Translations under genes and position numbers: made by a program | The notes under the pieces: generated by a model | Databases searched by the model: none | Told to the model about the DNA's origin: nothing | What the model saw: only the letters and a program-made list of their open reading frames with translations | Part shown: one piece after another, positions 1 through 64,000 of the stretch | How the letters are laid out: every line of letters starts with the position of its first letter | Position numbering within the stretch: the first letter of the stretch is position 1 | Assembly (NCBI GenBank): GCA_026390635.1 | Contig: JAPLFO010000139.1 | Location: 34,333 to 98,332 of the forward strand | Direction: 5' to 3' | Origin: Ignavibacteriales bacterium | GTDB taxonomy: Bacteria > Bacteroidota > Ignavibacteria > UBA10030 > UBA8401 | Length of the DNA: 64,000 nt

Positions 1-466
1 GGGTGTGCAATTCCGCCCCATCGTAGCAGTTGACCGTCAATCCGCCCATCATCGATGCAGAGATGTTGTCGGGGTGCCCTTCCAACGCCAATCCTATTGT
101 CAGCATCTGCGTTTCTGAAAGCTTCAGGTCAAAAAGCCTGTTGGCAAGAACGATGCCGGCGGTACATGCTGCCCCGCTTCCACCCAGGCCGCCGTACGCA
201 GGAATGTTATTCTCCAGGTGAAGCCGAAGATGTGCTTGCCGTGGATCTCTCCCCGCCGCATGCAGCGCTGCACAAATCCCTTGATAGACAAGATTGTTTG
301 AATCGGTTGCGATGTGGTTTATTCCTTCACCTTCCACTGTGATTGTCAACGGCGCCTGTTGATCCGCTTCTCCCGAAACAATGAGATAGCGATTCAATGC
401 CAGGCCCAGCACATCAAAACCGGGACCCAGATTGGATGTTGACGCCGGAACGCGAACTCTAACCAT
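1..466 (-). CDS. thrB: homoserine kinase, N-terminal part (gene continues beyond window start)
   Basis: Reverse-complement translation from the ATG at 464-466 gives MVRVRVPASTSNLGPGFDVLGLAL..., carrying the GHMP-kinase PxxxxNLGPGFD motif. Its start overlaps the thrC stop (TGATG). Confidence 0.8.
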   Translation of the reverse strand, partial: MVRVRVPASTSNLGPGFDVLGLALNRYLIVSGEADQQAPLTITVEGEGINHIATDSNNLVYQGICAALHAAGRDPRQAHLRLHLENNIPAYGGLGGSGAACTAGIVLANRLFDLKLSETQMLTIGLALEGHPDNISASMMGGLTVNCYDGAELHT

Positions 467-1752
467 CACCTTTCTGTCCTCTCTGAGAGAATTTTTTCGA
501 CATCGCCGATTTCTGCACGAATCTCGACCGGCGGATTAGCAAGAGGGTGTGTCTTTGCAAAATGATAATCCACGATACTCTGCGGATCTTTTAAAATATT
601 TCCGGTAAGGATCCCGACAACCGTCTCCCCTTCGTCGATGATTCCCGCCGTCACAAGTTTTTTCAGTCCGGCGACCGTTGCACACGATGCCGGTTCCGCT
701 CCTATGCCGGCGGCATCGACATGCGCTTTCGCCTCCAAAATCTCCTCATCTGTCACGCTCTCGACAATGCCGTTCGTCCATCGCAATGAACGGACAGCTT
801 TAGAATAGTTCACCGGGTTGCCGATCTTGATGGCTGTGGCAATGGTGTCTGCCTTTTGCGGTCGCAGTGTGGAAAACCCATTCTTGAATGCTTCATAAAA
901 AGGACTTGCACCCTGTGCCTGAATGACCGCAAAACGCGGCATTTTGTCAATCCACCCGAGTTCCACAGCTTCGTGCAGTGCCTTTCCAAAGGCGCTGGTA
1001 TTTCCAAGATTCCCGCCGGGAAAAACAAACCAATCCGGAACCCGCCAGCGCAATTGCAGAAGCGCCTCCCAGACGATCGTCTTCTGCCCTTCCAGTCTGA
1101 ATGGATTGATCGAGTTGAGAGGATAGGCACCGAGTCGTTCCTGCGCTTCCCGGATCAACCGCATGCAGTCATCAAAATCCCCGTCCACAACTAGCGTCTT
1201 CGTCCCGTAGGCAAGCGCCTGTGATATTTTTCCAACTGCAACATTTCCCTTGGGAATAAGCACCAGTCCCGCTATTTCCGCCTCGGAAGCATAAGCCGCC
1301 AGAGATGCAGACGTATTTCCGGTAGATGCGCATGTCACGGCGCGCTGCCCCAGCGCCCGCGCCTGAGTTACTGCAGCGGTCATGCCGCGATCTTTAAATG
1401 ATCCTGTCGGATTCTCTCCTTCGTGTTTTAAAAACAGATTTCGGCAACCGGTCCACAGAGAAACTTTTTTACTGCGGTACAAGCGCGTGTTCCCTTCTTG
1501 TTTGGAGACAATCGCTTCGTCTGGAAATCCCGGCAGGACCATGTTGCGGAATCGCCAGACACCGCCCGCAGGCTGGCCGTTCAACATGGCAGAATGCTCG
1601 CCGAACTGCTCACGGGACAGATCGAACGACGCGCGCACGCTCTGCCAATCATGAGACACATCCAACAGGTTGCCGCAGGTGCATGTGAATCGAATATCCG
1701 AGAGCAAATATTCCCTGCCGCATTCAATGCAGCGAAGACACGAATAGGTCAT
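466..1752 (-). CDS. thrC: threonine synthase
   Basis: 428-aa ORF with PLP-dependent threonine synthase features (N-terminal Cys-rich zinc-ribbon CLRCIECGREY..., ...FKDRGMT... motif). Start ATG overlaps proC stop (ATGA). Confidence 0.9.
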   Translation of the reverse strand: MTYSCLRCIECGREYLLSDIRFTCTCGNLLDVSHDWQSVRASFDLSREQFGEHSAMLNGQPAGGVWRFRNMVLPGFPDEAIVSKQEGNTRLYRSKKVSLWTGCRNLFLKHEGENPTGSFKDRGMTAAVTQARALGQRAVTCASTGNTSASLAAYASEAEIAGLVLIPKGNVAVGKISQALAYGTKTLVVDGDFDDCMRLIREAQERLGAYPLNSINPFRLEGQKTIVWEALLQLRWRVPDWFVFPGGNLGNTSAFGKALHEAVELGWIDKMPRFAVIQAQGASPFYEAFKNGFSTLRPQKADTIATAIKIGNPVNYSKAVRSLRWTNGIVESVTDEEILEAKAHVDAAGIGAEPASCATVAGLKKLVTAGIIDEGETVVGILTGNILKDPQSIVDYHFAKTHPLANPPVEIRAEIGDVEKILSERTER

Positions 1753-2631
1753 TGTGGTTGCACTGGTTTGGTGATGAGTTCACTGAGCTCCTTTGACCGG
1801 CGGGTTGCCGTCGCAACCGCATCAATAAGCATGGAGCGCAATCCGTGGGATTCCAATTCGTGTACTGCATTAATCGCCGTTCCGCCCGGTGTTGTCACTT
1901 GATCACGCAGAATGGCCGGATGCAGTTGAGATATTTTCACAAGTTTTGCCGAACCCAAAACGGTTTGAACTGCCAGCTTGGTTGCCACGTCGCGACTCAA
2001 TCCCATTTTGACACCGCCGTCGATCAGGGCTTCGATCACCATATAGATGTAGGCCGGCCCGCTGCCGCTGAGTCCCGTCACCGCATCCAGTTGATGTTCT
2101 TCGACGACGACAACCTCACCGACTGCTTCGAAAATTGCAATAGCCATCTGTGCATGTTCTTCCGTGACAGAATCCCCGAACGCGACGGCTGTCGCGCCTT
2201 CGTCAACCGTCGATGCGATGTTCGGCATCGAGCGAACAATCGGATTCTTCTTGCCAATCCGCTTCTGCAGCGCCTCTATGGTGACACCGGCGGCAATGGA
2301 GATGATGAGCTGGGATTCCAGAAGCGTTTCTTTGATCTCATCTATGACTTTTCCAATGGTATACGGTTTGACACAGAGCATCACGACGTCCGCATTGACG
2401 ACAGCATCCCGATTGTGCAGCGTCGTGCGTATTTTCCATTTGCTTGCAAGCCTCTCAAGCTTTTCACTATGAATACCGCTCGCGATGATTTTGTCATGCG
2501 GCGCGATCTTGGCATTGAGGATGCCGCGCAGCAATGACGTTCCCATATTGCCTGCACCGATGATGGCGATAGATCGATTGAGATTCTTCGAGGAACCGCG
2601 CGTGCTTGCCTGTTCATTCTGCGTAAACATG
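1749..2631 (-). CDS. proC: pyrroline-5-carboxylate reductase
   Basis: The ORF extends to 2813, but the conserved core begins at MFTQNEQ...IAIIGAGNMG (Rossmann GxGxxG) followed by a ProC-like C-terminal dimerisation region. Preferred start 2629-2631, giving about 294 aa. Confidence 0.8.
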
Positions 2632-3108
2632 TTCCACCTCTCCGGATTGATTTTTTCGTTCACATACTTCACGATTCGGGCGGGATGGTTGGCTCTTGAG
2701 ACTCCGGGAGAGATCAACCCCTTCCCAAGATTCTGACCGGGTCCCGTTTGGAAATCATTGAAAAGCTTTTCAGAACCGTGTAAATAAATATAGCAAAATT
2801 GCAAACTTGTCAAAGTCTATCGTGACGAATATCCTCGTCTTGCCGATACTCATCGGATTGAACTATTCTCAATTTCCTAGAATGATGGGAGCCGGATTGC
2901 GTCTTTCTACACTTTTCTGTCCAGTTGTTTTTGTTCACTGCTCCGGCAATGAAATTTTTTCCACTGCAGCACACTGGTCGCTCAGTCGACTGCGACATCA
3001 GCTTTTTTCCAACTATCGCGGCCTGTGTGCTTGCCTCTATTCTCTCAGGAGAGAACGGGATCAATTCCGCCGCTGATTGAAAACGAATTGTGCGTTGGAG
3101 GTCGAGTG

Positions 3109-3450
3109 CTAGAGGTACTTCACGAACTTGTTTTTACCGTCCACGAGGATAATTTTGGGGTGCAGGGGAACATCGCTCAACTCAAACCCCATTACAATAA
3201 TCTCTTCCCCTCCTTTGATCAGATGAGCTGCCGCGCCATTCATGCAAATGGTTCCGCTCCCCCGTTTGCCCAGCAGCACATATGTTTCCAGGCGGGCGCC
3301 TGTCGTGTTGCTGGACACAAGAACTTTCTCCCCCGGCAGAAATCCCACCAGATCGACAAGGTCCTCGTCAATGGTAATGCTCCCCACATATTCGACGTTG
3401 GCCTCGGTTACTGTCGCTTTATGTATTTTGGAACGAAGAATCCATCGCAT
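3109..3450 (-). CDS. panD: aspartate 1-decarboxylase
   Basis: 113 aa, MRWILRSKIHKATVTEANVEYVGSITIDEDL... is collinear with PanD, including the self-processing Gly-Ser region. Confidence 0.9.
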   Translation of the reverse strand: MRWILRSKIHKATVTEANVEYVGSITIDEDLVDLVGFLPGEKVLVSSNTTGARLETYVLLGKRGSGTICMNGAAAHLIKGGEEIIVMGFELSDVPLHPKIILVDGKNKFVKYL

Positions 3451-3469
3451 AAGGTAAAGTACTCAAATT

Positions 3470-4363
3470 CTATTTGAATTTCATCCGGTCGGTACGAAAC
3501 GGACTTTGATGAAATAGTTCTGGATGAGTTTTTGCATAAGAGGAGACACGATGTCTCTCTTTTTGGGCAACAATGATGATGTTGTTCGGCAGCATTGTTT
3601 GTGCGGCGAGGATGGAAAATCCGCATGCCTCTGTCATCTCAATTGCCAGTTGTGCGTCAAAAACATGGTGATGAATACCTCGCACGTGGAGATTGTCAAG
3701 TGTTGTTTTCCGGAAAGATTCCCGATCTTTTCCATAGCGAGTTAGTTTAAGATCTGTCAGATTCAAAAATTCCTGCACATGCGTCTCATCGCTCTCATCC
3801 ACCGCCGATTCTTCATCATGGATAAGGTGCTTAATGGTTGTGAGGGGACGACGATGATCAAATGTTCCATCGCGATGTGGGACAACGAGGACGAGAATGC
3901 CGTCGCCTGTGATCACCCTCCCCCATTCCCGAAGCGCACGCAGCGGATTCGCGATATGTTCAATCACATGGGAAGAAAGGATGCAATCATATTCGCCGGA
4001 CGGTACATCTGTCAACGATCCGGCTTCTGAAACGAAATATCGGCCGGCTGGTTTGTGCGGATCAAAGGCGTATGTTGATCCTGGCGAGCGACTTCCCTGC
4101 CACATCGTCGTAGAGGAGAAATTGCATCCGTCAATCGTCGCCGCATCGCCGTAGACCGGAAAAGCTCCTCCTCTCTCAAAGGTCGGACTTGGTCCACCGA
4201 TCTCAAGACATCGTGCCGACGCAATTCGACGGGATACAATGGTGTACTCTGAGAACACCGGTCGCTGGAAGAAGGCGATGATGTACTGCTGCAATCCATA
4301 TGCCCCCAGCGTTTTTGCAGAGACTGCGGCTTTGTGCAGCAAATGCCGCAGAGAAAGATTCAC
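3470..4363 (-). CDS. class I SAM-dependent methyltransferase
   Basis: 297 aa with LEIGGP (motif I, GxGxG-like) and an acidic-residue motif downstream. Substrate unknown. Confidence 0.55.
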
Positions 4364-5376
4364 AACGAACGCCCTTCGAGTGGAATATAGCGTCTTACCT
4401 CTGCCATCAGTGAGTCAAACATGGGAGGGGTGAGAGACTGTGCCCCATCGGAAAAAGCTTCTTCGGGATTGGGATGCACTTCGATGATCAATCCATCTGC
4501 GCCGACAGCGACTGCTGCTTTGGAGAGAGGGGTAATCAGGCTGCGCACTCCGGTTCCGTGGCTCGGATCGACAATCACCGGAAGATGACTTAGTTCTTTA
4601 ATTGCCGGGACGGCGGAGAGGTCACAGGTGTTCCGCGTATAGTCTTCGAAGGTTCGAATACCGCGTTCACAAAGCACAACATTATAATTGCCCTGGGACA
4701 TGATGTACTCGGCAGACATCAGGAGTTCCTTGATGGTGCTGGACATACCACGCTTCAGCAGTACCGGTTTTGCAATTTTCCCAACCGCTTTTAAGAGGGA
4801 AAAGTTCTGCATATTTCTTGCTCCGATTTGGAGCATGTCTGCGTACTCAGAGACCATCGGAACATCGGTCGGCGTAATCACTTCGGTGACAAATGGGAGG
4901 CCTGTTTCTTCTCTGGCTTCGGCGAGAAGTTTTAGTCCCTCTTCTTCAAGTCCTTGAAATGCATACGGTGATGTTCGCGGCTTGAATGCACCGCCGCGCA
5001 GCATCTGTGCACCTGCTTTTTTTACAAATGCGGCGCTCGCGAGAATTTGTTCGCGGGATTCCACCGAGCAGGGGCCGGCTATCACGACGAATTGATCACC
5101 GCCGATTTTTACGTTGCCAACCGCCACCACTGAAGACTCGCGGCGCATATCTTTGCTTGCGAGCTTATATGGCTTTAAAATTGGCATGACACTTTCCACG
5201 CCATCCGTCGACTCGAGCGCTTGTAGTTGTACTTTTCCGCGTTCATCGCCAACGCAGCCGATGACCGTTCGCTCAGTGCCGACTATCGAATGAGGCTGGA
5301 ATCCAAGCTGTCTTACTCTTTCGTAGACATGCTGCAATTGGGCGTCACTTGCGCCCGGCTTCATTACAATGATCAT
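4360..5376 (-). CDS. 3-deoxy-7-phosphoheptulonate (DAHP) synthase, class I-beta with N-terminal regulatory domain
   Basis: 338 aa. The C-terminal about 260 aa match the KDO8P/DAHP synthase I-beta fold (GPCSVES..., KPRTSPY..., [17 protein letters not shown]). An N-terminal about 80 aa ACT/ferredoxin-like extension matches Thermotoga/Bacillus-type enzymes. Confidence 0.8.
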
Positions 5377-5486
5377 GAACCTGCCCTTGGTATAGTTATT
5401 TGTATCCTAAAAATATAAGAGATTTCCACACCGAAGCAAGAACCAATTGCTTTTGAATCTTCAGGCGAATTGGATATATTTGGTAC

Positions 5487-6884
5487 ATGAAGCTGAAGAC
5501 CACATCCGATACCATTGCTGCTATTGCAACGCCGCCCGGAGAGGGTGGGATTGCCGTTATTCGTGTCAGCGGAATGAACGCTCTTGATATTGTGGGACCA
5601 TTGTTTTCCGGAAAGCGTTCTCTCCACGATAGTCCGTCGCATATGGCTTTGTTGGGGGAGTTCGGCGATGGGGTGGGTGGGTGCTTGGATTCTGTTCTTG
5701 CCACCGTGTTTCGGGCTCCACATTCCTACACTGGTGAAACTGTCGTGGAAGTTAGTTGTCATGGTGGATACTTTATCTCGCGATGCATTCTTGATACCGT
5801 TATTGCAAAAGGGGCCCGTCACGCACTTCCCGGTGAGTTTACGGAACGCGCGTTTTTGAACGGTAAGATAGATCTTAGCCAGGCAGAGGCGGTGGCCGAG
5901 CTCATACACGCTCGATCCGAGTCTGCACGAAAGGCTTCGTACGAACAACTTCACGGCAGACTTGGCGATCGCATCCGGACACTGCGTCGGGGACTACTTG
6001 ATCTATGTTCGTTATTGGAACTTGAGTTGGATTTTTCCGAAGAGGGCATACAAATCAATGGCCTTGACAATGTGTTAGACCAGTTGGCCCAGACAATCAA
6101 GGCTGTCGAAGAGATGTCCGCCACTTTCGCCTCGGGAAAGCTCATCCGCGAAGGTGTCCGAACGGTGCTGGCGGGCAGACCAAACACGGGCAAGTCCAGC
6201 CTCCTGAATATTCTGTTGCAGGAGAATCGGGCTATTGTCAGCGAGATCCCGGGAACCACAAGAGATGTGATTGAGGAGAGCGTATCTATTGATGGGATGC
6301 TTTTTCGCTTGGCTGATACGGCGGGACTCAGGAAGACTGTTAACGAGATCGAAAAAGAAGGAATCCGCCGGACGGAGCACCAGTTGGACAGGGCAGATCT
6401 TGTGCTCTACCTTATGGATACATCGCAACCCCTTGATCCGGAAGATATTTCCCTCATAAAGCCACTTGTCGATACCTGTGCCGGGAGCACTTCGAGGATA
6501 ATCCTTGTTCTCAATAAATCAGATGTTTGTTTGTCTGGATGGAGCAGTGGAGCAGATCTAGCAGGGCTCCCATCCGTAATGGTCTCCTGCAAGGAACACC
6601 GGGGAATAGATACGCTTAAGCGCTTGCTAGTGGATACAATTATGCCTCTACACGACCATTCTATCTCGAGTCCTTTAATATTGAGCTCTCGGCATAAGGC
6701 GGCCCTTGACGGGGCAGCGCTGTCTCTTCGGCTCGCACAAGAGTCCGTCCAACGGCGGATGAGTTTCGAATTTGTTGCCGTAGATATCCATGGAGCGATG
6801 GATGCATTGGGGGAAATTATCGGATACACAACGCCTGAAGACGTCCTCCAGAACATCTTTTCACAGTTTTGCATCGGAAAATAG
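5487..6884 (+). CDS. mnmE: tRNA modification GTPase MnmE
   Basis: 465 aa with G1-G4 GTPase motifs (GRPNTGKSS, DTAG) and the canonical C-terminal CIGK*. The stop codon is TAG. Confidence 0.9.
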   Translation: MKLKTTSDTIAAIATPPGEGGIAVIRVSGMNALDIVGPLFSGKRSLHDSPSHMALLGEFGDGVGGCLDSVLATVFRAPHSYTGETVVEVSCHGGYFISRCILDTVIAKGARHALPGEFTERAFLNGKIDLSQAEAVAELIHARSESARKASYEQLHGRLGDRIRTLRRGLLDLCSLLELELDFSEEGIQINGLDNVLDQLAQTIKAVEEMSATFASGKLIREGVRTVLAGRPNTGKSSLLNILLQENRAIVSEIPGTTRDVIEESVSIDGMLFRLADTAGLRKTVNEIEKEGIRRTEHQLDRADLVLYLMDTSQPLDPEDISLIKPLVDTCAGSTSRIILVLNKSDVCLSGWSSGADLAGLPSVMVSCKEHRGIDTLKRLLVDTIMPLHDHSISSPLILSSRHKAALDGAALSLRLAQESVQRRMSFEFVAVDIHGAMDALGEIIGYTTPEDVLQNIFSQFCIGK

Positions 6885-6913
6885 AGAAACCGTATGTTTC
6901 ACGTGAAACAAAC

Positions 6914-8803
6914 ATGCCCATAGTTCAATCACCTCAAAATCAATACGATGTAGTCGTCGTCGGCGGTGGCCATGCAGGAATTGAGGCTTGCCTGGCCGCT
7001 TCTCGTATGAAGTGCTCAACACTTCTTGTCACCCTAAGCGCGGCCGGGATTGGCCGCATGTCCTGTAACCCTGCTATCGGCGGTACGGCCAAGGGGCACC
7101 TGGTAAAAGAGATCGATTCTTTGGGTGGGGAAATGGGCAAGATTGCGGATGAATCCGGAATTCACTTTAGAATGCTCAACACATCCAAGGGACCGGCGGT
7201 CTGGTCTCCCAGGAGCCAGAATGATAGGGAATTGTATTCTCGCGCTGCATCCAACCGACTGCTGTCACAGGCTGGATTAGATCTCCTTGAAGACGATCTC
7301 TTGCACATCCATACTGAAGGCGAATTTGTTGTTGGAGTAAGCACCCGGGGTGGTCACAGCGTTTTCTGCGCAGCGCTTGTGATATGCACCGGGACGTTTC
7401 TCAATGGATTGATGCATACCGGACAGAAGAGCCGGGAAGGGGGGCGGTTTGGAGAGCGAAGCTCACGTGGCATCTCTGAGAGGCTTGTCGATCTTGGCTT
7501 TGTTGCGGGCCGATTAAAAACAGGAACTCCTCCTCGCATCGATTTGGACAGCATTGATCTTTCTCGCGTTGAAGTTCAACCCAGTGACGACCCACCAAAT
7601 CCGTTTTCACACACAACGAGGCAAATAAAAAATCAGTTGGTCCCAATGTACCTTACGTACACGAACACCGAAACCCACGCGATTCTTCGAAAGGGGTTTG
7701 ATCGGTCGCCGCTTTTCACTGGAAGAATAAAGGGGGTGGGGCCACGGTACTGTCCATCAATCGAAGACAAGGTGAACCGCTTCGCAGACAGAGATCGCCA
7801 TCACATTTTCCTTGAACCGGAAGGGTACAATACAAATGTTGTCTATGTCAACGGATTCTCAACTAGTCTTCCCGAAGAAATTCAGTTTGAAGCTTTGCGT
7901 TCGATTGCAGGTCTTGAACGTGTCGAAATGATCAGGCCTGGCTATGCCGTGGAATATGATTTCTTCCCTCCTCATCAATTGAATCATACTCTCGAGACAA
8001 AATTAGTTCACGGGCTCTTTTTTGCCGGTCAGATCAACGGGACATCTGGATATGAAGAGGCCGCTGGGCAGGGCTTGATGGCGGGAATAAATGCGGCACT
8101 TGCGGTCCAGGATCGTCCGCCATTGATACTTCGCAGGGACCAGGCCTATATCGCCGTCATGATCGACGATCTTATTAACAAGTCCACTGATGAGCCATAC
8201 AGAATGTTCACCTCGCGGGCCGAACACCGGCTTCTTCTGCGACAGGACAATTCCGATCGTCGACTTATGTCCATCGGGTATTCACTCGGTCTCATCTCTG
8301 AAGAATCGCACGCTTATCTTGACAGGAAAGAACGCCTCATAGAAAAGGGGATCTCCTTTCTTCTCTCCTCCTCCGTTGCCCCGACAGCAATTAATCCAAC
8401 ATTGGCAATGAAGGAAGAACGGTTGATCGTGGAGAACGAAAAGCTTTCTCAGCTACTAAAGCGATCGAATATTTCGATTGGAGACCTTGTCCCGGTATTG
8501 CCTCCGGTGGATCAAGAAACTGGAAACGCATTTTCCAACATAGAGATTTCCAGACAAATCGAGATCGATCTCAAATACGAAGGATACATCGCAAGAGAAT
8601 TGCAACAGATTTCTCGGGCGATTCGATTTGAGGAGATGGAGATACCCGAAACATTTGATTTCGCTGATATTAAATCTCTCAGTACCGAGGGAAGGGAGCG
8701 ACTTAAAAAAATTCGTCCGCGTTCGATCGGACAGGCTATGCGAATCTCCGGAGTGACGAGTTCCGACATATCTGTCCTTACAATCCATCTTCGCAAACAA
8801 TAG
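6914..8803 (+). CDS. mnmG: tRNA uridine-5-carboxymethylaminomethyl synthesis enzyme MnmG (GidA)
   Basis: FAD-binding N-terminus YDVVVVGGGHAGIEA. The ORF opens at 6869 but the MPIVQ start at 6914 fits the family. Directly follows mnmE. Confidence 0.9.
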   Translation: MPIVQSPQNQYDVVVVGGGHAGIEACLAASRMKCSTLLVTLSAAGIGRMSCNPAIGGTAKGHLVKEIDSLGGEMGKIADESGIHFRMLNTSKGPAVWSPRSQNDRELYSRAASNRLLSQAGLDLLEDDLLHIHTEGEFVVGVSTRGGHSVFCAALVICTGTFLNGLMHTGQKSREGGRFGERSSRGISERLVDLGFVAGRLKTGTPPRIDLDSIDLSRVEVQPSDDPPNPFSHTTRQIKNQLVPMYLTYTNTETHAILRKGFDRSPLFTGRIKGVGPRYCPSIEDKVNRFADRDRHHIFLEPEGYNTNVVYVNGFSTSLPEEIQFEALRSIAGLERVEMIRPGYAVEYDFFPPHQLNHTLETKLVHGLFFAGQINGTSGYEEAAGQGLMAGINAALAVQDRPPLILRRDQAYIAVMIDDLINKSTDEPYRMFTSRAEHRLLLRQDNSDRRLMSIGYSLGLISEESHAYLDRKERLIEKGISFLLSSSVAPTAINPTLAMKEERLIVENEKLSQLLKRSNISIGDLVPVLPPVDQETGNAFSNIEISRQIEIDLKYEGYIARELQQISRAIRFEEMEIPETFDFADIKSLSTEGRERLKKIRPRSIGQAMRISGVTSSDISVLTIHLRKQ

Positions 8804-8804
8804 G

Positions 8805-9527
8805 ATGTTCCACGTGAAACCGGACATCGAGCTTGTGCTCACACAAAATGGTCTTTCGTTTCAAACATCGCAGGTGCAACAACTGCACCGATATGTTGAG
8901 ATGCTTCTCGACTGGAACAAAAAGATCAATCTGATATCCCGAAAGGATGAAGAGTTGGTGTGGACAAACCATATACTGCTCTCCATGTCCTTTGCGTGCA
9001 TGTTTGAATTCCCCAGTGGAACATCCGTTCTCGACATGGGAACCGGGGGCGGGCTACCGGGCATTCCCCTCAGTATTGTTTTTCCGGAGACGCAATTTCT
9101 TCTTGTAGATTCAGTGCGGAAAAAAATTTCTGCTGTAGGGGAAATGATACAAGCGCTTGGCTTGAACAATGCAAGCACTGTTTGGGGCCGGGCAGAGGAC
9201 CTTTCCGTGACTCGCGGCTTCGCTCCCTTTGATTCCGTTATTGCCAGATCTGTCTCTTCGATAACAAACATCACAACTTGGTCGTTTCCGTTATTGCGAA
9301 AGGACTCCTGCGATACCGTGCAATCACCCTTAACGCGAAACAGGCCACGCCTTCCGTCTCCCGCAATCATTTCCTTGAAGGGGGGTGATGTCAGCGCCGA
9401 AATAGTCGAGACGCAAAAGGAACATCCCCGTGCATCAATCGAAGTGATGGATCTTTCCTTCCCGGGTAGTGAATATCTTCTAAATCAGGAAAAGAAGTTC
9501 GTCATTGTGCGCGAGAAACCGCTTTGA
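8805..9527 (+). CDS. rsmG: 16S rRNA (guanine527-N7)-methyltransferase RsmG (GidB)
   Basis: 240 aa with the SAM motif LDMGTGGGLPGIPL. Third gene of the conserved mnmE-mnmG-rsmG set. Confidence 0.85.
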   Translation: MFHVKPDIELVLTQNGLSFQTSQVQQLHRYVEMLLDWNKKINLISRKDEELVWTNHILLSMSFACMFEFPSGTSVLDMGTGGGLPGIPLSIVFPETQFLLVDSVRKKISAVGEMIQALGLNNASTVWGRAEDLSVTRGFAPFDSVIARSVSSITNITTWSFPLLRKDSCDTVQSPLTRNRPRLPSPAIISLKGGDVSAEIVETQKEHPRASIEVMDLSFPGSEYLLNQEKKFVIVREKPL

Positions 9528-9582
9528 TAAGTCACCCAAAATGCGTAATTTTTACGATTCCTCATAACATTCAGGATGCCTC

Positions 9583-10542
9583 TTGGAACAGACAAATCCC
9601 GTTTTTGAGCAACTCAAACACCTCACCACCGAGCAACGCAATCCAGCAAGCATGGATATTGACGCACGCTCCATTACCGATGTTCTCACTATTATCAACA
9701 ACGACGACATCAAGGTTGCCTATGCCGTTCAAGAGGAAATCCCGTATATCGCCAGAGCCGTAGAGCTTGTCGTTTATGCTTTCAAGCAGGGTGGACGATT
9801 GCTCTATGTTGGCGCCGGCACAAGTGGGCGCCTTGGCGTGCTTGATGCGGCCGAATGTCCACCAACGTATGGTAGCGACCCGGAGATGGTTCAGGGAATG
9901 ATTGCCGGCGGCGAGAAGGCCATGTTCAGGGCGCAGGAGGGAGCGGAAGATCGGGAGGAAAGTGGCGCGGCAGATATTGACGCTAAAGATGTTTCTTCCA
10001 AAGATGTTGTGTGCGGGATTGCGGCAAGTCTCCGCACACCGTATGTTATCGGCGCGGTGAAGCGCGCAAAAGAGCGCGGCGCTCAAACGCTTTATGTGAC
10101 CACAAATCCGCGCGACAGGTTCTCTCTTCCCGAATATCAATCCCTCGCACAGGCAATAGATATTCCAATATGCACCGTTGTGGGACCAGAGGTTGTCATG
10201 GGATCCACGCGTATGAAATCCGGTACGGCGCAGAAGCTGGTACTTAATATGATCACCACCTGTTCGATGATTCGCCTCGGCAAGGTGTACGAGAACATGA
10301 TGATCGACCTCCAGATGACAAATTTGAAGCTGAGGGAACGGGCAAAAAAAATAGTTATGACAATTACCGGCGCCTCGTATGAGGAAGCCGCTGCCGCATT
10401 AGACGCTGCGAATGGACACGTGAAGAGCGCCTTGGTAATGATCAAGACCGGTGTTTCATATGAAGAGGCTCGTACCCGCCTAGCAAGGGCTGATGGATTC
10501 GTCCGCGCCGCAATCGAGGGGAAAGAGTATTCGTCTCTTTGA
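9583..10542 (+). CDS. murQ: N-acetylmuramic acid 6-phosphate etherase
   Basis: 319 aa SIS-domain protein collinear with E. coli MurQ (…GGRLLYVGAGTSGRLGVLDAAECPPTYG…). Confidence 0.85.
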   Translation: MEQTNPVFEQLKHLTTEQRNPASMDIDARSITDVLTIINNDDIKVAYAVQEEIPYIARAVELVVYAFKQGGRLLYVGAGTSGRLGVLDAAECPPTYGSDPEMVQGMIAGGEKAMFRAQEGAEDREESGAADIDAKDVSSKDVVCGIAASLRTPYVIGAVKRAKERGAQTLYVTTNPRDRFSLPEYQSLAQAIDIPICTVVGPEVVMGSTRMKSGTAQKLVLNMITTCSMIRLGKVYENMMIDLQMTNLKLRERAKKIVMTITGASYEEAAAALDAANGHVKSALVMIKTGVSYEEARTRLARADGFVRAAIEGKEYSSL

Positions 10543-10567
10543 ACAAACATCTTTTAGAGTGTGAGCA

Positions 10568-11278
10568 ATGCAAATCCCACCCGTTTTCAACGAGACAGAC
10601 ATTCCTCCGTTTATTGGATTTCCCAAAGAAGCTCTCCAATTCCTTCGGCGTCTCAAGAAGAACAATAACCGGGAATGGTTCGGTGCCCATAAGGATGAAT
10701 TCGAAGATCTTGTTAAGGCGCCAATGGAGGCGCTGGTCACTTCGCTCCAACCCGGATTTGATACCTTTGCGCCGGATTTCGATTTGAATCCCAAGAAGGC
10801 GATTTTCCGGATCTATCGGGATGTCCGGTTCAGCAAAGACAAATCCCCATACAAGACGCATATTGCCGCCCATTTTGTGGTCGCTGGCCGGCCCAAGGGC
10901 TTGGAGGGATCCGGATACTACCTCCATATTGAACCGGGAGAGGTTTTTCTCGGTGGAGGCATCTACATTCCCGATGGCGATCAGTTGAAGAAAATTCGGC
11001 GCGCCCTCGCGGCAAGGCCGAAAGAATTTCTTGAAGTCCTCAGAAACAAGATGTTCCGAAAAGCTTTTGGCGAACTTCAGGGTGAGAAACTCCAACGCGT
11101 GCCCGCCGGATATACTCCCGACAATCCGATGGTAGAGTATCTCAAGTTGAAACAGTTTTTTGTCGGATCACAATTCAAAGACTCCGTTTGCCAAGATGAA
11201 GACTTTCTTCAACTTTGTCTTCGCACATTCGCGACAGCATCGCCATTGATAGAATTCTTGAACGACGCACTCCGCTAG
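10568..11278 (+). CDS. DUF2461 (TIGR02453) family protein
   Basis: 236 aa. The pattern …NNNREWFGAHKDEFE…YRDVRFSKDKSPYKTH… is characteristic of the conserved hypothetical family TIGR02453. Confidence 0.55.
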   Translation: MQIPPVFNETDIPPFIGFPKEALQFLRRLKKNNNREWFGAHKDEFEDLVKAPMEALVTSLQPGFDTFAPDFDLNPKKAIFRIYRDVRFSKDKSPYKTHIAAHFVVAGRPKGLEGSGYYLHIEPGEVFLGGGIYIPDGDQLKKIRRALAARPKEFLEVLRNKMFRKAFGELQGEKLQRVPAGYTPDNPMVEYLKLKQFFVGSQFKDSVCQDEDFLQLCLRTFATASPLIEFLNDALR

Positions 11279-11296
11279 CATTCTGCCGAGGTCCGA

Positions 11297-11893
11297 TTGC
11301 CGAGTCATCATCATCGGTACATTCTGCTTTTTAAGCCGTTCAATGTGCTTTCCCAGTTTACCGACAAAGAGGGGCGCTCAACACTTGCGTTGTTTGGCCC
11401 ATTTCCCAAAGAGGTCTATCCGGTCGGACGGCTTGACTTTGACAGCGAGGGACTGCTCCTGCTGACAGATGATACGGGATTGACCCACCGGCTGCTTGAA
11501 CCTCGTTTCGGTCATCCCCGCACTTATTGGGTGCAGGTTGAGGGAATTCCGACAGAGGATGCGTTGCGCCAGCTTCGCAGCGGCGTTATGATTCAAGATC
11601 AAAAAACTCTCCCCGCTGAAGCGCGAATTCTGCCGCTCGATCCCGCGTTCCCTGAACGGAGCGAACCGATCCGCGTACGGAAAAATATTATGACTCAGTG
11701 GATCGAATTGGTACTCCGCGAAGGTAGAAATCGACAGGTAAGGAAAATGACCGCTGCCGTCGGCTACTCGACACTTCGCATTGTCCGGGTCAGAATAGGA
11801 AACGTGGAGATCGGAGGATTGCAGCCCGGTGAACACCGGGAGCTGACTTCCGCAGAAATTCATTCTCTTCGACATTCAGTTCAACTTTCATAA
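11297..11893 (+). CDS. rRNA pseudouridine synthase (RsuA/RluE family)
   Basis: 198 aa with YPVGRLDFDSEGLLLLTDD (catalytic Asp motif of the RsuA/RluB/RluE family) and no S4 domain, so it is RluE-like. Confidence 0.7.
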   Translation: MPSHHHRYILLFKPFNVLSQFTDKEGRSTLALFGPFPKEVYPVGRLDFDSEGLLLLTDDTGLTHRLLEPRFGHPRTYWVQVEGIPTEDALRQLRSGVMIQDQKTLPAEARILPLDPAFPERSEPIRVRKNIMTQWIELVLREGRNRQVRKMTAAVGYSTLRIVRVRIGNVEIGGLQPGEHRELTSAEIHSLRHSVQLS

Positions 11894-11923
11894 ATCATCA
11901 CAATCCCCATGGAGGGGGCTTTC

Positions 11924-13261
11924 ATGAAATTGGTTCTCACTTCGTTCCTGCTATTCGCCGTCGGAGCTGTTGTCGCCGGAACGCCGCTCAATATTCCGTT
12001 CTAGAAATACGTTCTGCCGAACGGTGTCAACGTTATTCTTCACGAAGATCATTCTGTTCCAATTGTCTCTGTGAACGTCTGGTATCATGTCGGATCCAGC
12101 AGGGAGAAGCTGGGTAGAACGGGGTTTGCCCATCTCTTCGAGCACATGATGTTTCAGGGATCAGAACATGTCGATAAGGGTGGGCTCTTCGGAAAAATCC
12201 AGGATGCCGGTGGAACGCTGAACGGTTCAACCACCAATGATCGGACAAATTATTTTGAAACTGTTCCGAGTCAATTCCTTGAACTCGCACTCTGGCTTGA
12301 AGCTGATCGAATGGGATTTTTGCTTCCGTCCATGAATCAATCCAAACTCGACAATCAGCGGGACGTGGTCAAGAATGAGCGGCGTCAGAGCTATGATAAT
12401 CAACCCTATGGCCGTGCCGACGAAACGCTTTCGGCCATGATGTACGATGCTTCGCATCCATACGGCTAGCCCGTCATTGGATCGATGGCTGACCTGAGTG
12501 CGGCTTCTCTCGTCGATGTCAAGGATTTCTTCACACTGTATTACGCACTGAACAATGCCAGTCTCTGCGTTGCCGGAGACTTCAATCCCTCGCAAGCAAA
12601 AGAATGGGTCACAAAGTATTTCGGGAGCATCGCAAGGGGAAACGATGTGGCGCGAATTGAAATAGAGCAACCGGCAAAGAACGCTGCAAAGCGGGACATT
12701 ATGGAAGACCGCGTTCAATTGCCCCACCTGTATGTTGCCTGGCACTCCACGCCGTTGTCCGGAAAAGATGATGCAACGCTCGACGTTCTTGCGGATGTTC
12801 TTGCCGGCGGCAAGAACTCGCGATTCTACAAGACGCTGGTCTATGACAAACAAATTGCGTAGGATGTCGTTGCATATCAATACAGCCGCGAACGCGCCGG
12901 CGCCTTTCACATCGAAATCACCGCAAAGCCCGGAATCAGCCTGGCGGACGTCGAAAAAATCATGCGCGATGAAATTGCAAATGTGCAAAAGAATGGTGTA
13001 ACTGATCGCGAGGTCCAGCACGCGCGAAACGGTATTCGTTCTCAATTCGTTTTCCGGCTTCAATCCGTCGCCGGAAAATCCGACCAACTGAATCACTTCA
13101 ACGTCATGTGGGGAGATCCCGGCATGATCAACAAAGATCTTGCCCTGTACGACGGAATTACTCCCGAACAGGTACAAAATGCTGCAAAGAAGTACCGGAC
13201 TCCGAACACAATGGTTCTGAGCATTGTGCCAACGGGAAAACGGGAACTTGGCGCTCAATAA
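11924..13261 (+). pseudogene. M16 (pitrilysin-family) zinc peptidase, reading frame interrupted by three in-frame TAG codons
   Basis: A single frame is collinear with M16 peptidases for 446 codons (HLFEHMMFQGS = HxxEH zinc site, ...NERRQSYDNQPYG...). TAG codons at 12002-12004, 12467-12469 and 12860-12862 interrupt it, with no frameshifts. The RBS GGAGGGGG precedes the ATG at 11924. Confidence 0.7.
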
Positions 13262-13299
13262 CTTCCGACGATCATCACATGACCATGGAGTATGAACTC

Positions 13300-14738
13300 A
13301 TGAAATCGATAATGGTATTTTCATTTGTTGCGGTTCTCTGTGTCCCCGTCCTTGTTGCGCAAATAGACCGCAGCAAGGCGCCGGCACCACAACCCACACC
13401 ATCTATTTCACTTCCTAAAATTCAACGTACTGCACTTGCTAATGGCGCGACACTGATTGCTGTAGAGCATCATGAACTTCCCATTGTTCGGGTCCGCTTG
13501 ATTCTCAAATCGGGATCGTCGCTCGACCCCTCCGGCAAGGCCGGTGTTGCCAGTCTGACCGCACAAATGGTGCGTGAGGGAACCGAGAAGCGAACGTCTC
13601 TTCAGATAGATGATGAATTTGATTTTCTCGGCGCGAACTTCTTCATCACGTCTTCGGGAGATGCAACAACCGCATCTTTGCAGACACTGAAAGAGCCTCT
13701 CGATCGGTCTCTCGATGTGTTTGCGGATGTACTTTCACATCCATCGTTTCCATCGGCCGAATGGACGCGCGTTCAGCAACAACACCTGACAGGATTGTTG
13801 CAGCAAAAAGACCGCCCCACCACTGTTGCAAACAATGTGTTTGCGGCGTTGCTGTACGGCTCCGGCCATCCCTATGGCAGACCGGAAGACGGTACCGATC
13901 GAACCGTGCAATCTATTCTACTCGACGATGTGAGGGATTTCTATGCCAGGAATTACGTTTCGTTGAATGCGACAACCATCGTTGTCGGCGATATTGCGTT
14001 GGCTGAAATTCAATCTGCGCTTGATAAGCATTTTGCCGATTGGAAAAGTGCAACCGCACCGGGGGCCCGGTATTCGAACAGCCCGGCAATTGACGGCACA
14101 AAGATATTTCTTGTCGATAAGCCCAAACGGCTCAATCGGCTCAATCGGAAATCCGCATCGGTCATCTTGGCGCACCGCGCAATAGCGGCGACTACTATGC
14201 CCTGGCGATCATGAATATGATTCTCGGCGGACAATTCAGTTCCCGCATCAATCTGAATTTGCGCGAGGCAAAGGGCTATACATACGGCGTCCGTTCCGGA
14301 TTCACATGGAGAAGGGAAGTCGGTCCGTTTATCGCATCCTCCGGAGTGAAGATAGCAATCACAGACAGTGCTGTGATTGAAATTATGAGAGAATTGCACC
14401 GCATCAGAAAAGAAGATGTGGCCCCTGCAGAACTGGAACTTGCAAAAAATGGAATTATTCGAGGACAGCCACAGGGACTTGAAACGCCAATGCAGATCGT
14501 ACAGCAACTTTCGATGCTTGTGTTTTTTGGTTTGCCGGACACCTATTTCGACAACTTTGTTCAGAATATCGAACAGGTCGCCGCTGCCGATGTTCGCCGT
14601 GTTGCTGAAAAATATCCACGGCCGGATGCGGCAAATATTGTGATTGTGGGGGATGTTTCCGCGATCCGTCCGGGCCTAGATGCTCTGGGCTATGGAACGG
14701 TGACGATCGTGGACGTTGACGGAAAATCGATACAATAA
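13300..14738 (+). pseudogene. M16 peptidase non-catalytic partner subunit (signal peptide), disrupted by a -1 frameshift
   Basis: M16 fold without HxxEH (…VEHHELPIVRV…). The frame switches from the 13108 frame to the 14211 frame around 14122-14127 (…IFLVDKP | QTAQSAQSEIRIGHLGAPRNSGDYYALAIMNMILGG…). A 9-bp tandem duplication cggctcaat x2 sits at 14128-14145. Confidence 0.65.
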
Positions 14739-14759
14739 GAGTTTCCGCTTCTGCCAAAC

Positions 14760-14791
14760 GCCCTCTGAGGTTTTCGCCGGAGGGCTTTTTT
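14760..14791 (+). terminator. rho-independent terminator candidate downstream of the M16 pair
   Basis: gccctc-N14-gagggc stem followed by TTTTTT. Confidence 0.5.
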
Positions 14792-14792
14792 A

Positions 14793-16103
14793 TTACGTCT
14801 TCTGCTGTTTCTTCTTTGCAGCGGGAAAGAGGATGTTGTTCAGAATGAGCCGATAGCCCGGCGAATTTTTATGCAGCGCGAGATCTGTTGGAGGATCTCC
14901 CACTGCGTGTTGATAGTCTTCCGGATCATGACCGCCATAGAATGTGAATGTACCCCGACCGTAATTTCCGTGCAGATAACGAACCTCTTCCGTTCCTTCC
15001 CGCTCGGCAAGAATGACGACATTGGGTTTGACCAAGCGCTTCTTGAACGCGGTCGTCTGTCCCATGAACCCCTTGATAATATTGACATGATTCTGTGTCA
15101 ACATCGTTGGAACGGGATCATATTTTGCAGAGAATTCGAACAATGTAAAATAGTCTGTATCCGGATCACGGAGAGGAACCGGATCGCTCGGCGGAATGTC
15201 GATGTCCGAGTATTCATAGCGGAACGGATTCATCTCAAGAGTAAAATCTTGGAAGGCAAAGGTCTTCTTATAATCGAGGCGCTGCTGGGCGTTGCGATCT
15301 GACGGATCGCCATCGAACATTACGTCGCAGATATCCGTGTTTTCTGCGGCAAGGGCAATGTCGTAGCTGTCGGTGGCGGAACACATGGCAAACATAAAAC
15401 CACCGCTTCCGACAAAATCCTTGATGGCGCGGGCGACCGCTTTTTTTTCTTCTGAGACTTTCTTATATCCAAGTCTCTTCGCTTCCTTTTCATAGAGAAT
15501 TTGTTGTTCAATATACCATGCGGAATTGCGGTGTGATCCATAGAACTTTCCGTATTGACCGGTGAAATCCTCGTGATGGAGATGAAGCCAATCGCACTGC
15601 GCAAGTTTTCCCTGCAACACTTCATCATCCCAGAGTTTTTTGTATGGAATCTCCGCGTACTCCAGGGCAAGCGTCACCGCATCGTCCCACGGTTTGAATC
15701 CCGGCGGAACATAGACCCCTACCTTCGGGGCCTTTTCAAGTCGAATCACATCCTGGTTGTTGTCATCCCGGGCGATGGTGCCGTATATTTCGGCCGCGGC
15801 GGCAGCGCTCATCTCCTCGAACGACACACCCCGGATACGGCATTCATTTGCAATCTCGTTTGTGTTGTCAATCGCAAATGATCCTCCGCGATAATTCAGA
15901 AGCCAATCGATCTCAACGCCGTGCTCGAGCGCCCAGAATCCAATTCCGTATGCTTTCAAGTGGTTGGACTGCTTCGCGTCCATAGGGATGAGTAGCTTCT
16001 GCTGGGAGAAGGCGTTGAGGGCGCAGACTAGAAGAAATTGCACAATGACGATGAGTCGGCAAATTCCGAATGTTAGTACACAAAAAAAGTTCATACGCTG
16101 CAT
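14793..16103 (-). CDS. hypothetical secreted protein (N-terminal signal/TM; possible DJ-1/GATase1-like nucleophile elbow FAMCSAT)
   Basis: 436 aa with a hydrophobic N-terminus. No confident family assignment from sequence alone. Lies 39 nt downstream of the ECF sigma gene. Confidence 0.45.
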   Translation of the reverse strand: MQRMNFFCVLTFGICRLIVIVQFLLVCALNAFSQQKLLIPMDAKQSNHLKAYGIGFWALEHGVEIDWLLNYRGGSFAIDNTNEIANECRIRGVSFEEMSAAAAAEIYGTIARDDNNQDVIRLEKAPKVGVYVPPGFKPWDDAVTLALEYAEIPYKKLWDDEVLQGKLAQCDWLHLHHEDFTGQYGKFYGSHRNSAWYIEQQILYEKEAKRLGYKKVSEEKKAVARAIKDFVGSGGFMFAMCSATDSYDIALAAENTDICDVMFDGDPSDRNAQQRLDYKKTFAFQDFTLEMNPFRYEYSDIDIPPSDPVPLRDPDTDYFTLFEFSAKYDPVPTMLTQNHVNIIKGFMGQTTAFKKRLVKPNVVILAEREGTEEVRYLHGNYGRGTFTFYGGHDPEDYQHAVGDPPTDLALHKNSPGYRLILNNILFPAAKKKQQKT

Positions 16104-16141
16104 TATGCAACGTACGAACTTTCATTGATTAGAGCAACAGT

Positions 16142-16768
16142 TCAGGCGGCGGAGAGAACGATATCAAAGGCGCTGTCGGTCTCTTCTTCTTCCGCTGTTC
16201 CGGATTTAATGTAACCGTTCTTCTCGGCAAACGCTCGGAGTTTCTTTTGCATCACTTTGCGGGCACGATGGAGACGTGAGCGAACTGTGCCAAGTGGTAT
16301 ATTCAGAATTTCCGCGATTTCTTCGTACGTTAATCCTTCCAGATCGGAGAGAATGATAATCGTCCGGAATTCCTCTGTAAGACTCTCCATTGCTTTCACG
16401 ACCTCGTCGTCCAGAAGATTGTCAAACACTTGCTGCCGGAGGTCGTTGCCTTCGCCGGTGCGCTCTCTCACCAGATCATAGTATTCAGCAATCTCATCAT
16501 AGTCCACCTGATCGGGAGCCCGTGAGCTCTTGCGATAATCGTTGATGAAGGAATTCTTCATAATTCTGAAGAGCCACGCTTTGGCGTTTGTCCCTTTTTC
16601 GTACTTGTCAATAAACCGGTATGCTTTGAGAAAGGTATCCTGCAGAAGATCTTTCGCGTCGTCTGTACTGCCTGTGGTCTTGATGGCATAGTTGTAGAGC
16701 AGGTTCATGTGGGGAACCATTTCTTTCTTAAAGAGTGCCTCTTTCGCAGATGTTCTCATGGCTTTCAC
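16142..16768 (-). CDS. RNA polymerase ECF-type sigma-70 factor
   Basis: 208 aa with region 2 (…LLQDTFLKAYRFIDKY…) and region 4 helix-turn-helix (…LTYEEIAEILNIPLGTVRSRLHRARK…). Confidence 0.85.
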   Translation of the reverse strand: MKAMRTSAKEALFKKEMVPHMNLLYNYAIKTTGSTDDAKDLLQDTFLKAYRFIDKYEKGTNAKAWLFRIMKNSFINDYRKSSRAPDQVDYDEIAEYYDLVRERTGEGNDLRQQVFDNLLDDEVVKAMESLTEEFRTIIILSDLEGLTYEEIAEILNIPLGTVRSRLHRARKVMQKKLRAFAEKNGYIKSGTAEEEETDSAFDIVLSAA

Positions 16769-16998
16769 CTTTCAATGTTCTGTCCGTCTAAAGCATCTTA
16801 TACCCAATAGAACAAACGAGAGTTCCCGAACCCACAAAATCGTTGAATTTGGAGGTTTTTGCTGATTTCTGCCCGATTTGAGCGGATGGGGGGGTGGAGG
16901 CGGGGAAAAATCAGTCGGGGGACGGAATTATGTTCAGGAGGAAGCTCGGGATATCGAACTCTTTGGCCGAGCTCAGCGTCCAACAGGAATTGACGAGG

Positions 16999-18675
16999 TC
17001 AGACCTTCTCGGCGCCAAAGTCCCGGTATAGTTTTCCGAGCAGAGGGTGATCCTTTTCCGGTGTTGCAGGCGAGGACGTTGTTGCGACGGCCAGAACAGA
17101 TGGCAGCACCGGTGCATTCGCCTTGTGGAGAATTGGATTGACAGCAACAGACACTCCCGAGAGTTCGCAGAAGAGTTGTGTCAGATACTGTTGATTTCTT
17201 CGCAACGTGGAAAGATGGTACTCATCCGTACAGGCGATGCGAAATACTCCGACATGCACATCGAGCGGCGAGCACTTTTCAAGGATAGTGCCGACGCCAA
17301 TCTTTCCCCTTTTTGCGCTCTCAACAAACGCATCCCAATGCCCCCGCAATTGTTCGAAAGAAATCTTTGAGGCGGGCGGCGGCTGGGGAACTCGAACCGG
17401 CTCATTCTCTTTCCCGGTGAATGACTTCACCGGATTTGACTCGAATGGATTGGGTGTGCTTTGCGGGACGTATAGTGTTTTCTCTTCTGAGACCGCCGGG
17501 GACTTGTGCGCCGGCACTGTCGGAGCAACCGGACGCGGAACACCTCTCAGCGCTTCGATGTCCTGCAACAGCCGGCCAAGATCCACTGTTACGGAAATCT
17601 TCGCCATCTGTACGAGTGCCACCTCCAATGCGAATCTCGGCTGCGAGTGGTAGCGAAGCGAAGCCTCCGTATCGGTGGTGAGCTTACTCAATCGAAGGAT
17701 GTCTGCTTCTGTAAATTGCTCTGCCGCTGTCGCATATTGTGCCCGGTGAACTTCGGGCGCTTCGATCAATCGCGTTGAGCCGGTTGTCCTGGCGATGAGA
17801 AGGTTTCGCAAGTGCTCTGCTATTCCGGAGACGAATTCTTTCAGATCGTAGCCTGTCCGCACAACATCATCCACAAGCTGAAGCGCTGCACGCGAATCGT
17901 GTGCAGCAATTACATCGGTCACGCGAAAATAATATTCCAGATCAACAATATTCAGAACTGAAATAAGCTGCTTTGCCGTAATCCTGTCGTCGCAGAAGGA
18001 CACCGCCTGGTCAAAAAGGCTCTGCGCATCCCGCATCGCGCCGTCCGCCTTTTTAGCGATCATCAGCAGTGCATCGTCATCGATGGAAATTGTTTCTTGG
18101 CCGGCGATATGGCGAAGGCGTGACATAATGTCTTTAATGGAGATGCGCCGGAAATCGTACCTCTGGCAGCGGGAGATGATAGTGGTCGGAACTCTTTGAA
18201 TTTCCGTTGTTGCAAAAATGAAGATTACGTGCTCGGGTGGTTCTTCCAGCGTTTTCAACAGCGCATTAAACGCGCCTTTCGAAAGCATGTGAACTTCATC
18301 AATGATGTACACCCGTTTGCCACCACGCGACGGCGCGTAGCGCACCGCTTCCTTAATGCTGCGAATATCATCCACGCTGTTTGTGGAGGCGCCGTCGATT
18401 TCAATGATATCGAGGCTGCGGCCGGCATTAATCTCTTCGCAGATCTCGCATTCATTGCACGGATCGAAATTCTTTGGATGCAGACAGTTGACGGCCTTGG
18501 CGAGAATGCGGGCGGTTGTTGTCTTTCCGCAGCCGCGGCCGCCGGTAAAAATAAATGCGTGCGCCAACCGGTTCCCGGCAAGTGCATTGCGGAGAGTGTT
18601 GGAGATGTGTGATTGTCCAATGACATCATCGAACACCATTGGACGCCATTTACGGGCAGTGACTAAATAGGACAT
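16999..18675 (-). CDS. dnaX: DNA polymerase III subunit gamma/tau
   Basis: 558 aa with the N-terminal AAA+ clamp-loader motif FTGGRGCGKTTTARILAKAVNC followed by a Cys4 zinc module. Confidence 0.9.
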   Translation of the reverse strand: MSYLVTARKWRPMVFDDVIGQSHISNTLRNALAGNRLAHAFIFTGGRGCGKTTTARILAKAVNCLHPKNFDPCNECEICEEINAGRSLDIIEIDGASTNSVDDIRSIKEAVRYAPSRGGKRVYIIDEVHMLSKGAFNALLKTLEEPPEHVIFIFATTEIQRVPTTIISRCQRYDFRRISIKDIMSRLRHIAGQETISIDDDALLMIAKKADGAMRDAQSLFDQAVSFCDDRITAKQLISVLNIVDLEYYFRVTDVIAAHDSRAALQLVDDVVRTGYDLKEFVSGIAEHLRNLLIARTTGSTRLIEAPEVHRAQYATAAEQFTEADILRLSKLTTDTEASLRYHSQPRFALEVALVQMAKISVTVDLGRLLQDIEALRGVPRPVAPTVPAHKSPAVSEEKTLYVPQSTPNPFESNPVKSFTGKENEPVRVPQPPPASKISFEQLRGHWDAFVESAKRGKIGVGTILEKCSPLDVHVGVFRIACTDEYHLSTLRRNQQYLTQLFCELSGVSVAVNPILHKANAPVLPSVLAVATTSSPATPEKDHPLLGKLYRDFGAEKV

Positions 18676-18787
18676 AATTCCGCTTTGGTATTTAGTTTCC
18701 TCGCTACAGAGTTCACAGCGTTATGCTGCTGGAGATGTGAGCCGGCAATGTTCAGCCCGCCGATATTTTTCCTGTGGAAGCCTTCCA

Positions 18788-21172
18788 CTATTTTTTTCCA
18801 AAAACGTACGGCAGCGCCTGCTCGATGGTCTCGATGGGAATGATCTTCAGGCCATCTTTGACCTTCTCCTGAATTTCCACCAGATCTTTTTCATTTTCGC
18901 TCGGGATGAGCACCGTGGTAATTCCGTTGCGTTTTGCCGCGATGAGTTTTTCATTCAGCCCGCCGATCGGCAGAACATTTCCGCGGAGCGTAATTTCCCC
19001 TGTCATTGCGATATCCGCACGGGCGGGGATGCCGCGGAACACGGAAATCATCGCCATCGCCATTGTGATGCCGGCAGAGGGACCATCTTTGGGAATCGCG
19101 CCTTCGGGCAGATGAATGTGCACTTCTTTCTTTGTAAAGAAATCGTTCGGCAGTTTCAGTTTTTTCGCATTGGAGCGGATGTAGCTGAGCGCTGCATGCG
19201 CGGACTCCTTCATCACGTCGCCCAATTGGCCGGTGAGTGTCAGCCGCTCCGGACCGCGCATGACGGTTACATCGACTTCTAAAATGTCGCCGCCGACGCT
19301 TGTCCATGCGAGACCCGTCACCGAACCCACGCGCGGTTTTTGATCGGCATGACGTGCCCGGAATTTTGGAACTCCGAGGTACTGCTCTATATGCTTTTCA
19401 TCGACGATCAGCACGGCCGATTTTTTCTTTTTCTTCTTCTTGGAATTCTTCTCCAGCACAATTTCCTTTGCGATCTTCCTGCACACCGATGCAATCTCGC
19501 GTTCCAAATTACGGACACCGGCCTCACGCGTGTATTCACGCACGATCTTCATTAGAGAGGCATCGGGAATCTCGATCGATTTGTCTTTCAGCCCGTGTTC
19601 CATCATCTGCTTCGGAAGGATGTGCCGCCGTGCAATTTCGCGCTTGTCGTAATCCAGATATCCGGACAGTTCGATAATTTCCATGCGGTCCTGCAGCGGC
19701 AGCGGAATCTGGTAGCGCACGTTGGCGGTGGTGATGAACATCACACCGGACAGATCGTAGTCCACATCCAGATAGTGGTCGTTGAACGTATTGTTCTGCT
19801 CCGGATCGAGCACTTCAAGCAGGGCGGAGGCGGGATCGCCGTGGAAATCCATGCTCATCTTGTCCACTTCATCCATCAGCAGAACGGGATTTGTGCTGCC
19901 GGCACGTTTCATGGATTGAACGATCTTGCCCGGCATGGAGCCAATGTACGTACGGCGGTGACCGCGAATTTCCGCCTCATCTCTCACGCCGCCCAGTGAA
20001 ATGCGGACAAATTTTCTTCCAAGTCCGCGCGCGATCGATTTTGCAAGCGATGTTTTTCCGACGCCCGGTGGTCCGACAAGACAGAGGATTTGACCCTTCA
20101 TCTCCTTGACAAGATTTAGAACGGCGATGTGCTCCAGAATCCGTTCTTTCGGTTTCTCCAATCCAAAATGGTCTTCGTCAAGAATGGTCTTGACGTGATC
20201 GATCTTCAGATTGTCCTTGGTGCGCACATGCCATGGCACGCCGGTCAGCCAGTCCAGATAGTTGCGGGTGACGGTGAACTCCGGCGACATCGGCGGCGTT
20301 TTTTTCAGCTTGTTGAATTCCTCCATCGCCTTTTCGCGCGCCTCTTTCGGCATCTTTGCCTTTTCAATATCCTCCTTGATCTTCGCGAGTTCCGGTGACG
20401 ATTCATCCTCGCCCAGTTCATCCTGCAGAATCTTGATCTGCTCTTGAATGAAAAACTTGCGCTGTGATTTTTGAATATTTTCGTGCACCTTTGTGTCGAT
20501 CTCGCGTTCGATCTTCAGGACGCTGATCTCGCCGTTCAGAATGCGGATCATTTCCATGTACTGCTCGCGCGTGGTCTGAATGCGCAAGATCCGCTGTTTG
20601 GTTTCGACGTTTTGCGTAATGTTGGCGGCGATATAATACAGTTTGCGCTGCGGATCGTGGATATTGTCGAACGCGGAGAGAACTTCCGGCGGAATGTTCC
20701 GGTTGGTGCGGACGTATTCTGTGAATAAATTTGCCGCATGGCGGACGATTGCTTCAAGCTCTTTGGACGGTTTGGGTGAATCGCTCCAGAGTGCGACTTC
20801 TGCCTGCAGGAATTTTTCGTTGGGAAGATACTTCACGGCGGTCGCCTGCATCACGCCGTCCACCAGAATCTTCAGCATGCCGTTGGGCAGTTTAAGAATC
20901 TGTACAATGCGGGCGACAACGCCTTCCTTGAAAATATCGTCCTGTGTCGGTTCGTCGATGGTGGGATCCTGTTGCGCTGCAAGGAAAATATATTTGTCTG
21001 CCTCAAGCGCCGCGTTGGCTGCGTGCAGAGATGATTCACGGCCGACCAAAACCGGAAAAATCATATAGGGAAAAATCACCACATCCCGCAATGGTAGAAC
21101 GGGAAGCGTTGTGGGGATTGGTTCGGGAGGATCAACCAGTAATTCGGGTTGTTTTTTGTTCGATTGTGCCAT
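18788..21172 (-). CDS. lon: ATP-dependent Lon protease
   Basis: Lon N-domain, AAA+ (GPPGVGKTS) and an S16 protease domain with a catalytic Ser-Lys (…[10 protein letters not shown]…). The ORF extends to 21361, but the MAQSNKK start at 21170-21172 is preferred. It contains a lysine-run insertion. Confidence 0.9.
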
Positions 21173-21411
21173 GTGAGGATTGTGTTGATAAAAGAAAACA
21201 AGCGGAATATGTTTTTCCGCTTGCAGGGAAATAGAAATTTGAGTGGTAAAAGATAGGAAGAAAAAAGGCGATTTCCAAAAGGGATTAGAGTGCTGGCGCC
21301 GTGTGTTGCAAGCGATCCGCCGGGTATTGCCGATTACGGTGCACACTATGAGGCCTGTCACGCGCGTCCCGCTCCCGGCTTTTTCGCCGGGAGCGGAAAT
21401 CGGCGCTTCTG

Positions 21412-22776
21412 TCAGTTCCTAATGACGGGATAGGTTTCCAGTTCAGCCAGTGCTCGATCAATCTCTTCTGTCGGCAATTCGTAATCTTCCAGCTTGCCGT
21501 CGAGATATGCATCGTACGACGTCATGTCAAAATGCCCGTGGCCGCTGAGGTTGAAAAGTATTGTTTTCTTCGTGCCTTCGATCTTTGCTTTCTTCGCCTC
21601 TTCAATTGCAGCTTTGATTGCGTGCGCCGATTCCGGCGCAGGGATCAATCCTTCTGTGCGCGCAAACAACAGTGCGGCTTCAAAGACCTCCAGCTGCCTG
21701 TATGCCTGCGCCTCAATCAATCCGTCCAGATACACGCGACTGACAAGTGGAGACATGCCGTGATACCGCAATCCGCCCGCATGTATGGCGGGCGGCATGA
21801 ACGCGTGGCCAAGCGTATGCATGGGAAGCAAGGGTGTCATTTTTGCAATATCTCCAAAATCGTACCGAAACTGTCCTTTTGTCAGCGTTGGGCAGGAAGC
21901 CGGCTCGACTGCAATGGCGCGAAGTTTTTTTCCGCCGATCTTATCTTGTAGAAATGGAAACGCAATGCCGCCAAAATTCGATCCGCCGCCGACGCATCCG
22001 ATGATGATGTCGGGATAGCGATCAACTTTTTCCAGCTGCTTTTTCGCTTCCTGGCCGATGATCGTTTGGTGGAGCAGCACATGATTCAACACGCTGCCCA
22101 AGGCATAATTGGTGTCATCGCGCTTCGCGGCATCTTCCACCGCTTCACTGATTGCAATGCCGAGGCTGCCGTTGGAATCTGGAAATTTCGCAAGTACATC
22201 TCTGCCTGCCTGTGTATCCATGCTCGGGCTGGCAACCACTTCGCCGCCCCATACGCGCATCATCGAACGGCGATACGGCTTCTGGTGATAGCTGACTTTT
22301 ACCATATATACCTTGCACTCCAAGCCGAACATTTTACATGCCAGGCTGAGCGAGCTGCCCCACTGACCCGCACCCGTCTCCGTCGCAAGACGCTTTTTGC
22401 CTTCTTTTTTGTTGTAGTATGCCTGGGGAATTGCCGTGTTGGGTTTGTGGCTTCCCGCCGGACTGACGCCCTCGTATTTGAAATATATTTCTGCCGGCGT
22501 ATCAAGCGCCTTTTCGAGATTGAGCGCGCGAATGACCGGTGTGGGACGGTACATTCTGTAGGCGTCCTGAACTTCCTCGGGGATTTCAATATACCGTTCA
22601 TGGCTGACCTCCTGCTTGATCAGCTCCATTGGAAAGATCGCGGCAAGATCCTGCGGTCCGATCGGTTGGCCGGTGCCGGGATGCAGTGGAGGATCAAGCG
22701 GGTGCGGAAGATCGGCCTGAATATTGTAGTACGAGGTGGGCATTTCTTTTTCGAGAAGATGAATTTTTTGCTGCAT
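21412..22776 (-). CDS. trpB: tryptophan synthase beta chain, TrpB2 (long) type
   Basis: 454 aa PLP enzyme with the TrpB2-type N-terminal extension and …[16 protein letters not shown]… (PLP Lys). No trpA is adjacent. Confidence 0.85.
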
Positions 22777-23031
22777 GATGAATCTCCTTTTGAATAGTGT
22801 GAATGGTGATTTTGATTCTATATAACTCGGAAGAACTCAGAGCAAAAACACTTTGTCACAGAGAAAAAGATGAGAGCGCAGAGCCCTTGGGGGCGCCAAG
22901 CGGAGCCGAGGCGAGGCGTCCGGTGTAACCATTCTACCGCTCGCGGTCCTCTCGATTCCGCTCGATGACCGCCCTTTTCTCTGTGCTATCTGTGGCTATC
23001 TTTTGTCACCGAGTATTTTCTGTCTGCTGAG

Positions 23032-23120
23032 CAAAAAAAAATCGCGGGTTCTTTTGCGAACCCACGATTTCTTCCTTTGACGTACAAAAAAAGTGGGAAC
23101 GCTTTTTCCGGCGTTCCCAC
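23032..23120 (-). terminator. two tandem rho-independent terminators downstream of the thioredoxin-like gene
   Basis: On the minus strand: tcgtgggttc-gcaaaa-gaacccgcga followed by T9 (23032-23070), and aagtgggaacgc-loop-gcgttcccactt followed by T7 (23086-23120). Confidence 0.55.
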
Positions 23121-23293
23121 TTGAACTTTCAGCTATAGTTACTCAGTGTGGTTGAGACGCCGGTATTCGCCAACGCCACCACCAATTTTGCGTTCGTATG
23201 ATTGAATTGCTTTTCATGATAATATATCATACAAAAGAAGCGATAAAATGTCAAGCACTCTCTTATGAACTCTTGGTTCTTTTTTGCGGGGCA

Positions 23294-23845
23294 CTATGAG
23301 CGCCACTTGATGGAGCAGCCCATGGAGTGGTACTGTTTTTCCGCAACCGGTTTGCCCGCCGCGAGAGCAAGGACTGCCTCCTTCAATTCCCGCTGTGTGA
23401 CCTTTGATTCATCCTGCCAGTTGTCGTCGATCCGTCCATGATAGACCAGTGTTTGGGCCGGCCCGAAGAGATAAATGTCCGGCGTGCATTGCGCTTTGAA
23501 GGAACGCGCAACCGCCTGTGTTTCGTCTACAAGATAGGGAAAGGGGATTTTCCACTCAGCGATTTTTTTCTTCATCTGCCCGGGCGCATCATCCGGATAT
23601 GCCGGATTAATGTTGGGATTAATGGCAACCGTTTCTATTCCCAGCCTTTTTGCTACTTCGGCAATCCGGATCACTCTGGGCCATACCGCAATTGCGTACG
23701 GACAATGATTGCAGGTGATGACCACCAGCAGGCCTTTGCGCCCAAAGATCCGCCTGCTGTCGTGAGTTTTTTCGAACGGATCGTGAAGAACGAAATGTTC
23801 AATCGGAGTGCCCAATGGAATATCTACTGATTCAAGAAGCGCCAT
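23294..23845 (-). CDS. thioredoxin-fold thiol-disulfide oxidoreductase family protein
   Basis: 183 aa with a CNHCPY CxxC active-site motif in a thioredoxin-like context. Confidence 0.65.
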   Translation of the reverse strand: MALLESVDIPLGTPIEHFVLHDPFEKTHDSRRIFGRKGLLVVITCNHCPYAIAVWPRVIRIAEVAKRLGIETVAINPNINPAYPDDAPGQMKKKIAEWKIPFPYLVDETQAVARSFKAQCTPDIYLFGPAQTLVYHGRIDDNWQDESKVTQRELKEAVLALAAGKPVAEKQYHSMGCSIKWRS

Positions 23846-24124
23846 TGTGATTCCTCTCTGTTGGATGCAATTGTTCTATTAGATTCATTCTATCGGCGAG
23901 TGATTCTTTGATAACGCTTGTCTTCGCTGTTTTTTTTAAGATCATCTACACTGTTCTTGTGGAGACGTTCCCCTTGAACAAATTACGAAGATTCTACGGC
24001 TATTTGCAAACCCCCGTTCGTTCCCGGGGGGAATGGATCGCAAGCCAACGTCTCAATCCTCCATTGCATTATTGGCTCTCTTTCGCTACTTTCTAGCACA
24101 ATTGAGAGAATAGGGATCCCAGAA

Positions 24125-25552
24125 ATGTCTCGTCGCACACACCTTTCGTTTGCCGTTGTTACTCTAATCCTCCTAGCTGTCGCATCACCACTATCTGCCC
24201 AAAACTTTCAAGCTGAGCGGGCCCGCAAAATATCTGCACAGCCATCCCGGCCATCCGCAGAATGGGTGCGCGACGGAATTATCTACGAAATCTATCCGCG
24301 TTCATTCTCATCCGAAGGCACCTTTGCGGGTATCGAGAAAAGACTTCCGGAACTGAAAGCGCTTGGTGTCACCATTCTCTGGCTCATGCCCATTCATCCG
24401 GTCGGAGTGGTCAAGCGGAAGGGCCCCCTGGGCAGCCCATATTCGATCAGCGACTATTATGGAATCAATCCGGAGTTTGGCACTCTCGATGACTTTAAGC
24501 GACTCCTTACCGGTGCTCACGCTCTCGGCTTTCACCTTATTATAGATCTTGTGGCAAATCATACATCATGGGACAGCAAAATAATCCGAGAACATCCGGA
24601 ATGGTTCAAGAAAGATTCTGCGGGGACCATCGTCCCGCCGAATCCGGACTGGACGGATGTTGCGCATTTGGATTATTCCAAACCGGCGCTGCGACGATAT
24701 ATGATCGACATGTTGAAATACTGGGTGCGTGATGTCGGCATCGACGGCTTTCGTTGCGATGTTTCAGAAATGGTCCCGGTGGATTTTTGGAATGAGGCGC
24801 GGACTGCACTCGACAGCATCAGAACAATTATGATGCTCTCGGAGGGCGCCGATCCCGAACAGCACTTGAAAGCATTTGATATCACCTACGATTGGGACGT
24901 CTATCATGTGATCGCTCCGGTGTTATCCGGTGAGGCAACTGCGCGGGACTTGGATCGTGTTCTGAATCTCCAGGAATTGAGATTTCCGAAAAACGCGCTG
25001 CATCTTCGCTTCAGTTCAAACCATGACGAGAACGCCTGGGACATGGCAGATGTTGAAAAATTCGGGGTTGATGGCGCCAAGCTTGCCGCGGTTCTGGTGA
25101 ACACGCTTCCCGGCGTTCCTCTGCTCTATAACGGACAGGAGTCTGGAAATCCGGTAAAACTCAAGCTGTTTGAAAAAGTCCCGATTCAATGGAACTCTTC
25201 CGGAAATTTCCGGGAATTCTATACGAAGCTTTACCGCATTCGTGCATCGCATCCGGCGCTGACGGAAAAAACCATGGAGCGAATACCTTCTTCTAACGAT
25301 CGCCAGATTTTTGCGTACCTCCGAATCGCCGCGCACGATACGGTCCTGGTCGTCCTGAATTTCGGGCGTTTTCCGTTCGAGGGAGTACTCGATTTCTCCC
25401 AGACAGGAATCATGGTAAAAGAAACTGCCGCGTGGAAGAATGCTTTTTCCGATATCGTGATTTCGTCGGGCATGACACCGGAAAGGCGACTTTTTCTGAC
25501 TATCCCGGCAACGGGATTCGGTGTATATTCTTTAATCAACGATTCTCGATAG
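24125..25552 (+). CDS. secreted GH13 alpha-amylase family glycoside hydrolase
   Basis: 475 aa with a signal peptide and GH13 conserved regions (DLVANH, GFRCDV, …EGAD…, FSSNHD). Confidence 0.8.
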   Translation: MSRRTHLSFAVVTLILLAVASPLSAQNFQAERARKISAQPSRPSAEWVRDGIIYEIYPRSFSSEGTFAGIEKRLPELKALGVTILWLMPIHPVGVVKRKGPLGSPYSISDYYGINPEFGTLDDFKRLLTGAHALGFHLIIDLVANHTSWDSKIIREHPEWFKKDSAGTIVPPNPDWTDVAHLDYSKPALRRYMIDMLKYWVRDVGIDGFRCDVSEMVPVDFWNEARTALDSIRTIMMLSEGADPEQHLKAFDITYDWDVYHVIAPVLSGEATARDLDRVLNLQELRFPKNALHLRFSSNHDENAWDMADVEKFGVDGAKLAAVLVNTLPGVPLLYNGQESGNPVKLKLFEKVPIQWNSSGNFREFYTKLYRIRASHPALTEKTMERIPSSNDRQIFAYLRIAAHDTVLVVLNFGRFPFEGVLDFSQTGIMVKETAAWKNAFSDIVISSGMTPERRLFLTIPATGFGVYSLINDSR

Positions 25553-25601
25553 GCATGACGTTCGAATCGTCGCCTTCAGACAACCAACAAAGGATTCGGC
25601 T

Positions 25602-26756
25602 ATGGCAAAACATGAGCGCTTGATTTCGCTGGATGCATTTCGCGGCTTCACCATCGCCGGGATGATGCTGGTCAACAATCCAGGATCGTGGGGAATCATC
25701 TACCCGCAGCTGAAACACGCCGCCTGGAACGGGTGGACGTTTACTGATTTTATTTTTCCCTTCTTTCTCTGGATCGTCGGCGTGGCGATGACATTTTCTT
25801 TTGCGTATCGCAAAGAACGCGGCGATTCTGACAGCAAGCTGATGCTTCAGGTTTTCCGCCGCGCAGTGATCATTTTTCTGCTGGGGCTCCTTCTTTCCTC
25901 ATTTCCGTTCGGGCTCTTCGGCACAACCTTCTCGTTTGCGACATTGCGAATTCCGGGAGTGCTCCAGCGCATCGCAATCTGTTATTTTATCGCGTCACTT
26001 ATTTATCTGAAGACTTCGTTCCGCGGACAGATTCGTGTGATCGCTCTTTTGTTGGGTGGATACTGGCTTGCGGTCAGAATGATTCCGGTTCCCGGCTACG
26101 CTACCGGCGGATTGGACCCGATGGGCAATCTTGTCTGGTTCATCGATTCGGTGCTCTTGAAGGGACACACGTGGGGCGGCGCTCCCGCTCTGGGCGGTGA
26201 TCCCGAAGGACTTTTCAGCACAATTCCCGCAATCGCAACGACACTTTTCGGCACGCTTACCGGACAGTATCTGCGCAATTCCAACCACTCCAAAGAAGAG
26301 AAAACAATTTGGATGTTTGTATTCGGTTCTGCGCTTCTCTTTTTCGGCGCATGGTTCGACATGTATCTGCCGATCAACAAAAACATGTGGACAAGTTCAT
26401 ATTCAATCTTCATGGCTGGTTGGGCGATGACCATCTTCTCGATTTTCTATTTCCTGATCGATGTGAAGGGATATAAAAAATGGTCAACTCCGCTGGTCAT
26501 CTACGGAATGAATGCAATTTTCGTTTTTGTGCTCTCCGGTGTGCTGGGAAGAATAATGGGCCTTATCAAGTTTAACGTCATGCTGAGCGACGGAACTCTT
26601 GCCAATGTGGGACTGAAAACACTTATCGTCCAGAATCTGATTAATCCGTTCTTCTCCCCCCTGATGGCATCGTTGGTCTTTGCTATCCTTTGGGATTTGA
26701 TGCTGTTCTTGTTTGCGTGGGGTATGTGGAAAAAGAAATGGTTCTTGAAGGTGTAG
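25602..26756 (+). CDS. membrane acyltransferase-like protein (DUF5009/DUF1624, HGSNAT-like)
   Basis: 384 aa polytopic membrane protein with N-terminal ISLDAFRGFTIAGMMLVNNPG, typical of the heparan-alpha-glucosaminide N-acetyltransferase-like family. Confidence 0.6.
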   Translation: MAKHERLISLDAFRGFTIAGMMLVNNPGSWGIIYPQLKHAAWNGWTFTDFIFPFFLWIVGVAMTFSFAYRKERGDSDSKLMLQVFRRAVIIFLLGLLLSSFPFGLFGTTFSFATLRIPGVLQRIAICYFIASLIYLKTSFRGQIRVIALLLGGYWLAVRMIPVPGYATGGLDPMGNLVWFIDSVLLKGHTWGGAPALGGDPEGLFSTIPAIATTLFGTLTGQYLRNSNHSKEEKTIWMFVFGSALLFFGAWFDMYLPINKNMWTSSYSIFMAGWAMTIFSIFYFLIDVKGYKKWSTPLVIYGMNAIFVFVLSGVLGRIMGLIKFNVMLSDGTLANVGLKTLIVQNLINPFFSPLMASLVFAILWDLMLFLFAWGMWKKKWFLKV

Positions 26757-26782
26757 CTGTCTTTGCTGACGGCGTGCTTAAA

Positions 26783-26818
26783 AAGAAACAGCCCCGATAA
26801 CGGGGCTGTTTCTTTTTC
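26783..26818. terminator. bidirectional rho-independent terminator
   Basis: gaaacagccccg-ATAA-cggggctgtttc with A-run and T-run on both sides. Lies between the convergent DUF5009 and yidC genes. Confidence 0.6.
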
Positions 26819-26856
26819 TATCCTGAAAACCGCGAAAAACTCGCACTCACCTGAAA

Positions 26857-28671
26857 TCAGTTTCTTTTTTTAGGCAGCTTCGGCAAATTCTTCGTTAAGG
26901 AATTCATAATCCCGCCGCCGCCTTTTTTCGGTGTCACTTTCTGCAGCGGCTGATTATCGTGCTGCTTGTTCACAAAGAACTGCTGACCGATGGAGAGAAT
27001 ATTGAAAACAAAGTAATACAGATTTAGTCCGGACGGGAAGTTGTTGAACAAAAGCCACATCATGATCGGCATCATCCAGACCATGCTTTTCTGACGCGGG
27101 TCGGTCACCGTCATCTTCTGCTGAACGAACATTGTGATACCCATCAGCAGCGCTACGCCGCTCAGTGCGTGGACGCCAAACAGCGGCAGCGTAAACGGCA
27201 GGCTCAGAACAACATCCGGAACGGAAAGATCTTTAATCCACCAGAAAAATTCCGCATGCCGAAGGTTGATCGACGTCGTAAAGAGCGTATAGAGCGCATA
27301 GAGAATCGGCATCTGCAGTAGCAGCGGCAGACATCCGCCGGCCGGATTGACGCCGTAGTCTTTGTAGAGCTTCATCACCTGCTCGTTCATCTTTGCAGGA
27401 TCGTCTTTGTATTTTACCTTGATCTCTTCCATCATCGGCTGGAGAGCCTGCATCTTCTTCATCGACTTCATGCTGTTTTTGTTCAGCGGATGAAGGGCGA
27501 CTTTGATGAGGATGGAGAAGAGGATGATTACGATGCCGTAGTTCGGGATGAAGAGATGCAAAAAGCGAAATAGCGGCATGAATATGTAGTTGTTCAACGG
27601 CCGGATCCAGGACCATCCCATGCTGAGTATGTTGTCCAGGCTGCGCCCAATATTTTTGATTACTGTGAAGTCCAATGGACCAAGAAACACGGTGAAGGAT
27701 GTTGTTTCTTCCATTCCGTTTTTGTAAGGCACTTTGAGGCCGATGGAATAATGCTCAAGAGCTCCGCCGGATGGTGCGCTCTCATGTTTGCCGCCGAGAT
27801 ATCCCCCTTGCGCTTTTTTGTCATCAGAGAGGAGGGCAACGGCAAAATATTTTGTGCGCGCAGCCACCCAGTCTGTCGAACCATTGGTATTCGATTCCGG
27901 TAATTCTCCGACTTTGGCTGCATCGATCTCGCTCAGTTCGCCTCCGGCAAAAAGGAATGCTTTCGCAGACTGCGATTCGTCGACGCTGTTGTATTCCGCA
28001 TAGCGAAGACCGCTTTCCCAGACCACCTGGTACTCATAATTGGCAATAACCCGCTGCACCCCTTTGAATGTCACCGCCGCATTGAACGTATAGTCGCCGT
28101 TCTTAAAGCGAAGTGTTTTGATAATGCTTCCGTCGCCGGCTTTCAGCTCAAAGGCAACAGTGTACTCCTCGCTTCCCGTCAGCGTCACGGATTGCGATGT
28201 CCGGAATGATCCATCAAAAAAGAGCGAACGGGTGTTGATGAGCTTTCCGTCGGTGGTATTGAAGAGGAGTGAAAAATCTCCCTGCTCCGGCGACTGCACC
28301 AGCTGCACGGGATTTCCATCCCATGTTTTGTACTGTTTCATCTCCCACGTACGGATGACGCCGCCTTTGGTGGAAAGTACTGCTTTGTACTGATCTGTTT
28401 CAATCGTCAACAAGCGTTCTGTCCCATTCGCTGCTCCGGAAAAATACTTTCCCAGTGTATCGCGCAGTGATGCGTCTTCCGGCACGGATGTCGTAACAGA
28501 TTCTTTCTGCTGCGAACGTTGTGCGGCAGCCGGTTTTGCGTGGGCCGAGTCTTTTGTCAACTCGGACTTTGATTTCAACTCCTGCTTGTTGGGGTTTGGC
28601 GAAGAGTACCACATCCACGCCATCAATACCACCGCGATGAGAACAAATCCTATTGTTGACTGTTTATCCAT
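26857..28671 (-). CDS. yidC: membrane protein insertase YidC
   Basis: 604 aa with an N-terminal TM, a large periplasmic domain and the C-terminal 5-TM YidC/Oxa1 core. Confidence 0.9.
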   Translation of the reverse strand: MDKQSTIGFVLIAVVLMAWMWYSSPNPNKQELKSKSELTKDSAHAKPAAAQRSQQKESVTTSVPEDASLRDTLGKYFSGAANGTERLLTIETDQYKAVLSTKGGVIRTWEMKQYKTWDGNPVQLVQSPEQGDFSLLFNTTDGKLINTRSLFFDGSFRTSQSVTLTGSEEYTVAFELKAGDGSIIKTLRFKNGDYTFNAAVTFKGVQRVIANYEYQVVWESGLRYAEYNSVDESQSAKAFLFAGGELSEIDAAKVGELPESNTNGSTDWVAARTKYFAVALLSDDKKAQGGYLGGKHESAPSGGALEHYSIGLKVPYKNGMEETTSFTVFLGPLDFTVIKNIGRSLDNILSMGWSWIRPLNNYIFMPLFRFLHLFIPNYGIVIILFSILIKVALHPLNKNSMKSMKKMQALQPMMEEIKVKYKDDPAKMNEQVMKLYKDYGVNPAGGCLPLLLQMPILYALYTLFTTSINLRHAEFFWWIKDLSVPDVVLSLPFTLPLFGVHALSGVALLMGITMFVQQKMTVTDPRQKSMVWMMPIMMWLLFNNFPSGLNLYYFVFNILSIGQQFFVNKQHDNQPLQKVTPKKGGGGIMNSLTKNLPKLPKKRN

Positions 28672-28694
28672 TTACGTTGCTCCACCTCTGAAAA

Positions 28695-28907
28695 TTATTG
28701 TACCGGATCGTAGCCGCCTTTGTGCCACGGATGACATTTGCCGATGCGCCGTACTGTATGCCACAGTCCTTTCACGGCACCGAACTTCTGAAGAGCATCA
28801 ATGGAATATTGGGAACATGTGGGATAAAACCTGCATGTGTTTGCAGGAAGAAGGGGTGATATCAGGGTCTGATAGAGCCTGACCAATGCGATCAACACCA
28901 GCTTCAC
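28695..28907 (-). CDS. yidD: membrane protein insertion efficiency factor YidD
   Basis: 70 aa, …[39 protein letters not shown]…. Confidence 0.85.
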
Positions 28908-28910
28908 GGC

Positions 28911-29336
28911 CTACTCCATCGATGCGAGGATTTTTGCGGCGATCTCATTCCAGTCCTCCTGCAAAGACCGGAGAGATGCCCCGTGTGAAACGGGGCTGCT
29001 GCGTTGTTGATATACCAGAACAATCCGCAGATCTCTGGTATATTCATCTGCGGCGACGCGAAGTATGGTTGCCTTCATCCGATATGCCTCGCGCATCAGT
29101 CGTTTGATTCTATTCCGATCAACTGCGCGCGGCACTCTTTTTTTGGGAACAGCAAAGCCTGTTTTGACTCCCGCGCTCCGGTTATTGCTTTTTGTGTCAG
29201 CGCTTCGTTGAAGCATAACGACGTGGCACAGAAGACAGCCAGAGCGGACGCGTACACCGTTCCGGACGACATCCGCAAAGGCCTTAAAGCCCCGAAGTAT
29301 ATCCGTTTTTTGAAGAGTGTTACGCACACCTGTCAT
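28911..29336 (-). CDS. rnpA: ribonuclease P protein component
   Basis: Basic about 140-aa protein with an RnpA-like RNR motif region (…KKRVPRAVDRNRIKRLMREA…). Lies in the conserved rpmH-rnpA-yidD-yidC context. Confidence 0.8.
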   Translation of the reverse strand: MTGVRNTLQKTDILRGFKAFADVVRNGVRVRSGCLLCHVVMLQRSADTKSNNRSAGVKTGFAVPKKRVPRAVDRNRIKRLMREAYRMKATILRVAADEYTRDLRIVLVYQQRSSPVSHGASLRSLQEDWNEIAAKILASME

Positions 29337-29359
29337 AGGGGATGTTTGATGCCGGGCGG

Positions 29360-29503
29360 CTACTCGTCGCTAACGCTTAGTTTGTGGCGCCCTTTTGCTC
29401 TGCGGCGGGAAAGAACTTTGCGTCCGTTCTTCGTGGACATCCGTTCGCGGAAACCGTGTGTATTCTTGCGCTTCCGATTGTGTGGCTGAAAAGTGCGTTT
29501 CAT
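29360..29503 (-). CDS. rpmH: 50S ribosomal protein L34
   Basis: Not in the ORF track (47 aa). Manual reverse-complement translation gives [47 protein letters not shown]. Confidence 0.9.
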
Positions 29504-29697
29504 CAAAAACTCCTGTGTTTCAAATAAAAAAGGGGTGCCGTCGGCAATCCTTTGCGTATGTCAAATGAAAATAGGAAAAAAAAAGACCATAAACAAGAGG
29601 CGTCGTCTCCCTTTTTTTGCATTTTTGTCTTGACAACCCTTCAATTTTTAATGTATTATTAGTGTTCGAGGTATGGTGTTCTGGAGTGTTGACAAAA

Positions 29698-29930
29698 TGT
29701 TGATAACCTTTCCCCATCCACACCCTGTTTTTGCCCTTGACTTTGTAGCCCGAAATTGAATCTTTTTGGGATGTGAATAACTGGTAAATAAGTCTATCGA
29801 TGTGTTATATGTCAATAAGTTAGCGCGGTTTATCTTATGTTATTAATTTTTTGATCGGTCTAAGTTATTAACTAACGCTTTTCCTCTTTGTTGATAAGTA
29901 TGTTGATAACTTTACGGGAACTGTGAATAA
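29698..29930. promoter_or_regulatory. DnaA-box cluster in the rpmH/dnaA divergent intergenic region (dnaA autoregulation and/or left part of a bipartite oriC)
   Basis: 9-mers matching TTATNCACA, all in the same orientation as read on the minus strand: tgttgataa at 29698, 29889 and 29901; tgtgaataa at 29772 and 29922; ccatccaca at 29715. An AT-rich tract lies at 29760-29880. Three boxes sit within 45 nt of the dnaA ATG. Confidence 0.55.
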
Positions 29931-29933
29931 CCT

Positions 29934-31349
29934 ATGGAACATGTTACGACTTCCCATCTAAGCAGCCTAGAAACAGCGGAAGCAGGAGGGGTTTGGGAGA
30001 AATGCCTCTCTCTTGTCAAGCCACAAATTCCCACACAAAGCTACAAAACGTGGTTTGAACCCATTCGACCGGTGAAAATCGGCGAAGATGGAGAATTGGT
30101 GGTCAACGTCCCCAGCCAATTTTTTTATGAGTGGTTGGAAGAGCACTATGCGCCGTTGATAAAGAACACTATCACACAATTATTGGGCGGTTTGGGACGC
30201 CTCACGTACATCGTCGTCCCCCCGGACGAATCGGACGCTCCTGTTCCCGTACTTCTGAAGGAACGCGCCGTTGCTCCTCCCCCGCTGGTCCAGATGGAAG
30301 AGCTGCTTCCACCGATCCGTTCTCATCTGAATCCGCGTAATACCTTTGCGAATTTCATCAAGGGGGAGAGCAACCAGCTCGCAAGGGCGGCGGCAACAGC
30401 GGTTGCAAATAATCCCGGAGGAACATCTTTCAATCCCCTCGTCATCTACGGGGGAACCGGATTGGGAAAGACGCATCTTGTTCAGGCAATCGGCAACAGC
30501 TCACTGGAATCTGGAAAGGCAAAACGCGTCGATTATGTCTCCAGCGAGAAATTCATGGTCGAGTTCGTGGAGTCCATCAAGTCCGACACAATGGCACACT
30601 TTTCGAACTACTATCGAAGCATGGATATTTTAATAGTCGACGACATCCAGTTCCTTGCCGGAAAAGAAAAGACACAGGATAGTTTCTTCCATACATTTAA
30701 CACGCTTCACCAGTTGGGAAAACAGATTGTCCTTTCATCGGACAGGGCTCCCAAAGATTTAAAGGGACTCGATGACCGTCTCTTGTCCCGATTTCAGTGG
30801 GGATTGACGGCTGACATCCAGCCGCCGGATCTGGAAACCAGAACAGCCATTCTGCGCAAGAAGTGCGATGATGACAGTATTGATATGCCGCAGGAAGTCT
30901 TGGATTTTATGGCGGCAAATGTCACTTCCAATATCCGCGAATTGGAGGGATGTTATATCAGCCTTCTTGCAAAGTCATCTCTCGAAAACAGAGAGATCAA
31001 CATCGATCTTGCACGTGATGTGCTCCGAATCGTCGTCAATGATGTCAGAATGCCGATTACTGTCGATGCTATTCAACGCACCGTGGCAGAGTACTATGAC
31101 ATTCCTACGGATCTGTTGCGTGCAAAAACCCGGCGACAGGAGATTGTTACTGCCCGCCAGGCGGCGATGTATCTTGCAAAGGAAATGACCAATTGTTCGC
31201 TGAAGACCATTGGGCTTCATTTTGGAGGCCGCGACCACAGCACGGTAATTCATGCATACCAATGCGTCGAGGATCAGCTCAAGACAGATTCCACCTTCAG
31301 AGACACGCTCGATCAGATGCGGAAAAAGATCACCAACACTTCTCGCTGA
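29934..31349 (+). CDS. dnaA: chromosomal replication initiator protein DnaA
   Basis: 471 aa with AAA+ (GGTGLGKTHL), sensor motifs and a C-terminal DNA-binding domain (…HSTVIHA…). Confidence 0.95.
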   Translation: MEHVTTSHLSSLETAEAGGVWEKCLSLVKPQIPTQSYKTWFEPIRPVKIGEDGELVVNVPSQFFYEWLEEHYAPLIKNTITQLLGGLGRLTYIVVPPDESDAPVPVLLKERAVAPPPLVQMEELLPPIRSHLNPRNTFANFIKGESNQLARAAATAVANNPGGTSFNPLVIYGGTGLGKTHLVQAIGNSSLESGKAKRVDYVSSEKFMVEFVESIKSDTMAHFSNYYRSMDILIVDDIQFLAGKEKTQDSFFHTFNTLHQLGKQIVLSSDRAPKDLKGLDDRLLSRFQWGLTADIQPPDLETRTAILRKKCDDDSIDMPQEVLDFMAANVTSNIRELEGCYISLLAKSSLENREINIDLARDVLRIVVNDVRMPITVDAIQRTVAEYYDIPTDLLRAKTRRQEIVTARQAAMYLAKEMTNCSLKTIGLHFGGRDHSTVIHAYQCVEDQLKTDSTFRDTLDQMRKKITNTSR

Positions 31350-31391
31350 GACCGAGGAACCTTCCAACCACGTTGAATTCTTTGCCGCTCA

Positions 31392-31770
31392 TTCTGTGGA
31401 ATTACTACTATTTCCTTCTTTCTTAATTCTTTTTCCGGTGTTCATAATTCTGTGGATACCTTGTTGGCCACTGTGAATCCATTGTGAACATCTTCTATTA
31501 TATTGAGCGTGTGCATTCCCAACCGGCGTTTTTTGTGGATAACATAACATTTATCCACGTTGCATTCACAAATTGAGAACTTCCAAATGTATGTTTTCAC
31601 CCCATGGTTACTGCATAATTATTCAATCTTAAAAAGATTGTCCACATATCCACCGTAATACTAATCTTCTTCTTTCTTTTATTCTTAAATCTATTATATA
31701 TATAGATACGACTGAGTATAGAAATTACGTTACTATATATCGATTACCCTATCATTTTCAGGAGAATTAT
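31392..31770. other. candidate oriC: DnaA-box cluster plus AT-rich DNA unwinding element
   Basis: A perfect box tgtggataa at 31534-31542. Near-perfect boxes at 31451-31459 (tgtggatac), 31551-31559 (ttatccacg) and 31638-31646 (ttgtccaca), plus weaker ones at 31392, 31471, 31483 and 31564. A very AT-rich block at 31656-31770 (…ttattcttaaatctattatatatatagatacgact…) lies immediately downstream of dnaA. Confidence 0.6.
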
Positions 31771-32739
31771 ATGTGGACTGCAGCTATTCTTGCCGCATTT
31801 GTCTGTATATGGATAGTGTTTGAATATAGACTTCGTAAGCCCGATCAGTTGGTGCTTCGCGAAACTGCCAAAGGACTGACAATCCGCACGGGACGTTTCT
31901 ATCCGCGTCATTTCAGTCTGGCAATGTCCCGTACCACTCACTCTTTTGCCGTCACCGTGGATGCTTCAGCAAAAGGAAACCTCGATGTGCGCGTGAAAAT
32001 TGCCGTTTCAGTTACAGCGTCCACAGATAATATTTTCGCTTTAATGCGGGTAGGAGGCTGGAATTCCGGAGCGGTTGAAAAGGCAGCGAAAGAACTGGAA
32101 TCGATTTTCATCGGAACAGTAAAAGGATATACCGAACATTTGGATATTGAAAGCATTTCGTCTGCGCAGATTGCACAACATTTGATGCAAAGTGCAAAAA
32201 ATGTTCGGGAGACATTGGGTCTGGAAATTCTATCATTGTCGATACTTTCTTCCGAACCGGTGAACATACAGATATCGGAAGCGCTGCGGCAGAGAGAAAG
32301 CGCGCGCATTCTCGAACAAACAGAAATGCTGAATCAACAGGCACGCGTTGCCACCGCAAGAGCACGTGCTGCTGCCGATGAGGAGATAGCGTTGGTTGAA
32401 CATCAACGCGAGGTGAAACAGATTGAACTGAAGACAGCTTCTTTCGCAAAAGAGTCCCACCTACAATCTCTGCGTGTGGAAGAAGAGATAAAACACACAA
32501 AACTGCGTCTGGAGATGGAAAAGAAAGAACTCGACCTTCTCAAAGGAAGTCCCGAGTTGCTGATGTTGACACCACAGGCGGCGAGGTTGGCCGAAGCAAG
32601 CCAGGGACTGAAAAACGCGCGAACAGTCGTCTCCGTTGGATCAAAGGAAATTGCACAAGGAGTTGAACTGTTTGGTATTTTTCAAAAAGTATTCGAACAA
32701 GCCGTCACGACATACAAGCAGAAATCAAAAGACAAATAA
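31771..32739 (+). CDS. SPFH/band-7 (flotillin-like) membrane protein
   Basis: 322 aa with an N-terminal TM helix, an SPFH domain, then an Ala/Glu-rich coiled-coil (…ARARAAADEEIALVEHQREVKQIELK…). Its stop TAA is immediately followed by the ATG of the next gene. Confidence 0.75.
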   Translation: MWTAAILAAFVCIWIVFEYRLRKPDQLVLRETAKGLTIRTGRFYPRHFSLAMSRTTHSFAVTVDASAKGNLDVRVKIAVSVTASTDNIFALMRVGGWNSGAVEKAAKELESIFIGTVKGYTEHLDIESISSAQIAQHLMQSAKNVRETLGLEILSLSILSSEPVNIQISEALRQRESARILEQTEMLNQQARVATARARAAADEEIALVEHQREVKQIELKTASFAKESHLQSLRVEEEIKHTKLRLEMEKKELDLLKGSPELLMLTPQAARLAEASQGLKNARTVVSVGSKEIAQGVELFGIFQKVFEQAVTTYKQKSKDK

Positions 32740-35700
32740 ATGACGGTCTCTTCATTTCATCTCAAACCGCTGAAAGCGGCGAAGGTATCGGAAATAAGCG
32801 AAGCAACGGCGTCATCCGCCGTGGCACCGGCGGACCGTGTCAATTTCCATATAGGAAATCCAGTGCAGGATACGCGCCTGACGTCGGCGTACTTGCGCAT
32901 GGTTCTTGGAGTGGATATCAACCGCGAAGAACTTGCCGATTCCAATGTGCCGCAATTGCTGCACTTTCTGGGATGGAAGGAGAAGGACGAGGAGGTTATT
33001 GCTTTCTATAGGACGCTAATCCAACGAAGTTCGCCGTACACTCCCCGTGGAGGATTCTCACGCACAGCTCCGCATTCCCTGGTGAAAACTTTTCAGCAGT
33101 GGCTGATGAACCAGCAGGAGCCGCTGGTGTATGATGGAGGAGAAACAAGCGGGCGGCGCGAAATGTCGTTGGGATCCGGCGGAATCGCGGAAGCACTTCG
33201 TGTCTTTTTTCACATGTTGACGCTTTGTGTGGAGATGCGTCCGGTGCACGTTTTTGTTTATGGGACAAGTCTGCCGGCCCCCGTGATGGGGTTTCAGGAG
33301 TTGTTGGTAGAGTATTTGCCGGACGACGAAAAAAAAGCGTTGGAATTTCTTGAGCACGCTCTTGAAGAAAATCCATTTCCTTCCTATGTCGTCCTAGGAC
33401 GAATTTGCAGAGAAGAAACACGGCGCATGCTCCGGTTGTTGAGTATGCGGCACCCATTGTATTTCGTCGAGGCGAATGATGCACCCAACCATCTCTCGCT
33501 GTCGCGCGAAGCAAAACTGGCGCAGAGGGTGATTCGATTTCTATCGGCCGGCATTTTTTCTTCGCGATTCTCCGGACTTTCCACCGTCTTTGTTGCCGGA
33601 CCGTATGAATATCTCGAACTTTTCGACACGATCCATTTTCAGCTCAAAGGAACGCCGTCAGCGTCCGAAATAGAGCTGCTCTCGTATGCCATGACGCATG
33701 ACTTCAGCGCCGTTCCATCCGAGCACATTTCTTCCGACGTTATTATCGACGCTCCTTATGAGGGATTCGGTTTCGGGAACGATCGTGCGTTGCCGCAGAT
33801 CGCCTTCCGCACAGAAGAACGACTTGGCCGCCTCGTTGCGGGGGCGGGGGTAAAACTGAAAGGACTTGCCGATTCGGTTTATCGGCGGACGGAAACTATC
33901 GGTTCCCACATCGGCGATCTTCCATTTATGCAGCCGTTCGATTCGTTTTCCGGAAGGGAAGCAAACAAACTTCTGGAAGACGCACTTCGTTTCATCGATA
34001 GCTCCGAATGGCATGCAGAGCTCACACAGAATTTTCTTGTTGCATTTACGAAGCATCATCCTGAATACCGGTTGAAGAGATGCTGTGCCGCAAGCGGCTC
34101 GTCGCGTACAGCATTGAGTCTGATCGGATTCCACTGCGGGATTTCAGACGTCATTGTTCCAGATCTGAGCTGGACGTACGAGCACTGTTTTCCACGCGTG
34201 GATGCCGTTCCATTGACGGAAGCATTCGATCTTGATGCGGAAGCAATGATTGCCGCTGCCGCCGAAAAGCTTGCGGTCGACCCATCATGGAAAAAACGCG
34301 GGGCGATTGTCCTCAACAATCCGCACAACGCGACGGGAAAAGTATTCAGCGATTCGGCGATCAGGAAACTGATCACGTGGCTGCTGACAAACGGGATCGC
34401 CGTCATCGACGATTTGTCCTATCAAAATGTTGCGCCAAGGGAAGAGTGGGCAGAAGTGCCGACATTGCGTCAAACGGCGGACGAATTGGTGCGCGGCGGC
34501 ATGGTGACAAGCGCACAAACAGATCGTGTAATTACTGTGCACTCCCTGTCGAAAACAGATTGCTTGGCCGGAGCACGCCTTTCGGTTGTGGAACTACGGG
34601 ATGAGCATCTCTTTGAGAAATTCAAGACGATCAACGCAGGAATACCCGCCAACAGCGGTGCAATATTTCTGACGTATTTGTTCTATCGCAATACCAGGGA
34701 ATCGGTGCGCGCGTACTGGCGGCTGCGAAACGCCATATTCCTTGAACGCTCCGCCGCGTTGCAGGCGGCGGCTGAAAATCTTCCAGCAGAACGGAATCCT
34801 TGCGAAATATCCATTATTCCTCCCACCGGCAGCATGTATCCCCTCCTGCGTGTCGGAAAACTTCCTTCGGGACTTTCGCTGGACTGGCTGGCATCAGGTC
34901 TTGCTCGGCAGGGAATCGGGCTGGTTCCTCTCAGTGCATTTGCGCGAACAGAAAAAGGATTTGAGACAGCGCGCCGCACATTTCGTCTGACGCTGGGCGG
35001 AGTAGATGCGGCGGACACCCTGCTGAAAAAAACACGGCGGGTTCTGATCGATCTGAATCATCTGATCGCGGAGGAGGCCGGGCACTACAATCGTACGGAG
35101 CCGCGGCGTTCGTTGCTTGTCCGGCATTCATCGGGAACCGATTTGTGGGATTCGGTCGAACTACGCGTGCTGGAAAACGCGAAGCAATTGGCAGAGAGCC
35201 GGCGCTTCCTGAAAGGAGAGAAGAACTCCGAATCCCTCCGCGGTCACTTTGCCGAGCGGCTTTCCCGCTTCCGGCAGCGCTTTGTGGATCGGCACGATAC
35301 AGCGACAGCTCTTGTGCAGCGTGCACAAGAAAGCAATGGGCGCACACTGAGTGCTGTTCTCGAGAGGGAATTTCATAAAGAGCCGCTTGCCGTGCGCGAG
35401 GAGACATTCCGTCAACGACTCTTCGACCGGACCGTTCATCCGACGCAAATGTACTCTATTCGTTCTGAAGCGGCGTGGGACGTTCTGATTCATGCGACGT
35501 TGCGCGGAAGAAATCCGTCTGAAACGCTGGTGCAGTGTGCGGCGGAGGAAATGCTTCGCGAGTACTACGGCATGAACGTTGCCATCAATTCCGGGGACGA
35601 ATCGCAGGAACTGATTATCGATCTGGATGCAATGATCGCCGCCGAACTTTCGTCCGAGCTTTGGTTCGAACCGTCGCGGGCATTTGTATCGTTCTGGGGG

Positions 35701-38298
35701 GATTGGGACGGCAGCACACGTCCTTCCGGGCAGGGACATCGATTGGTTGCTTCGGTCTTGATTGAAAATGTCACCCGGCAGTCTGCAATTCTTTCTCTTC
35801 TTTTGGCGTGCGAGCCGTCGTTGTCCATCGATCCGTCGCTCCGCACAGCGCTGGAGCACCTCCGCGAGCAGACGGTAAAATTTACGCGGCTCCTCAACAC
35901 GATCACACAACTGACGCATCAATTGGAGAAGCGATATCGCGGGATTCTTCCATTCAACGTTCGCGCAAGTGCTGCGCGGCGATTGGGTATGTCGCTGCAT
36001 CTTGCCCGCGATCCCGTGACGCTGCTGTGGCATCATAACGATCGTTTGGAACGGACAATGCTGGATCTTCGCCGCAAACGTCGCGAGATGCTGACATACT
36101 ATTTTGCGCTGAATAAAAAACTGCGGAAGGAGTTATTCAAACTTATACCCGCGATCCAGCGCAATATTCACGATCCGGCGATTGCACTGGAAGCAGGTAT
36201 GTATCGCGATTTGCTGCGGCGAATGGTTATTACGCCGCGCATCCACCAGAAAATGATTACAGCGCAGGATCAATTTGCAATCGATACAACGGTTCACAAT
36301 ATCAACGAGATCAACGAAATTGCCGGTCGTCATGGCAATCCCGGAATGGTGCTCGCGCTGCAGGTGAGCATGGCGGCAAAAGCGGAAGCACTGATTTCAC
36401 TCGACAGAAAAATGGGAGCTGCGCGCGAAACAATTTTGCGCGAACATCCGGATGCAGATCTGGCAGCGGTCCGGCTGGTGCCGTTGTTTGAGGATCTTGA
36501 TGCCGTAAGCGAGATTCCCCAATATCTGAATCGGGTCTGGGAGTATTGCCTGCAAAGCCGGCGGATGAATCAGGAACCGCGCGAACGTTTTGCGGAAATT
36601 GTGGGAGAAGTCTTTATTGCCGGATCGGACCTGAGCCAGCAAATCGGGCAAACAGCAGGATCGGCCGCATACCGACGTGCAAAAAAAGACCTTATCTTCT
36701 GGTTGGCCGAGCGCGGATTGACGGATGCCGTTCGCTTGAAGATGGGGAGCGGAGAACCGATGCAGAGGCAGGGCGGTTACTATGCAGAGTACTCCGGCGC
36801 GGCGGCATTTCTCCATACGCCCGAAATAGAGCAGCGACTCGTCAGCCAGCTTCATGCATCCACCCGAAAGAGTACGGAATACGCAACGACGCCGTTGATG
36901 GGCGTGTTTGCCGGAGGAGATCTCCGCACATTTCAATCCGCAATTTCGGAACAGCTTCGTTACCTTTCAACCTCCGATCTCTCGCGGCTGCTCCATCATA
37001 TTCGATCGACGCAGCAAACACACCGCAGCGATCTCGTTCGGGCCAGCGAATCATTTGCCGAGACGCGCCTGAAAGGAACGTCGCACGGAACACAGGAACT
37101 GGAGCGCCTCACCATCGGTACGCAGGAAAAGGCATTCGAAGAATTCCTGCCGTTGGTAACCAAGAATTTCCGCCAGATATTGTACGGAGCCGATGACGAT
37201 GTCGTCGGCATTCATCTGATCTCGTACTTCATCGCGAGATCGTCACCAATTCTACGAGATCGTCCGACCGTCCGTCCCAGCCGGACCATGTCCGCAGACC
37301 GCGGACAGAAGATCCTGGAACGCATTGCCGAAACGATTCCATCGTCGCGTTACGGAAGCATGCTGCGGGCGATTGCACATAACCAGGCCCAGACAACCGT
37401 GCTGGGTGTCAATCAATTGACCACCGGATTGTTTCGTGCGCTCGATACGGTTTCGCGGACGGAAACAGGAGAGCGTTCCGTCGAAGCGGCGGCGGTGGAA
37501 CGGATTCTTCCCCATCTTCCGGTCTACGAAATTCTGCAGACGCTCCGATTGTATCACGATCCCGCGCTTCACTATTTGCAGAGAATAGAACGCGCTTTTC
37601 CTGCGGGCAACTCTGCGTTTCTCGCGCTGCGTGAAGACAATGATGCCATGGCAGGATTTGTCGGCATCTTTCAAAAGGAGCTACTCCGGCGTCATGGTGT
37701 CGACGTTCCCGATTTTTTTGACGGTGATACATTTATTCCAGATCTCTTGCCGACACTTCGTCCCGATCTCGCGGTGCTGCTGCAGCCGGATCTCTTCAAC
37801 ACAAATGCCGAGATATTGCGGGAATCCATTCACGGACCTGTTCCATCCTCCTGGACGAAGTCGGTCGATGAACTGCTGGCCGCGCCCCGGAAGATTGCTG
37901 CATGGCGTGAAAACATCTGGCAGATACTGGAGCGGCCGGTATTTCAGCGCGTACAGAGTTTTGCCGAGCTTGCAATTTCGCTTCATTCACTCTCGCGGTC
38001 AACGGGCGCGCCGGAAACAGGCGGGAGCAAAAAGGGATTGAAGCTTTCTCCGGATCTTTCCCATTTCTTCCGTATTGCCCGATCAGACGACGACATGCGC
38101 CAGTTCCTTGCGGCCTCGCTGGAATATCTTTCGTCCATGTCCGGCGGCATGGTGGAGGTGCCCATCAGTATTGTGCGCGCGATGAAAGAAGTCGAGAGGA
38201 TTGCCAAAATTGAGGAGCAGGTGCTGTTGCCCAAAGAGCAGGATGTGCTGCGTTTCTATCTGCTGCAAATAGCCCGGCTCACCGGCGAGAACGGATAA
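32740..38298 (+). CDS. giant (1852 aa) multidomain protein: class I/II aminotransferase-like domain with a large insertion, fused to a full-length divergent phosphoenolpyruvate carboxylase-like domain
   Basis: The aminotransferase domain shows the N-terminal RVNFHIGNPVQDT (as in NLGIGEPDF), AIVLNNPHNATGKVF (NPxNPTG), IAVIDDLSYQN (Asp/Tyr), VHSLSKTDCLAGARLS (PLP Lys and Arg at +8) and a C-terminal small domain ending FRLTLGG at about residue 760. A roughly 420-aa insertion sits between the first and second motifs. The PEPC-like domain shows TVHPTQ at residue 900 (TAHPTE), VPLFEDLDAV at 1247 (VPLFETIEDL), IAGSDLSQQIGQTAGSAAYRRAKKDL at 1293 (GYSDSxKDAG…WAxYxAQ), LKMGSGEPMQRQGG at 1333 (FHGRGGSxGRGG, with His/Arg replaced) and a C-terminal …RLTGENG* (PEPC ends …RNTG). 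Spacing between these motifs matches E. coli Ppc. Confidence 0.65.
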   Translation: MTVSSFHLKPLKAAKVSEISEATASSAVAPADRVNFHIGNPVQDTRLTSAYLRMVLGVDINREELADSNVPQLLHFLGWKEKDEEVIAFYRTLIQRSSPYTPRGGFSRTAPHSLVKTFQQWLMNQQEPLVYDGGETSGRREMSLGSGGIAEALRVFFHMLTLCVEMRPVHVFVYGTSLPAPVMGFQELLVEYLPDDEKKALEFLEHALEENPFPSYVVLGRICREETRRMLRLLSMRHPLYFVEANDAPNHLSLSREAKLAQRVIRFLSAGIFSSRFSGLSTVFVAGPYEYLELFDTIHFQLKGTPSASEIELLSYAMTHDFSAVPSEHISSDVIIDAPYEGFGFGNDRALPQIAFRTEERLGRLVAGAGVKLKGLADSVYRRTETIGSHIGDLPFMQPFDSFSGREANKLLEDALRFIDSSEWHAELTQNFLVAFTKHHPEYRLKRCCAASGSSRTALSLIGFHCGISDVIVPDLSWTYEHCFPRVDAVPLTEAFDLDAEAMIAAAAEKLAVDPSWKKRGAIVLNNPHNATGKVFSDSAIRKLITWLLTNGIAVIDDLSYQNVAPREEWAEVPTLRQTADELVRGGMVTSAQTDRVITVHSLSKTDCLAGARLSVVELRDEHLFEKFKTINAGIPANSGAIFLTYLFYRNTRESVRAYWRLRNAIFLERSAALQAAAENLPAERNPCEISIIPPTGSMYPLLRVGKLPSGLSLDWLASGLARQGIGLVPLSAFARTEKGFETARRTFRLTLGGVDAADTLLKKTRRVLIDLNHLIAEEAGHYNRTEPRRSLLVRHSSGTDLWDSVELRVLENAKQLAESRRFLKGEKNSESLRGHFAERLSRFRQRFVDRHDTATALVQRAQESNGRTLSAVLEREFHKEPLAVREETFRQRLFDRTVHPTQMYSIRSEAAWDVLIHATLRGRNPSETLVQCAAEEMLREYYGMNVAINSGDESQELIIDLDAMIAAELSSELWFEPSRAFVSFWGDWDGSTRPSGQGHRLVASVLIENVTRQSAILSLLLACEPSLSIDPSLRTALEHLREQTVKFTRLLNTITQLTHQLEKRYRGILPFNVRASAARRLGMSLHLARDPVTLLWHHNDRLERTMLDLRRKRREMLTYYFALNKKLRKELFKLIPAIQRNIHDPAIALEAGMYRDLLRRMVITPRIHQKMITAQDQFAIDTTVHNINEINEIAGRHGNPGMVLALQVSMAAKAEALISLDRKMGAARETILREHPDADLAAVRLVPLFEDLDAVSEIPQYLNRVWEYCLQSRRMNQEPRERFAEIVGEVFIAGSDLSQQIGQTAGSAAYRRAKKDLIFWLAERGLTDAVRLKMGSGEPMQRQGGYYAEYSGAAAFLHTPEIEQRLVSQLHASTRKSTEYATTPLMGVFAGGDLRTFQSAISEQLRYLSTSDLSRLLHHIRSTQQTHRSDLVRASESFAETRLKGTSHGTQELERLTIGTQEKAFEEFLPLVTKNFRQILYGADDDVVGIHLISYFIARSSPILRDRPTVRPSRTMSADRGQKILERIAETIPSSRYGSMLRAIAHNQAQTTVLGVNQLTTGLFRALDTVSRTETGERSVEAAAVERILPHLPVYEILQTLRLYHDPALHYLQRIERAFPAGNSAFLALREDNDAMAGFVGIFQKELLRRHGVDVPDFFDGDTFIPDLLPTLRPDLAVLLQPDLFNTNAEILRESIHGPVPSSWTKSVDELLAAPRKIAAWRENIWQILERPVFQRVQSFAELAISLHSLSRSTGAPETGGSKKGLKLSPDLSHFFRIARSDDDMRQFLAASLEYLSSMSGGMVEVPISIVRAMKEVERIAKIEEQVLLPKEQDVLRFYLLQIARLTGENG

Positions 38299-38393
38299 GA
38301 TTTCCGACGGATTTGAATAGAAAGCATTGACCATCCCGGGCAAAGAGTCGGGCACGCAGACGATGGCGGATGTTTTCTTTCAGAATGCCGCCG

Positions 38394-40676
38394 TCATGTT
38401 TGCGGTGACCGTGCTTCCGCAGCGGGAAGCTCAATGAAGAATTTACTGCCAACCCCTTCTTGCGATTCCACCCATACGGTGCCGTTGTGACGTTCTACAA
38501 TCTTCTTCACGAGCGGCAGGCCAAGTCCCTCACCCTGAATAATTCCGCGCGGGTTCAGGCGGTGAAAGAGTTCCCACACCTTCTGCCTGTGCTCGGCGGC
38601 AATTCCGATTCCGTTGTCTTCAACAGAGTAAACGATGCTCTCCCGGTGAAAACTGGCGCCAATTGTGATGACGGGATGACGCTCCGACGCGGCGTATTTC
38701 AGGGCATTGTCGATAAGATTGGAAAACACCTGGTTGATTTGACCGGAATCTCCGTGGCAGGGAGGAAGGTTTCCCGCGATAATGGAAGCATGCGCATTTT
38801 CTATTTGATATTTTAGAGAGTCAACAACATTTTCGAGCAGCTGATTCATGTTGATATACTCAGCGTGAAGATCGATGCGCCCACTGCGCGAGAATCGGAG
38901 GAGTCCACTGATGAGGGAATCCATTTTCTTGCCGCTGCTTTGAATGAAACGCAATGACGTTTCGATATCGTCGGTCAGCGTGGGCAGCGTTTTTGTCTTG
39001 AATGCGTCGGGAGGTAGAAGCGTCTGAAGAAGCTGCGAGAATTCGCGAAAAGAACGCGCAAGCTGCTCGCCAAAGCCAAGGATGTTGATTATAGGAGAAC
39101 GAAGGTCGTGTGATGTAACATACACAACATTTTCCAAATCCTGGTTTTTTTGTGCAAGCTGCACCAGAAGCGCCCCACGCTCGGTCTCGGCAAACCGCCT
39201 GTCTGTAACATCCTGCGTTGTGCCGAACACATCATACACATTGTCCCGCGCGATAGATTCGGCGACAGTGCGCAGGTGGCGGAGGCCGGATTCTCCAGCG
39301 GGAAGAGCGCGATATTCCACACCCATGGGCATTCCCTCATTCAGCGCAGAACGGAATGCCGAGTCCACCATCGGACGATCCTCCTCAACGACCGTTGCAA
39401 GAAAGTCTTTCAGAAAAAGATGGGCATCAGCTGGATATCCCAAAAGACGGCACATCTCTGTAGAGGAATCGAAGAGACCGCTGCGTCCGTCAAAATGCCA
39501 GCTACCGATATGGGCGATGGATTGAGCGCGGTGCAGCTGTGCTTCACTTTCGCGCAGAGCCTCTTCTGCCTTGTTTCGTCGAATGATGTTCATGCGCTGT
39601 ACAAAAATTGCAAGCGCGAGAAATAATATTATCACCGCCGCCGTATTGATGACCGTACGATGGACTTCGTAGAATCCGGGAGGGCGGTTGATCAAAACAA
39701 CGCCGGCGGGAAGCCGCTGATTTGTAAGACCATAGCGCTCCAGGGCGTTGTAGTCCAACACTAAACGATACGGGTTATTGACAACAACCGGAATAAGTGA
39801 CGCATGCTCTCCAGCCAGGATGCGAAGCGCGAGCTCTGCGGCGCGCATTGCATGAGGACGTCCGCCCAAAACGCTGCCACCGACAGCTCCAAATCCCATC
39901 CGCTCACCGTGAACGGCATATACGGGTACCGACGAAGCCTTGGCAAGTATGCGCGAGATATCCGGATGATTAAAGAGCTCACCGGAATTATCCCTGCTGA
40001 ACGACAGCGACAGGAGGATGGTGCCGTCAGAGAGACGGCGGACTGTATCAAGGATCTGTCCGATCGAGAGCGGCGGGAGATAGCGTACATGAATTCCAGA
40101 ATTCAATCCACGTAACCGTTCTTCCGCTTCCCGGCGAGTGGAAAGACCGGTACTGGTATAGTCATGAAGAACAACAATGTTGCGGATCTCAGGCTGCAGC
40201 GCAAGGGCAAGAGAAACGGTGCCGATGATATCCAGATATTCTGCGACACCGGTAATCTGTTGTATTCCCGTCACCATCTCCGGTCGATAGCCATTAATGC
40301 CCATGAAAACAATGGGGATGCCGGGAAAGAGTTGATCCCGAAACCTCACTGCGAAATCAAGAGCTGGATTGTCGAGAACAAAAACGATCGAAACCGGAAC
40401 GAGAGACAACTTTGTTTTTAGAAGATTCTTTGCAGCTTCAAAATGTTCGTAGGTCGGAAAGTGTTTGCAGTCAAGATACTCGATCATCGGATCGATTGGA
40501 ATTCTTGCAGCGGAAAAAGATTCAAGAATTCCGTTCACTTCTTCGTCAGACCAGGAATAGCCGTAATGATACGAATTCAGAATCAGAATGCTTTTCGTGG
40601 TTGATGGAACAGCAGAAGAGGTGGAGAGCAGAAGGAGGCTCATTCCCGCTATCAGACAGATGCGACATCGCCACAT
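38394..40676 (-). CDS. sensor histidine kinase with periplasmic ABC-type substrate-binding-protein-like sensor domain
   Basis: 760 aa with a signal peptide, a roughly 300-aa periplasmic binding-protein-like domain, a TM helix, a PAS-like region, HisKA (VTSHDLRSP) and HATPase_c (…DNGIGIAAEH…GLGLPLVK…). No response regulator is adjacent. Confidence 0.8.
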   Translation of the reverse strand: MWRCRICLIAGMSLLLLSTSSAVPSTTKSILILNSYHYGYSWSDEEVNGILESFSAARIPIDPMIEYLDCKHFPTYEHFEAAKNLLKTKLSLVPVSIVFVLDNPALDFAVRFRDQLFPGIPIVFMGINGYRPEMVTGIQQITGVAEYLDIIGTVSLALALQPEIRNIVVLHDYTSTGLSTRREAEERLRGLNSGIHVRYLPPLSIGQILDTVRRLSDGTILLSLSFSRDNSGELFNHPDISRILAKASSVPVYAVHGERMGFGAVGGSVLGGRPHAMRAAELALRILAGEHASLIPVVVNNPYRLVLDYNALERYGLTNQRLPAGVVLINRPPGFYEVHRTVINTAAVIILFLALAIFVQRMNIIRRNKAEEALRESEAQLHRAQSIAHIGSWHFDGRSGLFDSSTEMCRLLGYPADAHLFLKDFLATVVEEDRPMVDSAFRSALNEGMPMGVEYRALPAGESGLRHLRTVAESIARDNVYDVFGTTQDVTDRRFAETERGALLVQLAQKNQDLENVVYVTSHDLRSPIINILGFGEQLARSFREFSQLLQTLLPPDAFKTKTLPTLTDDIETSLRFIQSSGKKMDSLISGLLRFSRSGRIDLHAEYINMNQLLENVVDSLKYQIENAHASIIAGNLPPCHGDSGQINQVFSNLIDNALKYAASERHPVITIGASFHRESIVYSVEDNGIGIAAEHRQKVWELFHRLNPRGIIQGEGLGLPLVKKIVERHNGTVWVESQEGVGSKFFIELPAAEARSPQT

Positions 40677-40821
40677 AACCGGTCCTTTGAGTAATCAGCA
40701 CAACCTACAATTTTTTGCATTGATTCGCAATTGATGGCGTGCGACCGATACCGTTTGCAGAAAAAAAGTCGTCCGGACGCAGTGCCCTGCGCCCCCTCGT
40801 TTTCGCCAGATGAAAATGAAA

Positions 40822-41742
40822 TCACAATACCTCGCCAAGATCCAAATCGACGTCATAATTGCGACCGCCGATGGCGATACGCCCCCTTGATCCGCCCAGT
40901 GTGATGGTGAACGAGCGGTCAATTGTTCGTTCGGAATAGACGATTCCGCGAGTGACGCTGACGGTGGCGTGATACGTTCCGGTGATTGTTCCACCGGTCT
41001 TGGATGAGAGATTCAAGCGATCTCCGCGGGGACCGGTGACGCCGATGAATGTCATGCTGAGCGAATCATTCAGCGTTCGCACAGCATTGAGTGTCGTGAC
41101 AACATTACTTGCGACCCTTGTATAGGCGCCGCCGTTGATTGTGTTGATGGTGATTGTGGACGTATAGGCACCGGTGACCATCCACTCTGCGTGCAGAGAG
41201 CTGAGTGTATGGGAAAGACGACGCGTCTGGAATGTACCGGTTCCGCTTTGAATGATATGATGAACCGAATAGGCAGTATCAACCGCCCCGGTTCGGTCCA
41301 CGCTGCGCCAGTTTTTCAAAAAGGCACCAAACTTACTCAAGAACTGATATTTATAGACGCGATTGATTTCGGCATAGGGGACACCATTCACAATGCCGCG
41401 TTGGCGGCTAAGCGTCAACGTCCACCAACCGGTGGTGGAATCGTATTGCTTCTGTACGGTTGCCGGAGTGCCGTAGTAGGAAATTTCTGACATGCCCGGA
41501 GAAGCCTTTGCAAGCCCCGCACCAGTGGTAATGTCGAGCACATCTCCGACCTGATCGAGCGCACCGCCATTGTTGATGCCAACAGCGCCCGCGACGGATT
41601 CTGCCGCATCATCGGTGGCCGTGATTTCAGCGGCGGCAGCTGCGGGATTGTTGTCTTTCTTGCATCCTCCCCATGTCAATGCCGCGACCAGCAAAAGAGC
41701 CAAAAGGGGCACAAGCGCTTTCTGATATGTCGTTGATGTCAT
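40822..41742 (-). CDS. hypothetical lipoprotein
   Basis: The lipobox LTWGGC follows a signal peptide, and a GGAGG RBS precedes the ATG at 41740-41742. Thr/Gly-rich, no recognisable family. Confidence 0.5.
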   Translation of the reverse strand: MTSTTYQKALVPLLALLLVAALTWGGCKKDNNPAAAAAEITATDDAAESVAGAVGINNGGALDQVGDVLDITTGAGLAKASPGMSEISYYGTPATVQKQYDSTTGWWTLTLSRQRGIVNGVPYAEINRVYKYQFLSKFGAFLKNWRSVDRTGAVDTAYSVHHIIQSGTGTFQTRRLSHTLSSLHAEWMVTGAYTSTITINTINGGAYTRVASNVVTTLNAVRTLNDSLSMTFIGVTGPRGDRLNLSSKTGGTITGTYHATVSVTRGIVYSERTIDRSFTITLGGSRGRIAIGGRNYDVDLDLGEVL

Positions 41743-41845
41743 GAGTTGTTCCTCCAGAAAAATGTCTTTGGTTGCGCCCTCAACTTGGTGCCAGAGATTT
41801 TGAATCAACAAAAAAAATCGGCGAGTCTCTTGCCCCTATCTTCCA

Positions 41846-42220
41846 TTACTCCCGATTGCGCATGCGCTCCTGCATCTGCTTTCTGCGCTGCTCCTGAAGC
41901 TCTTCGTACTTCTTCTTCTGATCGGGCGTCAAGATCTTGGCAATTTCCTTGTCGGCGTGTTCTGTGTTTTTCGTCATCGCCGCACGCATGGCATCACGAT
42001 CATCCTGATTTGCTTCCCGATCTTTCTGCATCTGCTCCTGCGATTTTTGAAGAATGATTTTAATTTGTTCAGCTTGTTTGTCGGAAAGCTTGAGGGAGTC
42101 TGTCAGCATTTTCAGACGCTGTTCCATCCGCGGTCCGCGGGTACCACGATCCTGCGGTTGGGCTGACAGCGGAAGCGCGAAGAGCATAGCGGCAGCGAGA
42201 AGAAGAACTATTTTTTTCAT
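41846..42220 (-). CDS. periplasmic Spy/CpxP-like (LTxxQ motif) protein
   Basis: 124 aa from MKKIVLLLAAAML… with a signal peptide, a basic/acidic helical body and KILTPDQKKKYEEL (LTxxQ). Confidence 0.55.
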   Translation of the reverse strand: MKKIVLLLAAAMLFALPLSAQPQDRGTRGPRMEQRLKMLTDSLKLSDKQAEQIKIILQKSQEQMQKDREANQDDRDAMRAAMTKNTEHADKEIAKILTPDQKKKYEELQEQRRKQMQERMRNRE

Positions 42221-42429
42221 ATGAAGATTCCTTATATAAAAATGAATAAGTGATGGGTGAACAAGCGTCACAATAAAGGTCAGACACCCGTCGGCGGGTT
42301 GCGGTTTAATCGGAAAGAATGGCGGCGCCGCATCCATAACTCCGTCTCCACATTATTGCAGAAGGTGCAAAAAAGAGCTACATTTTCCAAACATTTTTCC
42401 GCACCAAAGCAAGTTCTGAAAATAGAAGG

Positions 42430-43365
42430 ATGCACCCGATGTGTTACTTTCGCCCAAGAGATATTCTTTGCTGCCTTCTGGCGGCCTTCATTGCGGCACC
42501 GGTCGTCGCAAACGCACAATCCATCGACACCGCGTTTTCCACGTATGGCCGATTGATTCGTGCGGCATTGTCGACGGCGCCATTTCCCCATCCGAAACGT
42601 GCCGACGGGCATAAATATCGGGACTCTCTTTATTCCGCCGCAGATCACTACCGGGATAGTTCTGTGGCGATCTTTGTTCCAAAGGGATTCCGGCGTTCAC
42701 TCACAACAGATTTTGTTGTCTATTTTCACGGATGGTTCAACAATATCGATTCGGTTCTTCGCCAGTATCGGTTGATTGAGCAGTTTATGGACAGCAAGAA
42801 GAATGCAATTCTTGTCATCCCGGAAGGGCCGCGTAACGCGCCGAACTCCTATGGCGGAAAACTGGAAGACGAAAATGGATTCAAGAAATTTATGACGGAT
42901 GTGGTAAAAGTCCTTGTGAAAACAAAGATTGTCCGATCCAAACAGGTTGGCCGTATTATTCTTGCCGGACACAGCGGCGGATACAACGTAATGTCCTATA
43001 TTGTACTGCGCGGCGGAATGAACGCGCATATTAAAGAACTCTACCTCTTTGATGCCTGGTACGGTCAGACTGAAAAATTCACCTACTGGCTCGATCATTT
43101 TAAGGGGCGGATTGTGAATATCTACACCGAGCAAGGGGGAACAAAATGGGAAACAGAAGCCGTGATGGAAGATCTGGATGGCTGGCACATTCCCTACGCG
43201 GCAACAGAAGACACGCTCGTCACACAGCGTCTGTTCCACAGGAACCGGCTTTTGTTTCTTCACACGGATCTTACCCATAACAACGTTGTGTCTGTGCGCA
43301 ATGCGTTTCGCGACTATCTTTCATCCAGCGTGCTGACAAATCGCGTCATCGACCGCAGGAAATAA
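42430..43365 (+). CDS. secreted alpha/beta-hydrolase-like protein
   Basis: 311 aa with a signal peptide and a nucleophile elbow ILAGHSGGY (GxSxG). Confidence 0.5.
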   Translation: MHPMCYFRPRDILCCLLAAFIAAPVVANAQSIDTAFSTYGRLIRAALSTAPFPHPKRADGHKYRDSLYSAADHYRDSSVAIFVPKGFRRSLTTDFVVYFHGWFNNIDSVLRQYRLIEQFMDSKKNAILVIPEGPRNAPNSYGGKLEDENGFKKFMTDVVKVLVKTKIVRSKQVGRIILAGHSGGYNVMSYIVLRGGMNAHIKELYLFDAWYGQTEKFTYWLDHFKGRIVNIYTEQGGTKWETEAVMEDLDGWHIPYAATEDTLVTQRLFHRNRLLFLHTDLTHNNVVSVRNAFRDYLSSSVLTNRVIDRRK

Positions 43366-43369
43366 CCGC

Positions 43370-45349
43370 ATGAGAAGGAACACCGTAATGAAGAGAATCG
43401 GATGGTGCACACAACTCGCACTTGTGATGGCCCTGGCCGCGGCCACAGCATCTGCGGCGCCGGAGACAGGGATCGCCAATTATGCGATCGACGTGACCCT
43501 CGATGCCGGAAAGAAAACGCTGCATGGAAAAGAAACGCTGAACTGGACCAACACATCGAACGATCTTGTGCGTGAACTGCAGCTTCACCTCTATCTGAAC
43601 GCGTTCAAGAATACCCGTTCCACATTTATCCGCGAATCCGGCGGGCGCTTGCGCGGCGATGTGATGGCGAAGGACGGGTGGGGATGGATCGATGTGGATT
43701 CGCTGACGGTGAACAGCGGTAAAAATCTTCCGGTCGCCTTTATTCATCCGGATGACGCCAACACCGACGACCGGACTGTGGTGCAGATCGATCTGCCGTC
43801 GCCGGTGCAACCACACCAGTCCATCGTTGTGCAGCTGTCGTTCACCGTTCAGCTGCCGAAAGTCTTCGCACGCTCCGGTTATCATGGTGATTTCTTTCTA
43901 GCAGGACAGTGGTTTCCGAAAGCGGGTGTGTATGAGGAAGGAAAAGGATGGAACTGTCATCAGTATCACGCAAACTCGGAATTCTTCGCGGACTTTGGAA
44001 CATATACGGTGCGCATTACAACGCCGCAGCGATTTATTGTCGGGGGGACGGGCGCGCTGCAGAAGGAGACAAAGAATTCTGACGGTACAAAAACAGTTTC
44101 TTATCACGCGGAAAACGTTCATGATTTTGCCTGGACCGCCTGTCCCGACTATCTGGATCTAAACGAGCGGTGGAAAAACATTTCGATACGGCTCTTGCTC
44201 CAGCCGCAGCATCGCGATCAGGCGGAACGTCATTTCCAGGCCGCAAAAGCGGCTCTTGAATACTGCGACACACACATTGGACCGTATCCATATGCAACAC
44301 TGACGATTGTCGATCCAGCGTACGGTGCATCCGGTGCAGAGGGAATGGAATATCCGACATTTATTACAGCGGGAACCATGCAGTTCTTCGGTACGTGGCT
44401 GCGCATGCCGGAAGCGGGGACGGTGCATGAATTTGGACATCAGTATTTCTACGGCATGCTCGCCACAAACGAATTTGAACATCCATGGATGGACGAGGGA
44501 ATGACTCAATATCTGGAATCCCGCATTATGGATGAGACGTACGGCGCCGGAAGCTCGCTTGCTTCTCCATTTGGATTTGCAGTCGGGGACGCGGAGCTTT
44601 CGCGCGCGATGTACGTCCTGATGCGGAATCCCAAAATTGCACCGCTATCGATGATGGCCTGGAAATTTCCCCCGGGATCATATTCGTCGCTTGCCTACGG
44701 AAAGACTGCGGTTGTCCTGACGACGCTGGAGAGATTGATCGGCCGGGCTGCAATGGATTCGGTGTTGAGGACGTACTACGGCCGCTGGCGATTCAAACAC
44801 CCGGCGCCCGCCGATTTCATTGCCATTGTGAACGAGATTGCTCCGCACATGACAAAGAGCAAATACGGTACAACATTCAACTGGTTTTTTGATCAGACGC
44901 TGTTCGGCACAGACGTCTGCGACTATGAACTGACATCGATTGCCGTGAACAAGATCGAATCCATGGCGGGGCTCGTGGAGAAGAATGGATCCAAGGTTCC
45001 GATCGAGAAAAGTAACGATACGTCATCCACACCGCGCTACGAATCGGTTGTGTGTGTATCGCGTCTCGGCGATGTGCAGATCCCCGTCTCAATCCTGATC
45101 CGGTTCGACAATGGAGAAGAAGTCCGCGAAGAATGGGACGGCCGATCGCGCACTGTGGAATTTCGTTATGAGCGTGCGGCACGAGCTATCTGGGCAGGTG
45201 TAGATCCTGAAGCAAAACTTATAATAGACATCAACAGAATCAACAATACCAGGACTGCCGAAACTGCGCAGGGTGCTATTTGGAAATATGCCGTGAAGAT
45301 GCTCTTCTGGGTTCAACAACTCCTCCACTGGTCACTTCTCGTTGCGTGA
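43370..45349 (+). CDS. M1-family zinc metallopeptidase (aminopeptidase N-like)
   Basis: 659 aa with a signal peptide and HEFGHQYFYGMLATNEFEHPWMDEG (HExxH…E gluzincin motif). Confidence 0.8.
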   Translation: MRRNTVMKRIGWCTQLALVMALAAATASAAPETGIANYAIDVTLDAGKKTLHGKETLNWTNTSNDLVRELQLHLYLNAFKNTRSTFIRESGGRLRGDVMAKDGWGWIDVDSLTVNSGKNLPVAFIHPDDANTDDRTVVQIDLPSPVQPHQSIVVQLSFTVQLPKVFARSGYHGDFFLAGQWFPKAGVYEEGKGWNCHQYHANSEFFADFGTYTVRITTPQRFIVGGTGALQKETKNSDGTKTVSYHAENVHDFAWTACPDYLDLNERWKNISIRLLLQPQHRDQAERHFQAAKAALEYCDTHIGPYPYATLTIVDPAYGASGAEGMEYPTFITAGTMQFFGTWLRMPEAGTVHEFGHQYFYGMLATNEFEHPWMDEGMTQYLESRIMDETYGAGSSLASPFGFAVGDAELSRAMYVLMRNPKIAPLSMMAWKFPPGSYSSLAYGKTAVVLTTLERLIGRAAMDSVLRTYYGRWRFKHPAPADFIAIVNEIAPHMTKSKYGTTFNWFFDQTLFGTDVCDYELTSIAVNKIESMAGLVEKNGSKVPIEKSNDTSSTPRYESVVCVSRLGDVQIPVSILIRFDNGEEVREEWDGRSRTVEFRYERAARAIWAGVDPEAKLIIDINRINNTRTAETAQGAIWKYAVKMLFWVQQLLHWSLLVA

Positions 45350-46232
45350 AAGGATCGCCATGATTGTACGTGTACTGCAAACAGGATGGAGGCACGCCGT
45401 CGCACAATGGAGGATGGCGGCGCTTCTCTATGCGGTGAATCTCTCGGCCGCACTTCTTCCGGCGCTCGCGTTTCGCTCATCGGCTTCGTCGCTGGGAACA
45501 TTTCCCGCAGTGCAGGACCTGCTGTCCGTCTTTCGTTTTTCCACATTCATTGATGTTTTGCGTGTCTATGGAAGAGAAGTGACGGGAGTTCTGCCGGTAC
45601 TGCCATGGCTGGTGCTTCTGTTCATTGTGATCAATACATTTCTTGCCGGAGGAATTGTCGCCTCATTTTGCGGAATGGAGATGGAGTTTTCCGGCAAGGG
45701 ATTCTTCTCCTCATGCGCAGAGTACTTCTTCCGGTTTCTTCGCCTGTTGCTGTTATGGGGAGTGTGTGTCGTCATCGTGTCGGGGCTCTCTCTGGGAATC
45801 ATGGCTGTGGCATGGAGCTGGATCACAGACAACGCTCAGACAGAAACAGCCGGATTGACGGTTCTGGCGGTTGCCGGATTCGTGTTTCTTCTTATTGCAA
45901 CGTGGATGGTCGCAATTGCAGACTATGCACGGATTATTGTTGTTGCCAACGATGAGCGGCGCGTGTTTCGCGCATTCGTGGGCGGCGCCAAATTTGTTGC
46001 CGGGAATCTCTTTCGCACACTTCTCGTGCTCCTTGTGCCGCTGCTGATATTTGTCATCGCTCTTGTCATCTACTTTGTCAAGGAAGATTGGCTGGGAATG
46101 ACGTCGGCGGGAACCGTGTTCCTTGTTTTTGTATTGCAGCAGGCGTTGACGATGGTCAGACACTGGCTGCACATTTTTGCGTATGCATCGGAGACAACAC
46201 TGTATATGGACCAGGTGCCGATGATTGTGTAA
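45342..46232 (+). CDS. hypothetical polytopic membrane protein
   Basis: 296 aa with several hydrophobic segments. It overlaps the M1 peptidase gene by 8 nt, so the two are probably co-transcribed. Confidence 0.5.
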   Translation: MRERIAMIVRVLQTGWRHAVAQWRMAALLYAVNLSAALLPALAFRSSASSLGTFPAVQDLLSVFRFSTFIDVLRVYGREVTGVLPVLPWLVLLFIVINTFLAGGIVASFCGMEMEFSGKGFFSSCAEYFFRFLRLLLLWGVCVVIVSGLSLGIMAVAWSWITDNAQTETAGLTVLAVAGFVFLLIATWMVAIADYARIIVVANDERRVFRAFVGGAKFVAGNLFRTLLVLLVPLLIFVIALVIYFVKEDWLGMTSAGTVFLVFVLQQALTMVRHWLHIFAYASETTLYMDQVPMIV

Positions 46233-46270
46233 GATGATGGCCCGGTCTGCATTATGAAAATTTCCCCGGT

Positions 46271-48511
46271 TCAACGAAGCAGGATAAGTTTCTTTGTTGA
46301 CACGAAATTGTCTGCCGCGAGTCTGCAAAAGTAAACACCGCTCGCACAGCGGGATGCATTCCACCTCACCGAATATTTTCCCGCAGGTTTTTTCTCATCC
46401 ACCAGCACCGCCACTTCGCGACCGAGGAGATCGAATACTTTCACCATAATACATGATTGCCGAGGGATGTTGTATTCGATAGTTGTGCTTGGATTAAAAG
46501 GGTTTGGATAATTCTGGCACAAAGAAAATTCCTTGGGGAATCGTTCGGCGGCTACCGGAACGGGAGTAGCAATTGAATTCCTGTATGATATTTCGCGCGA
46601 CGTTCCGATGGACTTATCGGTGAATCGAATACTATAATAGAACGAAAGATTCCAGTTCACCGGAGGTGTTTTCAAGATACATGCCCATATGGTGTCATTT
46701 GCCGCACCGTCACCATGCAGTCCGTCGTTGAAGAACTGGGCGCTGTCTGCAACGACATCGCTTGTGGTGAATAATTTGCCGGTGAGAGCAAGATTATGAT
46801 TGAGAGGATTCCGAACGGTTACACTCAGAACGATGGTATCTCTCTGGCGGTAATTCATCTTGTCGGTGACAGGGGAAGATGCGTATGCCACTGCATTGAT
46901 CCATTCGACCGCCTGCTTCACCACGTCATCCTCGCCGCATACAGCGCCTTCCTGTGTCAGCCATACATCTTTGTCTACAGGAAAGCTTTTATGAATCAAA
47001 TATCCTTCATTATTATATGTGGTGAATATTGATCCATTATCAACCCGGTAGTAGTATGAACCAGCCCATCGTTTATCTCCGGTAAAATATGCAGTGTAAG
47101 CTCCATTCGTCCGCTTCCCAAAAAAACGAGCCATAGGATGAAACCGCATTCGAAACGCGTTATAGTCTCCTGAACTTCCGCAGTTTGGTCCGACAAGAAC
47201 CGCGATCGGCCGGTCAAAAATGAACGTGCCGGGAGTAAAATTCTCTGCTGCCCTTGGAGTAGTGATGGTAAACTCATTGTGCGCGCCGCCGGATATCCTC
47301 TTTGCCTGTGAATAATTCTTTGTCGGATCAAAATTGAATATCTGCTTGAATCCATCGTTGGCATATTCCGTGAGACCGCCTGCATTAGTTCGAAAATCCA
47401 GAACGAGGCCGGATAACCCAGGCGTCTGAAGCAGATCGGTCATTGCCTGACCAAAAAGGATTCTTGTTTGATTTGTAGATGCAGGAACACCCATCCAGTC
47501 CCATGCATAGATATATCCAATTTTAGTACCTTCAACAATTCCCGATGAGACGAATTTCTTCGCTGCAAAATTAGGGAACGGAACTCCTTTAACGGGAAGC
47601 TGTTCCGTCGCAACAAAATATGGAGGCGTGATACTTTTTAAGAGGGATGTTGGCAGATGGACGGTGTCTTTCGTCCAATACCTGAATATGTCGATGGTGT
47701 CAAAAAGCCCCCAGTTCATTCCCACGCTCATGGTTGAAACATGAAAGGCGACGTATGGTGTCGATCCAAGAAGACAAGCACCATAGCTGATCGGCAATTC
47801 GGCATCGAGAATCTCCTTCACGAGATCCTTCCAGGGAATTCCATCATACCCAAGAACGATGTCTCCTGGATGCAGACCGAGAGGATGATTAGGCATAACG
47901 CTGTACACCAGCGCAGTACTGTCAGGGAGAGCCGTCACACCGGCGCCAAAACAAGTCTGGAAAAAGCATGGATTCACACTGAAAATCGGTATGCCCGGTT
48001 TGTACACGTAGGAGGTGAATGGATATTCGGTGACAGTATAGTATTTAAACGTGCTGTCGATCCCAGTGTCGAGAGCATATGAATGCCATTCATTAAGCGC
48101 CCTGGACATGCGGGTCAGAATTCCATAAAAACGGCCGCGGCTCACGCCTGCTGCAACTTGCGGACGATAAACACTTTTCAAGGAATCCCAATTGACAGTA
48201 GTATTTGGAAATCCGCCCCAGGTTTGATCGAAAAGTGTCCAATAGAAGTCGAAGAAATTGAGCTTTTCCGCAGCGGAGATTCCCGAACCCCACGCTGAAT
48301 CAATGAGATTCCTCCAGTCTTTTACCGTGTAATGACCCAGCCGCTTCATCGCTGCAGGATTCTGGAATTGCCATGCAGTCTGTGCGGATGATGCAGCGGA
48401 ATTCGCCGCACCCCGTGATTGGAACAACTCACCAGAAACTTGTTGTTCTGTTTGACCAACGAGAGTGTGGCAAACAATCAAGACCGGAAGAAGCCAACAG
48501 GTCTGTTTCAT
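46271..48511 (-). CDS. T9SS-sorted S41-like serine peptidase (PDZ + C-terminal Por secretion domain)
   Basis: 746 aa with a signal peptide, a PDZ-like GLHPGDIVLGYDGIPWKDL, an S41-like IAVLVGPNCGSSGDYNAF, and a C-terminal …FNPSTTIEYNIPRQSCIMVKVFDLLGREVAVLVDEKKPAGKYSVRWNASRCASGVYFCRL… (T9SS CTD). Confidence 0.65.
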   Translation of the reverse strand: MKQTCWLLPVLIVCHTLVGQTEQQVSGELFQSRGAANSAASSAQTAWQFQNPAAMKRLGHYTVKDWRNLIDSAWGSGISAAEKLNFFDFYWTLFDQTWGGFPNTTVNWDSLKSVYRPQVAAGVSRGRFYGILTRMSRALNEWHSYALDTGIDSTFKYYTVTEYPFTSYVYKPGIPIFSVNPCFFQTCFGAGVTALPDSTALVYSVMPNHPLGLHPGDIVLGYDGIPWKDLVKEILDAELPISYGACLLGSTPYVAFHVSTMSVGMNWGLFDTIDIFRYWTKDTVHLPTSLLKSITPPYFVATEQLPVKGVPFPNFAAKKFVSSGIVEGTKIGYIYAWDWMGVPASTNQTRILFGQAMTDLLQTPGLSGLVLDFRTNAGGLTEYANDGFKQIFNFDPTKNYSQAKRISGGAHNEFTITTPRAAENFTPGTFIFDRPIAVLVGPNCGSSGDYNAFRMRFHPMARFFGKRTNGAYTAYFTGDKRWAGSYYYRVDNGSIFTTYNNEGYLIHKSFPVDKDVWLTQEGAVCGEDDVVKQAVEWINAVAYASSPVTDKMNYRQRDTIVLSVTVRNPLNHNLALTGKLFTTSDVVADSAQFFNDGLHGDGAANDTIWACILKTPPVNWNLSFYYSIRFTDKSIGTSREISYRNSIATPVPVAAERFPKEFSLCQNYPNPFNPSTTIEYNIPRQSCIMVKVFDLLGREVAVLVDEKKPAGKYSVRWNASRCASGVYFCRLAADNFVSTKKLILLR

Positions 48512-48556
48512 GCAACCTCCGAAAAATATATTAGTGGAAAAAAGACGGTCTTCGCC

Positions 48557-51121
48557 CTATTTCACCACCATACACTTTTTCGTTTCCGAAAATAATCTTT
48601 CCCCTCCCGCCGCGTCTAATCTGTAAAAGTAGATACCGCTGGATATTGCTGACGCGTCCCATGTCACCGAATATTTCCCCGCTGGTTTTTCCTCATTGAC
48701 CAACACCGCTACCTCGCGACCGAGGAGATCGAAAACCTGCAATCTAATAATTGCTGAATTTGGAATTGAAAATGCGATCGATGTTGACGGGTTAAATGGA
48801 TTAGGATGGTTCTGGTGCAGGAAATATTGTGCCGGCAGATTATTTTCTTGCACCACACTGTTCGTCGACGGTTGGACCAGCAACGAGACTGTGTCAATCC
48901 ACGCCGGATACTCTTCCGTCATGATATTCATCAGGAGTTGCACCCTAATATTGGGCGGACAGACAGGTTGGATTTTCAGTGCCCGGGGAACTTCTGCCAG
49001 TGCCTCTTTACCCGGAAGCAGATTGCCATAAATAAGCTGGTCCGTACCGCTGGTGATTGATACCATAGTATCCAACACAGCTATCGTTGCGGTCACATTT
49101 CTAACAGTATCTGTCTTTCCATTATTGATGAGTCGGAATTTAACACGAATCACGTCTCCCGGATTTGGAATTGTATCAGTCGATGTGTACGTCCACCCCT
49201 TCAAGTTCACCGGTCCATTGGTGAAGAACCGTTGTGCATTTTGAAGATGACGGTATGTTCCGGCCGTGATATCTGTAGTCCGCAGCGAAACTCCGTATGT
49301 ACTTTCTTTGGTTGGCGGTCCGATTCTTCCTCCATACACCTTATCGCCCGCGACCCCATCGTTGTGTAGACCATCATCAAGCAATTGGCAGCTGTCCACG
49401 AGTGCTCCTGCTCGATCAGAGAGATAGGACCAGACAGACACCGCATGCTTTTGCGGATTCTCGACCGTCGTCGTTACCCTGATCGTGTCTTGCGCTGGCT
49501 TCCCAAATTGTTTTGCGAGCGTCACGTCATGGCCATGCGTGAGCCCCGCAATCCACTCAAGGGCACGCTTGACTATCGTATCGTCTCCTTTCGCCACATC
49601 ATCCTTTGCAAACCACACTCTCTCATCGACGTCAAATCCTTTGTGAACCAGGTGTCCCTCGCCCGGATAGTTCGAGTAGGCTCCTTCTTTCGATACCCCA
49701 TAGTACCAAAGATTGTTTAGATAGTAGCCCTCCATGGAAGATAGGCCGTACGCGGTTGACGTCGGCTTTCCAAAGAACCGAACCATCGGATGACTTCTCA
49801 TAAAGAATGCTCCCCAATCACCGATACTCCCGCATTCAGGGCCAGTCAATACTGCGATCGGTCGATCGTAGAACTTCTGCTTCGGCGGCACACTGTAGCT
49901 CAAACGAGCGACCTTAAAGTCCATCTTGTCCGACGTGCTCGTTCTGGTCGCATCTGATAGCCACACCCACGGATCACTGTTAAACAGTCCACCAAGTTCC
50001 GACAGGAGTTTGGTGGAACCCCCTCCATTCACTCGAAAATCAATGATGAGACCATCGACTTTCTTGACATTTGTAAGTTCGTTGACGGCGGCGCTCACCA
50101 GCGAGGTGGTTGAGTACCAGTCCCGGATGTAGACATAACCCACATTCGTTCCTTCGACAATACCCCTCGTGCATTGCGGGCCTTGGTAGCGTTCGACGAT
50201 CGGAACGCCTTTCACAGGAAGCTGTTCAGCATAGCCAAAACTGTCCCAGTCTGTATTGTCCAACTTCCAGGTGGGAAGATGCACGGTATCACTGGTGGAA
50301 TACCTGATGACATCGAGAGAATCGAAGAGATACCAGTTGCACGCTGCTGATGTCAGAAGGTTGTGCGTCCAGCTTTCGGGCGAAGCGCCCCACATTGATA
50401 GTCCCCAATTGAGGGAAGCTACAGGAAGTTGAGCATCCAGGAGCTGCCGTATGAGTTGCTTCCAGGGAACGCGATCGTAACCAAGGACGATATCGCCCGC
50501 TTTCAGTCCCAACGGCTGGTGAGGGTCCACCTGGATCACAAGCAACGAACTGTCAGGCAGAGGGGTCATTGTCGCTCCCATGCCCCAGGCACACCAGCCG
50601 GAAATCCCGAGAATCGGCACTCCGCGCGGTCGATGGCTTGAGCCACGAAAACTCACGCTGTCAATACCCTGATCGATAATCAGCGTGTGCCCGTCGCGCA
50701 AAGCGAGAACCATATTCGACAAGATTCCGGCGAAACGGCCACGACTGACGCCTTGAGCTACTTCGGGGCGGAAAACGTTTTTCAGCGAGTCCCAGTTTAC
50801 ATCGAGGTTCGGGAAACCTCCGTAGTACATATTGACGTTGTTCCAGAAGCCGTCGAAGATCTGAAGCTTTTGGTCGGTTGGTAGTCCGGGGCCCCAAGTG
50901 GAATCGATGAGCCTCCGCCAATCATCCTTCGAATACTGCGACGCCTTCTTGCCAGAGATTCTGTATCGCGGGAAACTTTCCGATTGTGGTTGTGGCGGGG
51001 ACAAAGATAGCCTGACACGCCTGTGAGTAATATCGGGTGGTATTTCCTGTGCGCTTGCCGATAGCTCCATCAGCAAATAGAGCGCCCCGGCGCAAAGCAA
51101 GAATCCGAGTGCTGTTTTCAT
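48557..51121 (-). CDS. T9SS-sorted S41-like serine peptidase, tandem paralog of the upstream gene
   Basis: 854 aa. Long blocks match the neighbour (…NWDSLKNVFRPEVAQGVSRGRFAGIL…, IAVLTGPECGSIGDWGAF) and a T9SS CTD is present (…FNPSTSIAFSIPNSAIIRLQVFDLLGREVAVLVNEEKPAGKYSVTWDASAISSGIYFYRL…). Confidence 0.65.
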   Translation of the reverse strand: MKTALGFLLCAGALYLLMELSASAQEIPPDITHRRVRLSLSPPQPQSESFPRYRISGKKASQYSKDDWRRLIDSTWGPGLPTDQKLQIFDGFWNNVNMYYGGFPNLDVNWDSLKNVFRPEVAQGVSRGRFAGILSNMVLALRDGHTLIIDQGIDSVSFRGSSHRPRGVPILGISGWCAWGMGATMTPLPDSSLLVIQVDPHQPLGLKAGDIVLGYDRVPWKQLIRQLLDAQLPVASLNWGLSMWGASPESWTHNLLTSAACNWYLFDSLDVIRYSTSDTVHLPTWKLDNTDWDSFGYAEQLPVKGVPIVERYQGPQCTRGIVEGTNVGYVYIRDWYSTTSLVSAAVNELTNVKKVDGLIIDFRVNGGGSTKLLSELGGLFNSDPWVWLSDATRTSTSDKMDFKVARLSYSVPPKQKFYDRPIAVLTGPECGSIGDWGAFFMRSHPMVRFFGKPTSTAYGLSSMEGYYLNNLWYYGVSKEGAYSNYPGEGHLVHKGFDVDERVWFAKDDVAKGDDTIVKRALEWIAGLTHGHDVTLAKQFGKPAQDTIRVTTTVENPQKHAVSVWSYLSDRAGALVDSCQLLDDGLHNDGVAGDKVYGGRIGPPTKESTYGVSLRTTDITAGTYRHLQNAQRFFTNGPVNLKGWTYTSTDTIPNPGDVIRVKFRLINNGKTDTVRNVTATIAVLDTMVSITSGTDQLIYGNLLPGKEALAEVPRALKIQPVCPPNIRVQLLMNIMTEEYPAWIDTVSLLVQPSTNSVVQENNLPAQYFLHQNHPNPFNPSTSIAFSIPNSAIIRLQVFDLLGREVAVLVNEEKPAGKYSVTWDASAISSGIYFYRLDAAGGERLFSETKKCMVVK

Positions 51122-51749
51122 GCTAATCCTTCTTCTGATTGAACAGATCGGTCACTAGCTAAGTGATACTAAATAACAGTCGCGGACCGCTAGGCCATGA
51201 ACGTACCTCGAAGTGGCAGTTGGCGCGCAGCGAACGAGCTGACTCATGTCGACAATCCGCTTTCCGACCATGGATCACCATGATTAAAAGATATCCGACG
51301 GCACAAAAATAATAAAGCCCCCGCCGGCTTATCGCCAACAGAGGCTTCTAGGTATTAACGGTAGTGTTGCCAGCGCTTAGGAGTCCTCCGGTGAGGACAG
51401 CTGGGTCAATGTGTGTGTGCAAATCTATGGGAATTCGAGACAACTTTCAACCCCCGAGGCTTTCGCAGCACACAGTGTGAAGAATCACTCGCATTGGAGT
51501 AAGTCCTGAAAAACAGGCCATTTACTCCTTGATTTGCATACCGAAACAATGTCTAAGCAATTGTGGATATTTTCTCCTCACAAAACAACAATATCAGAGC
51601 GCCGTCCCCTAACGAGATATGGACGAAAATCTAGCTTTCGTATCAATCACATTAAGCTCACAATTGTCCAAAATAACTATCGCCGGACCTTCGAAAAATA
51701 TGGAAGCAAAACAAGGCGAACGAAGCGGCCGCACGGCCCCTCGACGCGG

Positions 51750-51846
51750 CATCGCTTCGCGATACCTTGCTCGGGGTGACGCAACACGTCATGGTGAGCG
51801 AGGGAGCCCCGTTGCACGGGGTAAACTCCGCGACCGAGTCGAACCA
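51750..51846. repeat. intergenic structured element, copy A, related to the element at 54257-54330
   Basis: …atcgcttcgcgataccttgctcggggtgacgcaacacgtcatggtgagcgagggagccccgttgcacggggtaaactccgcgaccgagtcgaacc…. Shares tcgcttcgc…tgacgcaa…gtca…catggtgagc…cggg…tcgaac blocks with copy B, and the hairpins differ by compensating changes. Confidence 0.4.
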
Positions 51847-52087
51847 TGCAGCAAAGTGAGCCGTCGTTTTGCCCATATTTTTCGTCAGTCTTGAATCTGG
51901 GTCATTTCGGTTTCAAGACAAAAGAAACGACGCTTCTGCATACTTTTAGAGAAAACAACAATAGACCCATGCTCAAATAGTAAGGCTAACTCTTATGACT
52001 CGCAAAGAATTCGTCATCTATGCGCAGGAGGCCCGTATTCCTTTCTTCCCAGATTATTCTGGACAGCAGTGCATTAAGTCCCTAAAC

Positions 52088-52150
52088 AAAAAAACAGCCG
52101 CAATGTCCCAGAGAGTGAATGAAGGATCTCTGTTGTCACTGCGGCTGTTT
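52088..52150 (-). terminator. candidate terminator hairpin downstream of the OPT transporter gene
   Basis: aacagccgca (52092-52101) pairs with tgcggctgtt (52140-52149) around a 38-nt loop holding an inner cagaga/tctctg hairpin. On the minus strand the stem is followed by TTTTTTGTTT. The atypically large loop lowers confidence. Confidence 0.35.
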
Positions 52151-52177
52151 ATATAACAGCTGATCAATCTTCGAACG

Positions 52178-54181
52178 TTATTCTTCCTTTGCGCGCATCG
52201 TATCCCACAACGTATACGCCGCGAGCAGAATGAACATCACAATAGCAACGAATTCACCCTGATGAGATTCTGCGAGTTCCGCATTGTACCAGGACGTATA
52301 TCCGAAGCGATATAACTGATCGTCGAAGAATCTCATAAATGCATTCAAAACACCGAACAATGCTCCGCCCGCGATAAAGCCGGACGCGATCAATGTACCG
52401 CGCGAGAAGCGTGCGTTGTTCAGCTTTTCATTTGTCGAACGGCTTGTGGCCCACCACGCAATTAATCCGCCGGCGACGAGCGGGAAATTTAATTCCTGCG
52501 GAATGTACATGCCGAGAGCAAATGCAAGCGGGGGAATCTTCACCGCAACGAGAATCAACGCGATCACCGCGCCGACAAGATAGAGAATCCAGGGAGCGCC
52601 CGTATTCGACATCAGCGGCTTGATAACGGCAGCCATGGCGTTGGCCTGCGGCGCGACCATCGCACCCTCGCCCTTGAATCCGAACGACTTATTGAGAATA
52701 AGAATCACAGCGGCAACTGTGGCGGCGGAGACGATCGTGCCGAGGAACTTCCATGCTTCCTGCTTCTTCGGCGTCGTGCCGAGCCAGTAGCCGATTTTCA
52801 GATCGGTGATAAATCCGCCGGCCATCGAAAGCGCCGTGCAGACAACGCCGCCGATGATCAGGGCGCTCATCATGCCGCTGTCACCGGTCAATCCGATTTG
52901 GGTAAGGATAAACGAAGAGAGAATCAACGTCATCAGCGTCATGCCGGACACGGGATTCGTTCCGACAATTGCCGTGGCATTGGCGGCCACGGTGGTGAAG
53001 AGAAAAGCGACAACAAGAACAATCAGCAAGCCGACAACGGCATGTGTGAAGTTGAAAACTACTCCGGCGTAAAAGAAGATGAAAATCATAAGCGCGGTCA
53101 GAAGAATCAGCAGGACGATATGCAGCATCTTCAAATCAGTCTGCCAGCGCACCTCAGATGAAGAGTCAGCGCTTTTTGACCGGAATATTTCGTGGTAGGC
53201 AAGACTGAATGCACCCGCAATAATTTTCGAAGAGCGCAGAATACCAATAATACCAGCCATTGCGATGCCGCCGATACCGATCTGCCGCACATACGCACGG
53301 AAAATTTCTTCTGCAGTCATAGCATTGATCAATTTCGTTGCCGTCGCGCCAAAGGGAGCCGTCAATCCAGCGCCAAGATTTGCCACCAGCGGCACAAGAA
53401 CAAACCAGGACAACGCGGAACCGGCGGCAATGATAACGGCGTACTTGACGCCGATGATGTAGCCAAGTCCGAAAATCATGGCGGAGACGTCGAAACGGAA
53501 TACCATTTTAACTTTCGTTGCGAGCAGATCGCCGAGCGGCACAACGCGTGATGTCACCACTTCCGACCACCATCCGAAAGCGCTGAAGACAAAATCAAAC
53601 AAGCCGCCGATGAGTCCGCTGACGACAAGCACGCCCGCCTGCTTGCCACCTTTTTCTCCGGCAATGAGAATTTCCGTCGTGGCCGTTGCTTCGGGGAATG
53701 GGAATTTGCCGTGCATGTCCTTCACAAAGAATTTTCTAAACGGAATCATGAAAAGAATTCCGAGAAAACCTCCGAACAGGGAAGACAGAAACATCTGATA
53801 GTATGTCGCAGGCAGATCGAGAATGTAGAGAGCGGGGATGGTGAAAATTGCGCCGGCGACAACAACACCGGAGCTCGCACCAATGGATTGAATAATGATG
53901 TTTTGCCCTAGGGCATTCGGACGTTTGAAGAGCGTTGAGAGACCGACGGCAAGAATGGCAATCGGAATGGCCGCCTCAAAGACCTGTCCGATCTTCAGTC
54001 CGGAATAGGCCGCCGCGGCAGAAAATAGGACTGCCATAACCAATCCCCAGCCGACAGACCACGGCGTCACTTCGGCAATCTGTGCCGTGGGATTCATGAC
54101 CGGCGTGTAGCTTTCTCCCTCCTTCAATTCTCTATAGGCATTGTCCGGGAGGCTGCTGTTGCCCGCGTTTTTTTGTTCCAT
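52178..54181 (-). CDS. OPT-family oligopeptide transporter
   Basis: 667 aa, about 16 TM segments, collinear with TIGR00733-type OPT transporters. Confidence 0.85.
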   Translation of the reverse strand: MEQKNAGNSSLPDNAYRELKEGESYTPVMNPTAQIAEVTPWSVGWGLVMAVLFSAAAAYSGLKIGQVFEAAIPIAILAVGLSTLFKRPNALGQNIIIQSIGASSGVVVAGAIFTIPALYILDLPATYYQMFLSSLFGGFLGILFMIPFRKFFVKDMHGKFPFPEATATTEILIAGEKGGKQAGVLVVSGLIGGLFDFVFSAFGWWSEVVTSRVVPLGDLLATKVKMVFRFDVSAMIFGLGYIIGVKYAVIIAAGSALSWFVLVPLVANLGAGLTAPFGATATKLINAMTAEEIFRAYVRQIGIGGIAMAGIIGILRSSKIIAGAFSLAYHEIFRSKSADSSSEVRWQTDLKMLHIVLLILLTALMIFIFFYAGVVFNFTHAVVGLLIVLVVAFLFTTVAANATAIVGTNPVSGMTLMTLILSSFILTQIGLTGDSGMMSALIIGGVVCTALSMAGGFITDLKIGYWLGTTPKKQEAWKFLGTIVSAATVAAVILILNKSFGFKGEGAMVAPQANAMAAVIKPLMSNTGAPWILYLVGAVIALILVAVKIPPLAFALGMYIPQELNFPLVAGGLIAWWATSRSTNEKLNNARFSRGTLIASGFIAGGALFGVLNAFMRFFDDQLYRFGYTSWYNAELAESHQGEFVAIVMFILLAAYTLWDTMRAKEE

Positions 54182-54256
54182 GCAAAGGGTTCCTTTTTAG
54201 TTGTGTAACAACTACCTGCGAGTTAAAACGACAAAGCTTTGCCACAGGGTCCCCCG

Positions 54257-54330
54257 ACTCGCTTCGCTCGCTTGGGATGACGCAAGAGTCACACTCCATG
54301 GTGAGCCAGCCCAACGGGACGATTCGAACT
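54257..54330. repeat. intergenic structured element, copy B, related to the element at 51750-51846
   Basis: …gactcgcttcgctcgcttgggatgacgcaagagtcacactccatggtgagccagcccaacgggacgattcgaact…. Same orientation as copy A. Lies 75-150 nt upstream of the OPT start, on the opposite strand. Confidence 0.4.
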
Positions 54331-54413
54331 AAGCTCTGTGAGCTCTGTGTTCTTCCGAATGATGCCTGCGGCATCATTCGAGATCCTCTGGACTGTGGCC
54401 ATTTTTCTCTTCA

Positions 54414-54818
54414 CTACGTACGATCTTCGGGCGGCCTGTTCAGCGACGAGTGATCGATCACAACCATCGAACATTGTTCGCATCGCCACGCTGCGTTGAA
54501 CTTCATTGAAATACCATGATTGAGTGTGTTGGGCAGCACGGCTTTCAGCCAGGCAAGGCTCATGCGTCCGGGGATTTTTTTATCACCGTCACACCACGCA
54601 ATTCCGCGCTCGGCAGCGGTGAATCCACTCCGCATGAGCACGCGGCATTTCGGACACAGTACTGGCTGCATTGCATGTGCGGGCGATGTTATGTGCGATG
54701 GACGGTGTGACTGCTGCTGTGTGTGTGCCCGCTGACGAAGGAGAACGATCAGTATCAGCCACACGACGGCAGTCAGGACGATGACAGCGATGGCTACTGG
54801 AATAACGATCATAGACAC
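54414..54818 (-). CDS. small membrane-anchored protein with Cys4 zinc-ribbon-like motif
   Basis: 134 aa with an N-terminal TM helix, then CPKC…(39 aa)…C-x2-C. It overlaps the pepT stop by 10 nt, so the two are probably co-transcribed. Confidence 0.45.
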   Translation of the reverse strand: MSMIVIPVAIAVIVLTAVVWLILIVLLRQRAHTQQQSHRPSHITSPAHAMQPVLCPKCRVLMRSGFTAAERGIAWCDGDKKIPGRMSLAWLKAVLPNTLNHGISMKFNAAWRCEQCSMVVIDHSSLNRPPEDRT

Positions 54819-56062
54819 TTCTCCACCCAGATTTGGGCAAGATGGACAACGGTCTCAACAGATCTTTCCATTCCGAAAAGGGAGACCCATTCGTTCTTGC
54901 TGTGATAATTATTGCCGCCGGTGAAAATATTGGGCGTCGGCAATCCGGCTGCCGTCAAGCGTGAGCCATCGGTGCCGCCCCGGATGGGCCGCCACTCCGG
55001 CTTCAATCCGGTGCGCCGTGTTGCTTCTTCAAGAGCATCGAGTCCGCGGGGATCTTTTTCCAACCCTTCGCGCATATTGCGGTACGATTCGATGATTTCA
55101 AGTTCAATCACCGCCTTCGGATACAGCGGCTGAACTTCAGCAATCACTTTTCGAACAATGCCGTCCAGCGTCTGCAGTCCAGCGGTCTCAAAATCGCGGA
55201 AGAGGAGCTTCACAACCGCTTTGGAGATCGATGCGTCAATTGTATAGGGATGGATATAGGGCTCGTAGCCTTCTGTTGTTTCGGGCGCCATGTTTTTCGG
55301 CAGGCGTGCTATCAGATCCGACATGACGCGAATAGCGTTGATCATGATGTTCTTAGCGGATCCTGGATGTATATCACGGCCGCGAATCGTAATAACCGCC
55401 GTATTTGCGCTGAAGGTTTCCTTATTCAGTTCGCCCGGTGTATCGCCGTCCACGGTGTACGCATACGCGGTATTGAATTTTTTTATGTCGAAATATTTTG
55501 TTCCTGCACCCACCTCTTCATCCGGCGTGAAAGCAATCCTGATATCGCCGTGGAGATAAGAAGGATTCTTCAGCAGCACATCCACAGCAGTCATGATGAT
55601 GGCGATGCCGGCCTTGTCGTCGGCGCCGAGCAGCGTTGTGCCATCGGTCGTGATGATCGTTTTGCCGATGTTGTGCTCTAATTCTTTATTCTCATTCATG
55701 CGGATGACGACGGAGGGATCGCCGGGAAGAACGATATCGCCGCCTTGATACGGCGCGATGATGTTCGGCTTAACGTTTGCGCCGGAAACTTCGGGCGACG
55801 TATCGACGTGAGCGAGAAAGCCGATTGCAGGCGCTTTGCCGTATGCCGGATGTGACGGTGGAATGTTGGACGGCAGCGTCGCGGTGACGTAGCCGTACTG
55901 ATCGATCTCAACGCGCTGAAGATTCAGCGCCTGTAGTTCCTGTTGCAGCAAATGAAGAAGATCGAACTGCTTGGATGTGCTGGGATAGGTTTCCGAGTTC
56001 TCATCGGACTGCGTGTCGATCTGCACGTAGCGAAGAAATCGGGAAAGAACCGTGTCATTCAT
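54809..56062 (-). CDS. pepT: peptidase T (tripeptide aminopeptidase, M20B)
   Basis: 417 aa collinear with PepT (…GFLAHVDTSPE…, …GADDKAGIAIIM…, …GGTDGS…). Confidence 0.9.
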   Translation of the reverse strand: MNDTVLSRFLRYVQIDTQSDENSETYPSTSKQFDLLHLLQQELQALNLQRVEIDQYGYVTATLPSNIPPSHPAYGKAPAIGFLAHVDTSPEVSGANVKPNIIAPYQGGDIVLPGDPSVVIRMNENKELEHNIGKTIITTDGTTLLGADDKAGIAIIMTAVDVLLKNPSYLHGDIRIAFTPDEEVGAGTKYFDIKKFNTAYAYTVDGDTPGELNKETFSANTAVITIRGRDIHPGSAKNIMINAIRVMSDLIARLPKNMAPETTEGYEPYIHPYTIDASISKAVVKLLFRDFETAGLQTLDGIVRKVIAEVQPLYPKAVIELEIIESYRNMREGLEKDPRGLDALEEATRRTGLKPEWRPIRGGTDGSRLTAAGLPTPNIFTGGNNYHSKNEWVSLFGMERSVETVVHLAQIWVEKCL

Positions 56063-56199
56063 GTGCCGGCCTCGCGTAATGGTGAAAAACTATTGTCGGG
56101 AAAGATAGTAAGATTCGATGAGAAAAACAGCGGAAAAGGAAAGGCCGGCAGGGGCGGCGACGCATCTTCTCCGCTCCGGTTCATTTCGTCGGTGACGAC

Positions 56200-56910
56200 T
56201 CACTGCATGGTATGGTACACAGAAAGGACGTCGTCGTCTTCCTCCATCTTGTCAATGAGGATCTGGATTTCCTGGGCCTCGGCTTCCGTCACCTCTTTCG
56301 CGATGGTGGGAATGAACTGCAATTCCGAATTGACGACCTCAATGCCTTTTCCCTCGAGCGCTTTCTGCATTGCACCGAAATCCTGGAATGATGTGTATAT
56401 GAAGATTTCCTGATCCTGTATGCTGAATTCTTCAAGGCCCGCATCAATCAGTTCCAACTCCAGTTCGTCGGTATTCGCAATTCCCGCCGCAGAAATCTTG
56501 AAGACGCCCTTTCGCTCAAACATAAAGCCGATAGATCCGGTGGTGCCGAGCGATCCGCCGTAGCGCGTGAACGCATGGCGAATATTGGCGACCGTTCGGG
56601 TGGGATTGTCTGTCGCGCATTCAACAAGGATTGCTACGCCATGAGGCCCGTAGCCCTCATATGTGATTTCCTGATATCCTGCGGTATCTTTGGAGACTGC
56701 GCGCTTGATCGCTGCATCGACGCGATCTTTGGGCATGTTGACACTCTTGGCATTCTGTATCGCAAGGCGCAGGCGCGGATTAATGGTCTTGTCGGGTCCG
56801 CCGCTCTTCACAGCGATTTCGATTTCTCTTCCAATCCGGTTGAACGCTTTGGACATGCGTGCAAACCGTGCGAACATCTTGTATTTCCGTTTTTCGAAAA
56901 TGCGGCCCAT
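56200..56910 (-). CDS. yebC: YebC/PmpR-family transcriptional regulator
   Basis: 236 aa collinear with E. coli YebC (…IYEGYGPHGVAILVEC…). Confidence 0.85.
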   Translation of the reverse strand: MGRIFEKRKYKMFARFARMSKAFNRIGREIEIAVKSGGPDKTINPRLRLAIQNAKSVNMPKDRVDAAIKRAVSKDTAGYQEITYEGYGPHGVAILVECATDNPTRTVANIRHAFTRYGGSLGTTGSIGFMFERKGVFKISAAGIANTDELELELIDAGLEEFSIQDQEIFIYTSFQDFGAMQKALEGKGIEVVNSELQFIPTIAKEVTEAEAQEIQILIDKMEEDDDVLSVYHTMQ

Positions 56911-57350
56911 ACATAATCCTTTTCGTTTTCAATTGCCCGGATAATCGTACAACAATGGCGCCACATTCCCTGCGGCGCTGGAAAATACGGAATTCCGGGA
57001 AGAAGTAAAAGAAGATTACACGCCGCACCATTCAGAAGAGGAGAAGATGTGGAAAAGAATCACATGGCCACGGAATCCTCTCGACAGATGGAAAATACTT
57101 TTGTGGCCGGATTTTTTGATCTCGATAAATTTGTTCATAACAAGACATCGAACATTCTTCTTCATCTCTGGTTTTTCGAAATGGGTTGCCGGAAATTGCG
57201 TGCGAAAAACTATCGCGCGCCACAAAGGCTCCAAGTCACGAAGAAAAACGTTGACCAAAACAAGCGCTGCGCCTCCGCTTGAAATTCGTTCCGTTTGTGG
57301 CTATATTAATCTCCGAACAAGCCAATTATCCGAGAGAAGCCAGCGAATCG

Positions 57351-58517
57351 ATGAGAATTATCAGCACTATTGTCTGCGTTGTCATTCTTCTGACGCAGTT
57401 TGCCTGCGCACCCAAGAAAAAATCCGGAACCATTCCCCCAAAGAAGAAACCATACGCGGGAAAAACAACGAAAGTGAAGCCGGTTACCATCGATTCGCTG
57501 AATAATGACATCGCGAATTTTGTCAGTGGTATTGTGCCCGGAAAATTTTTGAAGCTTCGCGCAGAACTTCCGTGGTGGAAGACGTACAGTGCATCGATCG
57601 ACAAAGAATGGGATATCGTCCGGGAAAACAAAGTTCGCCCTATCCGTTCCTGGGCCGATTCGCTCCAGATTTCAAAAGATATGAACGGACAGACGCTGTT
57701 TTATCCTTTCTCCGGTCCCGATTTTCTCTACGCCAACCTTTTCTTTCCAACCGTGAAGAACTATGTGCTGATTGCACTTGAGCCGCTCGGAACGCTTCAC
57801 AACGTGACAATGGAAGAAAACGAGTATTCCGAACACTATCTGCAGCAAATTCAGAAATCCCTTTTCTTCTCCACTCATGATGGATTTTTCCGCACCAAAA
57901 GCATGGAAAAGGAGCTGAATCAGATCGATCTCAACGGCACCGTCCACCTCCTTCTCTTCTACATCAAACGGTGCGGCTATCAGATCACCGCGGTTACACC
58001 CATCGAGCTGGATACGGCGGGGAATGTGCTTCCATTCGATGCCTCGAATCTCGGCACCGTAACATCGGTGAAAATCGATTTCTGTGATTCCACGAAGCGT
58101 GACACAAAAACGCTCTACTACTTTTCCTATGATCTCTCGGACGAGAATCTTCAAAAACATCCACGCGTACTGCGTTTTGCAGAGCAGATGGGCACACAAA
58201 GCACACTACTAAAAGCGGCATCGTATCTTCTCCATCGTCCCGAATTCACCATCATGCGTCAGTATGTGCTGAACAACTCACAGCTTATTCTGCAGGATGA
58301 TTCCGGTGTTCCCTACAAGCGGTTTGACCGCAGCGGCTGGACCGTCGAGCTCTTTGGTAACTACTCACGGACCATTGACCTCTTCACTCACAAGTACCAG
58401 GCAGACCTGAAAGCCGCATACGATGCCCGGAAACAGAAACATCTCCTTCCTTTCCGTATCGGCTATAATCTTGTGCATAGCGAAGTGAACATGATGCTTG
58501 CCCGAAGAATCCACTAA
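57351..58517 (+). CDS. hypothetical lipoprotein
   Basis: The ORF opens at 57279, but MRIISTIVCVVILLTQFACAPKKK (lipobox FAC) at 57351 is the likely start. No family recognised. Confidence 0.45.
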   Translation: MRIISTIVCVVILLTQFACAPKKKSGTIPPKKKPYAGKTTKVKPVTIDSLNNDIANFVSGIVPGKFLKLRAELPWWKTYSASIDKEWDIVRENKVRPIRSWADSLQISKDMNGQTLFYPFSGPDFLYANLFFPTVKNYVLIALEPLGTLHNVTMEENEYSEHYLQQIQKSLFFSTHDGFFRTKSMEKELNQIDLNGTVHLLLFYIKRCGYQITAVTPIELDTAGNVLPFDASNLGTVTSVKIDFCDSTKRDTKTLYYFSYDLSDENLQKHPRVLRFAEQMGTQSTLLKAASYLLHRPEFTIMRQYVLNNSQLILQDDSGVPYKRFDRSGWTVELFGNYSRTIDLFTHKYQADLKAAYDARKQKHLLPFRIGYNLVHSEVNMMLARRIH

Positions 58518-59441
58518 TTGACGACCATCCCAATGACACTTTGTAGTGCGTACCAATGGCGGCGCGGCCGGATGGCTGTGTCGGTGCTTTGCGTTCTCTT
58601 TGAATATTGTATGAATCCGGTTGCGGTATTCGGCCAGCAGCTCAAGTCCGAGATTGTTGATACGGCGGAAGCGCACACCGGCCGGATCATTCTTTTTAAG
58701 AATCACACATGGTCCTATATCCGGGAGTATGCCGGCGATTCCAACGGCCTGCGTTCGCCCCGCGTCTTTGATACCGCATGGATCGGAAATCAAATCAACG
58801 CGTACGGCAAAACGAAAATCCCATTCGATACATCAAACCGGTACGAAATCAACCTGATCGAAAACGAAGGCGAGTTCTGTATTCCCGTCGTGGGACACGT
58901 CGTGCGAGGCATGGATTACCGGCACGACGGCGTCGATGTTTCAATGGAAACCGGAGACACGGTGCGCGCCGCATTTGACGGCAAAGTGCGCTACGCGATG
59001 TACAATACCGGCGGGTACGGCAATCTGATTATCGTCCGCCACATGAACGGACTTGAAACATATTATGCACACCTTTCCGGATTTCTGTGTTTGCCGAATC
59101 AGGATGTACGCGCAGGGGATCCGATTGCTCTGGTCGGTAACACGGGTCACTCAAAGGGTGCGCACCTTCATTTCGAATTCCGATTTATGGACGTGCCGCT
59201 TGATCCGCAGGAAGTGATCGACTTCACGGAAAATACGCTCAAGTCCGACCGGCTGACCATCAACGCAAACGACATTGCAAAGTCGTACGCGAGTACCCGC
59301 AAAGTGTACAAGATCAGAAAAGGGGATACACTTGCCTCGATCGCAAAAAAGTATCACACGACAACACTGCGTCTGGCAAAGCTCAATCATTTAAAAAAGA
59401 ACACGCGTATTCGACCCGGCAGGAGATTGATTCTTGGATAG
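58518..59441 (+). CDS. M23-family peptidoglycan metalloendopeptidase with C-terminal LysM domain
   Basis: The M23 motifs HxxxD (…YRHDGVDVS…) and HxH (…KGAHLHFEF…) are present. A C-terminal LysM follows (YKIRKGDTLASIAKKYHTTTLRLAKLNHL…). Confidence 0.75.
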   Translation: MTTIPMTLCSAYQWRRGRMAVSVLCVLFEYCMNPVAVFGQQLKSEIVDTAEAHTGRIILFKNHTWSYIREYAGDSNGLRSPRVFDTAWIGNQINAYGKTKIPFDTSNRYEINLIENEGEFCIPVVGHVVRGMDYRHDGVDVSMETGDTVRAAFDGKVRYAMYNTGGYGNLIIVRHMNGLETYYAHLSGFLCLPNQDVRAGDPIALVGNTGHSKGAHLHFEFRFMDVPLDPQEVIDFTENTLKSDRLTINANDIAKSYASTRKVYKIRKGDTLASIAKKYHTTTLRLAKLNHLKKNTRIRPGRRLILG

Positions 59442-60756
59442 AAAGAAATACGGACTGTTTATGGCGACATCCATCGTGATCGCCAACATGGTGGGTACCG
59501 GCGTATTTACCAGCCTCGGCTTTCAGGTTCTCGGGACAACAACGGGTTTTGCACTGCTGATGCTCTGGATTATCGGCGGCGTGATCGCTTTCTGCGGCGC
59601 GGCATCGTATGCCGAACTCGGCGCCATGATGCCGCGATCCGGCGGAGAATATCATTTTCTTTCCCGCATCTTTCATCCGTCTGTCGGATTCATGTCCGGC
59701 TGGATTTCCTTCTCCATCGGCTTCGCCGCGCCGATTGCTGCTGCGTCGATGGCGTTCGGCGGCTATCTCATCGGGACATTTCATCTGCCGGCCATGACCG
59801 CCGGCGTTAATACACAAATGCTCTACGCCGCGGCAATTATTACCGTCCTGACAAGTGTGCACCTCGGCGAGCGTTCGATCGGATCAGCTTTTCAATCGTT
59901 CTTTACGTCGGCGAAAGTGCTGGCGATATTTTTCCTGATCACGGCAGGACTTTTCCACGGCAACACGTCGGGACTCAGCTTCAGCATTTCTGCGGCGGCG
60001 CTGCAGGACATGATGACGCCGGCATTTGCAATCTCTCTCTTTTTTGTGACGTACTCTTATTCAGGATGGAACGCAGCCGCCTATATTGCCGGTGAAATCG
60101 AGCAGCCGCAGCGGAACATTCCCCGCTCACTGCTCATCGGTACGGGGGCGGTGATCATAATGTACGTTCTATTCAATTTCGTGATGCTCCTCGCGGTACC
60201 AATTCACCAGCTTGCGGGAAAAATTGAAATCGGATATGTGTATGCCGACGTGATTTTCGGGACAGGAATGGGAACAGTGATGGGCGGCGTCATTTCTTTT
60301 CTCCTGATTTCCACCATCAGTTCGATGATTGTGGCGGGTCCGCGGGTGTCACAATCAATGGGTGACGATATTCCACTCTTCGGCATTCTGGCGCGAAAAA
60401 ACAACAAGGATATTCCATCCCGCGCCATCATGGCGCAGAGCGCCCTCTCGCTGCTCTACGTGGTGACGACGACGTTTGAACAGATGATCATTTTGATCGG
60501 ATTTGCCCTCAATCTCTATACATTCTTGACAGTCGTCGGATTGTTTGTCGAGCGCCGCCGTCACCCCCATGCCGTCCGGCCATTCCGCGTTCCCGGCTAT
60601 CCATTTGTACCGGGACTCTTTTTGGTGATTAATGTCTGGATTCTGGTGTACGGAATTATCTACAAACCTGGCGAGTCAATAGCCGGAATCGGAATTTCGG
60701 CTGTCGGTCTTGCGATATTTTACGCGGAACGATTCTTCCGAACGAAAGCAGCGTAA
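59434..60756 (+). CDS. APC-family amino acid permease
   Basis: 440 aa with 12 predicted TM segments and an APC signature near the N-terminus (…GVFTSLGFQV…). Confidence 0.8.
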   Translation: MDRKKYGLFMATSIVIANMVGTGVFTSLGFQVLGTTTGFALLMLWIIGGVIAFCGAASYAELGAMMPRSGGEYHFLSRIFHPSVGFMSGWISFSIGFAAPIAAASMAFGGYLIGTFHLPAMTAGVNTQMLYAAAIITVLTSVHLGERSIGSAFQSFFTSAKVLAIFFLITAGLFHGNTSGLSFSISAAALQDMMTPAFAISLFFVTYSYSGWNAAAYIAGEIEQPQRNIPRSLLIGTGAVIIMYVLFNFVMLLAVPIHQLAGKIEIGYVYADVIFGTGMGTVMGGVISFLLISTISSMIVAGPRVSQSMGDDIPLFGILARKNNKDIPSRAIMAQSALSLLYVVTTTFEQMIILIGFALNLYTFLTVVGLFVERRRHPHAVRPFRVPGYPFVPGLFLVINVWILVYGIIYKPGESIAGIGISAVGLAIFYAERFFRTKAA

Positions 60757-60790
60757 GCATTTTGATGCGAGTGCGATTGGGTGTGCACAT

Positions 60791-61336
60791 ATGAATACCT
60801 TTCTATCATTGGCGGCAGCCCGGTGCAGCGTTCGATCGTACACGGATCGGACGGTTGAGCCGAAAAAAATCGAGCATTGTCTGGAAGCGGCACGCCTTGC
60901 ACCGTCTGCCTGCAACGCCCAGCCGTGGAAATTCATCGCCGTTACCAATCCGGAGCTAAAGAATGAAATCGCGGCATATACATTCGATCCACTTCTTTCA
61001 TTTAACCGCTTCACTCACACCGCGCCCGTGTTGATTGTGATCGTTACCGAGAAGCCGCTGATCGTTGCGCAAATCGGCGCTGCGCTGAAGAATCGCGATT
61101 TCAATCTGATTGATGTCGGCATTGCTGCGGAGCACATCTGTCTCGCTGCCGCGGACGAAGGATTGGGCACCTGCATGATCGGTTGGTTCAATGAACGCGC
61201 CGTCAAGAAGCTCCTTCATATTCCATCCCGGAAAAGAATCGGACTGCTTATCACACTGGGATATCCCGCAGAGGGATATGCCCGTCCGAAGGTGCGCAAA
61301 TCCAAAAACGATGTAATTTCGTTCAATCAATACTGA
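60791..61336 (+). CDS. nitroreductase-family protein
   Basis: The ORF opens at 60710 but MNTFLS… is the preferred start. …RCSVRSYTDRTVEPKKIEHCLEAARLAPSACNAQPWKF… is the typical NADH-oxidase/nitroreductase N-terminus. Confidence 0.75.
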   Translation: MNTFLSLAAARCSVRSYTDRTVEPKKIEHCLEAARLAPSACNAQPWKFIAVTNPELKNEIAAYTFDPLLSFNRFTHTAPVLIVIVTEKPLIVAQIGAALKNRDFNLIDVGIAAEHICLAAADEGLGTCMIGWFNERAVKKLLHIPSRKRIGLLITLGYPAEGYARPKVRKSKNDVISFNQY

Positions 61337-61437
61337 CACTCCACGAGTGCAGCGGTCATTCGTTAAACCTCCCTTCCAGCTTCTTGTCAAATGTCAGTGA
61401 AGCAGCACGACTGAGTAGACAAAAAGAAGAGAGCCGT

Positions 61438-61788
61438 ATGAAGAAGAAAGTGTTTGCAATCGCAGCGTGCCTGTTGCTGTTGTGCACAACATCAGCAATG
61501 GCGCAAATCCATATCGGCGTTGGAATTCGCGTCGGACCGCCGCCGCCGGTGCGAGAGGTTATCGTCGATGGTCCATTTCGAAACGCAGTATGGATTCCGG
61601 GATTCTATCGATGGCATATGCATCGCCATGAGTACGCATGGGTGCCGGGACATTGGGCGCGAGCATCGCGGCCGGGTGCTGTTTGGATTCCGGAACGATG
61701 GGAACGGCGGCGAGGGGAGTGGGTATGTTTTGAAGGACGCTGGAAAGAGGAACGCCCTGCCGGGCGCGAACGACGTCGTGGTAATTAG
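61438..61788 (+). CDS. small secreted Trp/Pro/Gly-repeat protein
   Basis: Starts MKKKVFAIAACLLLLCTTSAMA (signal peptide). This is followed by repeats of W-[IV]-PG-x-[WY] spaced about 12 aa apart, and an Arg/Glu-rich tail. Confidence 0.45.
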   Translation: MKKKVFAIAACLLLLCTTSAMAQIHIGVGIRVGPPPPVREVIVDGPFRNAVWIPGFYRWHMHRHEYAWVPGHWARASRPGAVWIPERWERRRGEWVCFEGRWKEERPAGRERRRGN

Positions 61789-61819
61789 AATTCGCGACAT
61801 CTGAAAAACTCTTGGCGCC

Positions 61820-61923
61820 GTCATTCTGAGTCGTCCGCCTACGGCGGGATAAACTTCGCGACGAAGAATCCATCACTTTGGTCTAATTTTAGCGCATGGA
61901 TTCTTCGCTTCGCTCAGAATGAC
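61820..61923. repeat. 104-nt near-perfect inverted repeat (long hairpin) between convergent genes
   Basis: Outer arms gtcattctgag/ctcagaatgac (11/11) and inner arms cgaagaatccat/atggattcttcg (12/12), with a side hairpin ccgcc-tac-ggcgg and a loop ttttagcgc. Confidence 0.5.
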
Positions 61924-61989
61924 CCACCGACAAGACTTTTTCAGAAGTGTCAATTCATTCGATTCGCGGAAACGCGGAGGGCATCTTTA

Positions 61990-62571
61990 TTACAAGACGT
62001 CTTTGGAAATCCACTTCTGGGTTTTGGGCGCGACGTACCGTTCCATCCTGTCCAGCAGCCGCTCACTATCATCATCCACAAGAAGCATGTCCTGATTTGC
62101 CGTCTTTAAAAAGCTGCGATCAACCATCGTCTGCACCATCATACAAAGAGCGTCGTAATAACCGGCGATATTGAGCAATCCGATTGGTTTGGCATGAAGT
62201 CCGAGTTGTGCCCAGGTCAGCATCTCAAAAAGTTCATCCAGCGTTCCGAACCCACCGGGAAGCGCAATCACGCCGTCGCACAAATTGTTCATGGTGGTTT
62301 TTCGCTCGTGCATCGTGTTGACAACAATGAGTTCTGTAATGCCTGGATGAGCGATTTCCTTGTCCCGGAGGAAAACCGGAAGAACGCCGATCGACTTACC
62401 GTCCCCTGAAAGAACTCCATCTGCCACCGCCCCCATCAAACCAATCCTTGTTCCGCCGTAGACCAGCGTAATGCCGCGCCGTGCCAGTGTCGTTCCGAGC
62501 AACCGGGCTTGCGTAGCGTAGAGAGGATCCAGTCCCGAACTGGAGCCGCAAAAGACTGTAATGCTTTTCAT
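61990..62571 (-). CDS. LOG-family cytokinin riboside 5-prime-monophosphate phosphoribohydrolase
   Basis: 193 aa with a TIGR00730-type PGGxGTxxE motif (…LPGGFGTLDELFE…). Confidence 0.85.
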   Translation of the reverse strand: MKSITVFCGSSSGLDPLYATQARLLGTTLARRGITLVYGGTRIGLMGAVADGVLSGDGKSIGVLPVFLRDKEIAHPGITELIVVNTMHERKTTMNNLCDGVIALPGGFGTLDELFEMLTWAQLGLHAKPIGLLNIAGYYDALCMMVQTMVDRSFLKTANQDMLLVDDDSERLLDRMERYVAPKTQKWISKDVL

Positions 62572-62745
62572 AGCAATGAATTGCTTCTACAAAAGAATAA
62601 TCGAGTAACATCAGAAGGTCTTCTGAAGTCGAACAACAAGTGCACGGCTATAGTCATCGGTCATCGTGCGTGCGACAAAAATTCGCACAACCAATACCCT
62701 GAAAGAGCCCAAACATTGCCGCTTCTTATCGGTGGCAAATAGTGA

Positions 62746-64000
62746 CTAGTGAGTCAAAAAAAAGTCCCATGCCGCTCGTGCTATTGACGAAATAGTCGCA
62801 TCACGAGCATCTTCGTTCGCGGTGGAGTTGGACACGAAGACAACGATCACATAATGTCTTCCATCCGGAAGCGTCACAATGCCGACATCATTGGTTGCCG
62901 CGGCAATGCCAACCTCGTTTTCACCGGACGATCCCGTCTTGTGCGACACAAGCGTTCCCGGAGGAAGTTGTCCCCGTATTCGGCCCGGACCAGTGCCGGT
63001 TCTTTCCATGACAGTCCGAAGAAATGCAGTATTTCCAGAGGAGAGAATATTTCCCAGATAGAACTGCTTCAGAAGCTGCAGCATTGCTTTCGGCTCACAC
63101 CAATTCGCAAACTGAACATTCCAATCTTTGTGCATTTGTTCTTCCGTGGCAGCAATTGCGATACCGGTGATGCCGAGTGATCGAATGTATGCCTGGACGC
63201 TATCAGTTCCTCCAAGAAGGCGGAAAAGAATGTCACATCCATTGTTGTCGCTCTGCGATATCATGGCGCTCAGGATTTCCCGCAGCGGCAGATCAACGTT
63301 TCCCGCGGGGTATCGTTCCCGCAACGGGCTCCAGGTATCAGGAAGAAGATCTGTTTTGGTGACGCGGATCATTTGATCAAGCGACAGAAGGTGATGGTCC
63401 ACGCGATTGAGCACTGCAAGCGCGACGGGGAATTTGTAAACGCTCTGCATCGGAAGATGAAGAAGCGGATTGACGGTCAGCGAGTCGCCGGATTCGAGCA
63501 ATTCGATGGCAACGCCGATCACTCCGGGAGAGGCTGAAACAATGGAATCGATTTTTGCCCGAAATGCATCCGGTTGTGCAAAGATTCCCGAGGGAAAAAG
63601 CAAAAAATCAATAACGCGTGCCGGGCCATCGGAACAGCCGGTATCGAACACCGCCTTCCATGTGCTATCCGGCTGCTTCATCCATACCGTGGCATAGGTG
63701 CCATACTGCAATGTCATTGCTCCATCGCTGTTCTTTCTACGACGTTCAGATTTTCCAATCGTGTATCCCACGCGCCCGGGTATCATCATTTCCGCATGAA
63801 CCGGTTTCCAGCGGAGCGAGAATGATGGAAGCGCAAAGATCGGTGCCATGACTTTACGTATTGCCTCGCGTCCAACAATGGGCTGCGACGTATCACCGAT
63901 CATTGAACCATTTGGCGCAAAAAAGGAAATCCATGCATCAACACCGTGCTGAGAGACCGCCAGGTCAAAGGCACGGTCTGCCTGCATCAATTGCTCCGGT
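62746..64000 (-). CDS. DUF4440 (SnoaL/NTF2-like) domain fused to class A beta-lactamase (partial; N-terminus may lie beyond window end)
   Basis: The C-terminal about 290 aa carry SVYK (Ser70-x-x-Lys), SDN and KTG motifs. The N-terminal about 120 aa match DUF4440 (…AWISFFAPNG…GREAIRKVMAPIF…TVWMKQPDSTWKAVFDTG…). The ORF reaches within 10 nt of the window edge without an upstream stop. Confidence 0.65.
   Translation of the reverse strand, partial: PEQLMQADRAFDLAVSQHGVDAWISFFAPNGSMIGDTSQPIVGREAIRKVMAPIFALPSFSLRWKPVHAEMMIPGRVGYTIGKSERRRKNSDGAMTLQYGTYATVWMKQPDSTWKAVFDTGCSDGPARVIDFLLFPSGIFAQPDAFRAKIDSIVSASPGVIGVAIELLESGDSLTVNPLLHLPMQSVYKFPVALAVLNRVDHHLLSLDQMIRVTKTDLLPDTWSPLRERYPAGNVDLPLREILSAMISQSDNNGCDILFRLLGGTDSVQAYIRSLGITGIAIAATEEQMHKDWNVQFANWCEPKAMLQLLKQFYLGNILSSGNTAFLRTVMERTGTGPGRIRGQLPPGTLVSHKTGSSGENEVGIAAATNDVGIVTLPDGRHYVIVVFVSNSTANEDARDATISSIARAAWDFFLTH

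Follow-up and report, generated by a model that had tools for sequence, protein, structure and literature searches.

A protein family found mostly in Ignavibacteriota joins an aminotransferase to a putative, highly divergent PEP carboxylase-like domain with a remodelled glycine-rich loop

In the PEP carboxylase (PEPC) of E. coli, Arg581 is reportedly one of three arginines that bind the phosphate of PEP. A passage of PMC11832675, citing Terada & Izui 1991, Terada et al. 1991 and Yano et al. 1995, reports that Arg587, together with His138 and His579, is important for catalysis by this enzyme. Reviews distinguish four types of PEPC, which fall into two sequence classes, bacterial/plant and archaeal (PMC8100219). 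The protein described here is encoded in a 64,000-nucleotide stretch of DNA from an Ignavibacteriales bacterium (the window). Judging from its predicted structure and its motifs, the C-terminal ~1000 residues may represent a third, highly divergent lineage of the PEPC fold, and the segment initially flagged its β5-β7 active-site region; together with the activity and the coupling to the aminotransferase proposed below, we give this reading an even chance. The fusion family would then stand as a third, deeply divergent PEPC lineage beside the two sequence classes.

The protein is the 1852-aa product of an intact ORF (32740-38298, plus strand), in which an N-terminal α/β domain is followed by an aminotransferase and a PEPC-like domain. 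All of the motifs quoted in the initial annotation were found in this single ORF. The flagged segment, 36478-36780, corresponds to residues 1247-1347; its VPLFED motif starts exactly at 36478 on the plus strand, but TVHPTQ, although real, lies ~1 kb upstream of the interval to which it had been assigned. The product is identical to P0001, recorded as 'PLP-dependent aminotransferase [Ignavibacteriales bacterium]'. Public records name only the aminotransferase half of the fusion, and its ~1000 C-terminal residues carry no annotation.

The N-terminal α/β domain (residues 1-345; 32740-33774, plus strand) contains the invariant motifs HIGNPV, PYxPRGG, NDAPNHLSLAREA and FQLKGTPSA, and hhalign detected no link between it and the aminotransferase core. 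An AF2 model covering both domains (m72effb7fbcc8) reached a pLDDT of 83.9. The aminotransferase core (residues ~400-790; 33937-35109, plus strand) was assigned to fold-type I (class I/II) by Pfam, Foldseek and motifs. It passed the threshold of Aminotran_1_2, PF00155 (45.3 bits versus a cutoff of 19.7, E 8.9e-12), and its AF2 model is of fold-type I, with Foldseek matches to AspAT, ACC synthase, DapC and LysN (E ~1e-13, TMt ~0.66). The motifs, all on the plus strand, are NNPHNATG with Asn530 (34315-34338), IDDLSY with Asp558 and Tyr561 (34405-34422), HSLSKTD with the PLP Lys605 (34540-34560), the GAR motif with Arg613 (34570-34584) and FRLTLGG with Arg749 (34978-35001). NNPHN, (I/V)DDLSY, S-x-S-K-T-D, AGAR and FRLTLGG were each present in 147-150 of the 151 full-length members (~98%). 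An intact upstream aminotransferase, which the initial annotation had considered informative, is thus confirmed by its Asn, Asp/Tyr, Ser-x-Ser-Lys and two Arg motifs, its Pfam score and its modelled fold. The scores fell far below every NCBIfam equivalog cutoff, such that the substrate specificity is not assignable.

The PEPC-like domain (residues ~850-1852; 35287-38295, plus strand) is marked by the PEPC fold of its model and by collinear PEPC motifs. In a Foldseek search of the PDB with the AF2 model of this domain, ranks 1-15 were all PEPCs, including the maize enzyme 6u2t (E 1.5e-4), that of Arabidopsis and the archaeal-type 3odm, followed by other PEP/pyruvate barrels. The model was template-free, and two different methods of comparing structures both ranked PEPC first; alignments to PEPC were likewise the longest and had the highest identity. 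The predicted fold appears to combine a β-barrel with a large helical superstructure, as in PEPC, in a model of moderate quality (pLDDT 63.8, pTM 0.51; slice residues 496-710 below 50) with TM-scores to PEPC of 0.2-0.27.

The identity to bacterial/plant-type PEPC is 11-15%. For the whole 1852-aa protein, Pfam gave no PEPC match at E<=1 and no match of any kind above threshold in the ~1000 C-terminal residues, and full-length profile searches against the PDB and E. coli Ppc returned nothing significant. Hand-picked slices scored at best 14 bits (E 0.012) against PF00311 (PEPcase; curated cutoff of 22.4 not reached) and 16.1 bits (E 0.0042) against PF14010 (PEPcase_2; cutoff of 25 not reached). 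Slices from 58 family members gave sub-threshold matches to PF00311 in 30 cases (best E 2.6e-5) and to PF14010 in 13 (best E 1.6e-4); the sole other recurrent family at this level was PF01877, RNA_binding (15 of the 58 slices, best E 0.0078). Even between E. coli Ppc and 3odm, a bona fide archaeal-type PEPC, the match has an E of only 1.4, and a weak sequence signal between PEPC classes is therefore normal. When 13-aa windows around the catalytic residues of E. coli were slid over the family PSSM, those for His138, the WMGGDRDGNP block, Glu506, Asp543 and the Gly loop each matched best at the motif expected. The collinear motif chain scored 122.7, versus 73.9 ± 8.7 in 2000 column shuffles (z 5.6), none of which reached it. 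An hhalign alignment of the β4-β7 region with residues 455-600 of E. coli Ppc (P 0.008) passes through ISMA, PLFE, GYSDS and the Gly loop. The PEPC-like character claimed for the domain is borne out by the structure search, the structural alignments and the Pfam near-matches in family slices.

Among the retained motifs, DRTVHPTQ (35425-35448, plus strand; TVHPTQ at residues 898-903, 35431-35448) lies where predicted β1 ends and corresponds to E. coli VLTAHPTE, with His900 in the place of His138. It is the best PSSM match of the His138 window, a strand in the AF2 model and an invariant block in the 26-sequence alignment, so that TAHPTE is indeed kept as TVHPTQ with its His, as initially annotated. 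DRTVHPTQ was found in 161 of 161 members, which were selected by the substring HPTQ, so that only the flanking residues are independently shown. The near-invariant FWGDWDGSTRPSGQGH (35692-35739, plus strand) is the best PSSM match to E. coli SWMGGDRDGNP, on predicted β2, and LALQVSMA (36352-36375, plus strand), a strand in the AF2 model, is aligned by hhalign with AYVISMAK of β4. The invariant VPLFED (residues 1247-1252; 36478-36495, plus strand), on β5, is both the best PSSM match (score 25.5) and the hhalign counterpart of the Glu506 region, with Glu1251 in the position of this metal ligand. FIAGSDLSQQ (residues 1292-1301; 36613-36642, plus strand), on β6, places Asp1297 at the metal ligand Asp543 by the same two methods, with Gln1300 at the position of Lys546; F[IVF]AGSDLSQ was read in 152 members. 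Counterparts of both metal ligands, Glu506 of PLFE and Asp543 of GYSDS, are thus present, and PLFE(D/E) and AGSDLS are invariant.

The strand β7 and the remodelled Gly-rich loop are formed by VRLKMGSGEPMQRQGGYY (residues 1331-1348; 36730-36783, plus strand), as aligned without gaps by PSSM and by hhalign. The ungapped alignment pairs LTLFHGRGGSIGRGG with VRLKMGSGEPMQRQGG, and places Met1335 at His579, Ser1337 at Arg581 and Arg1343, the Arg of QRQ, in register with Arg587. In the 149 readable loops, the His579 position is occupied by Met (77), Leu (66), Phe (5) or Tyr (1) and never by His, and the Arg581 position by Ser (137), Cys (6), Thr (4) or Asn (2) and never by Arg. Three loop residues are new and invariant, Arg1332, Lys1334 and Glu1339 (the Lys and the Glu in 149 of 149 loops). 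The replacement of His579 and Arg581, noted initially for this one protein, therefore extends to every orthologue examined; the GRGG arginine, conversely, had been described as displaced, but lies in register with the Arg of QRQGG, which is Arg in all 149 loops. Orthologues with a canonical FHGRGG, which would have refuted the initial reading, were looked for, and neither FHGRGG nor GRGG occurs anywhere in the family. Instead of FHGRGGxxGRGG, the family reads K-[MLF]-G-[SCTN]-G-E-x-x-Q-R-Q-G-G, and of His579, Arg581 and Arg587 only the last is kept. The consensus R-x-K-[MLF]-G-[S]-G-E-x-x-Q-R-Q-G-G-Y-Y is near-invariant, also in the 10 most divergent members fetched. QRGGG was read in place of QRQGG in four members.

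Candidate counterparts of Arg396, Arg699 and Arg713 are invariant arginines in TPR1167IHQ, in RDR1508P plus LR1543AI, or in residues 1068-1107, as suggested by alignments that are non-significant and conflicting. Arg1167, the candidate for Arg396, lies in ITPRIHQ (36229-36249, plus strand) on predicted β3, with AF2 strands at slice residues 322-329 and an invariant T-P-R; in conflict with this assignment, hhalign pairs ITPRIHQ with E. coli LLPRNWQ. The invariant GILPF..RR..LARDP..WHHNDRLE (residues 1068-1107; 35941-36060, plus strand) resembles E. coli 691-723, the Arg699/Arg713 region, but is out of order (hhalign P 0.06; pLDDT <50). A collinear candidate for E. coli YFRSATP..GSR699PAKRR..SLR713AIPW is the near-invariant LRDRPTVRP ... 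MLRAIAHNQAQT, preceded by SYFIARSSP (37252-37395, plus strand; hhalign P 0.16; pLDDT <50). By direct reading, the protein ends in LTGENG (38278-38295, plus strand), Gly-ended like the PEPC terminus ...MRNTG; G(E/D)(N/S)G closes most members, and its equivalence to the PEPC C-terminus is without statistical support (hhalign P 0.81).

An exhaustive HMMER search of 1.84 billion representatives returned only 244 relatives, and the full-length matches listed were all fusions of 1700-1950 aa. The PEPC-like domain was joined to an intact aminotransferase in every full-length member found. The family occurs in at least 273 species-level genomes, mostly of Ignavibacteriota, and its cultured carriers include Stygiobacter and Rosettibacter isolates as well as Melioribacter strain OK-6-Me, apparently an isolate. 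Directly upstream in the window is a gene for a 322-aa protein (31771-32739, plus strand) with an N-terminal TM helix, an SPFH/Band 7-like region and a coiled-coil tail; the start codon of the large ORF follows immediately on the stop codon of this gene. In 74 of 76 related loci, the gene directly before that of the fusion, in the same orientation, encodes an SPFH-like homologue. In a tblastn comparison, the protein from the window matched the upstream genes of 75 related loci (L005-L084) with 46-58% identity; L004 was not part of this comparison, and its orthologue passes the Pfam Band_7 model (PF01145; 34 bits versus a cutoff of 23.6, E 3.8e-8). The copy in the window gave no Pfam match.

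Across 161 members, and also among the 10 most divergent ones fetched, the motifs at catalytic positions vary little or not at all. Conservation peaks where the barrel strands are predicted to have their C-terminal ends, which is the pattern expected of an active site. A loop that is rebuilt but strictly conserved points to altered chemistry in a functioning enzyme rather than to a dead relic. The most likely reading is of a remodelled PEPC-type domain that is active and coupled to transamination: that the domain is catalytically active seems quite probable, and that its reaction is PEP carboxylation specifically, somewhat doubtful. The domain would be a metal-dependent enzyme, the barrel mouth of which receives an enolpyruvyl or 2-oxo-acid substrate. 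The loop that handles phosphate/bicarbonate would be remodelled, and Arg1332 and Lys1334 may stand in for Arg581 and His579. Metabolic coupling to the fused aminotransferase would, in its simplest form, convert PEP and HCO3- via oxaloacetate to aspartate in one polypeptide, possibly tethered at the membrane through the SPFH partner. Doubtful as a whole is the more far-reaching proposal of a third PEPC class, in which an Arg-x-Lys on β7 and a Glu would replace His579 and Arg581, and which would be hard-wired to an aspartate-type aminotransferase, making aspartate from PEP and bicarbonate in one 205-kDa polypeptide that a dedicated SPFH scaffold organises at the membrane, or, still newer, of a PEPC-fold enzyme that carboxylates or cleaves another enol or 2-oxo-acid substrate in a new reaction.

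As a tentative alternative, the PEPC fold might serve another reaction, that of a metal-dependent lyase or decarboxylase of the PEP/pyruvate superfamily (e.g., an oxaloacetate decarboxylase or 2-oxo-acid aldolase), acting without phosphoryl transfer on the 2-oxo acid of the aminotransferase. Such acids are naturally supplied or used by an aminotransferase, and no member keeps Arg581, which binds the PEP phosphate, His579 or Lys546. The lineage also has other anaplerotic enzymes: Pyc, Mae and Pck are reported for Melioribacter roseus (PMC3534657), and thus no 'missing anaplerotic enzyme' demands a PEPC. However, the kept residues are PEPC-specific (the TAHPTE His, the WxGDxDG block and the loop Arg587), the motifs follow one another throughout as in PEPC, and PEPC also gives the longest structural alignments, with the highest identity; the Pfam near-matches are two PEPC families, not HpcH, CitE or ICL.

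Changed chemistry, one of the two outcomes initially envisaged, may apply; the other, a pseudo-enzyme or scaffold, fits poorly and is unlikely. Here catalysis would have been lost, and the domain would act as a scaffold for oligomerisation or, by binding a ligand such as aspartate, malate or PEP, as an allosteric sensor that serves the aminotransferase. PEPC domains do form tetramers and bear allosteric sites (PMC8100219), similarity to PEPC is very low, and three canonical catalytic or binding residues are gone; yet in 149-161 members, including the most divergent fetched, hardly any change is seen at His138, Arg587, the two metal ligands or the rebuilt loop, conservation clusters where an active site would lie, and ~1000 residues are kept in all of the full-length members listed. 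Short PEPC-like motifs arising by chance on an unrelated helical or TIM-barrel protein are very improbable, since against the non-significant full-length HMM and hhalign comparisons and the low TM-scores stand the retrieval of PEPC first from a template-free model by two methods, the recurrent PEPcase and PEPcase_2 near-matches (best E 2.6e-5), the collinear motif test (z 5.6, 0/2000 shuffles) and the bare match between bona fide PEPC classes themselves (E 1.4).

A remodelled PEPC-type domain coupled to transamination would show, as a natural experiment, which residues of the PEPC loop can be dispensed with, His579 and Arg581 being gone and His138 and Arg587 kept. As a fusion of a carboxylase-like domain with an aminotransferase it would also be rare, and oxaloacetate, which is unstable, could be channelled within it. 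The SPFH-like membrane scaffold with which it is strictly paired hints at central metabolism localised to the membrane. If the chemistry proves different, a new enzyme would be defined.

Operons of SPFH/Band 7 proteins with their partners are known, as in stomatin-NfeD and HflK/C-FtsH. The present locus is alike in that a membrane-anchored, SPFH-like protein is encoded beside, and presumably co-transcribed with, its partner, which here, in contrast, is a 205-kDa, soluble-looking, predicted bifunctional metabolic enzyme, neither a protease nor NfeD. No description of an SPFH gene paired with such a fusion was found. With the AspAT/DapC/LysN/ACC synthase group (PF00155), the fusion shares the Pfam family, the superposition of its AF2 model on AspAT and ACC synthase, and the motifs of Lys605, Asp558, Tyr561, Asn530, Arg613 and Arg749, to which it adds the 345-aa N-terminal α/β domain and a long connecting helix. 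Malyl-CoA lyase, CitE/CLYBL, HpcH/HpaI aldolases, pyruvate kinase, PPDK and isocitrate lyase give shorter structural alignments (~200 aa) at ~7% identity, lack the PEPC-specific motifs and are absent from the Pfam near-matches. Like archaeal-type PEPC (atPEPC/PepcA, PF14010; 3ODM), with which it was compared by profile, structure search and architecture, the domain is barely linked by sequence to the bacterial/plant type, and PF14010 is a near-match in 13 of 58 slices; atPEPC, however, is a stand-alone protein of 55-60 kDa (PMC8100219), whereas here ~1000 aa lie inside a 205-kDa fusion. Bacterial/plant-type PEPC (E. coli Ppc, PF00311; 1FIY/1JQN, 3ZGE, 6U2T) shares with the domain the order TAHPTE, WxGDxDG, ISMA, PLFE, GYSDS and Gly loop, counterparts of His138, Glu506, Asp543 and Arg587, a similar size (~900-1000 aa) and a Gly end. 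In contrast to that class, the family has Met, Leu or Phe for His579, Ser for Arg581 and Gln for Lys546, together with a new invariant loop Arg, Lys and Glu, and its domain sits behind ~840 aa that include an aminotransferase, in a presumed operon with an SPFH-like protein.

The interval 36478-36780, in which the initial annotation had described a domain resembling phosphoenolpyruvate carboxylase (PEPC) with a changed FHGRGGxxGRGG loop, lies inside a single intact ORF (32740-38298, + strand) of 1852 aa, identical to a public protein (P0001) that is named only as a PLP-dependent aminotransferase. The exact start of the interval, 36478, coincides with VPLFED (aa 1247-1252); FIAGSDLSQQ (aa 1292-1301) falls within it and VRLKMGSGEPMQRQGGYY (aa 1331-1348) at its 3' end. 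The TVHPTQ motif ascribed to the same interval is real but is located at 35431-35448, ~1 kb upstream. The motifs quoted for the aminotransferase (NNPHNATG, IDDLSY and HSLSKTD) were all found in the ORF.

The sole match of the whole protein in Pfam and NCBIfam was Aminotran_1_2 (aa 424-754), with no PEPC family. Both phmmer of the protein against the PDB, in which no PEPC appeared, and hmmsearch of all PDB sequences with a family profile built from 26 sequences returned aminotransferases only, and a phmmer search of the PDB with the flagged region (178 aa) gave no relevant match. Comparisons of the family with the entire E. coli enzyme (Ppc) by hhalign and by hmmsearch --max were both non-significant. 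An exhaustive HMMER search of 1.84 billion representative proteins with the C-terminal profile yielded 244 matches, the best 150 of which all belong to the family (the full-length ones being 1700-1950 aa), with neither canonical PEPC nor bridging relatives from outside the family among these best 150. A homologue search seeded with Ppc recovered only sequences at least 81% identical to it, mostly enterobacterial, a set unusable for profile-profile work.

Sequence support for PEPC emerged when the search was narrowed to the barrel core. For the window protein, the slice from beta3 to beta7 matched PF00311 (PEPcase, bacterial/plant-type) with an E of 0.012, and the same profile was matched by the slices of 30 of 58 family members (best E 2.6e-5). 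PF14010 (PEPcase_2, archaeal-type) was matched by 13 of the 58 (best E 1.6e-4), and the only other recurrent Pfam family was PF01877 RNA_binding (15 of 58 slices, best E 0.0078). So faint a signal is normal between PEPC classes, since Ppc itself matched the archaeal-type PEPC 3ODM with an E of 1.4 only. When 13-residue windows centred on the E. coli catalytic residues were compared with a family PSSM, the single best match fell at the expected motif for His138, the WMGGDRDGNP block, Glu506, Asp543 and the Gly loop. The best collinear motif chain scored 122.7, versus 73.9 +/- 8.7 in 2000 column shuffles (z 5.6; reached by 0 of 2000).

The template-free AF2 model of aa 841-1852 (pLDDT 63.8) was reasonable over its first ~495 residues and poor in residues 496-710. 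In a Foldseek search of the PDB with this model, PEPC occupied every rank from 1 to 15, including the maize (E 1.5e-4), Arabidopsis and archaeal-type (3ODM) enzymes, followed by isocitrate lyase, PPDK and malyl-CoA lyase. Every retained PEPC motif was located at, or just past, a predicted beta-strand. The C-terminal domain is a genuine homologue of PEPC, though a very distant one, and, according to the model, has the PEPC fold.

Individual residues were mapped using E. coli numbering verified on the translated ppc gene. LALQVSM, PLFED, FIAGSDLSQ and VRLKMGSGEPMQRQGG of the family correspond to YVISM, PLFET, MIGYSDSAK and LTLFHGRGGSIGRGG of E. coli, respectively. His138, Glu506, Asp543 and Arg587 are kept as His900, Glu1251, Asp1297 and Arg1343, and Lys546, His579 and Arg581 are replaced by Gln1300, Met1335 and Ser1337. 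The hhalign alignment of family slice 355-520 with Ppc 455-600 (P 0.008) agrees with the ungapped PSSM matches, and both place Arg1343 in register with Arg587; contrary to the initial annotation, the GRGG arginine is therefore not displaced.

The phosphate of PEP is bound by Arg396, Arg581 and Arg713. A candidate for Arg396 is found in TPR1167IHQ, on predicted beta3; hhalign pairs TPRIHQ with E. coli LLPRNWQ instead. Arg699 and Arg713 have two candidate regions, both of low pLDDT: a collinear one (SYFIARSSP-LRDR1508P...LR1543AIAHNQAQT versus YFRSATP..GSRPAKRR..SLRAIPW; P 0.16) and an out-of-order one at aa 1068-1107 (P 0.06). The latter is an invariant segment, GILPFNVRASAARRLGMSLHLARDPVTLLWHHNDRLE (35941-36060), which constitutes the family profile's best local match to Ppc (residues 691-723, the Arg699/Arg713 region) and departs from the order in which all the other PEPC motifs occur; its resemblance could be due to chance or to a relocated mobile loop.

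Across 161 members, WGDWDGSxRPSGQG, TPRIHQ, LQVSM, PLFE, AGSDLSQ, RDRP, LRAI and a C-terminal G-x-x-G were invariant or nearly so. DRTVHPTQ occurred in 161 of 161, a count that is partly by construction because the members were chosen by the substring HPTQ, and was also an invariant block in an independent 26-sequence alignment. Among the 149 readable loops, the His579 position was occupied by Met (77), Leu (66), Phe (5) or Tyr (1), and that of Arg581 by Ser (137), Cys (6), Thr (4) or Asn (2). The reported loss of these two residues is thus conserved among orthologues, with no His or Arg at either site in 149 of 149 loops. The positions of Arg587, Phe578 and Gly583 were Arg, Lys and Glu, respectively, in all 149, and that of Thr576 was Arg in 147; GRGG was absent from the family members. 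The register of Arg587 is supported by four members (P0025, P0051, P0053 and P0054) that read QRGGGYY in place of QRQGGYY, recreating an RGG triplet that resembles the canonical loop. The same loop pattern was seen in the ten most divergent members fetched. As judged from these alignments, the loop is stably remodelled under purifying selection and is not decaying. One family protein, P0043, lacks 14 loop residues (passing from GSGEP directly to AFL), which may reflect either a genuine deletion or an error of assembly.

The aminotransferase half is intact: the motifs of PLP Lys605, Asp558, Tyr561, Asn530, Arg613 and Arg749 were present in ~98% of the 151 members of full length. For aa 1-800, the AF2 model was confident (pLDDT 83.9, pTM 0.83) and matched the fold-type I aminotransferases AspAT, ACC synthase, DapC and LysN (E ~1e-13). 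An extra N-terminal alpha/beta domain (32740-33774, aa 1-345) carries the invariant motifs HIGNPV, PYxPRGG(F/Y), NDAPNHLSLAREA and FQLKGTPSA, and in the model resembles a PLP-type domain of seven strands. A second, degenerate aminotransferase-like domain is one possible reading of it; hhalign of these 345 aa with the aminotransferase core detected no relation (P 0.21) and gives this reading no support.

A 322-aa gene (31771-32739, +), which encodes a TM helix and a coiled coil, ends with a stop codon that adjoins the start codon of the large ORF. In 74 of 76 related loci, the ORF is immediately preceded on the same strand by a homologue of this gene. The orthologue at locus L004 passes the Pfam Band_7/SPFH profile, and the window copy gave no Pfam match. 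The product is probably a membrane-anchored SPFH/Band 7-like coiled-coil protein, in a presumed operon with the large ORF; it would be unusual for a metabolic enzyme to have an SPFH scaffold of its own. No conserved downstream partner was found, the largest cluster covering 12 of 80 loci. A role in anti-phage defence was considered and rejected: PADLOC gave no match for the large enzyme and one weak PbeC match for the SPFH partner (E 0.00099, 15.7 bits), presumed to stem from its coiled-coil tail. The dnaA gene (29934-31349, +; Pfam Bac_DnaA) is located just upstream of the operon, and further upstream is a YidC-like insertase ORF (26857-28671, -), identified by eye from its translation; the chromosomal origin is probably close to the window. 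Three further genomes were checked, and in these the operon did not have dnaA as a neighbour within 6-8 kb. A convergent sensor histidine kinase of 760 aa (38394-40676, -), which carries a PAS domain and, at its N-terminus, a periplasmic domain of ABC-substrate-binding-like type, is not conserved beside the operon elsewhere.

At least 273 of the 185,579 species genomes carry the family, mostly those of Ignavibacteriota, including Melioribacter, Stygiobacter and Rosettibacter, isolates among them. A few carrier MAGs are labelled Acidobacteriota or Chloroflexota; copies ~54-57% identical occur in Acidobacteriota/Bryobacterales and Chloroflexota/Anaerolineae MAGs (loci L054, L065, L067, L069, L071-L075, L077-L079 and L081-L083), and reflect either horizontal transfer or mis-binning. 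An apparent stand-alone PEPC-like protein (P0154, locus L085, 994 aa) begins 412 nt from the end of a contig, following a partial ORF of 100 aa, and probably represents a fusion that was truncated or frameshifted, not a free-standing domain.

In the listed full-length members the PEPC-like domain invariably occurs as a fusion with an intact aminotransferase, and by alignment its putative metal site (Glu/Asp) and the counterparts of His138 and Arg587 are conserved. His579 mutants of PEPC keep partial activity. The PEPC-like domain would be a working metal-dependent enzyme on an enolpyruvyl or 2-oxo-acid substrate, in which the new Arg1332, Lys1334 and Glu1339 would re-engineer the handling of phosphate or bicarbonate. 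Its product or substrate would be common to the aminotransferase, in the simplest case by PEP + HCO3- giving oxaloacetate and then aspartate. His138, His579 and Arg587 are described as important for E. coli PEPC catalysis in PMC11832675 (citing Terada & Izui 1991, Terada et al. 1991 and Yano et al. 1995), and the reaction passes through carboxyphosphate and an enolate (PMC8100219). Catalytic activity of the domain is probable from the residues retained; PEP carboxylation as its specific reaction is less likely than not. Some other reaction on a 2-oxo acid, by a lyase or decarboxylase chemistry and compatible with the replaced residues, is only slightly less probable than PEP carboxylation. A pseudo-enzyme or scaffold, one of the readings offered in the initial annotation, or a sensor, is improbable, the loss of His579 and Arg581 standing beside the conserved metal site. 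Chance resemblance to PEPC, for all the non-significant full-length comparisons, can be dismissed almost entirely on the shuffled motif chains and the Foldseek ranking.

Literature searches on aminotransferase-PEPC fusions and on PEPC in Ignavibacteria turned up nothing pertinent, and no paper describing this domain. The Melioribacter roseus genome paper gives Pyc, Mae and Pck and does not give PEPC (PMC3534657); the lineage is thus without an annotated PEPC, yet because of these three enzymes has no obvious anaplerotic gap. The domain would come as a surprise to those who study PEPC, and cultured strains allow it to be tested. It is folded, and would work, like a PEPC, but it scores below the curated PF00311 threshold and lacks the canonical FHGRGG loop; since it also scores below the PF14010 threshold, it is filed in neither known PEPC class, and the most apt description is a third lineage of the PEPC fold, one that is fused.

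Follow-up and report, generated by a model that had tools for sequence, protein, structure and literature searches.

Small non-autonomous, MITE-like palindromes, among them the REP/BIME, ERIC, BOX/RUP and Correia-type repeats, occur in the intergenic regions of bacteria, and REP-type elements can stabilise mRNAs, terminate transcription or serve as insulators. Amino-acid and peptide utilisation operons, in turn, can carry 5′ leaders with terminator/antiterminator structures. A third point of comparison is the class of structured 200-700 nt intergenic RNAs to which 6S RNA and the Rfam families OLE, GOLLD, HEARO, ROOL and raiA, large RNAs whose function is unknown, belong.

The spacer described here lies in a 64,000-nt stretch, hereafter the window, of a 160 kb contig from an Ignavibacteriales metagenome-assembled genome, and resembles each of these systems in part. 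Like the palindromic repeats, it contains a 100-200 nt imperfect palindrome that can fold into a long stem-loop, and like REP-type elements this sequence is strictly intergenic, is oriented as the surrounding operon and varies in presence between related genomes, one copy lying between cistrons (DUF6487-OPT) and the other downstream of a terminator. Like Rho-independent terminators and attenuators, a hairpin near the peptidase gene combines a GC-containing 15-bp stem with a U-run and has a promoter-like site on one side and the start codon on the other; as in leader attenuators, it appears from one orthologue to be conserved with the gene and not with the upstream neighbour, and its substitutions keep the RNA pairing. 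Finally, the central part of the spacer has the size, the intergenic position and a predicted multi-stem fold closed by a long stem that recall OLE and its counterparts. The components belong to known kinds (terminators, a leader, an intergenic palindromic repeat), with no match at the level of a family. We propose that the spacer, rather than forming one RNA gene, is a composite patchwork that lies in a lineage-specific insertion, and that its peptidase-proximal hairpin serves as an attenuator or insulator, a reading to which we assign a probability of roughly one half.

A long non-coding spacer within a lineage-specific block

The spacer (51122-52177, 1056 nt) extends from the start codon of an S41 peptidase gene to the stop codon of an OPT oligopeptide transporter gene, in the following setting:

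48557-51121, minus strand: S41 peptidase ORF, 854 aa, with a T9SS sorting tail
52178-54181, minus strand: OPT oligopeptide transporter ORF, 667 aa
46233-52177, minus strand: lineage-specific block of two S41/T9SS peptidase genes and the 1 kb spacer, absent from the related contig L087

The neighbouring genes form a peptide-utilisation set (an M1 peptidase, two S41/T9SS peptidases, OPT, DUF6487, the tripeptidase PepT and an amino-acid permease), and the coherence of this neighbourhood makes separately regulated units plausible. A preliminary description of the locus had called the spacer unusually long and devoid of coding character, and both statements hold. Its 1056 nt compare with a median spacer of 54 nt and make it the longest or second-longest gap in the window; the sole longer gap (28672-29933) contains an unassigned 161-aa ORF. 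Across 51122-52177 the in-frame hexamer score was below 0 in all six frames, whereas the genes of the window had a mean score of +0.30 and a minimum of +0.08. Ten spacer ORFs gave no Pfam match at E<=1 and, by exact look-up among 15 billion proteins, have never been called as genes; likewise, 25 stop-free segments of at least 30 aa from the six frames retrieved nothing at E<=10 from 5.8 billion protein clusters.

Among syntenic relatives the closest is L087, a contig from a peat metagenome whose OPT shares 90% amino acid identity with that of the window. Position 7004 of L087 corresponds to window position 52178 and position 7279 to window position 46220, with nothing aligned between them; since L087 is syntenic on both sides yet lacks 46233-52177, the block is lineage-specific. 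The nearest peptidase orthologues are found in other gene contexts, in L170 (78% aa identity, upstream gene PEPCK) and L171 (73%), and upstream of more distant S41 orthologues stand genes for a Y_Y_Y histidine kinase and a LuxR-type regulator.

That the block is an indel difference relative to L087, that this kinase and regulator stand before the more distant orthologues, and that short-read assemblies consistently fail to bridge 51362-51897 would all suit a spacer left by a decayed protein gene or transposable element, for example a lost regulator like the sensor kinase and LuxR pair. We nevertheless consider such an origin very improbable. By tblastx, the means suggested in the preliminary description for detecting a degraded gene, the spacer was not recognisable as a remnant: among 172 loci and the rest of the window the best match had E = 0.019 and ran across a stop codon. 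Moreover, the six-frame segments had no counterpart in the protein clusters, Pfam was negative, a search of plasmids and phages in distant mode gave no match, and the boundaries at 51362 and 51897 carry no terminal inverted repeats. Blastn, nhmmer and tblastx searches of the spacer against 80 and then 172 loci detected no homologue beyond L170, and there in the proximal part only. A search of IMG/VR with the inverted-repeat arm pattern of the spacer also returned no homologue, and no tandem repeats were found in the spacer.

A predicted intrinsic terminator behind the OPT gene

The OPT-proximal end of the spacer is occupied by a terminator, here called T1:

52150-52083 (stem 52150-52092), minus strand: T1, intrinsic terminator of the OPT gene, formed by inverted repeat I2 (14 nt, 93% complementary)

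T1 begins 28 nt past the OPT stop codon and comprises the stem AAACAGCCGCAGTG / CATTGCGGCTGTTT, an inner stem CAGAGA/TCTCTG and the T-run TTTTTTTGTTT (T7). The surrounding sequence (52040-52159) folds with z = -3.7 on the minus strand and -4.3 on the plus strand, with a T-run after the stem on the minus strand only. A terminator is also present at the same place after OPT in L087, where it is non-homologous. Alternative, mutually exclusive stems had been described at 52092-52162, and overlapping stems do exist there, a weak rival hairpin at 52144-52160 overlapping the 5′ arm of T1, but the structure is simply the OPT terminator. Both T1 and a second hairpin nearer the peptidase gene, T2, join a GC-containing stem-loop to a U-run on the transcribed strand, as intrinsic terminators do. 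The two are the strongest local fold signals, both with T-runs on the minus strand, and termination is predicted at each of them.

A putative control module upstream of the peptidase gene

The peptidase-proximal part of the spacer contains the following features:

51450-51422, minus strand: sigma-70-like promoter candidate TTGAAA-17-TAGATT, which aligns with TTGACA-17-GAACTT in L170
51383-51398, minus strand: 6-bp hairpin GTCCTC-ACCG-GAGGAC in the putative leader
51348-51305 (stem-loop 51348-51314), minus strand: T2, terminator-like hairpin of 15 pairs (8 G-C) with the loop GATAA, followed by ATTATTTTTG
51272-51294, minus strand: conserved block TATCTTTTAATCATGGTGA, whose L170 counterpart overlaps a promoter-like ATGACA-16-CATGAT just downstream of the hairpin
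51262-51134, minus strand: ~130 nt without counterpart in the L170 leader, preceding the ribosome-binding site

Upstream of the L170 orthologue, conservation is restricted to window positions ~51262-51455, and since only this segment aligns, the module appears to have moved with the peptidase gene. Conservation of the proximal leader was not seen in L171 (73%) or L172 (56%), and the distal sequence (~51456-52082) is absent upstream of the peptidase in L170, L171 and L172. The long regulated 5′ leader of the preliminary description may hold for the peptidase-proximal third, with its promoter-like site and strand-specific hairpin shared with L170. It cannot be extended to the distal two thirds, which contain most of the hairpins listed in that description and which, being absent upstream of the two closest orthologues, are not a conserved leader. 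Each promoter was assigned from a consensus match at 9 of 12 positions, and shuffled sequences contain promoter-like sites at least as often as the region does. Two other promoter types were considered and discarded, as the spacer contains neither a Bacteroidetes-type promoter (TTTG...TAnnTTTG) nor a -24/-12 match to a sigma-54 promoter with upstream activator sites.

T2 is the best terminator-like site in 20 kb, and its region folds with z = -3.6 on the minus strand versus +0.5 on the plus strand. Relative to the window, the L170 hairpin has four one-sided substitutions, all in the 3′ arm, which change G-U to G-C or A-U pairs or the reverse and leave 15/15 pairs intact. The five G-U pairs of the window T2 make the stem viable only on the minus (peptidase-sense) strand. 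Both-sided compensatory changes are lacking in T2 in the one orthologue compared (L170). The preliminary description had proposed to look for conservation and covarying stems; conservation was seen for 51262-51455, and the distal part is absent. Within the spacer, T2 nonetheless appears to make the strongest case for a functional RNA feature, as judged from this single sequence comparison.

We infer that T2 may act as an attenuator or insulator before the S41 operon, or may form the 3′ end of a small RNA of ~110 nt. Unlike known attenuators, it has no identified antiterminator, leader peptide or ligand-binding aptamer and no match to an Rfam riboswitch or T-box, and its U-run is weak in the L170 orthologue (AACATTTTAT). 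Folds of the leader showed no competitor upstream of the 5′ arm of T2 that could represent an alternative antiterminator or a ligand- or protein-binding domain. The only segment complementary to this arm, 51204-51225, is downstream of the terminator, within 51262-51134, and is an inverted partial copy of the T2 5′ arm region (51333-51354).

The ~110-nt spacing between the promoter-like site and the strong terminator, both of which are kept in L170, is what would be expected if ~51415-51305 were a separate small RNA gene, genetically linked to the peptidase gene and equipped with a promoter and terminator of its own; the L170 promoter-like site right after the hairpin could then serve the peptidase. 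We regard such a gene as doubtful. A single orthologue is available for comparison, the sequence from promoter to hairpin is poorly conserved, the structures predicted for the window and L170 differ, and Rfam contains no match.

Orphan DNA and a 193-nt palindrome in the distal spacer

Between T1 and the promoter candidate, ~52082-51456 (~630 nt) is orphan DNA with no homologue in the collections searched. Its features, which include the hairpins of the preliminary description, are:

51692-51884, minus strand: palindromic element of 193 nt, inverted repeat I5, with the perfect 12-bp closing stem CGAAAAATATGG / CCATATTTTTCG
51582-51593 and 51952-51963: perfect 12-nt direct repeat AAAACAACAATA, bracketing the palindromic element
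51719-51726: NotI-like palindrome GCGGCCGC
~51752-51764: hairpin ATCGC-TTC-GCGAT
~51780-51794: hairpin TGACG-CAACA-CGTCA
51807-51821: hairpin CCCCG-TTGCA-CGGGG
51888-51919 (stem; extended arms 51880-51927): perfect 8-bp hairpin GTCTTGAA-N16-TTCAAGAC, the arms reaching 16 nt at 81% complementarity

Every hairpin and palindrome that had been listed was found in the sequence and in its place. The GTCTTGAA/TTCAAGAC hairpin is nested in CGTCGTTT/AAACGACG (51862-51869 / 51925-51932) and is followed by no T-run on either strand. The closing stem of the palindrome extends imperfectly to ~26 pairs and encloses a GC-rich, multi-hairpin core of 169 nt; a perfect 12-nt inverted repeat arises in 6/300 shuffles. 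The copies of the direct repeat sit ~100 and 68 nt from the ends of the palindrome, and a perfect 12-nt direct repeat arises in 10/300 shuffles. A motif shared with a palindrome at 61.7 kb had first suggested kinship between that element and the spacer, a connection that was dropped because the similarity is insignificant (z = 1.9). For a widespread 25-mer of the 61.7 kb element, no occurrence was found in the literature.

The perfect 12-bp inverted repeats (51692-51703 / 51873-51884) flanking 169 nt, together with the break of short-read contigs nearby at 51898, raise the idea of an inverton in which these repeats flip the core. We judge this extremely improbable, as no recombinase is encoded among the genes within ~10 kb, the contig ends at 51361 and 51898 miss the inner repeat edges, the sequences at the break points are not reverse complements and the core is without a promoter-like site.

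The description of the spacer as hairpin-dense applies to the shortest stems. There are 20 perfect stems of at least 5 bp, moderately above the 11.2 ± 3.3 of dinucleotide shuffles (2/200 reach 20), and 2 of 59 other 1056-nt chunks of the window have at least 20 such stems; longer stems (minimum 6, 7 or 8 bp) are not significantly enriched. Folding energy is the stronger signal. On the minus strand 51685-51935 folds to -110 kcal/mol (z = -6.27), and its plus-strand fold has -101 kcal/mol (z = -4.40). A scan of the entire window in 250-nt segments placed this stretch second among 510, with an absolute energy lower than anywhere else. For the 791 nt of 51300-52090, the minus strand (z = -5.2) folds lower than the plus strand (z = -4.5) by 36 kcal/mol.

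A core repeat with a second copy upstream of OPT

Part of the palindrome recurs outside the spacer:

51711-51814, minus strand: core repeat copy 1, homologous to 54221-54319 in the same orientation
54221-54319, minus strand: core repeat copy 2, in the DUF6487-OPT spacer outside 51122-52177, just upstream of OPT and ~2.5 kb from copy 1

The copies are ~70% alike, and their local alignment score of 29 compares with 12.3 ± 1.6 in shuffles (maximum 18.5; 0/500 reach 29). With z = 11.9 this pair is the only significant match among 10 intergenic gaps on both strands. The nhmmer E-values of 1e-26 and 4e-25 obtained for the copies reflect self-matching, as the model was derived from the two sequences themselves. 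The same profile and the covariance model R1, applied to the 64-kb window, to 26 related loci and to 9.5 kb beyond the start of the window, found no further copies, and a protein search with the ORF covering the 54 kb copy, which would reveal copies mis-called as genes, was negative. Because only two copies were found in the DNA searched, a dispersed repeat is not established, and local duplication or a shared regulatory element fits the two-copy repeat equally well. Both copies fall within sequence that varies between related genomes, as L087 lacks ~155 nt that include copy 2 as well as 46233-52177 with copy 1.

These properties set the element apart from REP-type repeats in several respects. 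Only two copies are seen here, ~70% alike, as opposed to dozens of near-identical ones; there is no target-site duplication at 51692-51884, where the flanks (...GGACCTT and TCAGTCT...) differ; the sequence has no similarity to any described family; and the palindromic, terminal-inverted-repeat architecture with its 12-bp closing stem is confined to the 51.7 kb copy. The consensus structure common to both core copies is weak (-17.7 kcal/mol) and the local hairpins differ, with one long hairpin shared by both, in which two pairs are compensatory (G-C to A-U, C-G to U-A).

This long hairpin, and the placement of both copies in sense orientation, 5′ to transcription units with linked functions, could indicate a shared cis-regulatory element upstream of OPT (54204-54407) and the S41 operon (51665-51914), that is, an RNA leader or a protein-binding module co-regulating peptide uptake and secreted peptidases. 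However, ~545 nt separate the S41-side copy from the start codon, with the conserved promoter-like site and T2 between them, the element is absent from the L087 OPT locus (90% aa identity) and from the S41 orthologues in L170 and L171, and two sequences provide almost no statistical power. We hold shared control of this kind to be improbable.

Is the strong fold a structured RNA?

A functional structured RNA would likewise be expected to fold as strongly as 51685-51935 does (z = -6.3). The spacer might accordingly hold a novel structured ncRNA on the minus strand, either a domain of ~200-250 nt at 51685-51935 or a transcript of ~700 nt running from below T1 to T2, acting in trans or as a very long leader. 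The minus strand folds more stably than the plus strand by 9 kcal/mol for the domain and by the 36 kcal/mol given above for the 791-nt region, the domain takes second place in the window scan, two minus-strand terminators bracket the candidate region and the spacer has no coding signal. We nevertheless think this unlikely. Rfam gave no family match even at E<=10; neither the sequences upstream of the two nearest peptidase orthologues nor 170 related loci contain a homologue; the core copies share only the weak consensus and form different local hairpins; the best promoter candidate downstream of T1, with 8 of 12 positions, is unconvincing; and palindromic DNA yields low z values on both strands without being an RNA gene.

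The family searches covered more than the spacer. On both strands, as had been proposed, Rfam 15 at the gathering score over the whole window returned no family, and at E<=10 over 50900-52400 it returned two chance matches of 15 bits, against thresholds of 72 (a microRNA) and 37 (a snoRNA). Two other structured gaps of the window gave nothing at E<=10, ARAGORN detected no tRNA or tmRNA, and we found no report of intergenic non-coding RNAs of Ignavibacteria in the literature. Unlike OLE, GOLLD, HEARO, ROOL, raiA and 6S RNA, the central region has no covariance-model match at E<=10, and its core is related to a neighbouring repeat copy. The suggestion of one or more structured ncRNAs is not supported, as no Rfam family matches and the structured core copies a local repeat and is not a unique RNA gene. 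Hardly probable, in our estimation, is the broader proposal that 51665-51914 and 54204-54407 are an undescribed structured sense-strand RNA module coupling OPT and S41 expression (as a leader, a riboregulator or a processing or stability element), or that 51685-51935 is part of a large new ncRNA reaching from T1 to T2.

Short-read contig ends around the spacer

Logan short-read contigs identical to the window end at the same positions in the examples examined (6 on the peptidase side, 3 on the OPT side and 3 on the pepT side), and the OPT contig alone recurs in 13 samples. On the peptidase side the contigs stop at 51361, the 2475-nt OPT contig ends at 51898 and 54372/54375, and the pepT-side contigs stop at 54370. 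The contigs meeting at 54370/54372 share only 3 nt, with a perfect 11-bp hairpin containing GGC at the centre of the overlap. Hairpins and GGC motifs can trigger Illumina errors (PMC3141275), and the 54370/54372 break possibly reflects either such errors or an allelic insertion with a 3-bp duplication. For the gap at 51362-51897, a strain-variable or repeated segment is likewise an option. An inverton or transposable element was rejected as the source of the breaks, since the break points are not mutual inverted repeats and the contig ends carry no foreign sequence.

Discussion

In the patchwork that we favour, OPT transcripts would stop at the intrinsic terminator at 52150-52083. The next ~630 nt would be orphan DNA centred on the 193-nt REP- or MITE-like palindrome, presumably selfish or neutral; if transcribed, this palindrome would supply only a stable stem-loop that insulates transcription or protects an mRNA end. 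The S41 operon would bring its own control module, which would have travelled with the gene and consists of the candidate promoter at 51450-51422, a leader of ~100 nt and the 15-bp hairpin at 51348-51314. This hairpin may attenuate transcription into the peptidase genes or may block upstream read-through, with a second start site probably just downstream of it, and ~130 nt of lineage-specific 5′ sequence would then precede the ribosome-binding site.

If this reading is true, the locus is mostly ordinary, a long spacer of a compact genome built from an inserted gene cassette, its control region and a small palindromic repeat. The stable 193-nt element and the failure of short-read assemblies to cross it point to a place that could conceal population variation or a new structured RNA. 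To our knowledge, almost no regulation has been characterised in Ignavibacteriales, and T2, placed before a T9SS-secreted S41 operon, offers a concrete and testable candidate element by which this group might control protein foraging at the level of transcription.

A 5.9 kb peptidase block and its orthologues

Relative to the closest syntenic locus, L087 (7005-7278), positions 46233-52177 of the window form an inserted block of 5.9 kb, which comprises two S41/T9SS peptidase genes, arranged in tandem with a gap of only 45 nt, together with the non-coding spacer at 51122-52177. By comparison with L087, the site of the block lies between the convergent OPT transporter gene and a gene for a 296-aa protein. 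Directly 5' of the more distant S41 orthologues (~56% identity) lie genes for a sensor kinase (Y_Y_Y/HisKA_3) and for a response regulator of the LuxR type:

L172, 3255-6965: kinase-regulator pair ahead of the S41 orthologue
contig carrying P0005: the same arrangement

This kinase-regulator pair is absent from the window and from the loci of the 78% and 73% orthologues (L170 and L171). At ~880-960 of L171, a long hairpin that leads into a T-rich run lies ~85 nt 5' of the start codon of the 73% orthologue; it was recognised by eye only, having been passed over by the simple scan (loop >8 nt), and its sequence is not homologous to that of T2, the terminator-like hairpin in the putative leader of the window's S41 peptidase genes.

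Small features of the peptidase-OPT spacer and structured spacers elsewhere

Besides its palindromic element, the spacer at 51122-52177 contains these small features:

51582-51593 and 51952-51963: perfect 12-nt direct repeat AAAACAACAATA, copies 370 nt apart on either side of the palindromic element
51995-52156, plus strand: 53-aa ORF starting at ATG, 10 nt downstream of an AAGG motif, convergent to OPT

A direct repeat of 12 nt was reached in 10 of 300 shuffles, and the sequences adjoining the two copies pair with each other in the minus-strand fold. The 53-aa ORF, whose end falls within the OPT terminator hairpin, is probably spurious because its coding score is ~0, no homologue was found and gene calling never picked it up.

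Only one spacer in the window is longer, at 1262 nt (28672-29933). It includes a 161-aa ORF (29004-29489) of low coding score with no match in Pfam, and a strong minus-strand fold at 28935-29184 (z = -4.5). The top fold signal of the entire window (22935-23184, z = -7.7) lies within 22780-23300 on the minus strand, where a long GC-rich stem comes after two perfect terminator-like hairpins that stand in tandem and carry T-runs; these structures occupy the 517-nt gap between an ORF at 21412-22776 and an AhpC/TSA-family gene. The gap at 61337-61989 yielded z = -5.7 (61685-61934, 250-nt scan window) and holds a further element:

61790-61955, minus strand: palindromic element of ~165 nt

No match to this element was found in Rfam, nor any paper in the literature with its 25-mer GGTCATTCTGAGCGAAGCGAAGAATCC, which L052, L112 (three copies) and L113, all of them distant loci from Bacteroidales, carry at 100% identity.

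The second repeat copy and shared contig ends

L087 also lacks ~155 nt of the DUF6487-OPT spacer (within 54204-54407, minus strand), an inter-cistron position in a likely pepT-DUF6487-OPT operon. Copy 2 of the repeat core, at 54221-54319, falls in the missing segment, as does a hairpin:

54356-54380, minus strand: CGAATGATGCC-TGC-GGCATCATTCG, a perfect stem of 11 bp and a loop of 3 nt

All the Logan short-read assembly contigs examined that are identical to the window (12 loci) share end points at 51361, 51898 and 54370-54375. The OPT-bearing contig recurs in 13 samples, and OPT lies on an isolated contig of 2475 nt every time. Between the contigs joining at 54370/54372 the overlap is 3 nt (GGC), not k-1. 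The shared ends may reflect a strain insertion or deletion, a repeat, or a sequencing error at a hairpin or GGC motif.

What the first reader, a model, noticed from the sequence alone, without database searches (positions are those of the whole stretch)
51750..54330. Two related ~80-nt structured elements flank the OPT transporter gene in direct orientation
Copy A (51750-51846) and copy B (54257-54330) share ordered blocks: tcgcttcgc, tgacgcaaNa-gtca, catggtgagcSag, ccc…cggg, tcgaac. The differences preserve hairpin potential (tgacg/cgtca against tgac/gtca), which is the signature of a conserved RNA structure or a small repeat family.

Both copies lie on the plus strand, while all flanking genes are on the minus strand. 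The reverse complement of B lies inside the OPT 5-prime leader.

They could be a cis-regulatory RNA family, REP/MITE-like elements, or relics of att-type direct repeats bracketing the OPT gene.
Basis: seen in the sequence. Interest (0 to 1): 0.5.

Follow-up and report, generated by a model that had tools for sequence, protein, structure and literature searches.

The report
Decayed REP-like palindromic repeat dimers
The two look-alike stretches on either side of the peptide-transporter gene are worn copies of a short hairpin-forming repeat that is scattered between genes in many bacteria, so they are ordinary intergenic repeats and not a switch for that gene or scars of its insertion.

Summary
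The shared blocks are real and lie at the stated coordinates. Taken alone, the A/B similarity is only marginal (nhmmer E about 0.05).

Both copies match two profiles built from unrelated sequences. In the whole window that combination occurs only at A and B, and in 0 of 300 shuffles.

Each copy is a head-to-head dimer of a REP-type hairpin unit. The unit is a (C/T)GTC tag, a 4-bp covarying stem, and the invariant core TGAG...CGAA, which gives tandem G.A pairs and often the GCGAAGC mini-hairpin. In A and B the unit loops carry insertions. B no longer folds better than shuffled sequence.

A third, intact dimer lies at 61819-61924. The same subfamily occurs at other loci in a related Ignavibacteria-like contig. 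The wider family occurs in 67 IMG/VR contigs and on cyanobacterial plasmids. It has no Rfam model.

The geometry fits the CGTC-tagged REP superfamily of Di Nocera et al. 2013.

OPT sits next to the M20 peptidase gene in relatives that lack the repeats, and the closest relative lacks B. The window holds no integrase or transposase. That argues against att scars and against a cis-regulatory RNA.

Verdict: a degenerate member of a known kind, of low interest.

The parts
51736..51850 (.). Copy A: head-to-head dimer of two degenerate REP-type units. The two CGTC tags face each other across the 5-nt spacer 51782-51786.
   Evidence: Direct reading. X- and Y-profile hits at 51752-51780 and 51786-51799. 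DNA fold z=-2.4 on the + strand.
51736..51781 (-). A unit 1, read on the minus strand: CGTC-ACCC(C)-GAGCAAG-[ATCGCGAAGCGAT hairpin]-GCGTCGA-GGGG.
   Evidence: Aligns with B unit 1 and with L143:4117-4158.
51787..51850 (+). A unit 2: CGTC-ATGG-TGAGC-GAG-[insert]-GAG-TCGAA-CCAT-GCA.
   Evidence: Found by the grammar scan (tag4 + stem4 + TGAG...CGAA + reverse complement of the stem). Aligned with the other units.
51803..51835 (+). Hairpin-bearing insertion inside the loop of A unit 2 (CCCCG-TTGCA-CGGGG, then TAAACTCCGCGACC).
   Evidence: predicted hairpin. A homologous stretch lies in the left unit of copy C (GGCGGGATAAACTTCGCGAC).
51851..51872 (+). Degenerate third unit: GCAAAG-TGAGCCGTCG-TTTTGC, followed by a T-run.
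   Evidence: Flagged as terminator-like. Its loop carries the family core TGAGC..GTCG (direct reading).
54249..54332 (.). Copy B: head-to-head dimer of the same two unit types, more decayed than A.
   Evidence: X profile E=0.021 at 54259-54281 and Y profile at 54294-54307. It folds no better than shuffles. It is absent from the orthologous spacer of L004.
54249..54282 (-). B unit 1, read on the minus strand: CGTC-ATCC(C)-AAGCGAGCGAAGCGAG-TCGG-GGGAC.
   Evidence: Shares AAGCGAGCGAAGCGAG with L143:4117-4158. Relative to the canonical TCGCTTCGCTCGGGATGAC it has a 4-nt insertion.
54294..54332 (+). B unit 2: CTCC-ATGG-TGAGC-CAG-[CCCAACGGGAC]-GAT-TCGAA-CTAA. The 3' stem strand is mutated.
   Evidence: Same TGAGCCAG..TCGAA core as L024. 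Same CCCAAnGGGAC insert as L143:4055-4114.
54332..54349 (+). Tandem AGCTCTGTG x2. Together with the inverted CCACAGGG at 54242-54249 it brackets B.
   Evidence: TRF. The same CACAGAG-type arrays lie next to repeats in L026 and L004.
61819..61924 (.). It lies between the convergent genes at 61384-61788(+) and 61990-62571(-).
   Evidence: X profile E=7.9e-6. It folds as one long hairpin, z=-5.0 and -6.9. Gene context.
61819..61872 (+). C left unit: CGTC-ATTC-TGAG-[insert with CCGCC-TAC-GGCGG]-CGAA-GAAT-CCA.
61897..61924 (-). C right unit, canonical: GGTC-ATTC-TGAGCGAAGCGAA-GAAT-CCA.

Best explanation
A and B are non-coding, decayed copies of a dispersed REP-type palindromic repeat.

The basic unit is a small hairpin with these parts:
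- an unpaired (C/T)GTC tag;
- a 4-bp stem that covaries between copies;
- an invariant T-A pair;
- the core TGAG(C)-loop-(K)CGAA, which gives tandem G.A/A.G mismatches closed by G-C.

In one flavour the core is the very stable GCGAAGC mini-hairpin.

Units occur as inverted dimers. A and B are both head-to-head heterodimers. The minus-strand unit has the GCGAAGC-type core. The plus-strand unit has the TGAGC..GTCGAA-type core. Extra small hairpins are inserted in the loops.

Shown here:
- family membership;
- unit covariation;
- presence/absence differences between close relatives;
- positions in spacers downstream of gene 3' ends;
- absence of coding potential;
- absence of mobility genes nearby.

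Inferred, not shown:
- Like other REPs, they fold in single-stranded DNA or in read-through RNA. At most they act as generic 3'-end hairpins that protect mRNA or punctuate transcription.
- They spread or are lost through a trans-acting enzyme encoded elsewhere, or through recombination.
- They have no specific link to the OPT gene. Flanking OPT with the same polarity is coincidence (two copies, p=0.5).
For: - Two strings recalled before any search occur far above chance in IMG/VR. GGTGAGCCTGTCGAACCAC is in 21 contigs. TCGCTTCGCTCRGGRTGACR is in 46 contigs. The chance expectation is about 0.2 and 0.4, calibrated from the 38 purely chance hits of a 17-base gapped pattern.
- Profiles built only from those foreign copies co-hit only at A and B in the window, and in 0 of 300 shuffles.
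- The same X profile finds a third, intact dimer at 61898-61923 (E=7.9e-6).
- Of 100 distinct units, 55 have 4/4 Watson-Crick stem pairs and 26 have 3/4. None has 4/4 in the shifted control.
- The count of structure pairs gives 82.7% of cells paired against 68.3% shuffled, and 105 double-change cells against 43 (0 of 500 shuffles). Slid controls give 27-52%.
- A grammar scan finds exactly A unit 2 and the two C units. Shuffles give a mean of 0.4.
- Units of the same subfamily, with the same inserts (AAGCGAGCGAAGCGAG and CCCAAnGGGAC), lie at other loci of a related contig, L143.
- B is missing from the closest relative, L004.
- The 91-aa ORF over A has no homologue among 5.8 billion proteins.
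- Rfam finds nothing in the window or in 24 loci that hold canonical copies.
- All three window copies lie in unidirectional or convergent spacers. That is the distribution described for REPs (PMC3733652).
Against: - A and B fit the unit model only after allowing insertions of 11-38 nt in the loops.
- The X profile alone gives A only E=1.
- B does not fold better than shuffles, so it may be an inert relic.
- Copy number in the source genome is unknown. Only 64 kb is available, with 3 loci, and the genome is not in the genome-contig collection.
- My crude ORF-context count over the family was uninformative, because mechanical ORFs covered half the units.
- No function has been tested.
Confidence: 0.85

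Rival explanations
1. A and B are two paralogous small-RNA genes on the plus strand. They are antisense to or independent of the flanking genes, and each ends at its own terminator.
For: Terminator-like hairpins follow both copies on the + strand, at 51851-51872 and 54332-54344. The G.U pairs in the A hairpin favour the + strand.
Against: - No promoter-like site lies upstream of either copy on the + strand.
- The '51851 terminator' is itself a degenerate repeat unit, and the '54332 terminator' is the tandem CTCTGTG motif.
- The elements are not conserved at orthologous loci.
- The family occurs in either orientation and in both dimer arrangements.
- There is no Rfam match.
Confidence: 0.05
2. 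The elements are a cis-regulatory leader (riboswitch or attenuator) shared by the peptide-utilisation genes OPT and the S41 peptidase, read on the minus strand.
For: On the minus strand, B lies 68-151 nt upstream of the OPT start and A lies about 615-730 nt upstream of the S41 peptidase start.
Against: - OPT orthologues at 78-90% identity have short spacers without the element.
- B on the minus strand folds no better than shuffles (z=0.1 as RNA, 0.0 as DNA).
- A minus-strand terminator-like hairpin at 51314-51348 lies between A and the S41 gene.
- Copy C and the foreign copies have unrelated neighbours.
Confidence: 0.03
3. A and B are direct-repeat scars (attL/attR-like) of an insertion that brought in OPT.
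For: The copies have the same polarity and bracket a single gene.
Against: - M20-OPT adjacency is ancestral. It is seen in L005, L006, L143 and the P0023 contig.
- L004 has DUF6487-OPT without B.
- The longest exact shared block is 11 nt.
- There is no integrase, transposase or tRNA gene in the window.
- GC content across OPT is not distinct from its surroundings.
Confidence: 0.02
4. The resemblance is chance similarity between two unrelated intergenic stretches, or between fragments of one degraded gene.
For: The pairwise statistics are marginal. Roughly one such pair is expected among the intergenic stretches of a 64-kb window.
Against: The independent-profile co-occurrence test gives 0 of 300 shuffles. 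The two copies share subfamily inserts with L143. The ORF over A has no protein homologue, and the blocks change reading frame between A and B (direct reading).
Confidence: 0.03

Closest known systems
CGTC-tagged REP superfamily (Di Nocera, De Gregorio & Rocco 2013, BMC Genomics 14:522; PMC3733652)
   Same: - It has an unpaired CGTC tag, with TGTC and CCTC as variants. A unit 1, A unit 2, B unit 1 and C left carry CGTC. Among 100 family units, 41 carry TGTC and 7 carry CCTC.
- Its stems start A-T, T-A.
- The overall geometry is 8-9 stem positions plus a 3-5-nt loop.
- Both units of copy C have a CCA tail.
- Inverted dimers, including heterodimers, are common.
- It is reported in Chlorobi and Bacteroidetes.
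- It lies between unidirectional or convergent ORFs.
- It has no adjacent transposase.
   Different: - The core here has tandem G.A mismatches (TGAG/CGAA) rather than a fully Watson-Crick 8-9-bp stem.
- Peptides listed for CGTC-1 to CGTC-4 (VIPAKAGI, VIAGLDPAI, VIPWLDHGI, RHSELVSGS) correspond to other sequences. This family is apparently not one of the four described.
- Most family tails are CTC or CCC, not CCA.
- A and B have loop insertions.
Neisseria dRS3 / NIME mosaic repeats. The paper calls dRS3 'CGTC-1'. The NIME organisation is from my own knowledge.
   Same: GTCATTCC...GGAATC-type short inverted repeats. They are combined with other small repeat modules into intergenic mosaics.
   Different: The loop and stem sequences differ and the phylum differs. 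The link of dRS3 to phage integration has not been examined here.
Classical REP/BIME and REPIN elements mobilised by RAYT transposases (GTAG-tagged)
   Same: Short extragenic palindromes, organised as dimers, lying downstream of genes. Proposed roles are in mRNA stability and termination.
   Different: There is no GTAG tag and no RAYT gene in the window or next to the copies examined. The trans-acting enzyme, if any, is unknown.
Mini-hairpin DNA d(GCGAAGC) (Hirao and co-workers; review PMC13037366)
   Same: The GCGAAGC heptamer forms the tip of the flavour-2 unit. It is present in A unit 1, B unit 1 and C right (for the motif).
   Different: That literature concerns ssDNA origins and applications, not dispersed genomic repeats. 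The flavour-1 units (TGAGCCTGTCGAA) lack the heptamer.
Cyanobacterial STRR heptamer tandem repeats (Mazel et al. 1990; from my own knowledge)
   Same: Short tandem arrays with a period of about 7-9 nt (CTCTGTG here; CATTATT, CTGACCA and CAGATTA in other loci) adjoin the palindromes.
   Different: In the window there is only a 2-copy array. The relationship to STRR is a resemblance, not tested.

Membership tests
CGTC-tagged REP superfamily | Unpaired tetranucleotide tag CGTC (variants TGTC, CCTC) at one end of the hairpin | tested here: met
   CGTC at 51778-51781 (minus strand), 51787-51790, 54279-54282 (minus strand) and 61819-61822. B unit 2 has CTCC and C right has GGTC. Among 100 family units the tags are TGTC 41, CCTC 7, GTTC 7 and CGTC 2.
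CGTC-tagged REP superfamily | Stem of 8-9 bp whose first two pairs are A-T and T-A | tested here: inconclusive
   AT-first stems (ATCC, ATTC, ATGC, ATGG) dominate. The 8-9 positions include two G.A mismatches. The flavour-1 units start with GT or GC.
CGTC-tagged REP superfamily | Loop of 4-5 nt | tested here: not met
   Canonical units have loops of 3-5 nt. All four units of A and B carry loop insertions of 11-38 nt.
CGTC-tagged REP superfamily | Short unpaired 3' tail, consensus CCA | tested here: inconclusive
   Both units of C have CCA and A unit 2 has GCA. Family tails are mostly CTC, CCC or GAG.
CGTC-tagged REP superfamily | Frequent inverted dimers (head-to-head predominant, heterodimers common) | tested here: met
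   A and B are head-to-head heterodimers. C and L143:4055-4158 are tail-to-tail.
REP elements in general | Many dispersed copies in one genome | tested here: inconclusive
   There are 3 loci in 64 kb and 3 units in 22 kb of the relative L143.
REP elements in general | Extragenic, mostly between unidirectional or convergent genes near 3' ends | tested here: met
   A lies between OPT and S41 (unidirectional). B lies between DUF6487 and OPT (unidirectional). C lies between convergent genes. The family-wide count was uninformative.
REP elements in general | Hairpin supported by compensatory changes among copies | tested here: met
   (105 double-change cells against 43; 0 of 500 shuffles).
RAYT-mobilised REP/REPIN | GTAG tag and a flanked RAYT (Y1 transposase) gene | tested here: not met
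   No GTAG tag. No Y1_Tnp or other transposase among 50 window ORFs.
Any curated structured RNA (Rfam 15) | Match to a covariance model | tested here: not met
   (window). (24 loci with canonical copies; only tRNAs were found).
att sites of an integrated element | Identical direct repeats bounding a segment that is absent from relatives, plus an integrase | tested here: not met
MITE | Terminal inverted repeats with a target-site duplication and a related autonomous IS | tested here: inconclusive
   Inverted arms are present. No clear duplication is seen at the B/L004 boundary. No IS is known.

The most novel reading that the evidence does not exclude
The hairpin unit (covarying stem, invariant TGAG...CGAA core with tandem G.A, GCGAAGC mini-hairpin tip) keeps the same core in an Ignavibacteriales MAG, in cyanobacterial plasmids and in dozens of IMG/VR contigs, yet it has no Rfam model and I found no paper quoting its sequence. 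It could be the recognition hairpin of an as yet unidentified, broadly distributed single-strand DNA (or RNA) processing enzyme. That would be the 'missing transposase' of CGTC-type REPs. One lead is the small GIY-YIG nuclease gene that arrays of the repeat flank on both sides on a Planktothrix plasmid. A and B would then be eroded products of that activity.
Probability: 0.15. Interest if true: 0.55.

Novelty: new member of a known kind. Interest (0 to 1): 0.22.

Why it matters
For this window it mainly matters as a negative result. OPT needs no special regulatory or mobility story. Gene callers should not annotate the 72-91-aa ORFs over copy A. More broadly, the unit described here (tag, covarying stem, G.A-containing invariant core) gives a simple grammar for masking a repeat that produces spurious ORFs and breaks assemblies in many environmental genomes. 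The mobilising or binding factor of this repeat is still unknown.

Tried and rejected
- tRNA, tmRNA or tRNA-like 3' end. The reverse complement contains GGTTCGA...CACCA, but ARAGORN finds nothing and no T-arm pairing exists.
- Hammerhead or other small ribozymes, group II intron domain V and integron attC. I compared these consensus sequences by eye and none fits. Rfam is negative.
- Coding relic. The two 6-nt indels keep the reading frame in the core, but the distal blocks change frame, and the 91-aa ORF has no homologue.
- Genome-contig scan with TGACGCAAN{4,14}CATGGTGAGCSAG. It gave 7 hits, all inside CDS of unrelated taxa, which equals the chance expectation. The source genome is not in that collection.
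- The same core pattern in IMG/VR gave 38 hits, all chance. I used this as a calibration.
- Literature searches for the repeat as DNA, RNA or peptide strings found only primers.
- GIY-YIG association. It is seen on one Planktothrix plasmid, but there is no GIY-YIG homologue in the other 1.3 Mb of fetched loci.
- Gene-context census of 89 units with mechanical ORFs. It was too noisy to use.
- A Pfam census of ORFs next to the units was prepared but not run, because most of those ORFs were spurious.
Full report
**Setting.**
The window comes from an Ignavibacteriales MAG. The OPT protein is 100% identical to an NCBI entry of that name. The window covers the core chromosome around dnaA, yidC, mnmE, mnmG, rsmG, lon and dnaX.

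Around the finding, all genes are on the minus strand:
- S41 peptidase with a T9SS tail, 48557-51121
- OPT, 52178-54181
- a DUF6487 protein, 54414-54818
- M20 peptidase, 54809-56062

Copy A lies in a 1056-nt gene-free spacer, 51122-52177. It is about 330 nt past the OPT stop and beyond the OPT intrinsic terminator (read directly at about 52092-52152). Copy B lies in the 232-nt spacer between DUF6487 and OPT.

**Checking the observation.**
The pairwise evidence is modest:
- The local score is 30, against 15.2 +/- 2.3 for random pairs. One of 2973 random pairs reaches it.
- nhmmer gives E=0.041 and E=0.059 as reciprocal best hits.
- Given a free choice among intergenic stretches, this alone is about what chance would supply.
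- No further copy with the same spacer motif exists in the window.
- Rfam and ARAGORN find nothing.

**Outside evidence.**
A scan of 185,579 representative genomes with the A/B core pattern returned only 7 chance hits inside genes. The metagenome scan returned 23 hits. Two of them (L024, L026) also carried the distal TCGAAC block and other shared features.

L024 showed the canonical form: CCCTTCGACAAACTCAGGGTGAC...GTCATGGTGAGCCAGTCGAACCAC. I recognised this as a widespread intergenic repeat that I had seen as spurious peptides.

I tested that recollection with two strings fixed in advance:
- GGTGAGCCTGTCGAACCAC occurs in 21 IMG/VR contigs.
- TCGCTTCGCTCRGGRTGACR occurs in 46 IMG/VR contigs.

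The expectation by chance is about 0.2 and 0.4. I calibrated this on a 17-base gapped pattern whose 38 hits all lacked family features.

A blastn search of plasmids finds the unit repeatedly on Planktothrix and Gloeothece plasmids. None of 24 loci holding canonical copies matches any Rfam family.

**The unit.**
I collected every occurrence of TGAGC-NNN-KCGAA in the fetched DNA, which gave 100 distinct units.
- The four bases on either side are fully complementary in 55 units and 3/4 complementary in 26. No unit is fully complementary in a shifted control.
- Many stem types occur: ATCC/GGAT, ATTC/GAAT, ATGC/GCAT, ACCC/GGGT, GTGG/CCAC, GTCC/GGAC, GCCC/GGGC and GCAC/GTGC.
- The formal count gives 82.7% of cells paired against 68.3% shuffled, and 105 double-change cells against 43 (0 of 500 shuffles). 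Slid controls give 27-52%.

The unit is therefore a tag, a covarying stem, a T-A pair, tandem G.A/A.G, a G-C pair and a short loop. The tag is TGTC in 41 units, CCTC in 7, and sometimes CGTC or GGTC. In the commonest flavour the tip is GCGAAGC, the 'mini-hairpin DNA' of Hirao and co-workers.

**A and B in this light.**
Profiles of the 5' module (X, 41 foreign copies) and of the 3' module (Y, 23 foreign copies) were run on the window. X gives 61898-61923 (E=7.9e-6), then B (E=0.021), and A only at E=1 because of a 10-nt insertion. Y hits both A and B weakly.

An X hit followed within 60 nt by a Y hit on the same strand occurs only at A and B, and never in 300 shuffled windows.

Read unit by unit, A (51736-51850) is a head-to-head dimer:
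- The minus-strand unit is CGTC-ACCCC-GAGCAAG-[ATCGCGAAGCGAT]-GCGTCGA-GGGG.
- A 5-nt spacer follows.
- The plus-strand unit is CGTC-ATGG-TGAGC-GAG-[33-nt insert with a CCCCG/CGGGG hairpin]-GAG-TCGAA-CCAT.

B (54249-54332) has the same two unit types and the same polarity:
- CGTC-ATCCC-AAGCGAGCGAAGCGAG-TCGG-GGGAC on the minus strand
- CTCC-ATGG-TGAGC-CAG-[CCCAACGGGAC]-GAT-TCGAA-CTAA on the plus strand

- tcgcttcgc is the complement of the GCGAAGC tip.
- tgacg...cgtca is the two tags facing each other.
- catggtgagcSag is the tag, stem and core of the second unit.
- ccc...cggg is a loop insert.
- tcgaac is the end of the core plus the stem.

A grammar scan that allows loop inserts recovers exactly A unit 2 and the two units of the third copy.

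Folding statistics:
- C is a strong long hairpin (z -5.0 and -6.9).
- A(+) is moderate (z -2.4).
- B is indistinguishable from shuffles.

**Relatives.**
M20-OPT adjacency with a 67-105-nt spacer is conserved in L005, L006, L143/L144 and the P0023 contig. L142 (81% OPT identity) has a 175-nt spacer without the repeat.

L004 (90% OPT identity) has DUF6487 followed by a 93-nt spacer. That spacer keeps only a CTCTGTG...TGGCAAAAAG motif and lacks B.

L143 carries three units of the same subfamily elsewhere, at 4055-4114(+), 4117-4158(-) and 8300-8349(+). They include the AAGCGAGCGAAGCGAG loop of B unit 1 and the CCCAAnGGGAC insert of B unit 2.

So the subfamily is dispersed in this lineage, and individual insertions differ between relatives.

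**Comparison with what is known.**
Di Nocera et al. 2013 define a CGTC-tagged REP superfamily with these features:
- tag CGTC, TGTC or CCTC
- stems of 8-9 bp that begin A-T, T-A
- loops of 4-5 nt
- a CCA tail
- mostly head-to-head dimers, often heterodimers
- presence in Proteobacteria, Chlorobi, Bacteroidetes, Spirochaetes and Thermotogae
- no dedicated transposase
- location between unidirectional or convergent ORFs

The elements here share the tag, the AT-first stems, the dimer organisation, the CCA tail in copy C and the genomic placement.

They differ in the G.A-containing core. Their sequence does not correspond to the peptides listed for families CGTC-1 to CGTC-4. I therefore file them as REP-type repeats of the CGTC-tagged kind, probably an uncatalogued family. 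I could not see the paper's consensus figure.

**Mechanism.**
Shown: hairpin units with covariation, inverted dimers, nested loop inserts, gain or loss between relatives, extragenic placement after 3' ends, and no coding signal.

Inferred from what is established for REPs: folding in single-stranded nucleic acid, generic effects on mRNA 3' ends or termination, and spread by an enzyme encoded elsewhere.

Nothing ties them to OPT specifically.

**Verdict.**
The finding is real but ordinary.

Noticed in passing
window 61819-61924: A third, intact dimer of the same repeat lies between convergent genes (a WXXGXW-repeat ORF and a LOG/lysine-decarboxylase-like gene). It folds as one long hairpin (z -5 to -7).
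   Followed up: yes
window 51122-52177: This is an unusually long (1056 nt) gene-free spacer. Besides copy A it holds a minus-strand terminator-like hairpin with a T-run at 51314-51348 and a 32-nt palindrome at 51889-51920. It has no Rfam hit and no conserved ORF, so an unannotated small RNA or a long leader of the S41 peptidase gene is possible.
   Followed up: partly
window 54332-54349 and 54242-54249; L026 8170-8210; L004 745-775: CACAGAG/CTCTGTG heptamer-type short tandem arrays sit next to the palindromic units. In the window they bracket B as an inverted pair. Other loci show analogous arrays (CATTATT, CTGACCA, CAGATTA, CACGGAA). They resemble cyanobacterial STRR repeats, but their origin is unexplained.
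   Followed up: partly
window 54358-54382: A perfect 11-bp hairpin (CGAATGATGCC-TGC-GGCATCATTCG) lies 32 nt after the DUF6487 stop codon, with no T-run on either strand. It may be a U-tract-less terminator.
   Followed up: no
L145 (Planktothrix agardhii plasmid NZ_LR882964.1) 3940-4800 and 2400-2690: A 94-aa GIY-YIG nuclease gene is flanked on both sides by arrays of the same repeat unit (TGTCATTCTGAGTGAAACGAAGAATC and its inverse, with tandem partial copies). Copies also lie inside an annotated 1560-aa MmeI-type CDS. No GIY-YIG homologue was found in the other 1.3 Mb of fetched loci.
   Followed up: partly
L100 3990-4130, 5390-5590, 7560-7690: A phage-like IMG/VR contig carries the full inverted-pair element three times between co-directional genes. 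Each is followed by tandem GGATGACAACG subrepeats and a CATTATT array.
   Followed up: partly
L001-L003 (Logan contigs of the identical OPT gene): Independent assemblies from at least three runs all end at about window 51898 and 54373. Both ends lie in or next to palindromes. This suggests that these hairpins or repeats break de Bruijn-graph assembly, or that strains vary there.
   Followed up: no
window 12071-14738: Two M16 peptidase genes each appear split into two adjacent ORFs (12071-12469 and 12485-12862; 13108-14214 and 14211-14738). They are frameshifts, pseudogenes or assembly errors.
   Followed up: no
window 32740-38298: A 1852-aa ORF whose only Pfam match is a class I/II aminotransferase domain (residues 424-754). 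Most of the protein is unassigned.
   Followed up: no
window 46271-51121: Two tandem paralogous S41 peptidase genes with T9SS sorting tails. They share a 99-nt stretch at 81% identity (46353-46451 and 48651-48749).
   Followed up: no
window 28672-29933: The spacer between yidC and dnaA (1.26 kb, with one unassigned 161-aa ORF) is the likely oriC neighbourhood. DnaA boxes were not searched.
   Followed up: no
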